Below are positions 1 through 64,000 of a stretch of 64,000 nt of DNA, one piece after another. The notes under the pieces were generated by a model. The model made no database searches. It was not told where the DNA came from and was given only the letters and a program-made list of their open reading frames with translations. Numbering within the stretch: the first letter of the stretch is position 1; every line of letters begins with the position of its first letter. Source of the DNA: Lepidodermella squamata (lineage: Eukaryota > Animalia > Gastrotricha). The stretch lies in NCBI GenBank assembly GCA_047495785.1, contig JBLDXI010000015.1:124001-188000 (forward strand), read 5' to 3'. Made by a program: the position numbers and the translations under genes.

Positions 1-350
1 AATCAATCAAACCTTTAACCCCAGTCGGTCATTCAAATTTTAAAACCACCAGAAATTCCGAAAAAAATTGTTACAGAATTACATCTTGTCCTTAAAATTC
101 TCAAGCACTCTTGCAAAAAACGCAATTCTCGATAACGCAAGAAATTTCAGGTCAAAGATTTCATATTTCCTAGCTTGGCAGCGAAAATAATGCATGAACT
201 TGTCAGTTCCGAGGCATTGTTTTTAAAATCAAGTCCACAACTAAGTAAACTAAGTAATTTTTCTTACAGTGAACTTGAATACTTATCAATTTTAGTATGG
301 AAGACCATGAATTTCATATCCGAGCCTGGTAAGAATTGAGTAAAACAAAC

Positions 351-1799
351 CTTATACTGAAATAGCGATGCGAATTCGTCTCGAGTATGTCGAGAGTGCG
401 CTTTCGTCAACCACTCCGAAGGCAAATGACGATAGTGCCGCTGGACCTCCGTCAACAGCATATCTGGCGCATACACCATGTTCTCATCCGGCAGCACCGC
501 CCCGGCTATGGTCGCAATGAGACCCAGCGCAGTCATGAAAGCCAACATGCCGTCAACGCGCAGAACGTCGTTGTCAATCAGAGTTAGAACTAGCAGAACC
601 GCTAGGATGGAAGATGCGAAGAAAAGAAGGCCGCGACACGCGATTATGACCAAAGGATGAGGGGCGAATGACGCCATGTAGGACCTGGCATGGTCGTAGG
701 CCCGCGACAACCTCGCATCCAACTGATGGTCCAGTTCGTTGAACAAACGGCCGTACAACCTGCCGTAGACTGACCACCGCCTCGCCCCTAACCACGTTGG
801 ATCTTTACGGATCAGCGTTGTATAAGACAGGAACAAATACAGCATCTGCCATATGAAAATGATGGGTAGAAACAAGAGATTGATTGCGCCAAGAACTGCG
901 GCTCTCTGCCTGAGCTGCGACGCTAGTTTCTCTCGATTCTCCATCCGACGATAATCATCCCTCAAATGCCAATTCGTGTCGAACGGCGAGTAAGGGCCTC
1001 GCCAGAACAACACAATCTCCAGGCATGTCTGAAGCCCTGTTGATACGTAGTAACTCGGCCCTACGCAGGCTATGTTCAATTTGAGAGGTAACAGCGGTTC
1101 AGGACTTCGATAAACCATTGCAGCCATGTAGTTGTTGAACCGCAATATCCTTTGACAAATATCAAGTTCTGTTAACGAAGATTTGTGCACGCATAACTCG
1201 ACTTCTTGCTGCACTTGAATGATACGTGGAAGAATATCCTTATTCCAAGTCATATCAGGCAATTCAGCATCTTTGATATTCAGCACTTGGATGTAAAACC
1301 GGCCTACTTCCCAGTTCTTCGAGGCTGAATGCACAATTTTCACCAGCCAAAACAGCCAGAAGAACAGCGCAATCGTCACCGAGGCAATCCAGAAGTTAGA
1401 CGTATTCGAAATACATTGATTAAGGGGAACAACTGTATCGGGTATAGAAACTCTTGTATAATGAAACGTATAGGTCCCATTCGTGCCATTCTCGATTTGA
1501 TCCTCGATCCAGTGGAACAACTGCTCGTATTTCACGCAGTTGGACAGATACATCGAAAAGACAACAACAAACATATATTGCATTAGCTTCAGACAGTCTT
1601 CGCATAGAATCGCTAGAAAACCGTGCCGTTGATGATATCTGTAGACGCGTTTAAAAAAATCGTCTAGATCACTAATTTGAGACCATTGCCCCTTGCCGGA
1701 GCGACGCCCGGTCTCCACAAAGACCGGCGGCACATTCTCAGTGCCCAACTCATCATCAGGCGGATGCTCTGGTAAGGCCCAATATCCAGAGCGTGACAT
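351..1799 (-). CDS. ATG9: Autophagy protein 9, first coding exon (gene continues left of the window)
   Basis: ATG9 motifs W-x-x-I-S-DLDDFFKRVYRYHQRHGF, LTELDICQRILRFNNY, LGARRWS, FNELDHQLDARL and FASLFQYK. GT donor follows position 351 on the minus strand. Confidence 0.95.
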
Positions 1800-2350
1800 T
1801 CATCTAATTATGTAAAAATAAGCTATATAAGTAAAAAGAGCAGTAAGTTGACAGTAGAAATCTGAAATCGAGGCAATGCATCACTCAATGACTGTGACAG
1901 ACAGCATTCACACGAAACACCAAACTGAACTTGCACCAGTTTGGGCGGAACGTAGACGAACGTAAACAGGTGCAAACAGGTGCTGAAAAACAATGCTCAC
2001 AAGGGAAATTGAGAATGAATTGAAAACGAATCATTAATGTTTACATCCCAAACTCAAAGATAAGAGGAAGAAAGTCTGCCAGATAACAAGGCTTCACCAC
2101 TCACACTTCTGGCATTCTACCAAGAACTGCCGACCTGAAAAGAAGATTTGAGGACAAAGGCCTTTTGCACTCAAATCGAACTCGTGATTTTTTGAAAACA
2201 AAATCGCCGAATATGGCAAAATAAATTTTGGTGTTATTCAAGAGTTATTTGAAAATATGATAAAATTTATTAATGTCAAAATTTATTAATTGCGAAAAGT
2301 TTTCAATGCTGAATGCTGATGGCCCTTCGTCATTCCGGTGTGCGCGATTT

Positions 2351-2492
2351 GCTCTGAGAGCATGCCTAAAAGCGCGCGCACATGGAGCATGCTCTGAGAG
2401 CTGTTGCTCTGAGGGTGCGTGCTCTTAGAGCATGCTCTCAGGGCACGACTAATTCCACGCATAAAGATGCTCTTAGAGCGCGCTCTAAGAGC
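2351..2492. repeat. Left subterminal array of palindromic GCTCT-N-AGAGC motifs
   Basis: About 7 exact or near-exact copies. Confidence 0.85.
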
Positions 2493-2889
2493 AAGTAAGC
2501 CATTTTAACATTTACAGTGTCTGCGCGTCCCATTAATTTTCCATGTCAAACTGATTGCCTAATTATAATATGCTTATTTTAGGCCAAATTTTAGGAAGGG
2601 CTTTTTCATTTAACTTTGGCTCAAATTTGCGACAATGTACTATTGCGCCATCGACGTTTATTATAAGCATGCACTGAATAGTTACAATTCTAATAATCAA
2701 ATTCCGCGCGAAAGGCGAGCGCGCCGTCACGTTAGTCACTTTCGCCGTCGCAACGAGGCAACAATCAGTTGTGTGGTTAAAGGAGCTCATAGCACATATT
2801 CCCACATTTTACTTGGAACTATACGTGCTGGACCTGGTCGTTTTTCCTAACGAATTACTTATTCCATATTTTCTAGACTTGTTAAAAGC

Positions 2890-5634
2890 ATGAGCAATAA
2901 ACCAATGCCGACCGAGGAGAAGAAGCCGAATGTCAATCCACGTGTTATTCGAGAGGCCACCGAGGAGGCGAAGCGGCTGGTCTCGAAGCACGTGAAGAAA
3001 ACGGAACGGCTTGTCGAGTGCCGCGTAGTCGACTCCGATCTAGAGACTTTCCACAAGTCTCATGAAGCCGAGACGGAGCAGAATGCCGGATACACTATTA
3101 GCAAATTTGCAAAGCGCGATCTGAAATACGAGTCTGAAAAACTCATTCAGATAACCAAACGGTATTTAATGTTATATTTACTCCTTATAGCTCACTATTC
3201 TTGTCTATTTTAGTTGTATCGCTTCTGGCTATGAAGCCGGTGCGACCAATGTGCGAACTCAATATAAATGCCCTAAGTATATCCGTTACCATCTCACGGT
3301 ATACTGTGGAGTTAGGGTGGTTTCGATTGTTGAGTCGATCGCCGATCACAATGGTCATCCTCGTGCCGACGAGATGATGCGCTTTTACAAGCACTCTGGC
3401 GAATTGCAGAAGCAAATGGACGACATGCTTGCTTCAAGTAATGAGTTAACCTCGATGTCATATTTCAATAATCTGTTTCATTATTATTAGACGATGCGAA
3501 TTTGATCAAATCGCTGTCAACTAGAACGAAGCGCGCTGCAGTAGTGAAAGCTCCGGCTCCTTCGTTGGACAGCGATGCGGATCCTATTTGCCGTGATCGC
3601 AGACATGTTGCAGACGCAAAAGATTTTGTCAATCGGCAGCGGATCATTCGCCTTCGTGACCGCATTATTTACCACAATTTTGATCCCATCTCGGTTGGCA
3701 AAATGGTGGAAGAGTATCGGCACGAATTCGTCCTTTACGATGCTCCAACCTCGACCTCGCCTTTCAGATTGGTGCTGATGACAGAATGGCAGCAAGCGCT
3801 CATCCGTACTGATGCAATTCATGACATTCTGTTTGTAGACTCCACTTACAGCAATGTCACCCACCTGGGGTACGGTTTCTACACCGTCATGGCGATCTCC
3901 TCTCGCTACGACAAAGCTGTCCCTATCGCCTTTTTCGCCATCCAAAAGGACGACGCTGAAAATTTGAAGAAGTGCTTCGAGGCCTTCAAGATGACGTGTG
4001 ACCGCGTCTCCGAAAACCGGTTCCTTCCGCGGTAGATGAATTATAAAATCTCGCTATTTTGTTTACCTTTTTCCGATTTGTAGTTGTTTCATGATTGACA
4101 AAGATCGCAAATCAATCGATGCGATTGCAACGGTTTATGAAAACCTCGACCAGCCGAGCTTGCAACCAGCAATAATGATTTGCTGGTTCCATGTGCTCCA
4201 AGCGTTTCATCGGTACCTGAGTTCAGAAGAATCAGGGTGCCATGATTCGTCTGATGTGTCAACGGCTGTGCGAACCCGCGTGATTGATCTTGTGAGGCAG
4301 TTGAAGGCGGCTAAAACTGTGAGTTCACTCGTTCATTCAATTCATTCAACATTGATCTCTTTTCAACATTGATTTTTAGGAATCCGAGTTCCAGGCAATC
4401 TGGAACAAGAGGAAAGGGCAGTTCATGAAGCCGCTGCATGATTATCTGTGGACGTACTGGGTCAAACCCGAGATCGCAGTTATGTGGGCTGATTACGACC
4501 AGAAAAATTACAGCTTTCATCAAAGAACAAACAACATCGCTGAAAACTTTTTCTGGTAATTTTCATTATTATTATTTTATTGTTATTTTATTATTTTTAT
4601 AATATCGTAGGTTGTTAAAATGGTCCTATTTAAAAGGTAAGTCGAATCGTCGGGTTGACACCCTGTTCCACATCGTCCGAACGGTAATCATGCCAGCCTA
4701 TCGCCATCTATTTTGTCTCATGTTCGAAAATCGAAAAGTCGACCGGCTCAAAGTCACCGACTCTATGGCTGCTGATAAGCAGCTAAAAGTCCAAAACTTT
4801 TCGAAAGAATATGTGAAGTGGCTGGAATGCGGAATAGTCCATGTTGCCTCATTTACCGACCCCAAACATGTCTGGTATAAGGTATTTGAACAGTACAATT
4901 TTTTGGCCAATCTTTCATTTGATGTTTTCATTGCGTTATAGGTCAACGTCGTCGACAAAACTTGCCAATGCGAACGCAGCGGCAATGGCGTTGTCTGCAA
5001 GCATGTGCGTTACCTTGAAAAGGTAGATGGACAGAAAGTTGCGGAGCAGCAGCAACAACTCGCAGCACGTATTATTAATGAAAACTTGGTCGTGTTGTCA
5101 TCTAATGCTGAGCGGCGCGTGCTCCAAGTCACGTCGCCTGTCTCTAATACGACAGGAAACGTCGATCTAGTGACATTTCGTTGCTCTTGCTTTGCGGCCA
5201 GCTACAAACGTCACGAATGCGTTTGTGTCTCCGTCGCCCGGCTGTTGTATCCAGAAAACGCACCCCCGGAGCCGGAGATTACTGCCGTGTTCGTGTCAAA
5301 TCGCGCGCCATGCACTGACCGCGCTATCAAACCGCTGCATAAATGGCGGCGGAAGAAGCCGACTCGTCAGCCTGAGTATACCTGTGGAGAAGTTTTCACG
5401 CACTTCAAATTGGCGGCTGGTAAACGCCGGGCCCAGCGTCATTCGATTTCTCAGAAACTTGCCAAATTGACCCGGCCTAATTTGACGATGGTGGTGGATG
5501 GCGAATCGGCCAAAATGGTTGAAACTGTTTTCGTCGCCCCGATTCTTTCAAAAGCTGTGAAAAGATCAGCAACCGCCGATGACACCGATGACACCGATGC
5601 CCCCTCTACATCAAAGAGAGCGAAGAAAAACTAA
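2890..5634 (+). CDS. MULE transposase, 7 exons, about 803 aa, with two SWIM-like zinc fingers
   Basis: Exons 2890-3161, 3214-3437, 3491-4031, 4084-4318, 4380-4555, 4611-4881 and 4942-5634 join in frame through GT-AG introns of 52-61 nt. Motifs: DDE (FVDSTY / MIDKD / RTNNIAENFF), CWFH, and SWIM-like CQC...CKH and CSC...CVC. Confidence 0.9.
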
Positions 5635-6247
5635 CTCGATTTTTTTATACAATTTGCTGAATTTTTTCGTTTCGCTCAAGAATTGATTGATTGCTCAAGA
5701 ATAAATATTATGGCTTATCTCTAGAACAAGCGTTGTCTTTTTCCTCTTATTTTTGCATTTTTTTACGAATTTTATTGCCGCTTCCTGTTTCCTGTTTTAT
5801 TGCCAGCATCCGGTTATTATCTTCATCCTATTCATCCGTAGTTATATCCTACTTCCGGTCTCAGGTAGAAATGACACTTCCTGTATCCGGTCATCATCAA
5901 ACAAATGAGGTAATGATTAGGTGGTGAGCCACTCATAGAGCTGTTATAAATGCTCGATGGGTTAACACACAAGCCGCACAACTTTCCAGGGTCCGATCCA
6001 GGTACATCTAGGGTGCGCGCATCTTAGCTGACATGTGCGTGCACACGCGCGCGGCCGTCTTTATACGTGCTGTGCGCTCTCTTTAGGTGCGCACCGACAA
6101 GGCGGAAACCGCTATCGGTATTTTAGACAGGTGGTCTAACAGGTGTCGTGGATAGAATGAGACAGAAACGAGACAAACGTCAAAACTTCGATATTTACTT
6201 TGATAAAGCAACTAATTTTCGTTTAAAGTATCATCATCATCATCATC

Positions 6248-7234
6248 ATGGTTGTTGTTAAGCAATCAGATCGGCCGGATATTTCTGAAGTGCTGCACCT
6301 GGTGAGGAAGAATCCTGGTTGGCGGAAGGTGACTAACTTCACTCGTCATGGCAACAGCGCTGCGGTCGCTACGGTGAAGAAGCGGGTAATCGACGACTAC
6401 GCGGCAGATCCAAGATCTAGCTCTGTCCAGGTTGCTGAACTTCGTGACTTGCTAGATTCAGTGAAAGACAACGCTGAGCCGGCTCATCGCGAGCATGATT
6501 CTGCCATCGAACTGGCAAGCGTGCCAAAAGAACAACTCAGCCGGCTGTACTCGGCAGTCAAATATCAAATGTCCAACCATGGGACAAAGGTTCCGGCGTC
6601 ACAGTTGGGCTGCGGTGATTTAAGCCAAGCTTGCATCGACGATTGGTTCGCCAGTTTGCACGTAGTCTGTGAAACGATGAAACACATCTACAGCAGCGGT
6701 CGTCTGGCTGAAAACCTTCGCGATGGTTTGTCGCAGATTGTTGATGGGTTCGAGTCCCTCGTAACGAGTACTTTCGAAAACGTCACTATCGATTGGGCTA
6801 GGTGCGACCGGAGAATAGCGGCTGGCATTTCGGCGTTTGATGCCGCGACTGATGGCTTAAAAATCGGCGACCCGCAAGAAGAATCGACGCGTGATAGCAT
6901 CGTTTCAGTTAGTTCCGCGAAATCGTCTGTTAATCGATCTTCTTCGTCCGTCGAAGTTCCAACTCAACGCCTTCAACATTGTATAATTAAAGAGTTACCT
7001 GACGGTTTGTGGTCTTGTTTCTACGATAGCGCCTCCCCTTCCCACAGCAGCATAATTTCGTTCATTCAGAGTGCGAGAATAATTGAAACTCCACTGCATT
7101 TGTTATCCGACTTCCTTCTGCAAAATTCAGTAGCTCGATGTGACTTTATAATAGTGCGCAATAATTTGAATTCCTTCCATCAGCAGTCTCAAGGTTTTGT
7201 TAGCTCTAGCAGCGGAACATTAATGTCCATGTAA
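6248..7234 (+). CDS. Hypothetical 328-aa protein, second gene of the MULE
   Basis: Long intronless ATG ORF inside the TIRs, preceded by a (CAT)n run and followed by AATAAA. No domain recognised. Confidence 0.6.
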   Translation: MVVVKQSDRPDISEVLHLVRKNPGWRKVTNFTRHGNSAAVATVKKRVIDDYAADPRSSSVQVAELRDLLDSVKDNAEPAHREHDSAIELASVPKEQLSRLYSAVKYQMSNHGTKVPASQLGCGDLSQACIDDWFASLHVVCETMKHIYSSGRLAENLRDGLSQIVDGFESLVTSTFENVTIDWARCDRRIAAGISAFDAATDGLKIGDPQEESTRDSIVSVSSAKSSVNRSSSSVEVPTQRLQHCIIKELPDGLWSCFYDSASPSHSSIISFIQSARIIETPLHLLSDFLLQNSVARCDFIIVRNNLNSFHQQSQGFVSSSSGTLMSM

Positions 7235-7475
7235 ATAATAGCAATAAAAGGATAATCATTGATAATCGTTCACGAGGCAAACTGACTGCTCACAATGAAA
7301 AAGGAATGAAAAAGGAACGCAGAGCTGAAAATAAGGGAGCATGAAGTTGCGATAAAAATATTTCAAGATATAATTACAGCAATTATTAAACATACTAAAA
7401 GGTGTATTTATAAATAATAATATAAATGCTGATCCGAGCTAATATAAATGCGAACCCAAGGACTCAGTGTTGAAG

Positions 7476-7674
7476 CTCTTGCTCTGAGAGCGCGGGTCCT
7501 GAGGGCACAATTTCACTCGGCTGGGCGCAGTGCTCTGAGAGCATGCTCTTAGAGCTAAATTTCATTCGTTCATGGGTAGTGCTCTGAGAGCATGCTCTGA
7601 GAGCTGGCGCTCTGAGGGCGCGCGCTCTAAGAGCAAGCTCTGTATGCGCGCACATTTCACCGTGCTCTCAGATC
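7476..7674. repeat. Right subterminal array of palindromic GCTCT-N-AGAGC motifs
   Basis: About 8-9 exact or near-exact copies. Confidence 0.85.
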
Positions 7675-7849
7675 AAATCGTCCCCACCGGAATCTCGCAC
7701 GGCTGCTGATGCGCTAATGACGCGACATAACAGCAATTCGACCCCAACTGGTTCAGACAACATTTGAAGTTGAGCAATAATATTCTGTCAAACTGATAAA
7801 ACGGCTTTACGCTTGATATGTCGTCACTCATCTTCTTATCAACGAGCAA

Positions 7850-8932
7850 ATATATAAATAATAATAGTTTTATTTAGCCTCTCCCAGACTGCGCGTCATT
7901 ATACCGTTTCCGGTTTTGAAGAGGGCGAAGGCAGGCAAAGATTTAAAATTAATCCTTACCCACCCCCACAGTTGAAGATTCTGCTTTTTCCGAAAAATTC
8001 ATAATTATCAATCGAGTTAACAATCATGCGCCATTCATCTTTTTCAAAGGATGCGAGTTCAGCTAATTGTAAATCAGGAATAGTTTTAGTTTCAAATTTA
8101 TTTTCGCCGGGTTTTTTCTTATCACCTTTTTTCTTAGTAACCTTATCCTTTTTGTCTTTCTTAATGTTAGATTTTTTTTTCCGGCGTATTTCCTTAGTGA
8201 GTCCTACTTTAATCAAACTCCTATGCACTCCGTTAATCCACCTGGTCCGGGGTCTTCCTCTGGGTGCAAACCACCCGAACGGGGGCATCCAGGTATAAAT
8301 TTTATTTATTAGACCTTTTTCATCGTAATCACGTGATCTAACAATGTGTCCTAAATATCTTAAGCGTTGTTTTTCGACGATCCGACTCACTTCAATGAGC
8401 CCTCCGCACAGAGCCAGCCTTATATCGATATTTGGAATGTAGTCCATTAGGTGGACACCTACTATAGATCGAAGCCATCGATACTCTATTGTATTTAGCC
8501 TATTTTCTTGGACTAACGAGATGTTCCAGGATTCACAGGCGTAGATGATGGTAGGTATTATCACGCAAGTTAGGACCTTTAATTTTGTTGATATGGCGAC
8601 CTGATTCTTATTGCACATAAACTTATTCATTGCTCCGAATACACTACCAGCCTTAGAAATCCTATAATTTAGTTCCTCGTCAATTTTGCCATCGCTGGTT
8701 ATAATACTGCCTAAATATTTGAATTTGGTAACTTTTTCAAGTTTTTTACCATTTAGTTCTAATTCGTATTTGCAGGTTGCTGCCTCGTCCTTAGTGATAA
8801 TCATATATTGGGTTTTAGCAACGTTAATTTTTAGTCCTAATTCGGTGCATGCTAAGTCAAATATTTTTAGCAACCGTGAGATTTCGTCATGATTCATGCC
8901 CAATAGAGTTCCGTCGTCCGCGAATGCAAGCG
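7850..8932 (-). mobile_element. 5'-truncated RTE-like non-LTR retrotransposon (copy 1)
   Basis: RT C-terminal half: LAFADD, GLKINVAKT, FKYLGS, RLRYLGH, PRGRPRTRW. AT-rich tail. 14-bp TSD TTATCAACGAGCAA at 7836-7849 and 8933-8946. Confidence 0.92.
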
Positions 8933-8977
8933 TTATCAACGAGCAAGCGCAATCAATCCAAGGGCGGCCTCCAAAGC

Positions 8978-9466
8978 CAGCGCTTCTCAAACTGGTCGTT
9001 GGCGGGCCCTTGGACCTTTTTCCGTATGGGTTGCCGAGTAGTTGCAGCCGAGGGTCGCGGCGGTCGCCTGATGATTTTCGTAGAAAATTGCATTTGATTT
9101 CATAGAACTGGAAATTTGCGAAGATTTGGTTCATTTTTGGTTGCATTTCCATCAAAATCTTCAAAAATCGCGCTCCCACTTTGTTTGACGGAAAACCGGC
9201 ATAAAATTCGGTTAAGAACCCGGTTCATGGAAAGGTTGGAGATATTTCAGGAAAAACGGATGTTAATTTAGCATTTAGCGATACTTATTTTATAGCTTGA
9301 ACATCTCGGATTTCGGAGTTCGGAATTTTAGCATATTTCCCAACACTGAAAAACGCAAATTATTGTAACTGAAAAACGATAAAAATGAAGAAAAATTCCA
9401 GGGGTCGCAGCTCGATAAGTGTTGTCGATTTTGGTGTCGCCAAGGGTTAGGTGTTTAGAAGCTCTG
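8978..9466. mobile_element. Non-autonomous hAT-like element (MITE)
   Basis: Termini CAGCGCTTCTCAAAC and (reverse complement) CAGAGCTTCTAAAC. 8-bp TSD TCCAAAGC / TCCTAAGC (7 of 8 match). Confidence 0.7.
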
Positions 9467-10762
9467 TCCTAAGCGCTTGGAAATTGAGAGTTGAGAGCGT
9501 TTGAGACGTGACAAGCGATTTCGGCCCTATATATCTGTCTTCACAGTCGTTTGAAGAGGCAACAGCTGACGCACAACACCCAATTTTCAAATGACTGCGA
9601 ATATAGAGATAGGGCCAAAATCGATTGTCACTTGCCACTTCTCACTTCTCGACATCTGATTTCTCATCTGATGAGGAATTGAGATATTTTAAAGTTATCG
9701 GTCGACTTCCGTCACTCGCGGTGGAAAATTTTACGCCCAGGCTACCTGGATCCCCGGTGAATTTTTTATGAACAAAGGGCGACGGGAAATATCAACGTTC
9801 CACCGAAAACCGGGCGAGTTTTCGTTTGGCTGCTTACAGAAGAATGAATTTCCACGATGTGTTGACCATGGAAGAATAGAAGAACGAAGAACCGATGATT
9901 TACCTGTAGATGATTTACCTGATTAACCTATAAATTGTAGCGGGCCGAGGCGCACATCCACTCGAAGTTCACCGAACTTCGAAAACATCAAACAAGCCAC
10001 AGCACATGGCTAGCCAACACTGCAAATATATGCTAAACGCCTAACGAACTGCTGAAATAGGAAATCCTCCAGTGCAGGTGCGCACGACGATGTCGATCGT
10101 CAATCAGTCCAGAGTGTAGTGCGTAGTGAGATCAGAACACCGGCGATATCACTATTTCCAAAGAAAACTGGACGCTCTTATAGGCCGATGCGTTATTGTG
10201 AGCGCAAGGCCGGAAACATTTTCAAGTATAAAGCGAGCAAATACACCAGTCCCTATTATACCTTTTGGCCCCACGTAGCTGTACAGAAAGGGCTGTACCA
10301 AAAATGAAAGGCTAGAAATTAATCATCACCCTTGGGAGCTTTGGGTTCATTCATCTTTTCGCATGCCTGCAAAGCTTGCTCAGAAATTTCAGCGGCATTT
10401 CCTTCATGACGTCGCTACGGCTTTACTTTATACCGATTTCTTCATAACCTGCCTTACGGCATCTGTGGTCGCAAAATTATGTTTCCACTAAGTTGGGAAA
10501 GTGAAAATTTTCCATGTCAGCCTGCAGCACTCTTCTGTCACTGGAGCGCCGGCGATAACCTTTTTTTATTGATACCAAAGGTACTTTGTCGAGTGCGATG
10601 CGGCAACCGTAATTTACCAATCATATCAGCTCAAAGTCGACTTCAAGTCGATCGGTACAATTTTTTACTTCAAGCCATGCTGTACAATACATAATTATCA
10701 CAACAAATCGGTTTTATTTTACATGAGATGTAAGCAGCGTTCATAATGCAAATTTACTCTAA

Positions 10763-13700
10763 TTAGACTAAATTGAGAAGGTATTCGACAAGTGACGAAT
10801 CCCCAGTTTCAGCAGAATTCACCTCATCGCTGAGAAGAATCGGCTCCGTTAGATAGACATCAACCGAACCTGAGCTGTAAGCGACCGCCTGAAAGTAATC
10901 GAAGCAATTTTTTCATTATTTGAAAGTTAAAACCGAAGCTTACCGATAAAAATCGTCTTGTAGCATTCGAATCCGCTTCGTCGTCGATACCAGATGAATC
11001 TAAGCAATATATCATATCTATGACCGATGCGGTTCCACCGGCGCTTCTCGCTGTTGGCGCTGGCATTGCTATCTCTGTCGCGGGACCCGACCATTGATTG
11101 GCGTATTTCGGCCCGATTTGATACAGGGCAACCTTTGCCTCATTTGTTACGCAGGCTACCGTTGCCAACGAGCCTTGAGTGCTCGTTGAACCTCCTAAAA
11201 CCGCCGAAGCACAGGCGATAGGAATCGGGAATGCCTGCAGTAGCTGATTCTCGGCTTCGAATGTCATCACAGGCTGGGAGCGGGATGTGACGTAGACAGC
11301 GAAACCCATCGCTGTAACGGAAATGAACGCCCCAGCCAACTCGCTCCCCGCTGATAGTTGAGTGGTTTCCCCGGTGATAAACTTCGCAAGGTTAACAACT
11401 GGAGATACAAATTTTCGAACAAAAACGCTAGGTAATGCAGAGCCTAATCCCCCGCCTCGCCCGCCATATCGCGCAACTTGGAGGGTATCACCCGAACTTA
11501 ACCCGATCAAAATGCGGCTAGGACTAGTTGGATGACTCATCATACAAGTTGGTTCTAACAACCCATCAGTTGAGTAAAACGAGGGTGTGATGTTACCGAA
11601 ACTGCTACGCAGCAATCTGATTCTACCCCCGGGTGTGACTGAAGGATCATCATTCATAGTTCGATAACTCCCAGCCCCTAAATCAGCCACGGCCCAGGTT
11701 GCCATCAGACCAGAATCGTCCAGACTTAGCAATTCGCAGCGCAAACCAGCCTGGGATTCTGTCAGGGAAGAACCAGCTGTCAATGGCAGCGGCAGCAAGC
11801 ACTTGAGCGGTGCCATATGAGTGTCATTGGACGTGAAAACTGCAGAACTTGTCGCCACGACGCCCGCACTTCGAAACGACGCAGATTTATTGCTGAAAGT
11901 AGCTCTGAAGTCCCAAACTGTTAGCGAACCATCTGCATGGCCTGCGAACAGCAATTCTGGAGATAGAGAGCTTTCCATTGCGATACATGTAACTCGGACC
12001 CCGCAAGAAAACACAATTTTTGGCTCTGATTTGGCTGCAGAGCTACTCGCGTTCCAAACGGCGATTTTATGCGGCAAACTGAATAAAATTGCGCCTTCTT
12101 TCGGGCCATGTAAGCTAATAAGAAAGTCCGAAGAATGAGGTGGGAATATGACTTTTTCGAGGCAATAGTTGTCCTGCTCTAAAGACAACGGTACTTGGGA
12201 GAAACTGCTGATTTTACTGCCGAAAGTAGCACCAAATTTGCTTTCCATTCGCTTCTTGCCGTCAGCATTGCCTGTTTTACGATGTTGCCCAGTGTTTTGC
12301 CGATTTGCTGAGTCTTCTAGTATACGAATCATCGTTGAGCTTGCATCTCGAACAAACTCGGCAAAATCTTTCGACTGCTCCTGGTTGAGCTTCTTTTTCG
12401 ATGTAACATGAGAATCACCGACTACATCTTGCCCACTGTACTCGTCGTCTTCAGTTGGCGGATTCTGAGTCCAAGCCGTTGAAACTTCGTACTTTTCTGT
12501 CTGGGTCTCCCTCGAGACAGCATCGTCGAATGTCTGGCAGGCTGTTTGTTTCCGATTAGCTTTTCCATAGCTCATGATGTATAGATCATACTCGGAAACG
12601 ACAGGAAAATCAAAGAAATCGATTCTAAATGGATTACAATAATCTCAACTTAACGATGGATCAAAAATTTTATACCTCGTGACGTCGAAGGTTACTAAAC
12701 GAAGAATATCGTTCGCCCTTCGACTCAACTTAGAAGTTCGTTGGATCGCTGCCTTGAAATTCAAGCCAATGGCAGGCTGTGGACCTCTGGGTGTTGCTAT
12801 TTCCTTCGATTTCGAAGTGATGGGCGCGTAATTGTCATTCTTCTGCTGAATTCTACTGCTTTTCTCGCTCGAGTTACCGCTTTCGTAGGATTCTGACGAT
12901 ATAGTTCGCTTGGATACTTGCTCTGGCTGGGGCGAGTGAACTTTTGATTTACTGACGGGTGGTGGAGGCGGGGATGGTTCATCTTCTTTCTCGAAGTCTC
13001 CGTCATCTTCAAAATCATCCTGATACTCCGCCTAAAAAAAACAACAATAGTACATGAATTCAGCAAAACTAACAACATTACCTCAAAATCATCGTCGTAA
13101 TTATATTCTGCAGTCTCCTCAGGTGTCACAGGTTTTGTAGCTTTTTTCACGGGTTGCTGGTATTGCTCATATTCGTCGTCAACCTTCGAGGATTTCTTTG
13201 ATGATGATTTCTTCGTAGAATCTTTATCGTCTTTCACAGATTTCGAAGATTCAGATGTTTTCTTTGACTTTGAAGACTTGTGTTTCCGCTCATCCTCAGC
13301 ATCAGCCAAAGGTGACCGTCGAGGACTGCCGCTATCAGGTCTTGGTTTCGAAATTTTCACCTTCTGTAAGGCAGAAATCGAATTGTCAGAAGGCTCCTTT
13401 CACTCAAGATATTACCTCTTCATTAAACTGAACTTTCTTGCTTTCAGGGATGACCAATTCTGCCCTCTTTAGCGACTTTTCATCACTCGCCTGCAGGGTT
13501 TATAGCAATTTGAAATCTTGGAATGACAAACATGAAAAATCTTACGTGTGATCGACTCTTCGTACTGCTTTCATCTGTGTGCCTTTTGCTCTTCTTTTCT
13601 TCGGCTGATTTATCGGTTTTGACACGTTGAGCTGTGAATTATCGCAGCAAAGGTGATCTTCAAACAAGAGATAAGGCTCAGATTAACTTACATTCTTTGA

Positions 13701-13789
13701 CAGCCTTAGATGAGCGATACGGATCCTTTCAAGAACAAACGGCAGCGCTAAGACTAAACTTTGAATAGTTGAGCTCTTACCTTTGACAT
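10763..13789 (-). CDS. WDR60: WD-repeat protein 60 / dynein-2 intermediate chain 1, multi-exon
   Basis: Lys/Ser-rich N-terminal micro-exons starting ATG TCA AAG|gt at 13789. Motifs YNYDDDFE, P-V-S-E-Y-D-L-Y-I-x-S-YG, ETQTE..AWTQNP, WD region FAGHADGSLTVWD and PGGRIRL. Last exon 10763-10888 reads AVAYSSGSVDV...stop. Confidence 0.85.
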
Positions 13790-14452
13790 GATTCGGAGAA
13801 ATCAATCGATCAACAAGCAGAAATTAAAGCAACATTTTTACTGCGGAAGAAAGAAGTGATGACATCGAATGTTAATAATCGGCGCAATTATACTGAATAC
13901 TTGAGACAATAAGCTTCAATCTTGGTAAGTTCGGATCGACTTTGGATACCGGCTGCGCGTCCCCAGTCGCAACCAAAGACGCTCCAGTCACTGTTATACA
14001 ATTTTTATATATTTCGGTATATATCTGTGTTAATTTTTGAATTTATCATTTTATTGAAAACGCTGTGAATGTCAATTTGATGTCACGTGCTTGCAACGCC
14101 TCGTCACGTGACTCCAGATGTCCGTATTCTTGGGGTCGATGAATGTGTCGCCTTATCATCGTATGCCGTGTTAGGTTCTCTGCCATTTTTTGGCCGTTGC
14201 GATAACAATCTTTTCCGGTTTTTGGACTTGACGGTCTCTTTTGCCATGTGACATGCGATTGCAATACAGTACAGTACTTCTTTTTGCCCCAGATCTTTGC
14301 CCAGATCTTGCAAATAGTTTTAAGGACATGCCAACATTTCTCTCTCTCTCTCTTGATCTCTTTATTCTCTATTTCTCTATTTCTTCTCTTGATCTTGATG
14401 TTGATTAACACATTTGATTTATCTAGCACTCATCTGTCACTTGGTATTTAAA

Positions 14453-14887
14453 ATGGTCAAAAGAAAGGTCGGCGAGGATTCGGCTGACACCGTCTCAAAG
14501 AAAAGCAAAGCTGCATCTAGTGGAAACCAGGAAAATGCGTCTGCTGATCACAACCTCGAAATGCAACCCATGCCGTGTGAGACTACTGACATTGCAGCTG
14601 CGTTTGAACTACTCGGTCAATCTCTCACCGTTCTCGGTGAGCAGCTGAAAAAATCAGGCTCAACAAAAGTGGTGCAAAAACACGTTTGGCAACCAGGCTC
14701 CGAAGCGATTGAAAATGCTGATGCAGCGCCTTTGCTATTGGATAGTTTTGTCTCAGGTGTCTCAGCCTTGCTGGCTCTTGCAATGAAAGAGCTGAGTAGC
14801 ACCACAGGCCGTAAGACGGCACGTGATGTTCAACTTGCTGATGCTATGATGGAGAATCTCGTGGCTTTCATGCCTGTCATTGACTAA
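14453..14887 (+). CDS. Small intronless protein resembling the HMGXB4 C-terminal domain, without an HMG box
   Basis: DIAAAFELLGQSLTVLGEQL...LLLDS...ALLAL...MENLVAFMP parallels my recollection of the HMGXB4 C-terminus (DVAAHLQLLGESLSLIGHRL...LLDS...LDNIAYIMP). Basic NLS-like N-terminus. Confidence 0.65.
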   Translation: MVKRKVGEDSADTVSKKSKAASSGNQENASADHNLEMQPMPCETTDIAAAFELLGQSLTVLGEQLKKSGSTKVVQKHVWQPGSEAIENADAAPLLLDSFVSGVSALLALAMKELSSTTGRKTARDVQLADAMMENLVAFMPVID

Positions 14888-14993
14888 TTGTTTTTACTGT
14901 TTCTTTCTCTTCTCTTTGTTATTTCATTACGCAATAAACTTTGCTCAGTTTAACTCCTCTGTTTTTCTAGTGTTGTTGACTCGTTATTTGGAA

Positions 14994-17900
14994 ATGGTGA
15001 GTGCAGCAACCCAACTCAGATGGCTGTTGTGGAAAAACTGGATTGTTGTTAAACGGCGTTACATTGCCTCAACTCTTGAATTTTTAATACCGGCCTTCCT
15101 CCCGATTGTTTTACTACTTATTCGTCAAAAAATCGACTCATATGACGTAGACTACCCGCGAGAATTCAACGCATGCAATGACATTTGTCGTTTTCCTGAA
15201 AGTGGCAACTACTCTGATCTCCACTCACTGGCTTACTACCCAGATTCAGAATTTACACAAAACCTCATGAACCAAGTTGTTACGAAAAGTCCTTACATTC
15301 GACATATAACAAGCGCTATGGGCGGCTTTAAAAGCGAAGATGACATGGTAGCTTTCCTGCAGCAATTTAACGGAACTGGCCTGAACACACGATTTTACGC
15401 TGCTGGTATCGTTTTCACAAAAATCGAAGGCGATAAACAGAAACCGAGTTACATTCAATACAAAATTAGACTACCAGCTACTCCGAGGAATAGGCTGAAA
15501 GCGCAGAGTGAAATCGATCCTTTCAGTGCGGATTCTAATTGGAGAACGCAAAATGTATTCCCGAATCCGCTGCCCCTTGGCCCGAGAGAGAAATCGCAGA
15601 ATTGCTCGGCCAATCCTAATTACAAACAGGAGGGCTTCATTTCGTTGATGTGTGCCATTGATTCTACGATAATTATGTTATTCAACGGGTCGAGTGAGCG
15701 AGTTAGGGTGACGGGACAGCGACAGCCATTTCCACCCTATTACAGAGACCCTTACATCATGGCAATCCAGCAAAACTTTGCGTTTTTGCTACTGCTAGCT
15801 TTCTTTTTCACGGTTTTAAACGCTGCGAGTGACATAACTTCAGAACGAGAGGATAAGTTGAAAGAAACGCTGAGAATGATGGGCGTTTCCAGCTCAATTC
15901 AATGGGCGGCGTGGATAATCCGATTCGCGATATCTTCAATCATAATTTGCGCACTCCAAACTCTGTTTTACACATTGCCGTCAGTTGACAAGCCGCCTGT
16001 TGTGCCGAAATCAGACCCATTTATTGTTTTCATATTCATGCTGCTAAGCTGCCTAGCCTCCGTCTCGTTTTCGTTCATGGTATCAAGTTTCTTCAGTTCG
16101 GCGTCTTCCGCAGCAATTGCCAGTGCAATTGCGTATTTATTGTCTTTTGCTCCGTATAATTTATTGCAATTACGATATGGAGATGTGAATCTTGGCGTGA
16201 AAATGGGTATGATGCTAATTTCAACGGTCGGAATGGGATTTGGCGGGCTGGTTATCGGTGATTTTGAGGCACTTGGCACCGGCGCCCAGTGGAATAATGT
16301 GAACGCACCCGCTGGGGTCGACGATCAGTTGACTCTGACCCTTGTTCTCATAATGCTGGCAGTCGATACGGTGCTGTACCTTCTAATCGCTTTCTACGTC
16401 GAAACAGGTTAGAATTCAAATGAAATACTGATGAGCATCACATCCAGTTTAAAAATTAAGAGAGACATAAATTCAAATTTAGAATGCTAGTTGCAGGCAA
16501 ACATTTTGAGAATTATTTTCGCTCAAGGTGGTTTTCTCAAATTTCGAGGATTTTATACTATTCACCCGAAATTCGATTAAATCACTGCACAATTCGTTGT
16601 AATTTTCTCTTAAATTTCGTAAATTTAAACAAAATTTGAACAAAAATAGAAAAATCTCCCTACTTCCCATCAGTGATCAATGTCGAGCTCTTCAAAATAC
16701 TTGTTAATGACCTAGGGCTTGTGCTATAGCCAACCGTGCGCGCCTGAAATTTTTCGATAAATAAAACAAAATATTGGAGAATTTTGCCTCAAGTCTTAGA
16801 ATTCTGGGATGAGCCCAAAATATCCCCAAGACCTTGCGAAGCGAAGCATATATTACCGTATTTGTTCCTGTAGCAGCCCGGGCTACTAAAATTTCTACCT
16901 CGAAATTTTGAAAAATTCGAAAAATGCTATTAGGGATGGGCGATTATTGGAACAAATACGGTAATTCCGAATTTTTCAAATTAAACTAAATTAAATATTA
17001 AACTTCACATTTATTTGAGGATATTTTGAAAATTGTTTTCCATTTTCCTGTTTTAGTGAAACCCGGCGAATTCGGCGTACCGCAACCGTGGTATTTCCCA
17101 GTGAAACCAAGTTTTTGGTTCCCAAGCGTTAAACAATCCCACCAACCAAACTCCGCTGAGCACAACCAACCCGCGCCTGTGCCGGCGTACGGTGACAAAG
17201 CGTGGTTCGAACCTGGCGAGAAGTACGCGTCCACCATGCCAGATGCCGCTGTTAAAATCCGCGAACTCACCAAACGTTTCGGCAATGCGAAAACCGCCGT
17301 TGACGCGCTGTCGCTGGACCTATACGAGGGCCATATAACCTGCCTGTTAGGTCACAACGGTTCGGGCAAAACTACGACCATGTTCATGCTAACCGGCTTC
17401 CTAGCCCCGTCCAGTGGAACAGCTTTGATCAACGGCTCAGACATTCGATCGGCAGCTGATTTGACGGCGATTCGACAGCAACTAGGGCTCTGCCCGCAAC
17501 ATGATGTGCTATTCCGTCAGTTGACTGTTTCCGAACATCTGCAGCTATTCGCGTTGTTGAAGGGCTGTGAGCAGAGCATGTTGGCGCATGAAACTGCGAA
17601 AGCGTTGGAGTCTGTCAATTTGGTGGCGAAACGAGACGAATATGCGCGGAATATGTCTGGCGGGCAGAAGAGACGACTGTCAGTGGCTATTGCACTCATT
17701 GGCGGGTCGAAAATTGTCATTCTCGACGAACCGACTTCTGGCCTCGATCCTGATGCTAGGTAAGAGTCTTATTACAGCTGAATTACAGCTATTTTTTGTT
17801 TATTTTGAAAATTAACCGAAATAATTAAAGATAATCATATTCCTGAGAATTTTAAATTTCTTGTCTAATTTAAATTTTGATTAGTTTGGTGCTCGCAGTT

Positions 17901-20900
17901 GAATTTTTGTCTCAGGTTTACTTGTTCGAAACTTGACTATAGTTTGAGCTGTTTTTTGCATTGAGACCATTTTTGTTACAATCTCATAATGCAACACTCA
18001 ATAGAAACACACAAAGCGATAAGCTCTCTAGGTTTTTTTCGTGAGGTTTTTTGAAGGTTCTACAGCGTGGGCTGCGTGAAATTAGCTTATTCATTGATAA
18101 AATGTGCAATGCCGAGGTGTCAGGCGACCTGATCAGCGATTACGGCTTTTAACCCGATTGCAACCAGGCCGAATGTTTGTCAATTTTTTGAGACCCTAGT
18201 AGTAAGATTGAAACTGATGAAAACGTGCCACGATCGTGACTAAAATTGTAATTACGAGCGACATCGTGATAAAAAATATTGAAAGCCTGGAGAAATATTA
18301 AAAACTATTTAATCAAGACAGTAGCCTCGAATTGCATTTCTCCTTTTTTTTATCAGATTATTACACGGAACCGCAGTAATTGAGGTACTGATAAGGCTCT
18401 GCTAATAAAACTGTAAACTTATTGAAAGACGTTAGAGGTCAATCTTGCGTCGGTCCCTCTCCCTCATTTCAGCATCAATGTAAGAGAAAATGACCGACGC
18501 AAAATTCTACGAAAAACTGACCGAGTTACTTATTAGATAGTTTCAAAAATTTCGAAAAATCGACCTAAATACGAATATTGATTTTGGTTTATCCGCGATA
18601 AATTTCGAATTTTTTTCGGTAAAATCTGAGAGGAAGCTTAGAATTTCAGTAATCCAATAGGCAGCCCAACTTATGATTAAATAGTCGATTCAAGAGTTTC
18701 AAGTATACAAAAACGAAAATTACTGCATGGGAAAATGCTCTAGAACGAGGAATTTTTGTGAGTTCCGAACTGGAATTTAATGATGTTTCTGACTATTTCA
18801 GGCGCTCTTTATGGGATGTAATCGAGAAAGCTCGCGCCGGCCGAGCGATTCTGCTGACAACGCATTTCCTGGAAGAAGCCGACGCCCTCGCCGACCGCGT
18901 CGCTGTTCTCTCAACCGGCAGACTGCGCTGCGTAGGCTCGCCAATGTTCCTGAAACGAACACTGGGCGGCGGCTACCGACTGAACGTCGAAGTGAAGAAG
19001 GGCGGTGATTTGAAGGCCCTCAACAAACTGGTACATGCCAAAGTCCCTAGTGCTCAGCTGTGGGCTCAAACTCTGAGGAACGAACTGCTGTACACCCTGC
19101 CGATCGGGCATGGCGAGGCCTCGCAAAAGGCCATCGAAGAAATCGCGCAGTTGGCCGATGAGCTAGAGGCGGAAGGCCCTGCACTGGGCATGGAATCACT
19201 TGGCCTCACTGCGTCTAGCATCGAAGACGTGTTCGTAGTCGCTGGAATCGCGAAGGAATTCAACGAAAACGACCCAACAGCCGCTGCAGCTGCTAGCAAC
19301 AACGACCAGGCCCCGCAGAGGACTTACGGCGTCGGCGATACGGCTAATCTGGACGACACGCAGCAGTCGACCATCGAATCAGCGGCTGGCGAGGAAAATC
19401 TGACTGCCGTGCCGAAAGATGGCGTTTACACGAGTTTCCAACTTGGCGCGTACCAGTTGTACGCTATGTGTGTTAAATTAGCGATTTCGATGTACCGAGC
19501 CCCGGTCGTCACCCTGGCATCGTTGATTTGCCCGATTCTCTTCACGGCTATTGCGATTGTGTTGATTAAAACGATTCCGGGGTTGAGTGACGCCCCTGCG
19601 CTGCTGCTCACGCCTGATCATTACCAGAAACCAATTGTGTCAACTCTGCCGTTTTCGAATAACTCTCTGTTCGAATCTGCGTACCAGCGAACCCTCACCT
19701 CGCAGTACCCATCAATTGTGTACAACCGTGTGTCGAATTACAAATACTCGGATTTGCAGGACTATTTGAGTGATGCCGGCAAGGGCCATTTGCCCGACTA
19801 CCGGACGCTGTACAACCTGGGCGCGGAGTTTGACGATTCGAAGCAGCACGTGATTGCGTACTTCAACGGCGATGCGTACCACTCGGTGGCTGTTGCGATG
19901 GCGGCGGCGTATTCTGGCATTTTGAACTCGATTGTCGGCGGCGATGGGCAGCTGTACCGCCTGGAGACCATCAACCACCCGCTGCCGACGACGCCGCTCG
20001 AGAAGGCGGAGAACAGCGAGTTACAGTACACGAACGGCTTCTTCATCGCCTTCAATTTGATGTAAGTCTAGTCATTTATTTATTCCCAGGGTTCCTTGGT
20101 ATTCGAAGTTCGGAGTTGAAAAAGCCGAAAACAAGAGCCAAGGACATATGAGCCAAACGAGTCTAAACTGAGAAATGTCATAAAAAAGCCCTTTAAGTCG
20201 TCAGTAAGCGCTGAAGAACTTTGAAAGGAACTTTATTTGTCCTCTTCTCTGCCGTTTCTCTGCCGTAGCATCTTTTGCCGTTTCCGGATTTGAAGAGTAA
20301 CGTCAATAAGTTACACCATACTAATGTTGGTTCATTATGTCGCGATGATGTGGGCAGTGAAAATACAAAGCTAGGGCGTTGAACAAGCTTGAGCCGGTGA
20401 ATCTAAGGGAGGCCTGGCCGTAGTCCAGATACACACGCGTTTCTTATAGGAAATGATAAAGTTGATAAGACAGTATATGAGCGAAGAAACAAGAAAGCGT
20501 GGTTGTAATTAATTTGAGCGATGATCATTCATTTTCATTTTCTCTTCAATTTTTTTGATGATTTTGGTCATTTTGGAACTCGTCATTTTCCAGCATTTCA
20601 CATGACAGGAGATTTCTTGTTCATACGCAGAATAGTCCATCATAATTTCTACGAGACGGGCCGATATGAATGAGATTTTGTGGCGATTTTCAAGATGAGC
20701 TTCTTGTTTATTCAGAAGAGAATTTAAAGCACCTGAGATTAGTAAAGCACATTATTCGCGCTACTATCAGAAAAACAGGGCGTTAAGGCTATAAGAATTT
20801 CGGGTACAAAAGGAGAAGGTTCGGTAGTCATTGGACGTTTTTTTGCCGAATTTTTTTACCGCCCTAAGCGGTGAATCAGACCCTTCAGATGAAGATTCAG

Positions 20901-23900
20901 AACTACTAGTAACGCGAATAGGTTGAGATGGCTAGTTGATTGCACGCAAAAGATTAGAGCTAGAAGGTTTTGAACTAGAAGAACGCTGTTAGTACCACAA
21001 TGAAGCGTGAGCGGAGATTTCATTTATTGTCGCATGTTTCAACTTTTTCAACTTCAGGCAACTTCAGCCCACGCTTTGGGCTTATCGAGCCTCTTCCTAT
21101 ATTGCTCATTACGGTTGCCCCAGAGATAGGGATACTGTTCAACCAAAGAAATGATCACTACGGGGTCATACTTGGCGTCGAGTTTAGCGATTTTATCATC
21201 TGTAGTTGGGTCGTCAGCCATTTGAATGCTAAGTTGAATGCAAATGCTAAATTGCGACTTGATGCCAAAGGGGTGCAGCTGTCGCTAACATGTGTCCTGT
21301 TAAGGTGGATTGGGCGGAGCTATCTTCGATGGACAGCGAATAGAGAAGTTATAGCGAATACGAGAGTATAAAGCGCAGTCAACTGACAAACTGACAAAAC
21401 TGAAAACATTAGCGAGTAAATGGAAATACGATATTATCAGTTACGACATTAATAAGGAAAGAAGTCGACGCGCCTCTGGTGATTGTTTTCTCGCAACCTT
21501 TCGATCATGGTAGGAACTGTGAGGAGAGTACTTGCGTTTTCTTGTCGGCAAGGATGCTGATTTGCGTCCGTCCTTGTTGAGCCTTTCACTCAGTCCACCC
21601 GACGCCAGAAAATTCTAAGTTTCAAATCTTATCAACTTTAATTGAATTGAAGAATATACCTGGTTATTTATTCTTTCCTCGATTTTCTCCGTTTCGAAGT
21701 ATTTTTGTGTTTAATGCCCATTTAATTTGACACTTTTAGGTTTGGCATATCGGTGCTTCTCGGATGCTGCGTCATGCTGCCAGTGCAGGAACGCATGTCC
21801 TGCTCGAAGCAGCTGCAGATGATCGCAGGCGCCTCGCCCGCCATCTACTGGGTCGCAACTTTCGTCATGCAACTCGCCATTTTCTTCGTGTCAAGCTGCC
21901 TCGTGCTGATCAGCTTCGCAGCGGGCGACATCACGGCGTTTGTCGGCGACGCACGAGCCGGCGATTTCATCCTCCTGATGCTGCTCTTCTTCCTATCGGC
22001 CGCCCCGCAGAACTACCTGATGAGCCATTTGTTCGGCCAACCGAACCGCGCCCTCGTCTGGCAGATCCTGTGGAATCTGTTCGCGTCCGAAGTCACCATT
22101 CTCGCGGTCGGCATTCTCACCCTGCCGAGTCTGGACCTGCTCGACGTGGGCAATGCGTGTCGTCAGGCGTTTCTGTACCTGCTGCCGCAGTTCGGCACCG
22201 GCCAGGCAATGACGGATTACTACGCCAACTGGGTGCGCGAGTCGATTTGCAGCATGGAGGAAATCGTCGACATCTGCAAACTTGTTGTCGAGTATGTTAA
22301 CAAAGTCTTTTTAACGACGTTGCAAAAATGCTAGTGCTCATTTAACCAGAAGAAAGTAGTTTGGCTAAAATTTTAATAATTTGGATAATTGATCAGCTAT
22401 TTTTGTTGAGGCTCGGGGGATTAATCGCTCTTTGTTCAGCGAGCCGCTTGAGGTATTTGGGGGAGATTTTAAGGCTTTGTAACTACGATGAAATGTGAGA
22501 TAATCAGAACCAGAATTTAACCTTGCCCTCCCCATTTGATTAGTTTTAGCGCCTATAGTGCAGCTGAGGAAATTCGGTAAATTTTGATTTTTTCCCAGGA
22601 GAAAAATTGGCCAAGGGACGAATGTTTCATAATTGTTTTCACTTGTGTGTTTAGGTTCAACGTGACATCTGTGCAGATTCCGTGCTGCCCGGCTCCGTAT
22701 TGCCCGCCTGGCAACTGCTGGACCCCGCAATCCAACTATCTGACGCTGGCTGATGGCGGCATTGGCGAGTACCTAGTCGCCATGGCCTGCCAAGCTGTCG
22801 TCTACTGGGCCGCTCTTCTGCTACTCGAGTACCGCGTGTTCCAATCACTGTTCTCCTGGGTGAAACGCGATCTGGTACCCGGTGGCAGTAGTGCAAGTAA
22901 CCAATCCAGCATGGAGCATAACCGATCTTCGAGTCGGCAGCACCTGGTCGAATCAGACGAATTGGCCCGCCATACTTCGATAAACGGGGCGGCCAGCTCG
23001 CCGGAAGATGTTGATGTCGTAGCTGAACGACAGCGGGTAGAAGCGAGGACCGAGGACGTCAAATCGGGCAAGGTGGCGCATCGCGATGCCGGCCTGCAGG
23101 TTTGCAACGTTCAGAAGCGATACTCGTCGAAAGTGCTCGCGGTTGCGGGCGTGTCGTTCGAAGTTCAGCCTGGCTCGTGCTTCGGCCTGCTGGGCTTCAA
23201 CGGCGCTGGCAAAACCAGTCTGTACCGCATCATCACCGCAGGTTTGTTTCGTTACTTTGAGCTACTTTTCGTTCTGGGGGCAATTTTATGGGAGTTATTA
23301 AATTGTCGCAAACCCAGCATTTTGAACTTGGGTGCTATACGGCACAAAGAAACTTGAAAGTCAACGAAGCAAACCAGATTAGGTCTGGATTCCTAGGCTT
23401 TCTTCCAGGTTCAGTTCCGAGGTGAAAACAACTCACCGATGTAAAAATGCAGTGTTTACAATAATCGAACAAGGAGACATTTTTGCTTTAGAATAAGCCT
23501 TTAAATTGAGCGGAACTTCGACGGTAGATCGTTCAATAACAGATTGGGCCGCCCTTTGCTTTCAGATTGCAGTCAGGCGTATACTGAGAGTAATAAATGT
23601 GAACTTTTATTACTAGACTCGATGCCGACATCTGGCGATGTATTGGTAGCTGGCCGTTCCGTTCGAACTTCGCCGACCTCTGCGCAGTCGCAACTCGGCT
23701 ACTGCCCACAGGCTGTCTCGTCCATCGACGGGTTGTCTGACCAGTTAACCGGCAGGCAACAACTTCTGCTAATGGCCCGACTGCGCGGAATTCGCGGCGA
23801 CATCCACGCCTACGTCCAACGCCTTCTCGATTTCGTCTACCTGACGAAATTCGCAGACAGGCCTTCACGGACGTATTCAGGCGGGATGAGGCGAAAGCTG

Positions 23901-24500
23901 TCCACGGCCGTTGCGTTGATCGGCCAACCACCTGTTGTGCTGTTGGACGAACCCACAACTGGCATGGACCCAGCTGCGAGACGGCAGTTCTGGCGGGTGG
24001 TTGACCGATTGCGGCGGGACGGTTCCACCGTGGTTCTGACCTCGCACTCGATGGACGAATGCGACTTGCTCTGCGACAAAATCGCAGTGATGGTTCGCGG
24101 TAAACTAGCCTGTGTCGGAACGCCGTCGCATCTGAAATCGCGATTCGGCGGTGGGATGATTCTGATTGCGAAAGCGCCGAGTCCGAGCGGCCTGGCGGCT
24201 ATGCAGGGCTACATAGTTGCGAATTTCACGAATGCCAAGCTGCGAGATGCGCACTTGGGCACGGCGTCTTACACGATTCCGTACGTGAATGGCAACCAGG
24301 TGGCGCAGACGTGGTCGGTCATGTTCTCGTGCCTCGAAAGGGCGCGAAATGACCTGGGCCTCATCGAAGACTACTCGCTGAGCCACACTACGCTGGAACG
24401 AGTTTTCCTCGCTTTTGCCGCGTCCGGCTCCAGCGATGACGACGTGAAACCGAATGAGACTGGGGCTGTTTCAGATATCACCGTTTCTGTCGCGTTGTGA
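14994..24500 (+). CDS. ABC transporter subfamily A (ABCA3-like full transporter), 7 exons
   Basis: In-frame exons 14994-16407, 17057-17759, 18802-20061, 21740-22291, 22655-23241 and 23617-24500 (six intervals as resolved by eye). Motifs [10 protein letters not shown]; Walker [10 protein letters not shown] and GFNGAGKTS; signatures MSGGQKR and YSGGMRR; [10 protein letters not shown] and [10 protein letters not shown]; TTLERVFL. Confidence 0.95.
16856..16961. mobile_element. Tc1/pogo-like MITE in ABCA intron 1
   Basis: TIR CCGTATTTGTTCC ... GGAACAAATACGG with TA on both sides. Confidence 0.7.
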
Positions 24501-25046
24501 GATTTTTTACGCTCTAAGCTTGCCTTACCATTTGAATACGACTGATGACTTGCGATGGTTTTACTTCCGTTTTAATGCACTCGAATTTTTGTGATTGTGA
24601 TTAATTATATTCAAGACTCGCTAGCTGCACTCTTACAGGAGGTGCTTTTATTACAGCCCGGTTGACAACAACTACTGTACAATCGTATTTTGATACGCGA
24701 CGGTCTTATCGCTCTAGTATCTATCAATTACTTGAACGCCATTTATTTTGGAAAATAAACAGTCGACTTGAGCCGTGCAATATTTACTGTTGCGCTTTTA
24801 CTGTTGCAAATTATGGTCATCCGCCATTGTGGCACAAATAAAAGCTGAATATTTTGAACTCCGCAGTTTTTCGAAAACCGAATGAAAAATGAAAGCAAAG
24901 GGATTATTAATTGAAACTTGTTTGTCAATTCCCGTACTAACTCGTCTCACTCTGAGTATTAATCCGCCAGCGTCTCGTATCAATGAGTGCGCATCAGCTG
25001 GCGAGGCAATACATAGTTCGATTGTCAGGAAAAGAATCAGCCGAAT

Positions 25047-25570
25047 CAGTCGTCGTTTTTAGACTAGTGGAGGGTTACGGAGGCGTTCGTTAATGCCATC
25101 AGTTGCCAGACGCTCTGTTTTGATTACGCAACTGCGCTCTCACGAAAAAATTGAATTTTAATTTTTAATTGGTTTTCGGAATGAAAATGCCCTGAGTAAT
25201 TTTTTTACTGAAAAATGAGTTTTAGCTAAAGGATATTTCTTTGCTCATCAAATTTCCGATTTAAAAATTAGGAAATTTAATAAGATAATGAAGTTATTGA
25301 AGAAAGAAGTTCAACGTGTATAACTATTCGACCAATTGAGGCTACAAGTAAAAATAACTTTCAAGTACCAATAAAGAAAAAATTATATTTTAAAAAATCA
25401 TTTTTGAAATTGCTTTCTTGACGCTTTGCAAAAAAAATCGACATCAAATTTCCGAAATTCCTTAGTTGCGTAATCGAAATTTGTCTTAACAGAGCCTCTA
25501 AATAGAGCATAGTAACCGATGGCGTTAACGAACGCCTCCGTACCCCTCCGTCGTGTAAAAACGACGAGTG
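25047..25570. mobile_element. Degenerate MITE with long imperfect TIRs
   Basis: CA(G/C)TCGTCGTTTTTA...GGAGGCGTTCGTTAA.GCCATC is inverted at both ends. No TSD seen. Confidence 0.6.
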
Positions 25571-25647
25571 GCGCCAAATCAGTGGGTCCCAATTATATCG
25601 CAAGAATATCGCATTTCGAATCGTTTGTGGCGTGGAAAAACCAGCTG

Positions 25648-26070
25648 TTACATAGCTATCGTCTTCTTGAGGGTTTCGATCATTTGCCGGCCTTCATTAG
25701 AATGCTTCTCAGACTCCAGAAATTTTTTTTCAGCCAATTCCTGTGCTGTTTGTCTCCTTTTGTTCTTCAAGTTTTCGCTGGCTTTGAATTTGTTTGACAA
25801 AAAAGATCAATTACAGCAGGTTTGCTCGATATGCAGCGAACATCAGCGAACATCAGCATTGTACACCATACACATTTTTTGTCGCTTTGACGTCGGCTTT
25901 GAACTGGCCCGCCAGCAGTTCCACGGCGTCAGCATTGCCATTTTTGACGGCCCATAGTACCGACGTCCAGCCATAATTCTTGGTTGCTTTATGGACATCG
26001 AGACCATAATTCGAGTTGTTTGATAATCGGGAAACTTAAATATGATCACCAGCTTTCAACGAGTCAAACA
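25648..26070 (-). pseudogene. Internally deleted, frameshifted copy of the ankyrin exon of kinase-ANK paralog B
   Basis: Colinear nucleotide similarity to 30808-31626 at both ends. Internal repeats are missing and the frame is broken. Confidence 0.85.
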
Positions 26071-26643
26071 TTTGCGTGAAATGAATAATTTCGTCAAAAG
26101 CTTTACAGCGTGGTGTTCCATCAGTTGACAAAAAAATCTGGCTTTTTTAACCACTAAAAACCTAGATCTTTGGTTCCGGTTCGCTACGGGAGGAGGTCGG
26201 ACATCTAAACCAGTAATGGTGACCATGTATCAATCGGCAATCAGCAAAACGAGTTTAACCTGCGAAACCGATGCAAGGACGCAAGAATGACCCACATCTT
26301 CCAATTTTCAGTTTCATCAAAATTATCAGGCGGCGTGAGACCATGAGCAGACCCAAAGACGTGAAAATAGGTCATACCCATGATCAAAGTTTGGGAACCC
26401 CGGCAAAGTTTTGTCATATCGGTCCGCTTGAAGTTGAGTATTATCTCGGGAAATGGGAAACACAGGGGCCGATTATTCTATCCTTCTCGCATTTGCCGTT
26501 ATCTCTGCAACGCTGCCTCAAAATATGATGCCAACCCGCCCGCGCCAAGGCAGCGCAAACAACAAAGGCAATTGTCACTTGTCACTCTCTCTGTCTTTTA
26601 CGCGTGTGTGTGTGCAGGTTTTCAGTTTTCAGGCATTTACGTA

Positions 26644-29339
26644 ATGGATCGTAACATGTTCAAATCAGCCCGCGAGTTCAATACGTGGACGGTGCTGGGC
26701 CGTGGTGCATTTGGCACGGTCTACTTGTGCGGAAGGGGAACAACTTATGAGAAATATGTTGTCAAAGAGGTTAACCTTACTCGACTGGAAGATGTTTTCG
26801 GAAACGATAACCGAGCAAGAAAGATAGTCAAAAGCAGCTCCGAAGAGGTAAGATGTCAATTAATTATGAGGAAATAAACCGTATTTTTTGGGCTGTGAAG
26901 CACTCGAAGTTAGAAAAACTACGGCATCCTAACATTGTGTCGTTGTATGGGGCCTTTCGAGGTAAAGTTGTTTGGCGCGCTGGTCTGATCAAATTTATGC
27001 GCGTATTTTAGAGCAATACTGCAGAGAAGAGAGGGAAAAACAAGAGTGCCAGATGTACTACTTGGTCATGGAGCACTGCGAGGGCGGAGATTTGGACAGT
27101 CGGATTGGAGTTGGTTACGAAAAGATCTGCGAAGTTCAGCTTCAATCTTGGGCTAGACAATTGGCGTCTGCGCTAAAGTTACTGCACGACAACGGCATCG
27201 TTCACCGAGACATCAAGCCGAAAAACATATTTTTGAGTCGTGATGAGCAAACTGTCAAACTCGGCGATTTCGGAATCGCAAAAGACTTGAATGAGTAAAT
27301 AATTGTGACTGCTGGAGTAGTAACATTTCGATGTGCAATATCCTATGATCTCTGAACAGGACTGTGACGACAAGCAGCTCACTGAGTGTTGCTACTTGGG
27401 ATTACGCAGCTCCAGATTACATCGATAAGAACGTTTATCAGCCGCCGTGTGACGTGTGGTCGTTCGGCGTTACTCTCTACGAACTGGCAAATTTTGGAAG
27501 ACCGGTAAGAGCGATTGGAAAGTGACATCATTTTGACTCATTTGATTTCATTTCAGTTCATCGGAGTAAATCAGTTTGTCCTTCGTTCTAACATTCTCAT
27601 GTAAGTCGAGGGCTCAAGTTTTCCGATTTTTATATGAGATTGCTTAGGTGATAATATTGAATGATCGTTTTCAAGACAAAATTGAATGACAGAAATTCCA
27701 ACCTTTCATAGTAATTTTTATCGTCAAATAACTTGAAAGTAACGAAACCACGAAATTTAGTGTTTCAGAGCTAGAGCAGCCTGAAACTTGAAAGAATGGC
27801 TTTTTCTTGCTGAAACATATGTATGAGCTGAAAATTCTGAGCCTCCATTTATTGTGGATTGCGGGTTTACTCCAGCAGTTATCGCGCAATAGGGGGCTAA
27901 CTCGCGAATTTTATGTACCACGGATTTCATCAACAATTTAATAGAATGTACTGTAATGGAAGTGGCGGGTCCATTTCAGAAACACCTTAGCGAGCCATAG
28001 CGAGTTTGGTTCAAAAGTTTGTGTCGTTCGATATTGATATTGTGCCAGAATCAGCAAATCAAATGAGCTTGACCATGTAATTTTTGGCCATATCCAGTCA
28101 GAAATCAATCATAAATAAGCAGAAATCGAAAACTTCCTCTGCCATTTCCAGCTTCAGCTTCAAATATCTCCGAATTTGATATGGTGTAAGTATCGTAATA
28201 AGAGAGCTTTTGTCTTACAGAAAACCGCCGCGGCCATTTGACGAGTCTCGAGGCTACTCTGCCGAATGCCGCGACTTCATCATGTCGCTGTTGGAGAAGC
28301 AGAGCAGCAGCCGACCGACCATTGATCAAGTGCTGAATCACGCATTTTTACGCGGCAATATTGCTATCGAAAGCCCGCAACAACCAGTTGCTCCTCAATC
28401 GGCGAAGCCGAACAGTGACGAATTTCCTAAATCGCAAGAGAACGTCGAAATGTCTCCAGGCTTAGATTTGACAAAGGTTGTTCGTCTTCATTGATTCTTC
28501 ATTTGTTTATTTACTTCTAAACAATCCAGGCTGTCGATCTCCCGAAAAACAGAGAGGATGCTATCAAGGTTGCTCCACATATCAAGTAGACATCATTTAT
28601 ATTTGAGTTTTCAATGTGATGATTGAAACAGGAATTCGTGAGATGCGCTCTTGAAAATGATGTGACCAGAATGTCACAACTACTGCTATGCAGCGACCGA
28701 TTCGGCCTGGATGTTAACGGCAAAAATTGGGACGACGAAGGAACTGCACTTCATGCCGCAGCAGAAAAAGGCCATGTTGCAACTATTGAATTGCTGGCGG
28801 GCACGTTCGAAGCCAACGTCAACGCGGCAAATCAGTACGGCAAGACGCCATTGCACAAAGCCGCCTTATGGGGCAAAGCTGACGTCGTGGAACTGCTGGC
28901 GGGCAAGTTCAAAGCTGATATCAACGCGGCAGATCGCGATGGCTCGACGCCAATGCACTTGGCCGCCGAATGCGGGCAGGCTGAAGTCGTGGAACTCTTG
29001 GCGGGCAAGTTCAAAGCCGACGTCAATGCTGCCAAAAAGGATGGCTCGACGCCATTACTCTGTGCTTCCTCGAATGGAAATGATATCGTCTTGGAACTGC
29101 TGGCGGGCAAGTTCAAGGCCGACGTCAACGCGGCAGATACGGATGGCAATACACCACTGATGACAGCTGCCAGGTGGACACGACCTGGTGCTGTTAATCT
29201 TCTTGTCAATAAATTCAAAGCCAACCCGAAATTGAAGAACGGTAAGGGACAAACTGCAATGGATTTGGCTAAAAAACCTGCTCTATCGACGTGTAACTCT
29301 TTCGATCAACGAATAATTATCAAAATCCTCACGGTTTAA
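26644..29339 (+). CDS. Ser/Thr kinase (NEK-like) + C-terminal ankyrin repeats, paralog A
   Basis: Multi-exon. Motifs GRGAFG, YVVKE, HRDIKPKN, DFG, WDYAAPD, DVWSFG. Final exon 28632-29339 has about 5 ankyrin repeats. Start may be 26656. Confidence 0.88.
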
Positions 29340-29559
29340 ATTTTCGCTTGATGCCAATAGATGTGCCTTGACTGTGAGTAATCTGGTCTCACTTCTGATT
29401 TCTAGATCATCATAGCCTTGCGATTATCGATGGCTCGTATGGCTTCGTCATTGTTTTAGTCAAAGACAACAATAAAGCAGGGTTACAGTGTTGACCATGA
29501 TTGTTATCGGTACAGATATATTGGGACTAATGGCAGTCCCAAGACAGTGATACGCGAGT

Positions 29560-29670
29560 TTTATTGGTTTATCGATATAAAAGCAGTTGGCGCACGTATC
29601 ACAATAATCACTTATTACTTAGTATTAACATACCGTACCAACAGCAGCAATGATCAAAAGTATTTGTTGA
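29560..29670. repeat. Duplicated fragment of the separase 3' flank/UTR
   Basis: TTATTGGTTTATCGATATAAAAGCAGTT.GCGCACGTAT.ACAATAATCACTT also occurs at about 38591-38645. Confidence 0.8.
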
Positions 29671-29989
29671 TCCCTTAAATCGTTTTGTAAAAAATAATCG
29701 TCCCGCATCTACTATCTACGATCTCGACTTGCATTACAAGCATTGATCGTTTATAGTCAGCTCCTGTCATAGATAAATAAAAAAGATAGATCTGACACGC
29801 TAGTACATTTATGTGTGCCGAAATGATTCATCAAGAGTTTTTGCTTTCTGGTCGCGTGACCTGAAAATCACTTGTCAACCTCACTATAAAAAATACGGCA
29901 TAATCAACGCAAGTGACAAGTGATTTTGGGTGGCTACTTCACCTCAATTTATCTCAAAACACACCCATTCGGCAAACTAGCCTCCGTCG

Positions 29990-30290
29990 GCACGCCGTCA
30001 CATCTGAAATCGCGATTCGGCGGCGGGATGATTCTGATTGCGAAAGCGCCGAGTCCGAGCGGCCTGGCAGCTATGCCTTGTACATACGTCTGATGCACTA
30101 TAAGCCCACCCATGGCCGGTGCTTAACTCTACTTTTTTGAAATAAAGCATTGCTTGCTATATTCAAGACTCGCTAGCTGCACTCTTACAGGAGGTGCTTT
30201 TATTATAGCCCGGTTGACAACTGTAAAATCGCATTTTGATACGCGACAGTCTTATCGCTCTAGTATCTATCAATTACTTGAACGCAGTTT
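29990..30290 (+). pseudogene. Duplicated fragment of the ABCA last exon and 3' UTR
   Basis: About 29993-30076 matches 24121-24204, and about 30157-30285 matches 24607-24738. Confidence 0.88.
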
Positions 30291-30807
30291 TTATGAAAGC
30301 AGAACGAGAGCAAAGGTTTGAAAGATTGAAACTTGTTTGTCAATTTGCGTACTTATATAAGTACTCGTCAAAAATCTCAGCTCCATTGTGGAACCACTGG
30401 TAAGTTGAACCTTCGCGCGCACGCTGATTGGTCAATTTATCGTTGCTAATGACTCCGGAATGAAACATTTTCGTCGTGCGATCCACTAATAAATTATTTT
30501 ATATTTATGTAAAAAATGACCTTGCCTCACCCTCTGCCCGGTTTCCATTGACCACGAGCGTAAACTCCATATTAATCGTGGTAAATTGCTGCGGCAAAAA
30601 ACACTTGTTGCAAAAAATGTTATGGATCGCACGACAGAACGTTTCATCCGGGAGTCATAGCAACGATCGATTGACCAATCAGCGTGCGCATTGGATTGGA
30701 CTTTTAAGTGGTCACACAATGTCACTCCGCCAGCGCCCCGTATCAATGCAACACTGGTGCCCATGATCTGGCGAGGCGAATCGTTCGTGGCGTGGAAGAA
30801 CCAGCTG

Positions 30808-33800
30808 TTACATAGCTATCGTCTTTTTGAGGGTTTCGATCATTTGCCGTCCTTCATTAGAATTGTTATCAGATTCAAGACAAGGGTTTTCAGCCAAATC
30901 CAGTGCAGTTTGTCCGTTTTTGTTCTTCAAGTTTTCGTTCGCTTTGAATTTATTGACAAGGAGATCGACAACAGCAGGTTTTGCACGATGTGCAGCGAAC
31001 ATCAGTGGTGTATCCCCATCCACATTCACCGCGTTGACGTCGGCATTGAATTTGCCCGCCAGTAGTTCTACGACGTCAGCGTTGCCAGGGAATGCGGCCA
31101 TGTGCAATGGCGTCCAGCCTTCCTCATTTGCCACGTTGGCGTCGGTCTTGAACCTTCCCGCCAGCAGTTCCACGACGTCAGCATTGCCATACCAGGCGGC
31201 AAAGTGCAGTGGCGTGTCACCGTCCTTATCTGCCGCGTTGACGTCGGCATTGAATTTGCCCGCCAGCAGTTCCACAACGTCAGCTTGGCCATTACCGGCT
31301 GCCATGTGCAATGGCGTCTGACCATCCTTATCAGCCGCGCTGACGTCGGCTTTGAACTTGCCCGCAAGCAGTTCTACGACGTCAGCTTTGCCATACGAGG
31401 CGGCCCAGTGCAACGGCGGCCAGCCATCCTCATTTGCCGCGTTGACGTCGGCTTCGAACTTGCCCGCCAGCAGTTCCACGGCGTCAACATTGCCATTTTT
31501 GACGGCCCATAGCAACGGCGTCCAGCCATATTTGTTTGCTTTATTGACATCGAGACCATACTTCGAGTTGCTTAATAACCGGGAAACTTTATTAAGATCA
31601 CCAGCTTCCAAAGAGTTGAACAGTTGCTAGAAATGAAGAAGTTTGTCAAAATCTTTACAGCGTGTCCCATTAGTTGACAAAAAATCAGGCTGGCAGAAAG
31701 TTATAACAACCTGGAGCTCTCTCCCATAATTCCTCTCTCTCTCCCTGGGTAAAAAATAATTTCGCAACGTTGCGCAACATGTTGGGGGTTCAACTAGGTG
31801 CTGATGGTGTTTACTTATTTAGCAGAAGAACTGAACTGAGTGTGTACTCCTGCTTGCATATTCCTAGCCAAGTTTCTAATTTAGTTTGCTGAATTAAAAG
31901 CTTATCTATCTAAGAGCATACAATTAGGTCTCATATCTGAGGACAAATAATGGGTACGTCGATTTTCTAGCATAGAAAGAACCGCGAGGAGTAAAGGCAT
32001 GGCGGGAATATGCTCTCTGTATGTATTTTCAGAAAAAGGACAGGCTAGTTGCTATTAAAAAATTGTCGCGCAACTTATGGGACACGCAGTAGACAATATA
32101 TACTTCTTCTCTAGATTTCCAAAACTTCCAGTTAATATTGCGCCATGTAGTTGCAAATCGTGCATCTCTTTGTTGTGATGACTGGAGTAAGGCAGGTTGG
32201 TCCTCACTTCGGCGATCTTCTACGATAGATGTATCTGCCTCTGACGATGAATGACTGTCGATTCCAGGAGCGTTCAAGTCTATCTGGAAGAAGTTGTCAT
32301 GCAAGATCTGGTCGATCGTCGGCCGGCTGTTTGGATCTTTATGCAGCATGGACAAGATGAAACTCTTACAACCACGCGAATACCCCCGTGAGTTGTCAAA
32401 AGCTCTCGGCGGGCTCCTTAAAACCAAACCAGAAAACTCAAATTCAGATACCTTTCTGCCCAAAAAACACGACAGCCTAAAATCTTAAGGTTTGGGTATA
32501 TCATTTTCGTTTCACGGAACTTATATCACAGGCAGGTTTGTGATCGAAAGCAAAGTGCAAATTTTGAGTCTGTAAAACATTTGATTCTGGTGGGCGCCAA
32601 TTTTTCTACCATAGGTAGTCTTGATCTTGAGCATGGCTCACGCCAGTGAGGTCTTTCATTGTTGCGAAACAAAAATCGCAAATTTACGTAAAATCCAAGC
32701 GAAATAATGCCAATAGCCAATAAGAGGAACATAATATCCCTCCGATGATGAATTATACTTATGACGATCAATTCAAGCAGTACCTAGTACGGTATAGTAT
32801 TGATGGTAAGCCCGATTATTTCCAATCATTTCCTCACGTAAACCAGGTCAAACTTACTCCGAAATGCTTCTGATAAGCAGAGGTAACACGGGTCCAGCAA
32901 ACTGAATAACATTTTTTTATTTCAGCACACGGTAAACATAAAAGCCATACCGGTTTGTTGAAATCAGCAAGTTCGAAAAGCGTGACGCCAAGCGACCAGA
33001 CATCGCACGGGCGTTCGTATCTGTTTGTATTAATGAATTCAGGAGCGGCATATTCCCACGACGCTACTCCTACTGTTGAGCTCGCGTTGGTACTTGAAAA
33101 TTAAGAAAAACAGGTTTCAAAAATAGAAAAGATTTCCTATCCGATTTTTATAATATAAAACATTGGGAAAGGAAAACATACTCGTTCAGATTCTTGGCAA
33201 TCCCGAAATCGCCAAGCTTAATAGTTTGCATATCCCCAGTGAGGAAGATGTTTTTCGGCTTAATGTCGCGATGAACAAAATTGTTGTCATGAAGAGCCTT
33301 CAGCGCATAAGCTATCTGGAGACCCCATTTCTGAATTTGTATCTCTGGGATTGGCTCCTTGCGATTTTCGATTTGCTTGGACAGGTCTCCACCTTCGCAA
33401 AACTCAAGTATTAAGTAGAAAATCTCACATCCTTTACGATCACGATCTTCGCCTTGGAAAAGCTCTGAAATAGTGCATCATGCATTATAATGAGTCATAG
33501 TCATTGTTAGCAGTAATGTACCTCTAAATGATCCGTAAACCCATACTATATTTGGATGACGCAATTTCTCCAACTTTGTATACTGAAGAAGAGAATGGAC
33601 AACGCTGCTTGTAATCGTCGTAGTAATGGGGCAAGCTTCACATACCTCTTCGCAGCTCATTTTGATGAGCTTCTTAGCCGCTTTCGGGTCTCGATTATCG
33701 CGTCTAATGCGCGATAGGTTGACTTCTTTCACGGCATATTTCTTCGAAGTTTTCTTATCAGTGCACAAGAAAACATCGCCAAAGCCACCTCCACCGAGAG

Positions 33801-33837
33801 GGTTCCAGCCTTCGAACTGCGAAGCTGATTTAAACAT
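30808..33837 (-). CDS. Kinase + ankyrin repeats, paralog B (apparently intact)
   Basis: Exons 33837-33646, 33582-33522, 33464-33182, 33092-32951, 32901-32858, 32416-32104 and 31626-30808. Motifs GGGGFG, YAVKE, HRDIKPKN, DFG, WEYAAPE. Six ankyrin repeats. Confidence 0.88.
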
Positions 33838-34325
33838 GGTTTCAGCTACAGCAAACTATTTGATATAAGGATTTGACTAGACGGCGCTCATCAGCCAGTT
33901 TCTAACTTTCCTACACTTTGATAAGGCGGTAGGTGTAACTATATGACCCGTAGATAAGGAAAAATGATATATCATCAGCCTGTCTGAAAGTACGACCTGA
34001 CACCTACCCTGCTTATTCTGATTTCTGATCAATATTATTGTGATACAATATACAATTATCTCAAAACACAAAACACGTGGGCACATATTAGACGCGAATC
34101 TGAGACTGTCCGTAAGAAAAGCAATGTATAACCTCGAACAGTCATTCACAATCGAAAATAATTATAAACCGCTTCTCGAGACAAATCAGACGGCTTCTTC
34201 AATCAAAGGTAAAAATAGAGGAGTGTGTTACTGTTGGACTGTTGGATGGACTGTTATCCCCCTGAAATTCGCACATTTGTCGTAAATTTTCACGGTTTGC
34301 GCCCAGAAGACGACCCCGAACTGAC

Positions 34326-34615
34326 TAGGACTGACTAAGGAATTGCGGCGGAAAAAGAAAACTAGCACTAAGAAGAAGCCAAGGATAAGAAGGGCAAAAC
34401 GCCGAAGAAAAAAGAGAAGGAAAAACCTGGCGAAAAAGAGTTTGAAATCAAAATTAAACCCGATTTTGAACAAGCTGGAATGGTGTCTTTTGAAAAAGAT
34501 GACTGGCGCATGATTGTTAAGTCGATTGAAATTTTCGGAAAAAGCAAGATCTTCAACTGTGGGGTTGGGTAAGGATTTCTCTATGCCTGCCTTCGCCCTT
34601 TTCAAAACCGGAATG
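34326..34615 (+). mobile_element. Short degenerate 3' fragment of the same RTE-like LINE family (copy 3)
   Basis: Encodes the Lys-rich tail, SFEKDDWRMIV and FGKSKIFNCG. Shares the 3' UTR motif GCCTGCCTTCGCCCT..TCAAAACCG. Confidence 0.85.
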
Positions 34616-34766
34616 GAATAGCAGTTTGAAATGATCTAATTCGTTGCTTTCACACGTCGATCACAATTATCAACTCGAAAATTGTAAAATCATCCAGGTA
34701 ATTTTTCTGCGAAAGCTCATTTCTGCGGTTGTGAAATGCAGGTATTGAATGCAAGCAAATTCCTTT

Positions 34767-37700
34767 TTACTTAGCTATCCTCATCGTCAGGATTTCGATT
34801 ATTTGTTGTTGTTCATTAGAATCCTTCTTAGATGAATCATTAGGGTTTTCAGTCTTATCCAGTGCAGTTTGTCCCTTTTTGTTCTTCCAGGTTGCGTTGG
34901 CTTTGAATTTATTGACAAGAAAGTCAACAACAGCAGGTTCTGTCCAATAGACAGCTATCATCAGTGGCGTGTCTCCATCCTTATCTGCCGCGTTGACGTC
35001 GGCCTTGAACTTGCCCGCCAGCAGTTCCACGACGTCAGCTCGGCCATTTTTGGCGGCCGAATGCAATGGCGTCCAGCCATTCTTATCTACCGCGTTGACG
35101 TCGGCTTTGAACTTACCCGCCAGCTTTGCCATTCGCGGCGGCAAAGTGCAATGGCGTCCAGCCGTCCTTCTTTGCCGCGTTGACGTCGGCTTTAAATTTG
35201 CACGCCAGCAGTTCCACGACGCCAGCGTGGCAATTACAGGCGGCCTTGTGCAACGGCGTCCAGCCATCCTTATCTGCCGTGTTGACGTCAACTTTGAACA
35301 TGCACGCCAGCAGTTCCACGACTTCAGCACGGCCATTCCAGGCGGACCAGTGCAATGGCGTCTTGCCATTTTTATCGGCCGCATTGACGTCGGCTTTGAA
35401 CGTGCACGCCAGCAGTTCCACGACTTCAGCACGGCCATCCCAGGCGGCCCAGTGCAATGGCGTCTCGCCATACTTATTTGCTATGTTAACATCGGCTTTG
35501 AACTCGCCCGCTAGCAGTTCAACAATTTCAACATGTCCTTTGGATGCTGCAGCATGAAGAGCAGTTCCTTCGTCGTCCCTCAAACTGAACGTCGTCTTAT
35601 ATTTTCCGTTAACATCCAGTCCCAATCGGTCCTTGTATTGCAGCAGTTGTGACATTCTCGCTGCGTCATTTACAAGTGCACATCGCACGAATTCCTGTTT
35701 CGATCATCACATCGAAAAAAGTCAAATATAAATGCTATTCATATGATGAAGAAATCAACCTTGATAGCTTTCTTTTTGTTTTTCGGGAGTTCGACCGCCT
35801 AAATTATTTACGTTTCAATTAAAATGAAAATTTTTACAGCCTTTGAAACCTTTACCGGGCTTGCAAGCTTCTGCTCGACTTTCTCTTGCGATTTAGACCT
35901 CGAGAATCCCTCTGTCCCTTGGTTCGGCTTGTCTGGTTGAAGAATGACTGGCTGTCTTAGTTGTTGTTGGCTTTCGACAACGATATGGCGGCGTAGAAAG
36001 GCGTGATTCAGCGCTTGCTCGATGGTCGGTCGGCGGCTGCTCTGCTTCTCCAACAGCGACATGATGAATTCAGTGCAATCAGCCGGGTAGCCTCGAGAAT
36101 CGTCGAATGGCCGCGGCGGTTTTCTGGGAGGAAAAACGGTATAACCTAACGAAAATGAGCTTTGAAATAGCTTGAAATTGAACCCTTTATTCGAAATTCA
36201 CCATTTACTCTCGATGGATATTAAATATTATATATATTTTTATTTTGCTACCTATTTAAATATTTCAATGACATAGTCAACCTCAGCACCCAGTAAAACA
36301 CTCAATTAAAGTACTAGATCGATGAACTTCGATTGATTCGAAAATGTTATGATTTTTTTTATCGAAAATCAACGAATTTCAACTTCACAATGAAAGAGTC
36401 AATTTTCCGCGAACCGGTGAAATAGACCCAATCATTAATTTTAAATTATTGTTCAGACACTTAAGAAAAACGGCAAACTGAAAGTGAAAAGGTCTGAAAA
36501 GACTTGATGGATCGCTAACATTTATCTCCTATCAAGAGTCGATTTATTATTTTGGGCTATTTCGAGTTATTTTGGGGAAATCGAAATATATCGGATTAGA
36601 TTCTAATCATCAGAACACGTTTTAGAGGTGGGTGATCAGGATAGGTACACTTACGATTGAATGTTTTCCATGACATCCATCTGCGTTCTTCCGACGAACT
36701 AATGAATAAAACAGCATGCAGAATGAAACATGATGGGAGGTGGCTTTTATTACCGGTTTCGCAAAATTTGCTAGTTCATAGAGAGTCACTCCAAACGACC
36801 ACACGTCACAAGCGCGCTGGTAATCGTTAGTCTCGATGTAGTCTGGAGCTGCATAATCCCAAGAAGCTACACTCAGCGTGTACTTTGTCGTTGCAGCCCT
36901 GCGCAAAATGGTAACAAGGCTTAACCCCGCGAAATAATGAAGCCACCGGCGATAGCAGTCGCTGAAAAGAGCCAACTTACTCGTCCAAGTCTTTAGCAAT
37001 GCCAAAATCGCCGAGTTTTACCGCTCGCCCGTCATGGCTTAGAAAAATGTTTTTCGGCTTGATATCCCGGTGGACGATGCCGTTGTCGTGCAAGAACTTC
37101 AACGCCGATGCAAGCTGTCTGGCCCAGGATTGCAGCTGCACTTCGCTGATCTTTTCGCGTCCTGTTCCGATCCGACTGTCCAAATCTCCGCCCTCGCAGT
37201 GCTCCATGACCAAGTAGTACATCTCGCATCCTTGTTTGACTTCATCATCACCGCTGTATGTCTCTAGATAACGTTCGTGGCGCGGAAGAACCCGCACTTC
37301 GATGATTTTTTGCCCTGACTGTACCCCGCGAGTACAGCCTTGGATACTATATGCAATACTGCGCGTTATGCTGTACTCGCGGGGTACAGTCAGGGCAAAA
37401 AATCATCGAAGTGCGGGTTCTTCCGCGCCACGAACGATAATATACCCTTAAAATAAGGTCTAATCAGTGCAAAAATCTTTCCTACCCTTGAATGAACCAA
37501 ATATCTGGACAATGTTGGGGTGTCGCAGTTTTTCCAACTTGGAGTGCTGCAAAAGCGAGAAATATCTCGTTTTATCATGTGCTTCCATCTATCACTTCAT
37601 AATATCTTACCTCGGCGCAGCTGATTTTAACAAGTTTCCTAGCTTGATTTTCATCACTGAAACTCCGTTCGAACTGAGTGAGGTTTACTTCCTTGACAAC

Positions 37701-37802
37701 ATAGTTTTCATCAGTTGTCCCCCTTCGGCAAAAGTAGACCGTGCCAAAGCCGCCATGGCCTAAAACCGTCCACTTATTGAACTCGCGTGCTGATTTGAAC
37801 AT
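34767..37802 (-). CDS. Kinase + ankyrin repeats, paralog C (frameshifted in repeat 5; truncated gene or pseudogene)
   Basis: Motifs GHGGFG, YVVKE, HRDIKPKN, DFG, WDYAAPD. Seven repeats are split over two frames by a ~17-nt deletion near 35122, giving a stop at 35113. Confidence 0.85.
37272..37436. mobile_element. 165-bp MITE with perfect 67-bp TIRs and 4-bp TSD ATAA, intronic in paralog C
   Basis: 37272-37338 is the exact reverse complement of 37370-37436. ATAA lies at 37268-37271 and 37437-37440. Confidence 0.92.
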
Positions 37803-38337
37803 TTCTCCTACTTCTCGAAAGTAATAAAAATTGCGAGCTTTTGGGTGTTGCTGATAAATTTCTATTCTTGGAAATTATTTCTCTTATCTGAACGTAAACA
37901 GTGGACGAAAGCCATACTTATTCTCAAGATAAAAGTCTTTAATATTTCTATGCGGAATGGTTCAAGGTTGGCATGAAGGCTTTAAATTTCTATTACAGCA
38001 TTTTTTGACGACAAAAATGCACTGAAGGAAGGAAACGAGTGTAGACGATTTGACCGTCTTACCGTTGGCATCAACTTCAGACACTTAATACAGGGGTCTT
38101 AAACTTGTAAGTACCGTTGTATGTGCCATTTCGTATGTGCCATTCCTAAATTTCTTGAAACTCCTCATTGATGCGCATCGAATTCGCCTTCTACGGATTT
38201 TTTTGGCCACCCTGTATGAATAAAAACGCGTGATGCATGGAATAATAACGAATAAAAACTTATTTGACATGCTTTGACAGCACTCTGACTCATTTGACAT
38301 GCTTTTCTGGGTGCTGATCGAAAATGGCAGGCACTAT

Positions 38338-38460
38338 GTCGGAAATCCCGTAGACCGAATTATAGTTTCGAAGATATTTTCTCTCGGACTATGAATTCAC
38401 TTGCGAAAAAATTGAATCATAGATTTTGAGAAACCCTAATTCGGTCTACAGATTTCCGAC
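38338..38460. repeat. Short inverted repeat, MITE-like
   Basis: GTCGGAAATC.(C)GTAGACCGAATTA ... TAATTCGGTCTACAGATTTCCGAC. Confidence 0.6.
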
Positions 38461-38753
38461 CAAGTATTCAAAATAGAAATCATTTGCCTTGTTGAAACTT
38501 CCCTTCTATTCCTGATTAGCAATTCCAACAAACACCACAGCAACAAAGTTACGAAATCATTTTATTCTTCATTATTCAAAGCACAAATTTTTATTGGTTT
38601 ATCGATATAAAAGCAGTTCGCGCACGTATTACAATAATCACTTCAACAAACCACAGAATAATCACTTCAACAGAAGCACTGATCAAAAGTATCAATTTTT
38701 TAATTTTGAAAACTATGATGGCGAGACATCAACCCATGAGACAACATTAGCGC

Positions 38754-41700
38754 TCAGCCGTCAGAGCAGCTGTTAGCAATCACCGTTTCTCTGCTTATTG
38801 CCAGCGGCAGGCCGTAGCAAACCGGCGCGGAGCCGTTCAGAAACCGCAACTTGCAGTTCGCCCTCGCTCTATTCAAACACCCGATCAACGACACAGTTTT
38901 CGGCAGAGCAGCCAGCTCAGCCCTGGTCAGTTCAACCGGCGGTGGGTGGTCCTTATTGCCGGGAAAGCCGCGTCGCCACGAAGGCGTGAGGGCCGAGTCG
39001 AGAAACGCCATCAAAAACCTGTCAATATCGACGTCAGTCACGTTGAACAAATTGCCAAAAACGGCCGGCGACAACGCGAGTGGGAAAAACAGAGCTGAGT
39101 TGTGCAGATCCCGACGCCGCGAGTCGACCAGCCGCAGGGAGGAGCAACCCATCAGAATGCCAATGGCAGATGCCTTCTGGTAGATTTCGCCGTTCGACTC
39201 CAACACAGATGCGTTTTGCGTCTGACTCTGCTGCTGCGCGGCCGTGAACACGACTTTGTGGTCGGCCAAGTCGCGGAATGTCGTCGAATGCAGGCCGGAA
39301 CCGTGGCCGATGAACACGAACATTTGCGTTCGCCGCAGTTGTTCCAGGAGTTCCCGCGCCGATGGGAAACGCCCGACAAAACCAGTCCAGCTTGGAGTTC
39401 GCCTAAAATTAAAATTCACAATCGAGTACTCAGGTGTGTACCGTAACGCGCCCAAAATTTGGACACCCCAAATCGCTACTAAATCGCATTTAAAAACACG
39501 AAAAAAATTGCGCATCAAGGAATATAATTTGTGTAAGGTCGAATTAGCATACGCAAAGGAGGTGTCCAAATTTAGAGGTTTCTTTAACTATTTTTTTAAA
39601 ATCAAGGTGAGCCCCTAAATTCTCCAAAATTTACGTGCCGATCCGAATTCCTCGGGCGAATGTTTTTAAATTTTTTTAGATTTTTTGGACTAAAACCAAA
39701 TTTTTAGTAATTAAACAACTTGTTTTGTCCAAAGTTAGGACCCATTACGGTAAATAGAGATTTTTTCATTGCTCGGAGTTGAAGCAACAAATTGTTTATT
39801 GAACTCACGTTGTAACAATTGGTTCAAAGGTGGCTCTCGTTTTCGCAAGGTTATTTTCAGGATCCAGCACGTAGGACAGCGACTCGAGTGGCCATTTCAC
39901 GAACTGATGGGCGCCCACCAGTTGGCACGATGGCGTTGACCGCAGGGCTGTTCGCAGTTGGTGCACAAGAAAGGGAAGCGTCAAGGCCCGTGTGACGGCT
40001 AGCCCTCGCATCGACGGCACGTCTTCCCACGTGAACGGCGTTGTCCATGCGTCGAGAAGTAGCACGACGATCGGCCGAGTTCCGCCAACTTCATCATCGT
40101 CACAGTCTCCAGCTTCCTCGGCTTTCTCGCTAAAAGACAACAGATCAATCAAAAATATGCTAGCAGAGCATTTGCAAGCAACGAAAAATGTATCCAACTG
40201 CCCACGACTCTCCTTATTCAAGGTATAAAAAAATGTCATAACCTCAAGTCCATATCCAAGCAAGACTGTAAATCCGTTTGGAATCAGCTCGGTGATTTTG
40301 ATAATATGATATAACGATATCATAACCAGACAGAGAATGGGTCGGGTAATTGGGGTCATGCTTTCCCCATTTCTTTTCCTGGGTTTTGGGTCGCTGTTGG
40401 GTTCTTGCCAAAATGATCGTGAGAAATGACACATAAAAATGACCTAATTAATAACCTCATTTCTCAGGCTCTACTTACAGCATCATAATTACTAACCGTT
40501 GCAACTAACATTTAGAGAAACCAAATTTGTATTCGAAATCGGATTTACTGTGCCAAATCATACTTACCAAATTGCTTATTAATTCCACTAATTCGCGATT
40601 TACTAATTAGTGGTTTATATGAATAAAATTTCATATTGAAGTTTAATCGACTTTTGTGATCGAGTCTCAACAATTGGCGACGCGGAGAAAAACATCATCA
40701 TGAGTGACTTGGCCGCGATTTTGGAGCGTTTGACTACATTGACAGCTTCGCAGGCCGAGGCATTAGCCCAGCATTCCGCTGCGCTCGACTTGTTGTCATC
40801 AAACAATGAAACCAAGGTTACCAAAGAATTTCCAGGGTTCGACCCGCAGTCCGAGATATGGGAAGATTATCAGGAACGGTTCGATAATTTTACGAAGGCT
40901 CACGCGAAATCGAAAACGAAAGCGGCCTATTTCCTGAGTTGCCAGTCAGAGGCGATTTTCACGAGATCAAAACTTACCTTCAGCAACTGCCTTCCCCGAA
41001 AAAAGTGAACGATGCGACTTACGACGACATCACGGTCTTTATGCAGAAGCAGTACGACCCGAAGAAGTATGTCGTCCGCGAACGTCACAAGTTTTGGAAT
41101 AATATTGGTAGAAAGGCGGGTGAGTCGATTCCTCAGCTGGTTGCCAGAATTCGCCAGGATGCGGCTACCTGTGGTTTTTCGAATATCACTAACCCCTTAG
41201 ATGAAGCGTTGCGCACCCGCTTCATTTGCTCTGTCAAAAATGAAGCAGTCTTAAAGGCGATTTTCAAGATTTCTGATACCGATCTTTCATTTCAAAAGGC
41301 CATTGATGTCGCGCTTGAAGTGGAGGAGGCGGCGAAAGTTGCCAAGGAGACAGTTTCTGGTCCTCAATTGTCTTCTCAGTCAGTGCACAACGTGTCTTCG
41401 GATGGTCGTCGAGCTGGAGTCAAGAATAAGAACAAACGTCGACAAGGGTCGAAGTTCGAAATTTCAATCGTCGAATCGCGAATCTTGCCGGGCGTGCGGC
41501 AAATTCGATCATCATCGAAATACTTGCAAGTTCAAAAATGCTGAGTGCCATTTTTGTCACAAACTAGGTCATATTCAAGCGGCTTGTCTCAGTCGTCAAA
41601 GGGCTGATCGACAAACATCGTCTGTTCCTCAACCCGTCAATGCTATTCGTGCTCAGGGTGGCCGCTCTCTTCAGGTGATCGATCGCGAATCGAACTCGAG

Positions 41701-44700
41701 TGACGCTATTTTTCAATCGTTTTTAGTGTCAAATCGGTTAGTCCAGCTCAAAATTGACTGTGGCTGTGGGGTAAATTTCATTTCGACCGAGGTTTGGAAA
41801 CAAGTCGGTTCTCTTGCTCTTCATCCCTGCAGCACTCGATTCGTCAGTGCGTCGAATCACCCGATTCCTGTTTCGGGCACAGTCGTCTTACCAGTCTGCA
41901 TTTCCGGTCAGCGAAATGTTTCGGACGTTTTGTTTCATGTTTCTGCTCATCTTAATCTGCTTGGCCGTAGTGGAATTCTTCAAATGAATTTGTCTATTGA
42001 TCAGTTGCTGGGAATAACATCTGGTTCTACTTCAACTCGTCAGTTTGTTTCAAAGATTTTTGATAACATTAAGCCGGATTCGGAACTACAAAAGGCCTGC
42101 CGCGACCTTTGCAATGAATTTCCGGAGTTTTTCAAACCTGAACTCGGTTGTTTGCGCGATTTTGAGCTTGAGGTTAAATTTAAGCCCGAGTCGGTGCCGG
42201 TTTTCTGCAAGGCTCGACCGGTTCCGTTTGCTCTTGAACAGGACCTGGTGGATGCCTACGACGCCGGGGTGGCTAAAGGAGTTTGGGAACGGGTTCAATT
42301 CAATGACTGGGGTACGCCGGTTGTTCCTATTCAAAAACCGTTGCTTCCTGGCGAGACTAAACGGAAGTTGCGAGTTTGCGGCGATTATTCGGCTTCGATT
42401 AATTCTCAGCTTGAACCTCATCGTTATCCACTACCTCTTCCAGCTGATTTGATGCGGAAATTACGTGGCGGCTATGGCTATAGTCAGATCGATTTGGCCG
42501 ATGCCTACAACCAGATTTGCTTGGGTCCAGTGTCCCAAAAACGGCTGGCTCTTTCAACTCACAAAGGGGTTCTTCTTCAAAAACGATTACCTTTTGGAAT
42601 TACTTCAGCGCCGGGCTATTTTCAAGAAATCATGGATAAATTGACCAGCGATTTGCCTGGTGTTGCTTGTTTTCTCGATAACATTTTTGTGTCTGGGATC
42701 GATGCCGCTGATCATCTATCGAATCTACGAAGGGCTTTGAAGCGCCTGGTTGATAATGGTTTGCGTGGTCGATTGGAAAAATGCGATTTTGCCATGCCGG
42801 TCATCGCCTGTTTGGGACATTTTTTGTCATCTGAAGGTTTGGCGATTGGACCTAAGGTTGATGCGGTTTTGGCAATGTCTGCTCCGACAGATGTGGGTAC
42901 GTTGAAGTCATTTTTGGGGCATGTTCAGTTTTATGCAAAATTTCTTCCACCGAACTTGTCCTCCATTCTTGAACCGCTGCGGTTCTGGTTCATTTTGACC
43001 CGAGTAAGACTCTGGGTTTGGCTGCCGATGCTTCAGAAGTTGGGATTGGGGCCGTTTTGTTTCATCGATTTGAAGATGGTTCGGAACGACCAATCGCCAA
43101 TGTTTCGAAATTACTCAGCAGCAGTCAGCGTCGTTATAGTCAGATTCAACGTGAGGCTCTGGCTATCATCTTTGGATTGAAAAAGTTTCATCAATTCGTC
43201 TACGGTCGTCATTTCATCATTGTCACTGATCATAAACCTCTGTTGTCGCTTTTTGGCTTCGACAAAGCGACGCCGACTATGGCGGCTAATCGTCTAGCCC
43301 GTTGGTCCTGGATTCTTCATCAGTATGACTACGACATCGAGTACCGAGCGACTGCCAAGCACGGAAATGCTGATGCCCTGAGTCGATTGCCTGGGTCGCC
43401 TGACAATAATTTTGATGGGGAGGAAAGTGCTGATGATGTTCAAATGGTTTGCCAGGTCAACTTGATTAGTCAGCAATTAAATGCTATCAACTCGACTGGC
43501 CACGACCCATTGGTTTTGGTTCGTGAGTCGGAGAAAGATCCAGTGATTTCTTCGGTTATTCGCTTCGTGGAAAATGGCTGGGCGGAGAAGCTTAACGAGT
43601 CGAAGTTGCAAGAAGTCAAGGAATTTAAAAAGTTGTCAGATTTCCTATCAGTTTCGGGCAAATGTCTTTTCTATGGCTCTCGAGTTGTTATTCCGACTTC
43701 TTTACGTAGTCACGTGCTTGAAATTTTACATCTGGGTCACATCGAAATCAGGCGAATGAAACAACTGGCTCGAAGCGCTGTTTATTGGCCTGGAATTGAC
43801 GCAGAAATTACCGAAACGGGTCAAAATTGTGTCTCATGTGGTGAGCATCAGAATTTGCCGGTTAAGGCGGCTGTTCATCCGTGGATGTTGCCGGAAGTTC
43901 CGTGGAGCCGACTGCATGTTGATCATGCGATCAATTTTCTGAAAACGAATTGGTTGGTTGTAGTCGACGTTTATTCGAAATACCCATGTATTCACCCTAC
44001 GAGTTCGGTGTCTACAAAAGCAACGACAGATCTTCTTGACGGCGATTTCGCTCATTTCGGATTTCCTCACGCGGTGGTCACCGACAATTCAACCACTTTC
44101 ACATCGGAGGAGTTCCAGGAGTGGTGCGAGGAGAAGGGCATTGTTCATCTATCTGGAGCGCCTTATCATCCCGAAACCAACGGTCAGGCGGAAAGAATGG
44201 TAGAAACGTTCAAACAGAGTATGAAGAAATCGAGCTTGGTTCCGAAAACTGCTCTGAACGAATTTCTCATCACTTACCGTCGTACACCGCTGCCGAATGG
44301 TCATTCACCCAGCGAACTGTTGAATGGCAGACAAATTCGCACAAAAATCGATCTGTTGGTTCCATCACCGTTGCAGTTCGAACTGATGCGTCTCAATCGA
44401 CGAACAAAGGGGCGAGCATCTGCGGAAATCAACTTTAAAGTCGGTGATCGGGTGTTTGCTCTGTACCATGGTCAGGTCCGTGACCGAGAACCAAAATGGT
44501 ATTTGGCTGAGGTTCTGAAGGTCGAAGGCCCACGTACCTGTGAAGTTAAGGTTTTGCCCGACGGCCCTATTTGGCGTCGACACTCAGATCAGCTGAGACC
44601 GTTCAAGGGTCCACCCGATGTTGTGTCTTCACAAAGACCGCCGGTGGCGGAACCCGATTCGTCATCAAGCCCGATTGCGACATTTACTCGCGACAATCCT

Positions 44701-47700
44701 CGCCGCTCAGGACGTTTGCAAGCGAAGTCTTAGGTTTTCGAATGCCGGTACATTCTCAGCCAGCGGTGAAGGTGTTGGGTTCTTGCCAAAATGATCGTGA
44801 GAAATGACACATAAAAATGACCTAATTAATAACCTCATTTCTCAGGCTCTACTTACAGCATCATAATTACTAACCGTTGCAACTAACATTTAGAGAAACC
44901 AAATTTGTATTCGAAATCGGATTTACTGTGCCAAATCATACTTACCAAATTGCTTATTAATTCCACTAATTCGCGATTTACTAATTAGTGGTTTATATGA
45001 ATAAAATTTCATATTGAAGTTTAATCGACTTTTGTGATCGAGTCTCAACAGTCGCCATGAATGACCCACACTGCCATCAACTATGATCGGCATGTTCTCG
45101 TGATTCAGACTGCCTCATCAGAGGCTGAAAGGCATTTTAGCTCGCTGGGAAGCACGGCTACGCCTGACAGAGCCCGGCTCAAGGCCCATTTAAAATGTGT
45201 TCGATTCGCCTGATAACGCCTGATTTTACAGCCGCTATTGTTAATTCGCTTCAATTAATGCGGATAACATACCATTCAAATTACTATGCTTATCTGTTTG
45301 CAGAAATATCAGACGCCGGGATCTCTGCAGCAGACGGAGAATTATCTGAAGGTTTTCCCTCTAAGCAGCTACATAATTGTATCCAGATGTGGTCGGTAAT
45401 GTCAGGATTGCTTATCCGCCCGAAGTTATGGCTGAAGCTATCGATGCTGTTGCGAAATGCTCGCACCTCTCCAAGAGTGGAAGCCGACAACAGCAAAATA
45501 CCATCGAGTACGTCCGTACCCTGCACAACATTCCTGGCGGCAGAACAATTGGTCGCGGCAATGCTGACGCGGCCGCGAATAATTCCGCTAAGAGCCGAAA
45601 GACGAAGGAAGACGAGAATGGCAACAAGGCAAGCAAGCCGCCGCGTAAGACGCGGGGACGCCGGTTGATTTCTTTGAGGTACCTGCTTTAATAATTAAGT
45701 TTTGACCTCATTATAATACCCAACTGTTTGAATTTTCAGGCGAATGGAACGACTTCTACTTGAAACTCGATCCGGTAAAGCTGCCTTTGACGTTGGCGTC
45801 ATCGACTCGGAGGGTGTTAACGACACCGAAAGCCGCGTTGAAGTTATTGTAAATATGGAGCAGGTGTCCACTCACCTCAAATCTCTGCAGCTACGCCAGG
45901 AGTCGTTGACGGGGGAAGCCTTCGAAAAAATGTTCAATTGCCTGAAGGCCGATAAACTGATAAAATCCAAGGAAGACTTTTACAAATACATTTATCAACG
46001 TTTCACATTCAAGAGAAAGTACGTCTGAAATAAAATGATTACTTTTCGAGCATTTGTCGGCTTGGAGAAGTTTCTCGATTGCGGTTTGCCTCTCTACGAG
46101 GCGTATAAGCTAAAGGCCCTTTGACACAACTAAAAGCCGCGGATCCGAATTTCTATCGTGACTTCTACGACTTCTACGTGACCTCTACGAACAGTCCTGC
46201 AAAACCACATGTTTTTGATTCGCCTGATAACGCCTGATTTTGCAGTGTCGCATTTCATGGATACTCCGCTAGTAATGACTCAACTAAGTGCGAACTGGAG
46301 TGCCTTCCGGATGGTTGCTTACCCAGCTTCTTGATATCATTGTTAACTTGGTCTTGAGGTATGCACTTCAGTTCAAATTTCTCAGTCGCACCACGAAAAC
46401 TTCCGTTCCTGGAGACGACTCCGCTTTCGCTCCCGAGTCTGATCTAATTGATCTCCGCGGAACTGCGCGATACTCCCAACCTCTCTCCTACTCCGTAACC
46501 AGTCCGGCCCTACTACCAAACAAAGCAGAACCGACCTATCAAAGACTACTTTACATCTTGTTCCAACGTTTTCAAAAGCTCCATGTTGTCGTCTGGCTGC
46601 GCCTCAATTTGTCAGACTTCGAATCCGGCTTCGCTGCTGCCGTCACCAACTTCTTTGCTGGCAATATGGCCAACATCGGTTGTTCTGTCAAGTTTGCCCT
46701 GAAAAATGGCTTGAATGCTTGCTACTTTTCTATCAATTTTATACTTGTTGAAAACTATTTCGATCGCCATTCTAATTTTTTAAATCGCAGTCGTGCAGTT
46801 GTTGAAACAACAAATTGGCTGTCAATAAAATAATAAGTATTCTAGTCACTTTCGTCGAGTTTTCAATTTCATTCTCTAAATTTCCATTTCTTTTGAGTCT
46901 CAATTCAATTGCTGTCAGCTTATTGCTTTGGATGAAGGGAAGGGCATAACAAAAAAATCCGTTTTTAGTTTTTCAAAGTTGTCTTTTAGGTTACTGTATA
47001 CTCGCAATCATTGATAAACCCTTTAAAATCCGCCTCTGATGTTTCAAATGATGATTTCCACCCAGTTTCCCAGATAACGTAACTAAGCAAATATTCCGGT
47101 GTTTATAGAATAATGAATGAGAATGATGACTAACCAATTAGCTGCATCTTGCACCAAATCAGGCGGCAGCAAATGCTCGCGCACGAATTCATCCGCATCG
47201 TCCATGAGAGCAGCCATCGCACGATCCAACGCCGCCCTGCTGTTCCAGAACTCCTTGCGCGTTTTCAACCGCAACGACTCCTCATTATCCGACATGAGCT
47301 GCTCGAAACGCGCCAACAAGCCCAACAACGGCGCAGCATCAACAAATTTCACCTCAGGCTGGTCGCGGCGATGCCTCGCCCGCCACGTCACAATCCCAGC
47401 CGACCGCGAACAAGCTCCATTCACAGGCGAAGCACCTGAAAATCGATGAACTGCTGAATCTCTTGAGATATTGAATTATAAAATTACCTGGGGGTAAAAT
47501 GTGAAGCGATACAACTGTCCATTGCACGGGTAGCTCTTTCGCTGCTTCGACGAAATCGTCGAAAACAGGTGGGAATCGCGTCAACAGCCGAACATCCCGC
47601 AGTTGCCTGAGGTCCTCCTGGCCTTTCCTACTCGAATTTCCGCAATTGGCTTCGGTAGAGATGCGTTGAACAGCCAGAACTGCCCGTAGCATATGCCGGA

Positions 47701-50700
47701 AACAAACGGCATTCGCCTCGTGAAGCCAGTAGGCGACCACGAGCGGAGAGGCACCGGTCGAGTGTGCCCGCACTGCCCTCAGCCGGCACAATTCTGAGTA
47801 GACGGGCGCGAGTGGGAAGCAGCGGGCAAGCTGCAGCGATGTTTCGTCGGCTTTGTTCTGGTTGCTGCTGTTGCCGTTTGTTGCGACGGCCGCTAGTTGC
47901 ACGGCGCCGTTCTGCTGTTGGGCTGAGCTTTTCGCCGGGGTTTTCGCATTTGACCTCAGCGCCCGGCTCGAAGATGGCGCCGATGTGGTGGCTGCAGGCG
48001 GGGGGCTATTCACTAGGCAAAAGAAAACACGGTTATTAGATCCTAATTACTCTTGAAATCCGAGCCCTCCGAGCATATGAAAAGATGAGCACGAGATTTT
48101 ACAGCAAGATTCGCTCTCAAAACGGGCCTTTGAATACTGAATACTTGAATACTAAATTACGTCTCAAGTTACTGATGGTTATTTGAGCTTATGGAAAAAG
48201 CGATATCAAGTAACATTTCAAGTGGTATCAGGCAAAGGTGCTGCTGTCAACTGTTGAAGGAATCTCGAACTAATTGTGCGGGGCAGCTTTACTCGCCCGA
48301 TGATATTTTTAACGTTGATGAGACTGGCTTGTTATTTCGAGTTGAGGACCTACAACCTACGCATCTGATTGCATTAACTGACTTCAATTGGTCTCCCTGT
48401 CTTGTATAATCAACAGACTCCTGAAATGCCGCTGTTGAAAGCATTGGCTTTTGTTGAACACAAAAGACGGCTCAAACCGTGACGGCAGCCCCAACAAAAC
48501 TGGGATATTGTAGGACGCTGAAGGTGATCCGAGCCGCTTCTGCGCTTCTGGGGATGCCGCCTGTCAAGCGGTATCGAATATTACGAAATAATTAAAATTC
48601 TGCTTCATCAGAAACCTGATTTTCGACTGGGAAACATATCAGTGACAACACTGCAGTCTTTGTCAATTGGACTGGAAATCCTACAACTCGACCTACAACC
48701 TGAAGGGAGAAAAGTGTGCTCGTGGAAGTTGAGCAAAGATTGAGTGACTGCTCTCGCTGGTTCGAATATGACTGGTACAGAGAGAATAGCTCCCTTGGCT
48801 ATTGGCAAAGCGAACGGAACTTAACGTTTCCGTGCCTTAACATTTCGAGGGATCAACTTCGAGTCTTCTAAAAAAGCGTGGATGGCTGGCCCGATTTGGC
48901 AGCGGTGGTTGATGTCGCGGGATGACCGTTGATGCCGTGCTAAAATTACATAAAAATCGCAAAATTTCCAGGCAACTGTACTTCTAAGCTGCAGCGTGTG
49001 ACCAGGAAATAACTCTATCCTTGAAACGACACTATCAGACTATAATGACTTTGTGGATCCAGAATTTATTCAAAAAGTAGCTTCCTTAAGAAAAAAATTC
49101 ATATTACATATTCTCCTTAGATTCAGTTGTATCGTGATAAAAATTTCGCTCACTCAAACTGAAATTGAGAACGTCATTGGCGAACTAGATTCCCTTTCTA
49201 CCAAGGTGTTTGCGATCGATCGATCAGCCTTTCATGCAAAATATTTCCCGTCGTTCGTTCATTTTTTTTACTTTCCTAATTACAGTTAGGTATTTTTAGG
49301 CGGTAATCGAAGTCCCTTGGAATTATCAAACTGCTATTTCGCTATAATTATAAATGATGATAACGATCTCTACTCGCTATTTTCCCTATCTCTACAAATA
49401 TTTCTTTCATTTGTAGAGCTTTTAAATGTTCAAGGCCAAGTTTACGAACGAGAATGATACTAGAATTGTGGAGCTCCCTGTTCCCTCGATCGCTGAGCTC
49501 CAAGGAGCTGCTATCAGCGAATACGAATTCACATTCACCGCCGCCAACTTCCCCCTCGTATTCAAGTATTTCGACGGGAAGGTCTGGCCAACGGCTGCCA
49601 AAGATGCAGCCGTCGCCAGAGCATTTCGGCTCAGAGCTGGTGAACCGCCTCATTTCAAGTTGATATGGCGAATATCGTCGAAACCAACTTGGATGATGTG
49701 GTTGCTCGCGCCAATCTAGCATAGCTAGTTCCTCGGTTTCATCACGACACTCATCAACTGGGAGCCGGTTAGCAGCGAAGCCGGTGGATCAGTTCTCAGC
49801 AGCTTTTTAGTTATCGAAGCGATGAAGCTTTTGATTCGGAACGCTCCAGCATTTTCTTAGGGAAATCGCCACCGCTACCTCAAGGTGAGTGCGAAGAAGC
49901 AATTCATATGATAGAATTATTATGTTCAAAGAGCAAACTGATAACCTTGGCCGCCTTTGCTGACCAGAATTTGGACGCTATTCGACGAGGACTCTCCGAT
50001 GCTGAGCGTACGTCACTGCTTCGCCGAAAATTTCCGCCCGGTCTAGAGCGTTGGATGATATGTTTGGGCCGAGATCACCGCGTTTCAAAGGTCACATTAA
50101 ATCGGATTATCAAATCATCATCGACGATTTAAAGCAATTGAAAGAGACAAGCGAAACGTTTCAGCTGAAAAACAACTTAGATAAAAAACAGAAGCCGCTG
50201 TTATGCCCGCATTAATTGCGAACTCTGTCGCTGGTTCGATCGATGATTCGGTATTGGACCTCGCCAGAGTGCTTTGCAACAAGAAATTGGCTGTGTTCTC
50301 ACTAACATGAATATGAATGACGAATGTATTCCCTAGCCCTGTTGAGCTGAAAGCGGTGGTCAGATCTTGCCGGTGAGTCGACTCGCCAAATGCTGCATAC
50401 GAGAATATTCGATTATTTCAGGAAGTCATCAATTTTCTTCAAATGATTCATCACGAGATTGTAGTTGACTTTATTTCATCATTTAAATCGTGCTTCCTAA
50501 GCTGCTCACTACTACTACAAGTTCTGTTGTAAACTGACTGATGAATATAGTCAAAGTCGCAGAATTCGTGAACCTGCGTCGTCGTGTTCAAATACATGGC
50601 TACAGTTAGGTACCGCAACGGCGCATCGCCCCACCGCCTCTCGTAGATCTGCATCGAATCGACCACTTCCCGCGTGAAATTCCGAATACCAGGATGGTCG

Positions 50701-53700
50701 CGGAAGGTCGGAACGTGTAGCACCTCAAAATTGTTGTAGTAAATCGGGATCAAGTAATACACCCTCTCCTGCTGAGTTGGCGGGAATTTCGGCATTTGGC
50801 TATGAAAAATTGATTTGTTATGCCTGGCTACGTAGTCTTCCGTGAATTCTAACAGCCCCATCACCACGCCAGACCAGTCAACATTCCGCACGCGGAACGC
50901 ATAGGCGAAATTGTTCGATTTCATGTATTTGAATATGTCGTAATCAATGCGGGATTTGATGAAAGAGTCAGAGTCTAGCCTGAAGTAGTATTCAACATCT
51001 TGCATAGCTGGCTCGTTCAACAACCGATGGAACCAGAAATCGATCATGTGGCGGTAATTCAGTGGCCACCGATCAGCTAGTTCCATCTTGCGATTCGGGC
51101 CGAATTCAGGCGGAAGTTCAAATTTGATGGGGATGAATTCGATGAGAGCTCTGTCGCTGCCTTTCAGCCAATATTGCGTGTATTCGTTAAAACTTGTTTT
51201 GTTCCACGGCTCTTCGTAAAAAACAATGACAGGATACCGGAATTCTGAATTGAAATTTTCGAAAAGTGTCTGCAGTGAGTACGTGAATGCGCTGATGTGT
51301 TTGTTAGTTGTGAGGTATACAATTACGTTGCGTAAATTAACTGGAGGAGCTGACGTGGATGTCGTTAATTCAGTTGGCGTTCTGAGTAGTTTTGGGTTAG
51401 CAATTAGGAGGTAAATGAAGCCAGGAATGCATAGCACGACTAATCCTAGTTTTGAATATCGAGGCCAGTTCAGGGGGCAGGCCATCAACTACAAATCTAA
51501 AACGGCCTACAATTCGAAGAAAAATATCCTGACATGGTTGAAAATGACTTCAAAGGTCAGTTCTTAAATAATTTTCAAGAAAAAACTGAAATTTCGCGGC
51601 TTTCGGAAATTTCAACTGGATCTACAGAAATCGATACAGGATTCGATAACAGAAATATCAAGCGATTGATATTGGTAAACAAATGGTTTCCGAAATCCGA
51701 AATAAATTCCACTGATATTGAAGCGAAAAAGGCAAAATAAAGCATTATGAAAGGTTGCGTCCATGACTCATATTATTAATACTGGGTATATTACAAACTC
51801 AGCAGGTTGCTTATTAGCTTATATATCAAGTCTTAATGTACTCAACGTGCAGGCAGTTCAATTAAAGCGTGGCACTAAAAATTGCACTTTTTACAAGCGT
51901 CTTCAGTGTTCCAGTGCCTAAATGCATCCCTGATTTCAAATTATTTTAAGCACTTTGAAGTTCGTAGTTTAAATAAATAAATAAAAATAATCTCAAAACT
52001 GATAGCGCTAAATTTTATCAACTATGTGTTCACCAAAAAAACTGGTTATCAATAATCTCAAACATAAAAAATAAAAATAAAAATGAATTTAAGCATAAAA
52101 AAAGCTCAAGCCATCCCGTAAATTTTGGGTAAAATGTACCTGTGGCGAGTGACAGCGCTTCGTAGGACGGCTTGCGAGGCACAAAAACGCGAGCCAGATC
52201 AGCGCCCGATTCAACAATTGCCGGCAGACTAGGCGCTAGTCTGCTCAGAAAAGCCGAACTTGCGTCTCTGTTGTTGTACGTTGAATCCAACTCGCCGCCA
52301 GCTGTGATTTCGAGGTCGTTGCCTGGGAACCGCGTCGCAAAGTCGAAGTAGTGCAGCCATGCGGCGAAATGCGTGTCGGCTAGCGGCGCCGGCATTGAGC
52401 AGTTTGCGGCGAGTAGTGGCACCGCGTTCAGGGCGGTTCGAACGCGGCACGACAGTTCGGCTAAACTGGACCGCAACCATTGCGCAGTATCGGCTAGCCG
52501 TGTTTCCGCCTCATCTTTGCCTAAAATAATCAAATTAAACACCACGGTTTTACAAAAATTTTAAATAAGCGCAAAATAAAGTGCTACAGCAGGGTAAAAT
52601 TATTTAGGACGGAACGACGAGACGCAGAGGTTTTTTCGCGCTGTAGCGTTAAATATTGCGAATTAGACACTCATATTTTTACTGTAGCTAATCCTAATAG
52701 CCTCATTAAAATTCAAGTGGCGAAAGTCAAAACGGGGAGTTGTTGGTTTCAATTATGGTTCTTGTCCATCCCCAATCCCCAAACGCCGCACTAAGTAAAT
52801 TTATAAAACCGACAAATGTACTCAATTTTGGGCAGAATACCAGAGAATCTCAATCAATCCAGTTGCACAATGTATTTATCGATTAACCGGAAGCCTACAA
52901 CCTGATCGATCGCAAGTGCAACTGCTCCTTAAAAATGAGGCATCCTTATAGCCTTTTATATAAGTTGCTATATGGAATGGAAATTCTGAGCTGCCAATGT
53001 CTATAGAAAAAGTGGACTTTTGGACAAAGTGGAAGATTGGATGACCCTGAGCGATTTTGATTTTCGGCACTGAGGGTAATCTTGATCGGATGGTTGAAAG
53101 CCGGCACTTGTCCTCAGATGGGACATTCGTAATTGCTCCCAAAATGTTTTTTCAATTATATACCGTCCATGCAGTGATTCGCGAGACAATTGTTCCTCTG
53201 CTACACTGTTTTTACCAAACAAGAAAGAAGACACGTATCTAAGGGTTTTTAGGACCATACAGTTTCTTCGGCCTGAGCTCTGTCCGCCAATCTTTTTCAA
53301 CGATTTTGAAAAAGCCGCGCAGAACAAAATCGCTGATCCTGACACCGGCGTGTGGCCAAATGCTGAGCTTGCTGATTGTTTTTTACACTTGGCGCATGCG
53401 CTATTCAATGCAGTCAAGGAGCCTTCAATCGCAGTACCGCACTGATAGGGAAGTTCGTCTTCGATGCAAGTGGCTCGCAGCACTAGCATTTGTTCCCAAC
53501 ATCTCGCTGAAGCTTTTCAACAAATCGATGCGAAATTGAGCGAGATTGTTGGTCGAGTGTCTCAATTATCGCAATTATTGTACTGGCGTGGTACTTATCG
53601 ACACGGTGTTCTGGTTCAGAAGCCTCGCCACTATCCGGCGATTTGTCTATGTACAAGCGGTTACTCCATGTTTGTCTCGCACCGACAATTGCGCTGAAGC

Positions 53701-56700
53701 CAACCTGACAACGCGCTTTTCAGCTATTTCTAAAAACCCTTCGGTTTACAGTCTCGTCCACGGGCTGCTTGTTGAACAGGACGAAACCGAAAAAAGCCTC
53801 ACACGCTTTGACAAGGGCGAAGTGATTACAGGCCGGTCGAAAAAAACCAGTTGAAGGGAACGTCGAGCTAAAGCGAAATTTTCTTGAAAAAGTCCCTAAA
53901 CAAATACCTTACAAACTTTGTTGTTGTTTATTTTGATATGAAAACTTCGATTGAAAAGGGATGAATTCATGTTTTTTGGCCCGAATAAAATGCGTTGAAG
54001 CGATACAGTTTTGTGTCATTTTGTCGCAATAATAATCATCTTTGAAAATATAATAAATAAAAATTATTCTTGTTCTATTTTGGTTATATTTCATTTTGGT
54101 ATTTTCTATTTTGCGAATTTAATAAGTTTATGTCATTTTGGGTTGTTGCGTTTTGAGCCCTTGAGATCATTCAACAATCAAAAAAAAATCCTTTCAAAAC
54201 ACTCAAAGTTCAACGTGAAAAAGTGCAAAGAATCGAACGTACCTAATCTAGCGTGCAATTCGTGCCAGATGTTGTACTTGAGCGACAGCCGACCAGCAAG
54301 CAGAAGATCATCGGCGTTTTGCGACGCCGCCAGTTGGGCGATCAGCGTCGCTGGCACCGCAGCTTCGGCCAGCAGTTTGTAGTGACTGGCGTGCTGGATC
54401 TTGTCCTGGAACTTCAACGCCTCGAGCAGTTGCAGCTGAAACGCGTAGACGGACTTGGTGGAGGCGAAGCGCAGGGCGTACCTCAGGCCTTCGTACGCAG
54501 CTCGGGCGGCGTCGCGGAACACGCCGGCGACGAGCGCGACGTCCGACGCGAAGTAGAGCGCGTCGAGCACGTCGGCGAACTGCAGCAGGGTGTCGCCGAA
54601 CAGCGCCGATTTGAGGCCGAGGAAGTGCCGCGCTCGTAGCGTTCGACTGCGGTCGAATGACGCCAGGGTTTCGGACATGGCCTGTGCGGACGCCCAGAAG
54701 GAGGTGCACAGCGGCGATGACACAAGCCACCTAAAATACAACATCAATAGCATTTGTTATCGCAGATTTTAACAAAGCAAAGAGGAAAAGAATAATCACA
54801 TTCTCATCTGTGTACAGCGTGTTCTATTTATCAAAGAAAATACACGGAAAAGGGATCGATTGGTCTATTCCGGGCAATACCAAGAATTAAAAAAATTCCA
54901 ATGACCATAATAATGGAGTGTCGGGAGTTACGGGAAAGCATGTAAAACTTTGGTCCAACCGGCAGCCATGTTGCAACTTTTCAACTAATTTACTTTATCT
55001 CACTGTTACAGCCTCACAGTTAAATACTCAAAATGAGCACCTCGTTTAATAAGCAATACCCCGGGATGCCAGGTCTCAAATCTTTGGGACTTGTCATTAC
55101 GGCGAAAGACGGCGTCAATCGCGACGGAAGCCCTAATAAAATTGCCAAGATGTGGATGGGGATCAGATGCGGTTTTGCGCGTTTGGAAATTCTGCCTGCC
55201 AAACAGTCGCCTAAGTCGTAAAAGACAATGGATTTGAAACTAAATTCTCCTCCCGCAGAAGCCAGAATATCGACAATGCAATGTTGTTTACCAACTTTGT
55301 GATAATGGTAGCTTTGAGTTTTCAGGTTGAGGATGCTTGAAAAGTACCTTAACAACACGCCGAATTCGTTGTCAAGGATGCGGAAAATCGTAGACACGGC
55401 TCAGAAGATCTACAATGCAGCTACGATGTAGTGCGAATATATTAATTCTTCATAATTAATTTCAATTGGACCTGAGGATGGCACCTGCCTGTGCCGAAAC
55501 GTTGTCTTTGAAAAAATAAACGAGTTCGTCTATACGCGCTAATTTTTTGCTAAAACTGATTTGTTTGTGATTCAAGTAACATTCTTTTGAGTAGTTCTAG
55601 CGGTTGCCAACAGGTTATCAACGAGCTTCGTTTCTCTTTCAATCTGACTGTCATGAATAATAACCCAGCTGGTCTCATAGTAGGAAGGGCTATTGACGTT
55701 CCTCCTCCGGCACCTGGAACCTCTGAAACAGCTACGGCCACCAAAGTTCTGAGCTTTGTCATTCGCTTCGCAGCTAACAGCTTGATATTTACCGTTGCCA
55801 ACTGTCCGGTGACGGTTATTGGCGAATTTCCTGCGCGACGTTATTGCTGAAAGTCTAGCAAAAATCAGAGTTCAAGTCGTATCATTGACAATGGATGGCG
55901 ATTTTAAAAATTGGTCAATTGTCGATAACTGTTTTGATAAACAGCTCAAATTTCCTCATCCTTCCATTCCAGGGAAAGAATTATTGGTCTTAATCAACAT
56001 CCCACTCTCATCAAGGTAAATTACGTACATAATCATTCTCAATTTGGCATTTCTCTCGGCGCGTAGGGTAACGAAGGATGTCCTACTGAATGGAATTATG
56101 GATGAAGTCCGATCAAAGGTTCACGCTGTTCTTTCTTGCGCTTCTTCCGGTATTGCTTCCTTGCTTCTTCACAACGGCAGTACGGCTCATTCCTTCTCCA
56201 AAATTTCTATAATTTCTATCGAAGGCGATCCACCTTACGTCCGAGCGGACGGCCTGAGAGTCGTTCGAAAACTTGTCCGATTGGACGATACAGGAAACCG
56301 TTACTGTCTAAGAGTCCATGTCGGCGAGCGCGGCGACGACGAGATGGTGGACGTGCAAGAGCTGCCTAAAGACGATGCTGGTACTACTGCAGCGCGAGAG
56401 CAGGAACAGGAGTATGAGCAGCAGCAACACTGCCGCGAACAGTAACCGCACGCAGAGCAGGAGCAGGAAGCCCACCTGCAAGGGCAGGAACAATACGATG
56501 AACATGCCATGAGCTACGATGACAACGGTCGCGCCACTGGCGCTGCTGGCGCCGCTGGCAACGTTACCTCTGACGAGGACAGCGACAAGGATGAGCACGA
56601 GCGCAGCGACGCCGCCGCCGCCGTCTCCTCCAACGACGACGACGACGATGATGGCGAAGATGACGAGTCCCTCGCAAAGAGATATCACGAAGAAATGGAA

Positions 56701-59700
56701 CTCGCAACTCGCAACATCGAAGTTGACGAACTCGACGTACTGCTGTCGCGAGCCGAGACTACTTCAGTTGCGACTCCGCCATGGAAACGAGTAGAATATC
56801 TCCACCTGCCTTACCGCCTCATCGTCTCAGACTCAAGGTTGGCTTTCCAGTGATTCTCAAGAGGAACTCGTATCCTTCCAGGGGTCTGTGCAACGGATCC
56901 TACGCCATTTGGGCAGCAAGGTGTTACTTCAAAGGCCACTTGGTAGAAATACCTCGCATTCCCTTGATCTGCTCAAATGAATGTCCCATTTCCGTTACAG
57001 TTTCCGTTCGCCATGACAATAAACAAAAGCCAAGGGCAAACATTCAACTTTCTCGGTTTGTCGCTATGACACACCAGTGTGTTCAGCCATGGGCAGCTAT
57101 ATGTTGCCCTATCCAGGGTTCGGGACCCGAGACGGTTGGCCTGCCTTGGATAAACCGCCTTGGATAAACCGCGAAGACCTTACGCGAGAAACATTGTTTA
57201 CCGAGAGTCTCTGCTCTAACTATTTTTACAATTTTTTCCGATTATTATTATCGGCGAATAAAAAAGCCAGATTTCAATGCCTGTCAAAGTCTTTCTTTTA
57301 ATCTGTATTAATTTACGTACAGTTACTGTTTTTCATAGAGATCAGATTAACCAGAGAGGAAACTCAATGCAAAAATTGTCTACAAAAAGTCAACAATTTT
57401 TTTAAGATGGAATTTTTTATTTCGACTAATTACTGATTACCTGAAAACGCTTATTTTTCATTCGCAATGTGAAAACCGGACTAATATTATTAAAATTCCT
57501 CCTAAATGAAAAAATTGCGAAATGAATTTTTTACAGAATTTTTTCTGCATCAGTTTCCTCTCTGGTTAATCTGATCTCTATGATTACGTACATAATCATC
57601 CTCAATTTGGCAGTTCTCTCAGCGCATACGAAGGAAATCCCATTGTCCGAAACGGTTATGAATCCCCAAAGAATTTTCAAGCTGACATGAGGGCCTGGAA
57701 TCTAGTTGCGTCTCACCGGGAAGCACTGTCAACCAGTATCGACATAGACCAGAAGATCTTCGCGGAGAAGAATTAGGCAATCTTGGATGGTAGAGCATAA
57801 AATTAGTCTCACCGTTTGGATGGCTGAAATTTGGATTCTAGGTCTGAATATTAGCGGCCTGTTAGCAGGTTTTCTTATACCTATTTGAGATCAGCTACAG
57901 CTCTTTGAAACTGCTCACCACAATAAAGGGAATAAAACTTATTGGTATCAATTATAACAGAAAGCACGGTCCCGCCGATATCAAAGAAAAACATGAGAAA
58001 TGAGCATGCAAATGAAATGAGCATATTCATTCTGTCCAAAAGTGTAGGTAGAAGCAATGTCAATATTAGCTTCCGATACTGTTGACCATCGGTTCACGCA
58101 TGTAATTTGCGAAATTATCAAATAATTAAACAACAAACCTGCATAGATTGGTGCATTTCGACAGCGGTTTGAAGTGCGCCGGGCAGTCGATGATCGAGGA
58201 CGAAGTTTCGGCCTGCGCCGACGACAGGCACGTAGACGTGGCGCAGAACAGCCGCATGCGCAGCGACAACGTGTCCGGCAGTGGCACCCGCGACGACGAG
58301 CAGTTGAGCGCGTCGTCGCACGCGGCGACCAGCGGGCCTTCGACGCCCGTGTCCAGCAGGTGAATGCGAACTTGCAGCAACAGCCGTTCGAGACGCCGCT
58401 GCCACGAGTCCAACACACCGGCTTCGGTTAGCTCGGCTACTGTGCCTAAAAATAAAATTCAAATAATTATGGATTAATAAGAATTCAGATTTTAGTAGTC
58501 AGTTAGTCCCTTTAATCACTTTGGCCTCAAGTCAAGAGAAATACCGATGATTACTGAGCTGTAGTCCTATTGATTGTTCATGACACCTTGACGAAAGTGG
58601 GATAATTATTTCAATCTCGAAAAATACAAGACAAAATGAAAGATTTTCACTACTGAAAGCTTCCAGTATTTGAAGAAAACGCAAAACTTCGAAAATCCAC
58701 CAAACATGGGCCTAAATTCAGGGAACCAGCACTGAACTTAGCAAAAAATTGTGATTCCGAATTTCACGTCTTCATTGATATCTCAATTTTTTCATCATGC
58801 CTAACCGATAGATCTCACTTTTACGCTTATTTTGCGCTAAGATCAGGCAGATTGCGAGTTATAATTCAGCCTGCAGAGCCAAATGTCGATTCCAAGTAAC
58901 GATTTTATAATCAGTGATTTTTCTAATTTAATCATCTTGGAACCCATTGTCGAAAATTGTTCTTCATAGCGGAGCGCATAAATCTCTCGCATAAACTAAA
59001 TAAAAATCGCAGGCTTGATAAACAGGCGAAAACTGAAATTGAAAAGAATAGTAAAGAATTAGTGCCAGGGCGCTCAACTTTACAGCTGGAACCGCGATAA
59101 GCCTCAGAACCTCTCCTACAGGTGATCCGGCACGGTTCCATTGAATAAAAACTTCGTTTTCTTAATTTTTCAATTTAATAAAACTGACGAAAATTAGCCT
59201 GGTTGACGCATTCTATGAATTCATCCGGATGAATATAAATTCGAAAGGCTAGCGACATCGAAAATTTTAGTTAAGCGGAAATTGATAAGCGCATGAGTCC
59301 CTAGTATAGCATTATTCTTTTGACACGGTTTGAAAATTGAAAATAAGAAATTAAGCTTTACACGGCGGAATTTTTTTCAGCCAAGCAAAATAATTATTTG
59401 AATTCCCAGCAAATTAAGGAAGGAATCGGAAAATCGGCAACCACATGCCGATGCGCATATTTCCCATCAGTTACTGATTTCACTGAAAAAAAACTATCTC
59501 AATATAGCATTCGCTCAAAAACTATAGTGTTATTACCCATACCCATGCAATATTTGTATGATGTAGCAATTACGAGTGCTAAATCGTAAAATATTGCATG
59601 AAGTTCAGAGCATTCAAAAATTCTGACCAAAGTCACTGATGCCATCACCGAAAGAATGGACAGCAGAAAATGCAAAAAATCTCCAAAAATGTGCCTGCCG

Positions 59701-62700
59701 CTGACGACGCTGATTTCGACCTTTACGACGAATTAGAAATACTGCTGTTGTGCCAAGCGATGAACTTCAAGGACCTCAACATCCAGAGCGACTTACGCAC
59801 TTGGAATGAAGCGTGGAGAGCAGGCGATAAAAATCCTTTGTCCCCCAAGGATTCTGACCTAATGGACCTTATTGTGCACCTGCGCACTTTTCCTGTCGCA
59901 ACTGCCAAGTGCGAGCGCGGGTTCTCGACAATGAATTTGACCCAGACTGATCGCCTGAAAGTTACTGTTTTTTTACGTAATTAATTCAAATACACCTAAA
60001 AGTTCTTTGAATTCAAGATTTTCAGACTTGTTATTCATCTCGATAAATGTCAAAAATCGACCCTCTTCCTCACTGAAGAGCATGGCTTGCATCGGGGCGA
60101 AACAGCGCTCGATCTCAAAACCGGCTGAACCTCGGCGCACCGATTATTCAAATTGCCAAAGACAAGGCAAAAGATTAAATCTTCGGGAAACGGAATAATT
60201 TTTTGTTGTTCAACTAGGAACTAAGTGTTATTGAAAATAAAATGTCACAGTGACATATTGATGCTCGCGAAATTTTTTAAACATAGTTGAGTGTGCCCCC
60301 TAGATCCCGGAGGAAGTCGGAACACTGCTCATAACTCATTCATATCTGGATTCTCCGCAATCGATTTGGCCATGTCGACTCGGCTACGCCTCGTCAACAT
60401 GCCCGCATCTCGTGCTACGAATCTCAGATATAAATAAAATACTCGTCCTATATCATACAAATATAGATTCATCCGGATGAATTCATAGAAATCGTCAGCC
60501 AGGCTATTGTGCTGCCAGTTTTTCATGGAATTTAGAAAAAACGAAATGAGTAGTCAATTAGACCCTGCCAGACACGCCTGCGAAGTCAGATAGACCAGGA
60601 AAAATACCCAAGACATCGATTTACTCGATTGAAAAAAAATAAGGAAAACGTGCATCGGTTTGAAATTTCAAAATTGATCGTATTCTTAAGAAGAGATAAC
60701 TAAATTAGACTAATAGATCCTTGTAGGCAACATACGAAAGTAGTATTTTGCCAATTTGTATGGAAAAATTCGTTAAATTAATGGAACTGTGAATTAGCAA
60801 AGTCGAAATTCCGAAATCGTCCTTCCCGCCGTGAAAGTGAAAGCGTTAAGCAAAATGAAGAAATTGCTGACCTGAGTCGCTGAGCCAAGTTTTGAGCTGC
60901 AGGTAACACGCCAGGGCTAGGACGTGTTCACGCATGAGCAGCGCCAGGCCAGAGCACGTGTACAGCGTATTCAGCGCATCCTGGACCACGAAAACTGAAG
61001 CGCCGAATTTCGCCAAACTACCCAACGAGTCGATTTCCAGCAGAGCAGCCGTGCTTTTTCGCAGCAGTTCCAGCCACTTGTCCGACTCGGCGTGCTCCAG
61101 CGCCAGTTTCGGGTTGATTATCGCATGGTCGAAGCAGTTGCAGTGCGGCCGATTCGCAGCGTCCGGAATTTGGACGCCGTAACTCCGCAGCAATTCAGCT
61201 TGCGAGTTCGGCGAAACCAACATTTCATCTGGTTTCGCGGTTTGTCTAAAAAAAAGTTGAAATCACGGTCAGCAACAATGATCATTATAATAATAATGAA
61301 TAATAATAATAATAATGGTTTTATTTAGTCCTCCTCTCGATTAAGCATCTATACCGTAAAAACGGTTTTGAGGAGGGCGAAGGCAGGCGAAAGATGGAAA
61401 TCACCCACCCCCACAGTTGAAGATTCTACTTTTTCCAAAAAATTCATAATCATTCATTGAGTCAACAATGTTGCGCCATTCAATTTTATCAAAAGAAAGT
61501 AATTCAGTCAATTGCAGATCAGGAATAATTTTAATTTCAAATTTATTTTCTTTTTCGCCGGATTTTTTGTTTTTAGCTGGCTTTTTGCCTTTCTGGTTTT
61601 TGGGTTGTCTTTTCTTCCGGCGAACTTCCTTAACAATGCCAACCTTGTGTAGACTTCTGTTTATGCCGTTTATCCACCTAGTTCGAGGTCTGCCTCTCGG
61701 TGCGAACCACCCGAACGGAGGTGTCCACGTATAAATCAAGTTCAGAAGGCCGTACTCATCGTAATCACGAGATCTAATGATGTGTCCTAGATATCTTAAA
61801 CGCTGTTTTTCAATGATGCGGCTGACTTCGATCAGACCTCCGCACAATGCCAATCTAATGTCAATGTTAGGAATATAATCCATCAGGTGTATACCTAAAA
61901 TCGCTCGTAGCCAACGATATTCTAAAACATTCAACCTATTTTCCTGGCTTAAAGAAATATTCCAGGATTCGCAGGCGTAAATGATGGTAGGTACGATGAC
62001 GCAAGTGAGTACTTTCAATCTGGTTTGTAATGACACATGATTCCTACTGCACATGAATTTATTCATCGCACCAAATACGCTGCCAGCCTTTGAAATTCTA
62101 TAATTTAATTCTTCGTCAATGCGACCGTCGCTGGTTATAATGCTACCTAAGTATTTGAATTTGGAAACCTTTTCCAGTTTCGATCCGCGCAGCTCTAGTT
62201 CATAATTTCTTACTGCCGCATCGTCCCTGGAAATGATCATGTATTGAGTTTTTGCCACGTTAATTTTCAATCCTAATTCTTCGCATGCCATGTCAAAAAT
62301 TTCTAGAAGGCGCTTAATTTCGTCATGGTTCATGCCTAGGAGAGTTCCATCATCGGAGTTCCATCCAATCATGATCATTTTATTTTATAAAAAACGATGG
62401 TCTGCAGGTAGCGCATAGGCCCTGTTGCCCGAAGACACAGAATGAATATCTAGTTTTTGTTTACAACAATAGCAGAATTAGGAAAAAAACCACAAAGGTT
62501 AGGTAGATCTAGCTATATGACTTTATTTTCGACAAAACCGGATTTCATGGAGTTCAAAAGATCAGGAAAAAATATATAAAAAAATAAAATTTCAGGATAT
62601 AAGGGCCGATTTCAGGTGGCTAAGAAAACTTTTGGAATTTTTCACATCATCTGAAATTTATAAAAAAAATGTTTGGCCAAAGCTGGAACATTTTTTCCAG

Positions 62701-64000
62701 ATTTCCGTAACTAAAAACAGGGTTTAAAAATCTCGGTGAGCCCCCCTCGATGACTTATCAGGCGTTTTCAAAAACAATGACCCAATCGCGATTTTCGATT
62801 TCATCCTTCACATTCACCGAATCTAAGCCCGAGATTTTGCTCACCTTTCGTACCAAATTTTCATAAAATTCAGCAAATACGCCTCGGCCATCAACAATTT
62901 TAAAGTCGGCCGTTCCGCATCGCTGAATTCGCTGCTTCTGGCCGTAAACGCATCGCCATCGACTGCCAGCTCCGGAAACTCAGTCGGCCAACACGCCAGG
63001 GTCAACTCCGCGTTTTTAATCCGAGTGAAAAGTTCTTCCAATTTCAACCCATTCGAACTTGTGATTTCAGCTAATAACCTCAAAATAGTCTTCATTTCAC
63101 CGGCGAATTGCGACAAAGCCCCGGCTGATGCGAAAACGTTGAGTTCTTTAAACATGAAAGTAACCCGATCTTGCGGGGCGGTAATCACTTTTGAACTCGA
63201 TAAAATCGCACGCGATAACGTGTAGCGATTCGACGAAGTCGGAATAGGCTGTAACGGGCTTTGATTTTCCGCATCTTGCTGCTCGGCTTCACTCGATTTC
63301 GACCACAAATCAATATAACAACGCCATAATTGGAAGAAAATCGTCATATTCCCGTTTGTCGAACACTGCTCCATGGCTAAAAACCAAATTTTAGCCGAAT
63401 TCGACTTGTCAACTGATGCGTAAATATCTCGCAAAATTTTCGGGACAAATGGGAATCGAGCTCTTCGATTCATTTCGTCCGCATTGCCGGAAATTGTTGA
63501 CGACGTTATCCAATTAACAGATAATAAGAAAGCCTGTTGCAAAAACGGAGCTTGCCTCGTTGTACCAAATAACTTATGAAGAGACCAGAGCAAGGATAAA
63601 CTATGCGAATCTAGCCCAACTATGGTGGGCGGTCCTTTCGATTGAAGTTTCGAAACAAAAAGCGATACAACCTTTGAGAAGGCCGATTTTTTCGGCAGTA
63701 ATTCTTCGAGATAGGCTGAAATACTCCCAGTGGCTTGTTGGCCGTTTGAAACAATTTGATCAACAAAATGGCCGGCGAAAGTTAACGAAGCAGCAGTTGC
63801 TGATAGTTCGTATAGCAGCGATTTCTGCTTTTGGCTTCCATCTTCACTAGCTGCCAAGTTTTTCGTCAATAAATTGTCGTAAGCAATTATATTCAGTATG
63901 CAATCGATCGCGTTAGATAGCGAGTTTTCAACTAGGGTTTGATCGGATTTTGACGTTGATGTTCTTTCGACGAGGCGAAGAGCTCGGTATAACGAGCATT
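38754..64000 (-). CDS. ESPL1: Separase (peptidase C50), last 9 exons; 5' part lies beyond the window
   Basis: Phase-consistent exons >64000-62845, 61245-60872, 58445-58139, 54730-54243, 52520-52140, 48012-47488, 47435-47135, 40129-39809 and 39402-38754. Motifs KEFWNSRAALD, FTWEDVPSMR, YVLDPENNLAKT, catalytic FIGHGSG and LMGCSS, GNLFNVTDVDIDRF, CKLRFLNGSAPVCYGLP. Confidence 0.92.
39441..39750. mobile_element. pogo/Tc1-like MITE in the last separase intron
   Basis: Imperfect TIRs CCGTAA.G.G.CC.AA.TTTGGACA with TA flanks. Confidence 0.65.
40395..45050 (+). mobile_element. Ty3/Gypsy (Mag-like) LTR retrotransposon
   Basis: 278-bp TG...CA LTRs at 40395-40672 and 44773-45050, identical by eye. TSD GTCGC. 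PBS-like TGGCGACGCGG after the 5' LTR. Gag with two CCHC knuckles, protease IDCG, RT (LRVCGDY, RLPFGITSAPGYFQ), RNase H (ADAS, YSQIQREAL, TDHKPL), integrase. Confidence 0.97.
40700..44733 (+). pseudogene. Disrupted gag-pol
   Basis: Frameshifts near 40960, 41450 and 42980 (the last with loss of the RT-RNase H connection). RT catalytic YxDD reads FLDN. Confidence 0.85.
45056..45190 (+). mobile_element. hAT transposase dimerization-domain relic next to the LTR element
   Basis: Translates as HVLVIQTASSEAERAFSSLG...DRARL. Confidence 0.6.
46500..46695 (+). mobile_element. MULE transposase relic
   Basis: ALLPNKAEPTYQRL...LSDFESGFAAAV...IGC. Confidence 0.7.
48191..48915 (+). mobile_element. pogo/Tigger transposase relic
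   Basis: YSPDDIFNVDETGLLFR and, downstream, IGK...SSKKAWM...WQRWL. Confidence 0.7.
50451..51485 (-). CDS. Glycosyltransferase family 15 (Kre2/Mnt1-like alpha-1,2-mannosyltransferase), intronless, nested in a separase intron
   Basis: Type II membrane anchor. Motifs FENFNSEFRYPVIVF, NYRHMIDFW, YYFRLDSDS, IDYDIFKYM, YYNNFEV, IYERRWGDAPLR. ATG at 51485. Confidence 0.85.
   Translation of the reverse strand: MACPLNWPRYSKLGLVVLCIPGFIYLLIANPKLLRTPTELTTSTSAPPVNLRNVIVYLTTNKHISAFTYSLQTLFENFNSEFRYPVIVFYEEPWNKTSFNEYTQYWLKGSDRALIEFIPIKFELPPEFGPNRKMELADRWPLNYRHMIDFWFHRLLNEPAMQDVEYYFRLDSDSFIKSRIDYDIFKYMKSNNFAYAFRVRNVDWSGVVMGLLEFTEDYVARHNKSIFHSQMPKFPPTQQERVYYLIPIYYNNFEVLHVPTFRDHPGIRNFTREVVDSMQIYERRWGDAPLRYLTVAMYLNTTTQVHEFCDFDYIHQSVYNRTCSSSEQLRKHDLNDEIKSTTIS
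53057..53854 (+). mobile_element. Degenerate MULE transposase
   Basis: DGTFVIAPKMFFQLYTVH, LPNKKEDTY, DFEKAA, CFLHL and RTDNCAEA, spread across frameshifts. Confidence 0.85.
55468..55507 (+). ncRNA. Minimal type I hammerhead ribozyme of the kind found in Penelope-like elements
   Basis: GGAC-CUGAGGA-U-GGCAC(CUGCCU)GUGCC-GAAACGUU-GUCU. Conserved core, 5-bp stem II, palindromic AACGUU in place of stem III, stem I GGAC/GUCU. AATAAA follows. Confidence 0.7.
55670..56019 (+). mobile_element. P-element/THAP9-like transposase relic
   Basis: ATKVLSFVI, VQVVSLTMDG...N, FPHPS, and P-x-LIK. Confidence 0.6.
56100..57220 (+). mobile_element. Internally deleted Helitron (PIF1-like helicase fragments)
   Basis: ASSGIASLLL.NGSTAHS; LPPHRLRLKVGFPVILKRN...GLCNGS; IPRIPL; FAMTINKSQGQT; VFSHGQLYVALSRV; RNIVY. 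Confidence 0.85.
57333..57583. mobile_element. MITE with a 32-bp perfect TIR
   Basis: TCATAGAGATCAGATTAACCAGAGAGGAAACT ... AGTTTCCTCTCTGGTTAATCTGATCTCTATGA. Confidence 0.8.
59195..60506. mobile_element. Non-autonomous TIR element (TAG...CTA ends) containing a hAT transposase relic at 59670-59984
   Basis: Inverted ends TAGCCTGG.TGACG..TTCTATGAATTCATCCGGATGAAT. Internal peptide FPVATAKCERGFSTMN. Confidence 0.65.
61287..62370 (-). mobile_element. 5'-truncated RTE-like LINE (copy 2) in a separase intron
   Basis: Open frame from DDGTLLG to FNCGGG-stop, paralogous to copy 1. (TTA)n tail. 9-bp TSD ATGATCATT at 61278-61286 and 62371-62379. Confidence 0.92.

Follow-up and report, generated by a model that had tools for sequence, protein, structure and literature searches.

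We found that a 64,000-nt stretch of DNA from the gastrotrich Lepidodermella squamata (hereafter, the window) carries neighboring genes in which a protein kinase domain precedes an array of ankyrin repeats. The reading that we prefer, with a probability of roughly 65%, is that these are tandem members of a large lineage-restricted family, in which the array serves as a variable target-binding module diversified by turnover, exchange and selection. Amino-acid change in the arrays is concentrated on the beta-turn and on an exposed stripe of the inner helix, where it exceeds the silent change of the framework. The features are listed below by their positions in the window.

26644-29339, plus strand: gene A, a kinase-ankyrin gene of six exons that seems intact (frames read; Pkinase and Ank matches)
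26848-26900, 26962-27011 and 27295-27359: introns 1-3 of gene A, GT-AG, phases 0, 1 and 2
27012-27294, plus strand: exon 3 of gene A, catalytic core with HRD and DFG (Pkinase E 1e-22, profile positions 70-149)
28632-29339, plus strand: ankyrin exon of gene A, with an N-cap, five 34-aa units, a half-unit cap and a tail; acceptor ending at 28631
30808-33837, minus strand: gene B, six-exon kinase-ankyrin gene, apparently intact (frames and introns read)
30808-31626, minus strand: ankyrin exon of gene B, six units and cap (Pfam matches, AlphaFold2 model)
33182-33464, minus strand: exon 3 of gene B, catalytic core (NEK1 top solved match, E 1e-19)
34767-37802, minus strand: gene C, with intact kinase exons and a frameshift in the ankyrin exon
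34767-35694, minus strand: ankyrin exon of gene C, seven units and cap in two reading frames; acceptor ending at 35695
35113-35124, minus strand: 17-nt deletion in unit 5 of gene C, junction at 35118-35124, premature stop at 35113-35115
36981-37263, minus strand: exon 3 of gene C, catalytic core (Pkinase E 4e-24)
25617-26143, minus strand: relic, a decayed partial copy of the 3' end of gene B (81-85% nucleotide identity to 30777-31087 and 31433-31691)
24606-24938, no strand assigned: part-copy of the 3' flank of gene B, from the same segmental duplication as the relic

Each of genes A, B and C consists of five kinase exons followed by a single ankyrin exon built of 34-aa (102-nt) units, with a half-unit cap after each array. 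The units number five in A, six in B and seven in C, in agreement with the sequence-only reading, in which repeat number differed among the paralogs. Tandem Repeats Finder reported three arrays with a period of 102 nt (28794-29147, 31029-31529 and 35128-35520), the three large ORFs matched the Pfam ankyrin family Ank_2 with E values of 1e-38 to 1e-66, and the upstream exons matched Pkinase. When the frames were read, the array formed one open exon in each gene (C being read in two frames); that of B starts at 31626 or 31604, depending on the choice of acceptor. The exons of A and B are fully open, and their intron phases are conserved. In B and C, in-frame stops immediately precede the start codons, so that there is neither an N-terminal extension nor a signal sequence.

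The kinase exons, searched one by one, matched the Pkinase profile (PF00069) with E values of 1e-24 to 2e-4, exon 1 covering profile positions 3-42, exon 3 positions 70-149 and exon 5 positions 227-263; where exons 4 and 5 begin and end is uncertain, and some 10-20 profile positions near helix G are unaccounted for. A, B and C thus belong to the eukaryotic protein kinase superfamily. The glycine loop, the beta-3 lysine, the helix-C glutamate, and the HRD and DFG aspartates were all read in their translations, and HRD and DFG are invariant across 15 aligned core exons of the family, so that the kinase domains look active as judged from their motifs. They are under purifying selection (A versus C: dN 0.14, dS 0.8, dN/dS about 0.17).

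As for the type of kinase, the sequence-only reading had called it NEK-like and distinct from the TKL kinases RIPK4 and ANKK1. Among solved structures, NEK1 was the first match of the core exon of gene B, but GCN2 came first and NEK1 second for that of gene A, and a profile of 15 core exons scored 88.8 bits against GCN2 and 85.9 bits against NEK1; NEK1 is therefore close, but GCN2 is equally so. Exon 4 gave weak matches to tyrosine and TKL kinases. No RIPK was found among the best 60 solved matches in three catalytic-exon searches, and we rejected a RIPK4/ANKK1 identity, as the earlier reading had expected. RIPK4, ANKK1 and DAPK1 are cytoplasmic animal kinases that likewise carry the kinase domain N-terminal to the ankyrin repeats, and their genes are conserved, with one to few copies and divergent repeats. 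The likeness to RIPK4 and ANKK1 is one of domain order, whereas homology of the window kinases to the RIPK (TKL) kinases is unsupported.

An AlphaFold2 model of the ankyrin exon of gene B (pLDDT 92) showed two helices per 34 residues, the first spanning unit positions 4-10 and the second 14-23 (numbered from the G before TPLH), and it matched EHMT1 and ankyrin-B/G with a TM score of about 0.8 and an rmsd of 1.5-1.9 A. The exon encodes a canonical solenoid of 34-aa units. Entropy in the window arrays was highest at unit positions 2, 7, 10 and 11, which sit in the beta-turn and inner helix, followed by 13 and 31-34, and the same ranking was obtained with 193 units from other loci. The positions singled out beforehand as variable (before TPLH, after LH and after AA) are these entropy peaks, both in the window and in the 193 units. 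The framework had been described as nearly invariant, which proved too strong: its identity is about 80% within and between arrays, and whole units of the window arrays are 67-75% identical to one another.

The proposed coincidence of these positions with the randomized surface of DARPin libraries holds in part. Of the six library positions, unit positions 2, 10 and 11, which we take to be DARPin library positions 5, 13 and 14 (Binz 2003 design), are among the most variable, but unit positions 31, 33 and 34, the remaining three (library positions 2, 3 and 33), vary only moderately. Position 7 is not a library position; 7 and 32, presumably DARPin positions 10 and 1, vary in the window, whereas their counterparts are fixed in DARPins. 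The arrays resemble designed ankyrins in their consensus-like framework (up to about 40% identity, rmsd about 2 A), but their unit has 34 aa in place of 33, with one additional residue past helix 2. The variable-face positions are also the least conserved ones in ordinary ankyrin repeats; therefore, position alone proves little.

Rates of change say more. By counting methods, the four sites 2, 7, 10 and 11 (HV4), which were selected for their variability, showed in the window a pN of 0.55 against a framework pS of 0.26 (ratio 2.1, bootstrap fraction 0.0015), and the a-priori set of DARPin sites gave a ratio of 1.5, which was not significant. Across independent pairs from the whole family, again by counting, the rate of change was 2.1 times the silent one at sites 2 and 10 (Bonferroni below 0.01) and 2.0 times at site 32, so that the per-site comparison of dN with dS suggested earlier places sites 2, 10 and 32 above the silent rate after correction. 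In young arrays, the framework pS was 0.02 and the HV4 pN 0.42, a difference of about 20-fold, with changes only at codon positions 1-2. Framework dN/dS was well below 1, and the array tails evolve almost neutrally (dN/dS 0.7-0.95). Faster change of the likely binding face is moderately supported by the window and strongly by the wider family.

The two halves of gene B have incongruent histories. In the kinase, its silent sites are saturated against A and C (pS 0.80-0.83), and it is sister to a gene on another contig, C16, which is also the nearest paralogue by exon 3 (87% identity, as compared with 58-60% for A and C). The ankyrin exon of B is A/C-like overall (dS 0.3-0.5) and is the only part that aligns well with A and C at the nucleotide level: the framework pS of its internal units is 0.22-0.33 against A and C versus 0.69 against the C16 gene, and dS of its last unit and tail is 0.34-0.52 against A and C. 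Arrays have therefore been exchanged between kinase lineages. Loci on contigs C3, C32 and C12 share position-specific synonymous codons with A, B and C, to 83-100% for internal and 23-60% for terminal units. The internal units all derive from one ancestral DNA unit, common to arrays on other contigs, and the units at either end are of old origin and specific to their position. Shuffling of repeat modules, as proposed from the sequence alone, is borne out by these histories and by one within-array duplication (C2-C3), but the search for gene conversion gave no recent tract in the window, where no identical tract exceeds 48 nt; exchange in the window is thus old.

The loss of copies is also seen in the window. 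Unit 5 of gene C has 85 nt where 102 nt are expected, and the deletion junction falls between the copies of a 7-nt direct repeat, both of which are kept, 17 nt apart, at the equivalent place in unit 4. The deletion of 17 nt shifts the frame and brings an early stop, so that gene C is either a recent pseudogene or the source of a truncated product. The relic contains the end of intron 5 of B, the N-cap, the first and last units and the tail, without internal units, and it carries stops and a frameshift. Two segments of the duplicated 3' flank, 24606-24739 and 24880-24938, are 92.5% and 78% identical to 30158-30285 and 30295-30353, respectively. Of the three fused paralogs and a relic described earlier, A and B are intact but C is frameshifted, and the relic exists but lies outside the cluster's span of 26644-37802.

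The family comprises at least 60 loci across dozens of large contigs, clustered and in TE-rich surroundings, and no kinase-then-ankyrin relatives were found in public proteins. It is large and probably lineage-restricted, with A, B and C as tandem members beside a relic; the presence of a frameshifted gene and a relic next to two intact genes within such a family supports the birth-and-death evolution proposed earlier, and the window trio shows its loss side. Under the preferred reading, the proteins would be serine/threonine kinases of the cytoplasm that carry an ankyrin solenoid at the C-terminus, whose array, a putative target-binding module, may bring a partner or substrate to the kinase. 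Binding specificities would diversify as units turn over, paralogues exchange sequence and point substitutions are selected, copies would be lost continually, and A, B and C would be older members in which homogenization has ended.

The nearest precedent in architecture, on which the comparison is based, is in Giardia, where a kinase is followed by 1-26 ankyrin repeats in 133 of 198 Neks and deletion of a repeat alters localization, an association seen in no other species according to that study (Manning et al. 2011, PMC3218828). The Giardia kinases (including 'Protein 21.1') resemble the window genes in an N-terminal kinase, possibly Nek-like in the window, ahead of an ankyrin array of varying length, and in massive expansion within a single lineage with quick gain and loss of copies. 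They differ in belonging to a protist with almost no introns, in being mostly catalytically dead (HRD and DFG are kept here in 15 of 15 core exons), and in having divergent 'TALM'-type units, in contrast to the homogenized units with a variable face found here. The evolutionary mode is matched by the ankyrin repeats of fungal NLRs, part of the highly internally conserved ANK/TPR/WD repeats of these receptors, which are reported to evolve in concert and to be positively selected on their concave side (Dyrka et al. 2014, PMC4986451). Such repeats, with Podospora het-d/e/r as examples, share with the window genes 33-34-aa units of near-identical framework, variable repeat number, exchange within and between paralogues, and selection on the inner helix and beta-hairpin. 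Exchange between paralogues of this type was found here in the synonymous codons and the incongruent histories of gene B, and positive selection of concave-face positions at sites 2, 10 and 32 family-wide and in the window HV4 set (2.1-fold), both by counting methods. Against an identity threshold above 85% over at least 100 aa, the window arrays remain at 67-75%, and three sister arrays on contig C3 (L002, L005 and L009) reach or approach it at 82-87%. The present host is an animal, and such highly conserved repeats make up 0.8% of metazoan repeats (PMC4986451); the partner here is an N-terminal kinase. The exons and linkers of A, B and C yielded neither a NACHT nor an NB-ARC domain, and an NLR/STAND receptor identity was rejected for want of that NTPase domain. 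Genes with an NB-ARC domain occur elsewhere in this genome, with a different ankyrin unit.

One possible explanation, suggested by the sequence-only reading, is that the genes encode dedicated intracellular pathogen or non-self sensors, a NOD-less counterpart of fungal NLRs whose variable face binds pathogen molecules and whose kinase signals. The signature shared with the fungal repeats, the size, clustering, TE-rich setting and turnover of the family, the excess of nonsynonymous change on the face, and the presence in the genome of at least 38 NB-ARC genes (with clear ankyrin arrays in at least two of 12 loci read) speak for it. However, no TIR, death fold or NOD domain lies in or beside A, B and C, the NB-ARC genes do not share the ankyrin unit, and gene families involved in reproduction, conflict or toxins are likewise subject to diversifying selection. 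We regard a sensor role as unlikely. A low probability of the same order attaches to Nek-type cytoskeletal or ciliary scaffolding kinases as in Giardia, whose arrays would set localization and whose variation would reflect relaxed constraint and subfunctionalization of many paralogues in a heavily ciliated animal instead of an arms race. This is consistent with NEK1 as first or second solved match, the Giardia precedent (PMC3218828) and the fact that variable and framework sites of the window arrays contrast only moderately, but relaxed constraint cannot make nonsynonymous change outpace silent change, and such an excess exists family-wide at sites 2, 10 and 32 and, about 20-fold, in young arrays. 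GCN2 also matches as well as NEK1, exon 4 is nearer to tyrosine and TKL kinases, and the Giardia repeats are divergent.

Less probable again is that the trio is mostly dead or dying DNA, the active members being elsewhere. The frameshift in C, the adjoining relic, the nearly neutral tails and the end of homogenization would fit, but A and B keep open exons, intron phases and full catalytic motifs, and the dN/dS of kinase and framework is low. By far the most improbable is an artefact of assembly or of multiple displacement amplification, with chimeric or duplicated sequence. The assembly was probably made from amplified DNA of very few animals, and there are family loci that form inverted pairs of equal score within a single contig; on the other hand, nucleotide differences of 20-40% separate A, B, C and the relic, none of which is a copy of another in this sense, each gene has its own intron set, and the family spans dozens of large contigs.

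A more far-reaching version of the preferred reading, which we consider unlikely, would have a spiralian animal with germline-encoded, fast-diversifying intracellular receptor-kinases, in which a DARPin-like face senses foreign or selfish molecules, the fused kinase signals without a NOD module, and ankyrin exon and unit exchange renews the repertoire. If the binding face is under diversifying selection, an animal ankyrin recognition repertoire would be coupled directly to a kinase; it would offer a natural counterpart to DARPin libraries and a tractable case of repeat exchange and point selection yielding new specificities. Gene families of Gastrotricha are barely studied, and the evolutionary mode has been documented mainly in fungal NLR repeats and the architecture mainly in Giardia. 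What the window contributes is direct evidence for the movement of ankyrin exons from one kinase lineage to another.

The window is eukaryotic DNA with introns (C15:124001-188000 of a 121.2-Mb assembly in 151 contigs), and Tandem Repeats Finder detected in it three arrays with a period of 102 nt. Three large open reading frames gave strong ankyrin matches in Pfam, and the exons upstream of each matched Pkinase. A six-frame reading together with a splice-site scan gave the following kinase-ankyrin genes.

26644-29339 (+), gene A
33837-30808 (-), gene B
37802-34767 (-), gene C

All three share one plan, in which five kinase exons and a short linker are followed by a single exon with the entire ankyrin array. 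Introns 1-3 lie at homologous positions in phases 0, 1 and 2, are of the GT-AG type and mostly measure 50-90 nt; the exon 4/5 boundaries are uncertain from genomic DNA, with ~10-20 profile positions near helix G unaccounted for. Exons were searched and folded singly, and exon blocks were pooled only for base composition and substitution counts. The translations contain all catalytic motifs (glycine loop, beta-3 lysine, helix-C glutamate, HRD and DFG). Since B and C have in-frame stops just upstream of their start codons, and since the glycine loop starts ~15 residues into the protein, the predicted proteins would have no signal peptide or membrane anchor and should be cytoplasmic.

The core exon (exon 3, with HRD and DFG) found its best solved matches in NEK1 and GCN2, 8-10 bits above the rest, both with single sequences and with a 15-member profile, and no RIP kinase was near the top of these matches. 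The sequence-only reading had called the kinase NEK-like; this is a fair label, but GCN2 matches equally well, and membership of the NEK family would be tentative. Exon 4 leaned weakly to tyrosine and TKL kinases and is too short to classify the kinase, as is exon 1 when compared with solved structures. In a big search with the core exon, the top ranks were dominated by proteins with at least two kinase domains (RSK/MSK, merged gene models), whose names carry no classification value.

The arrays comprise 5 units in A, 6 in B and 7 in C, plus a half-unit cap, in agreement with the counts first proposed. We found that C is not intact. Its fifth unit has 85 nt, having lost 17 nt between the copies of a 7-nt direct repeat, both of which unit 4 of the same gene retains. 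The deletion shifts the frame and leads to a stop at 35113-35115. Just past the deletion junction, window 35113-35124 (-) reads as a near-perfect 5' splice-site consensus. The relic, a decayed partial copy of the 3' end of B, does exist, but at 25617-26143 (-), outside the span of 26644-37802 to which it had been assigned. It copies the end of intron 5 of B, the N-cap and the first unit, and resumes only at the last unit, which it copies together with the tail. The relic has stops; part of the B 3' flank is copied beside it (24606-24938). The description of the repeat framework as nearly invariant was overstated for the window, in which framework identity is ~80%, whether units of one array or of different arrays are compared, and whole units are 67-75% identical.

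When units were numbered from the glycine before TPLH, entropy in the window units peaked at positions 2, 7, 10 and 11, followed by 13 and 31-34, and the same peaks were found independently in 193 units from other loci. In a confident AlphaFold2 model of the B ankyrin exon (pLDDT 92, pTM 0.89), helix 1 spans unit positions 4-10 and helix 2 spans positions 14-23. The model fits onto natural as well as designed ankyrin domains with an rmsd of 1.5-2 A; sequence matches to such domains were also found. From this helix placement, position 2 would lie in the beta-turn, and positions 7, 10 and 11 would form one exposed stripe of the inner helix; positions 31-34 are predicted to sit in the hairpin loop. 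The beta-turn and inner-helix stripe are established as the concave binding face of ankyrin repeats. The same assignment is made in published work (PMC4986451). The most frequent residue at positions 2, 7 and 10 is tryptophan. We take positions 2, 10 and 11 to be positions 5, 13 and 14 of DARPin libraries, and positions 31, 33 and 34 to be library positions 33, 2 and 3, with position 7 presumably outside the library set. The correspondence with DARPins is incomplete, as the library-equivalent positions 31, 33 and 34 vary only moderately in the kinase-ankyrin units, whereas the variable position 7 has no library counterpart.

Ordinary ankyrin repeats are likewise most variable at these positions, and the test was therefore made against silent change. 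For the 12 internal window units, nonsynonymous difference (pN) at positions 2, 7, 10 and 11 was 0.55, as compared with a synonymous difference (pS) of 0.26 in framework codons, a ratio of 2.1; in a bootstrap over units and sites, the fraction at or below zero was 0.0015. With the a-priori DARPin site set, the ratio in the same units was 1.5 and not significant. Across the family, 56 nearest-neighbour pairs that are phylogenetically independent gave 2.1 times the silent rate for sites 2 and 10 (Bonferroni below 0.01), 2.0 times for site 32 and 1.4-1.7 times for sites 7, 13, 33 and 34, as compared with 0.1-0.5 times for framework sites. Three young arrays on contig C3 showed a framework pS of 0.02 versus a pN of 0.42 at the four sites, almost all changes falling in the first and second codon positions of variable codons. 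Acceleration on the binding face is thus strong in the family and moderate in the window, as measured by counting methods rather than full codon models. The 15 internal units of these young arrays (L002, L005 and L009, C3:288702-317323) are virtually identical in nucleotides save for a few codons, differing at codon positions 1-2 of codons 2, 7, 10, 11 and 32-34 with third positions fixed. Adenine-specific mutagenesis of the kind seen in DGRs was ruled out for them, as the changes are not limited to adenines.

In a repeat-level tree, the last units (A5/B6/C7) clustered by position with support of 100/100, as did the first units of A and C (100/100). The internal units formed an unresolved star with no grouping by gene, except for C2-C3 (95/91), a within-array duplication, and no positional orthology was seen between the internal units of A and C. 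Terminal units carry few of the common synonymous codons, the usual sign that homogenisation spares array ends. The longest exact matches linking the window arrays are 25-48 nt, as compared with 69-154 nt in the young arrays. Recent gene conversion in the window was ruled out, as no exact match between its arrays exceeds 48 nt; exchange there is old, and the arrays are now drifting apart.

A and C arose by duplication of a whole gene, and they align at 74-76% in exons and short introns, with a dN of 0.14 and a dS of ~0.8 in the kinase. Silent divergence between them (26656-29339 versus 37802-34767) falls along the gene, from ~0.9-1.1 in exons 1-3 to 0.63 in exon 4 and 0.27 in exon 5, and is 0.3-0.5 in the ankyrin exon, suggesting that exchange affected the 3' half more recently than the 5' half. 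The history of B is incongruent between its two parts. Between its kinase and those of A and C, silent sites are saturated (pS 0.80-0.83, dN 0.33), and the nearest relative of the B kinase is a gene on contig C16, with 87% core-exon identity versus 62% or less for all others. The internal units of B, however, share position-specific synonymous codons with A, C and arrays on contigs C3, C32 and C12 (match 83-94%), as compared with a 40% match for the C16 gene. Framework pS of B is 0.22-0.33 against A and C versus 0.69 against the C16 gene, and its position-specific last unit and tail have a dS of 0.34-0.52 from A and C. This incongruence shows that the ankyrin exon, or the greater part of it, has been exchanged between kinase lineages. 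Codon bias was ruled out as the source of the low silent divergence, since GC3 does not differ between kinase and ankyrin exons and since the synonymous codon fixed for a given amino acid varies with the position. The start of the relic copy inside intron 5 fits a breakpoint region of such exchange. The shuffling of modules proposed earlier is supported as an exchange of units and exons among paralogues, given these incongruent histories, but not as recent conversion in the window. The C16 gene (L004, C16:676738-680442) has ankyrin units that are silent-saturated mutually (pS 0.76), and is an ordinary, non-homogenised array inside the same family.

Genome-wide, there were at least 150 scored matches to the core kinase exon and at least 227 to the ankyrin exon. 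The two match lists combined gave ~67 same-strand kinase-then-ankyrin pairs within a few kb, some of them perhaps duplicated artefacts, and further family genes lie on C15 just outside the window. Several locus pairs score equally (C78:399-1517 (-) and C78:21056-22174 (+); C36:85365 and C36:99173; C36:404900 and C36:412816; C42:1850417 and C8:57675), some of them inverted on one contig. Such pairs may stem from real duplication in the recent past or be palindromic artefacts of DNA amplification, and they might make the family seem larger than it is. The published Lepidodermella squamata genome was obtained from amplified DNA (122 Mb, 157 contigs, 43% GC), and its paper makes no mention of kinases or ankyrin (PMC11660948). 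In the literature collection searched, no paper paired "gastrotrich" with "ankyrin". A length-limited word search with the B ankyrin exon yielded just generic ankyrin proteins, whose identity was at most 50% and which all lacked a kinase. An exhaustive search of the core kinase exon against 1.84 billion representatives gave nothing above 58% identity; an ankyrin unit occurred in only 2 of the top 150 hits, neither in kinase-then-ankyrin order. Single-copy orthologues across taxa, which the sequence-only reading had held to count against it, were not seen in these public-protein searches.

The best-supported reading of these data is a lineage-restricted family of cytoplasmic kinases, in which the ankyrin solenoid would act as a variable target-binding module. 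The family would evolve by birth and death, with units and exons exchanged among paralogues and accelerated change on the putative binding face, and the window would hold older members, one recent casualty and one relic. Birth and death, as first proposed, is borne out by the frameshifted C and the relic beside other members. As to what such a module might serve, the analogy with the repeats of fungal NLRs (PMC4986451) makes an immune role a reasonable guess; its main rival would be a cytoskeletal role like that in Giardia (PMC3218828).

NB-ARC also has at least 38 matches in the genome, most of them inside long open frames (500-1100 aa). Of the 12 NB-ARC loci read (L031-L042), at least two, L034 and L042, have clear C-terminal arrays of a 34-aa ankyrin unit, so that NLR-like genes with ankyrin arrays would coexist with the kinase family; a shared unit was ruled out, the NB-ARC unit being different. 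The kinase-ankyrin cluster sits in DNA rich in transposable elements, and the other features of the window were as follows.

264-1799 (-), nearly single-exon ATG9 gene, best public match an ENA protein at 71% identity
7956-9179 (-), reverse transcriptase fragments
38754-39569 (-), open reading frame matching the C-terminal part of separase (Peptidase_C50, E 7e-17), directly adjoining gene C
41303-44733 (+), LTR retrotransposon open reading frames (reverse transcriptase, RNase H, integrase)
50451-51488 (-), Glyco_transf_15 (alpha-1,2-mannosyltransferase) open reading frame, of a family known mostly from fungi
61401-62378 (-), further reverse transcriptase fragments
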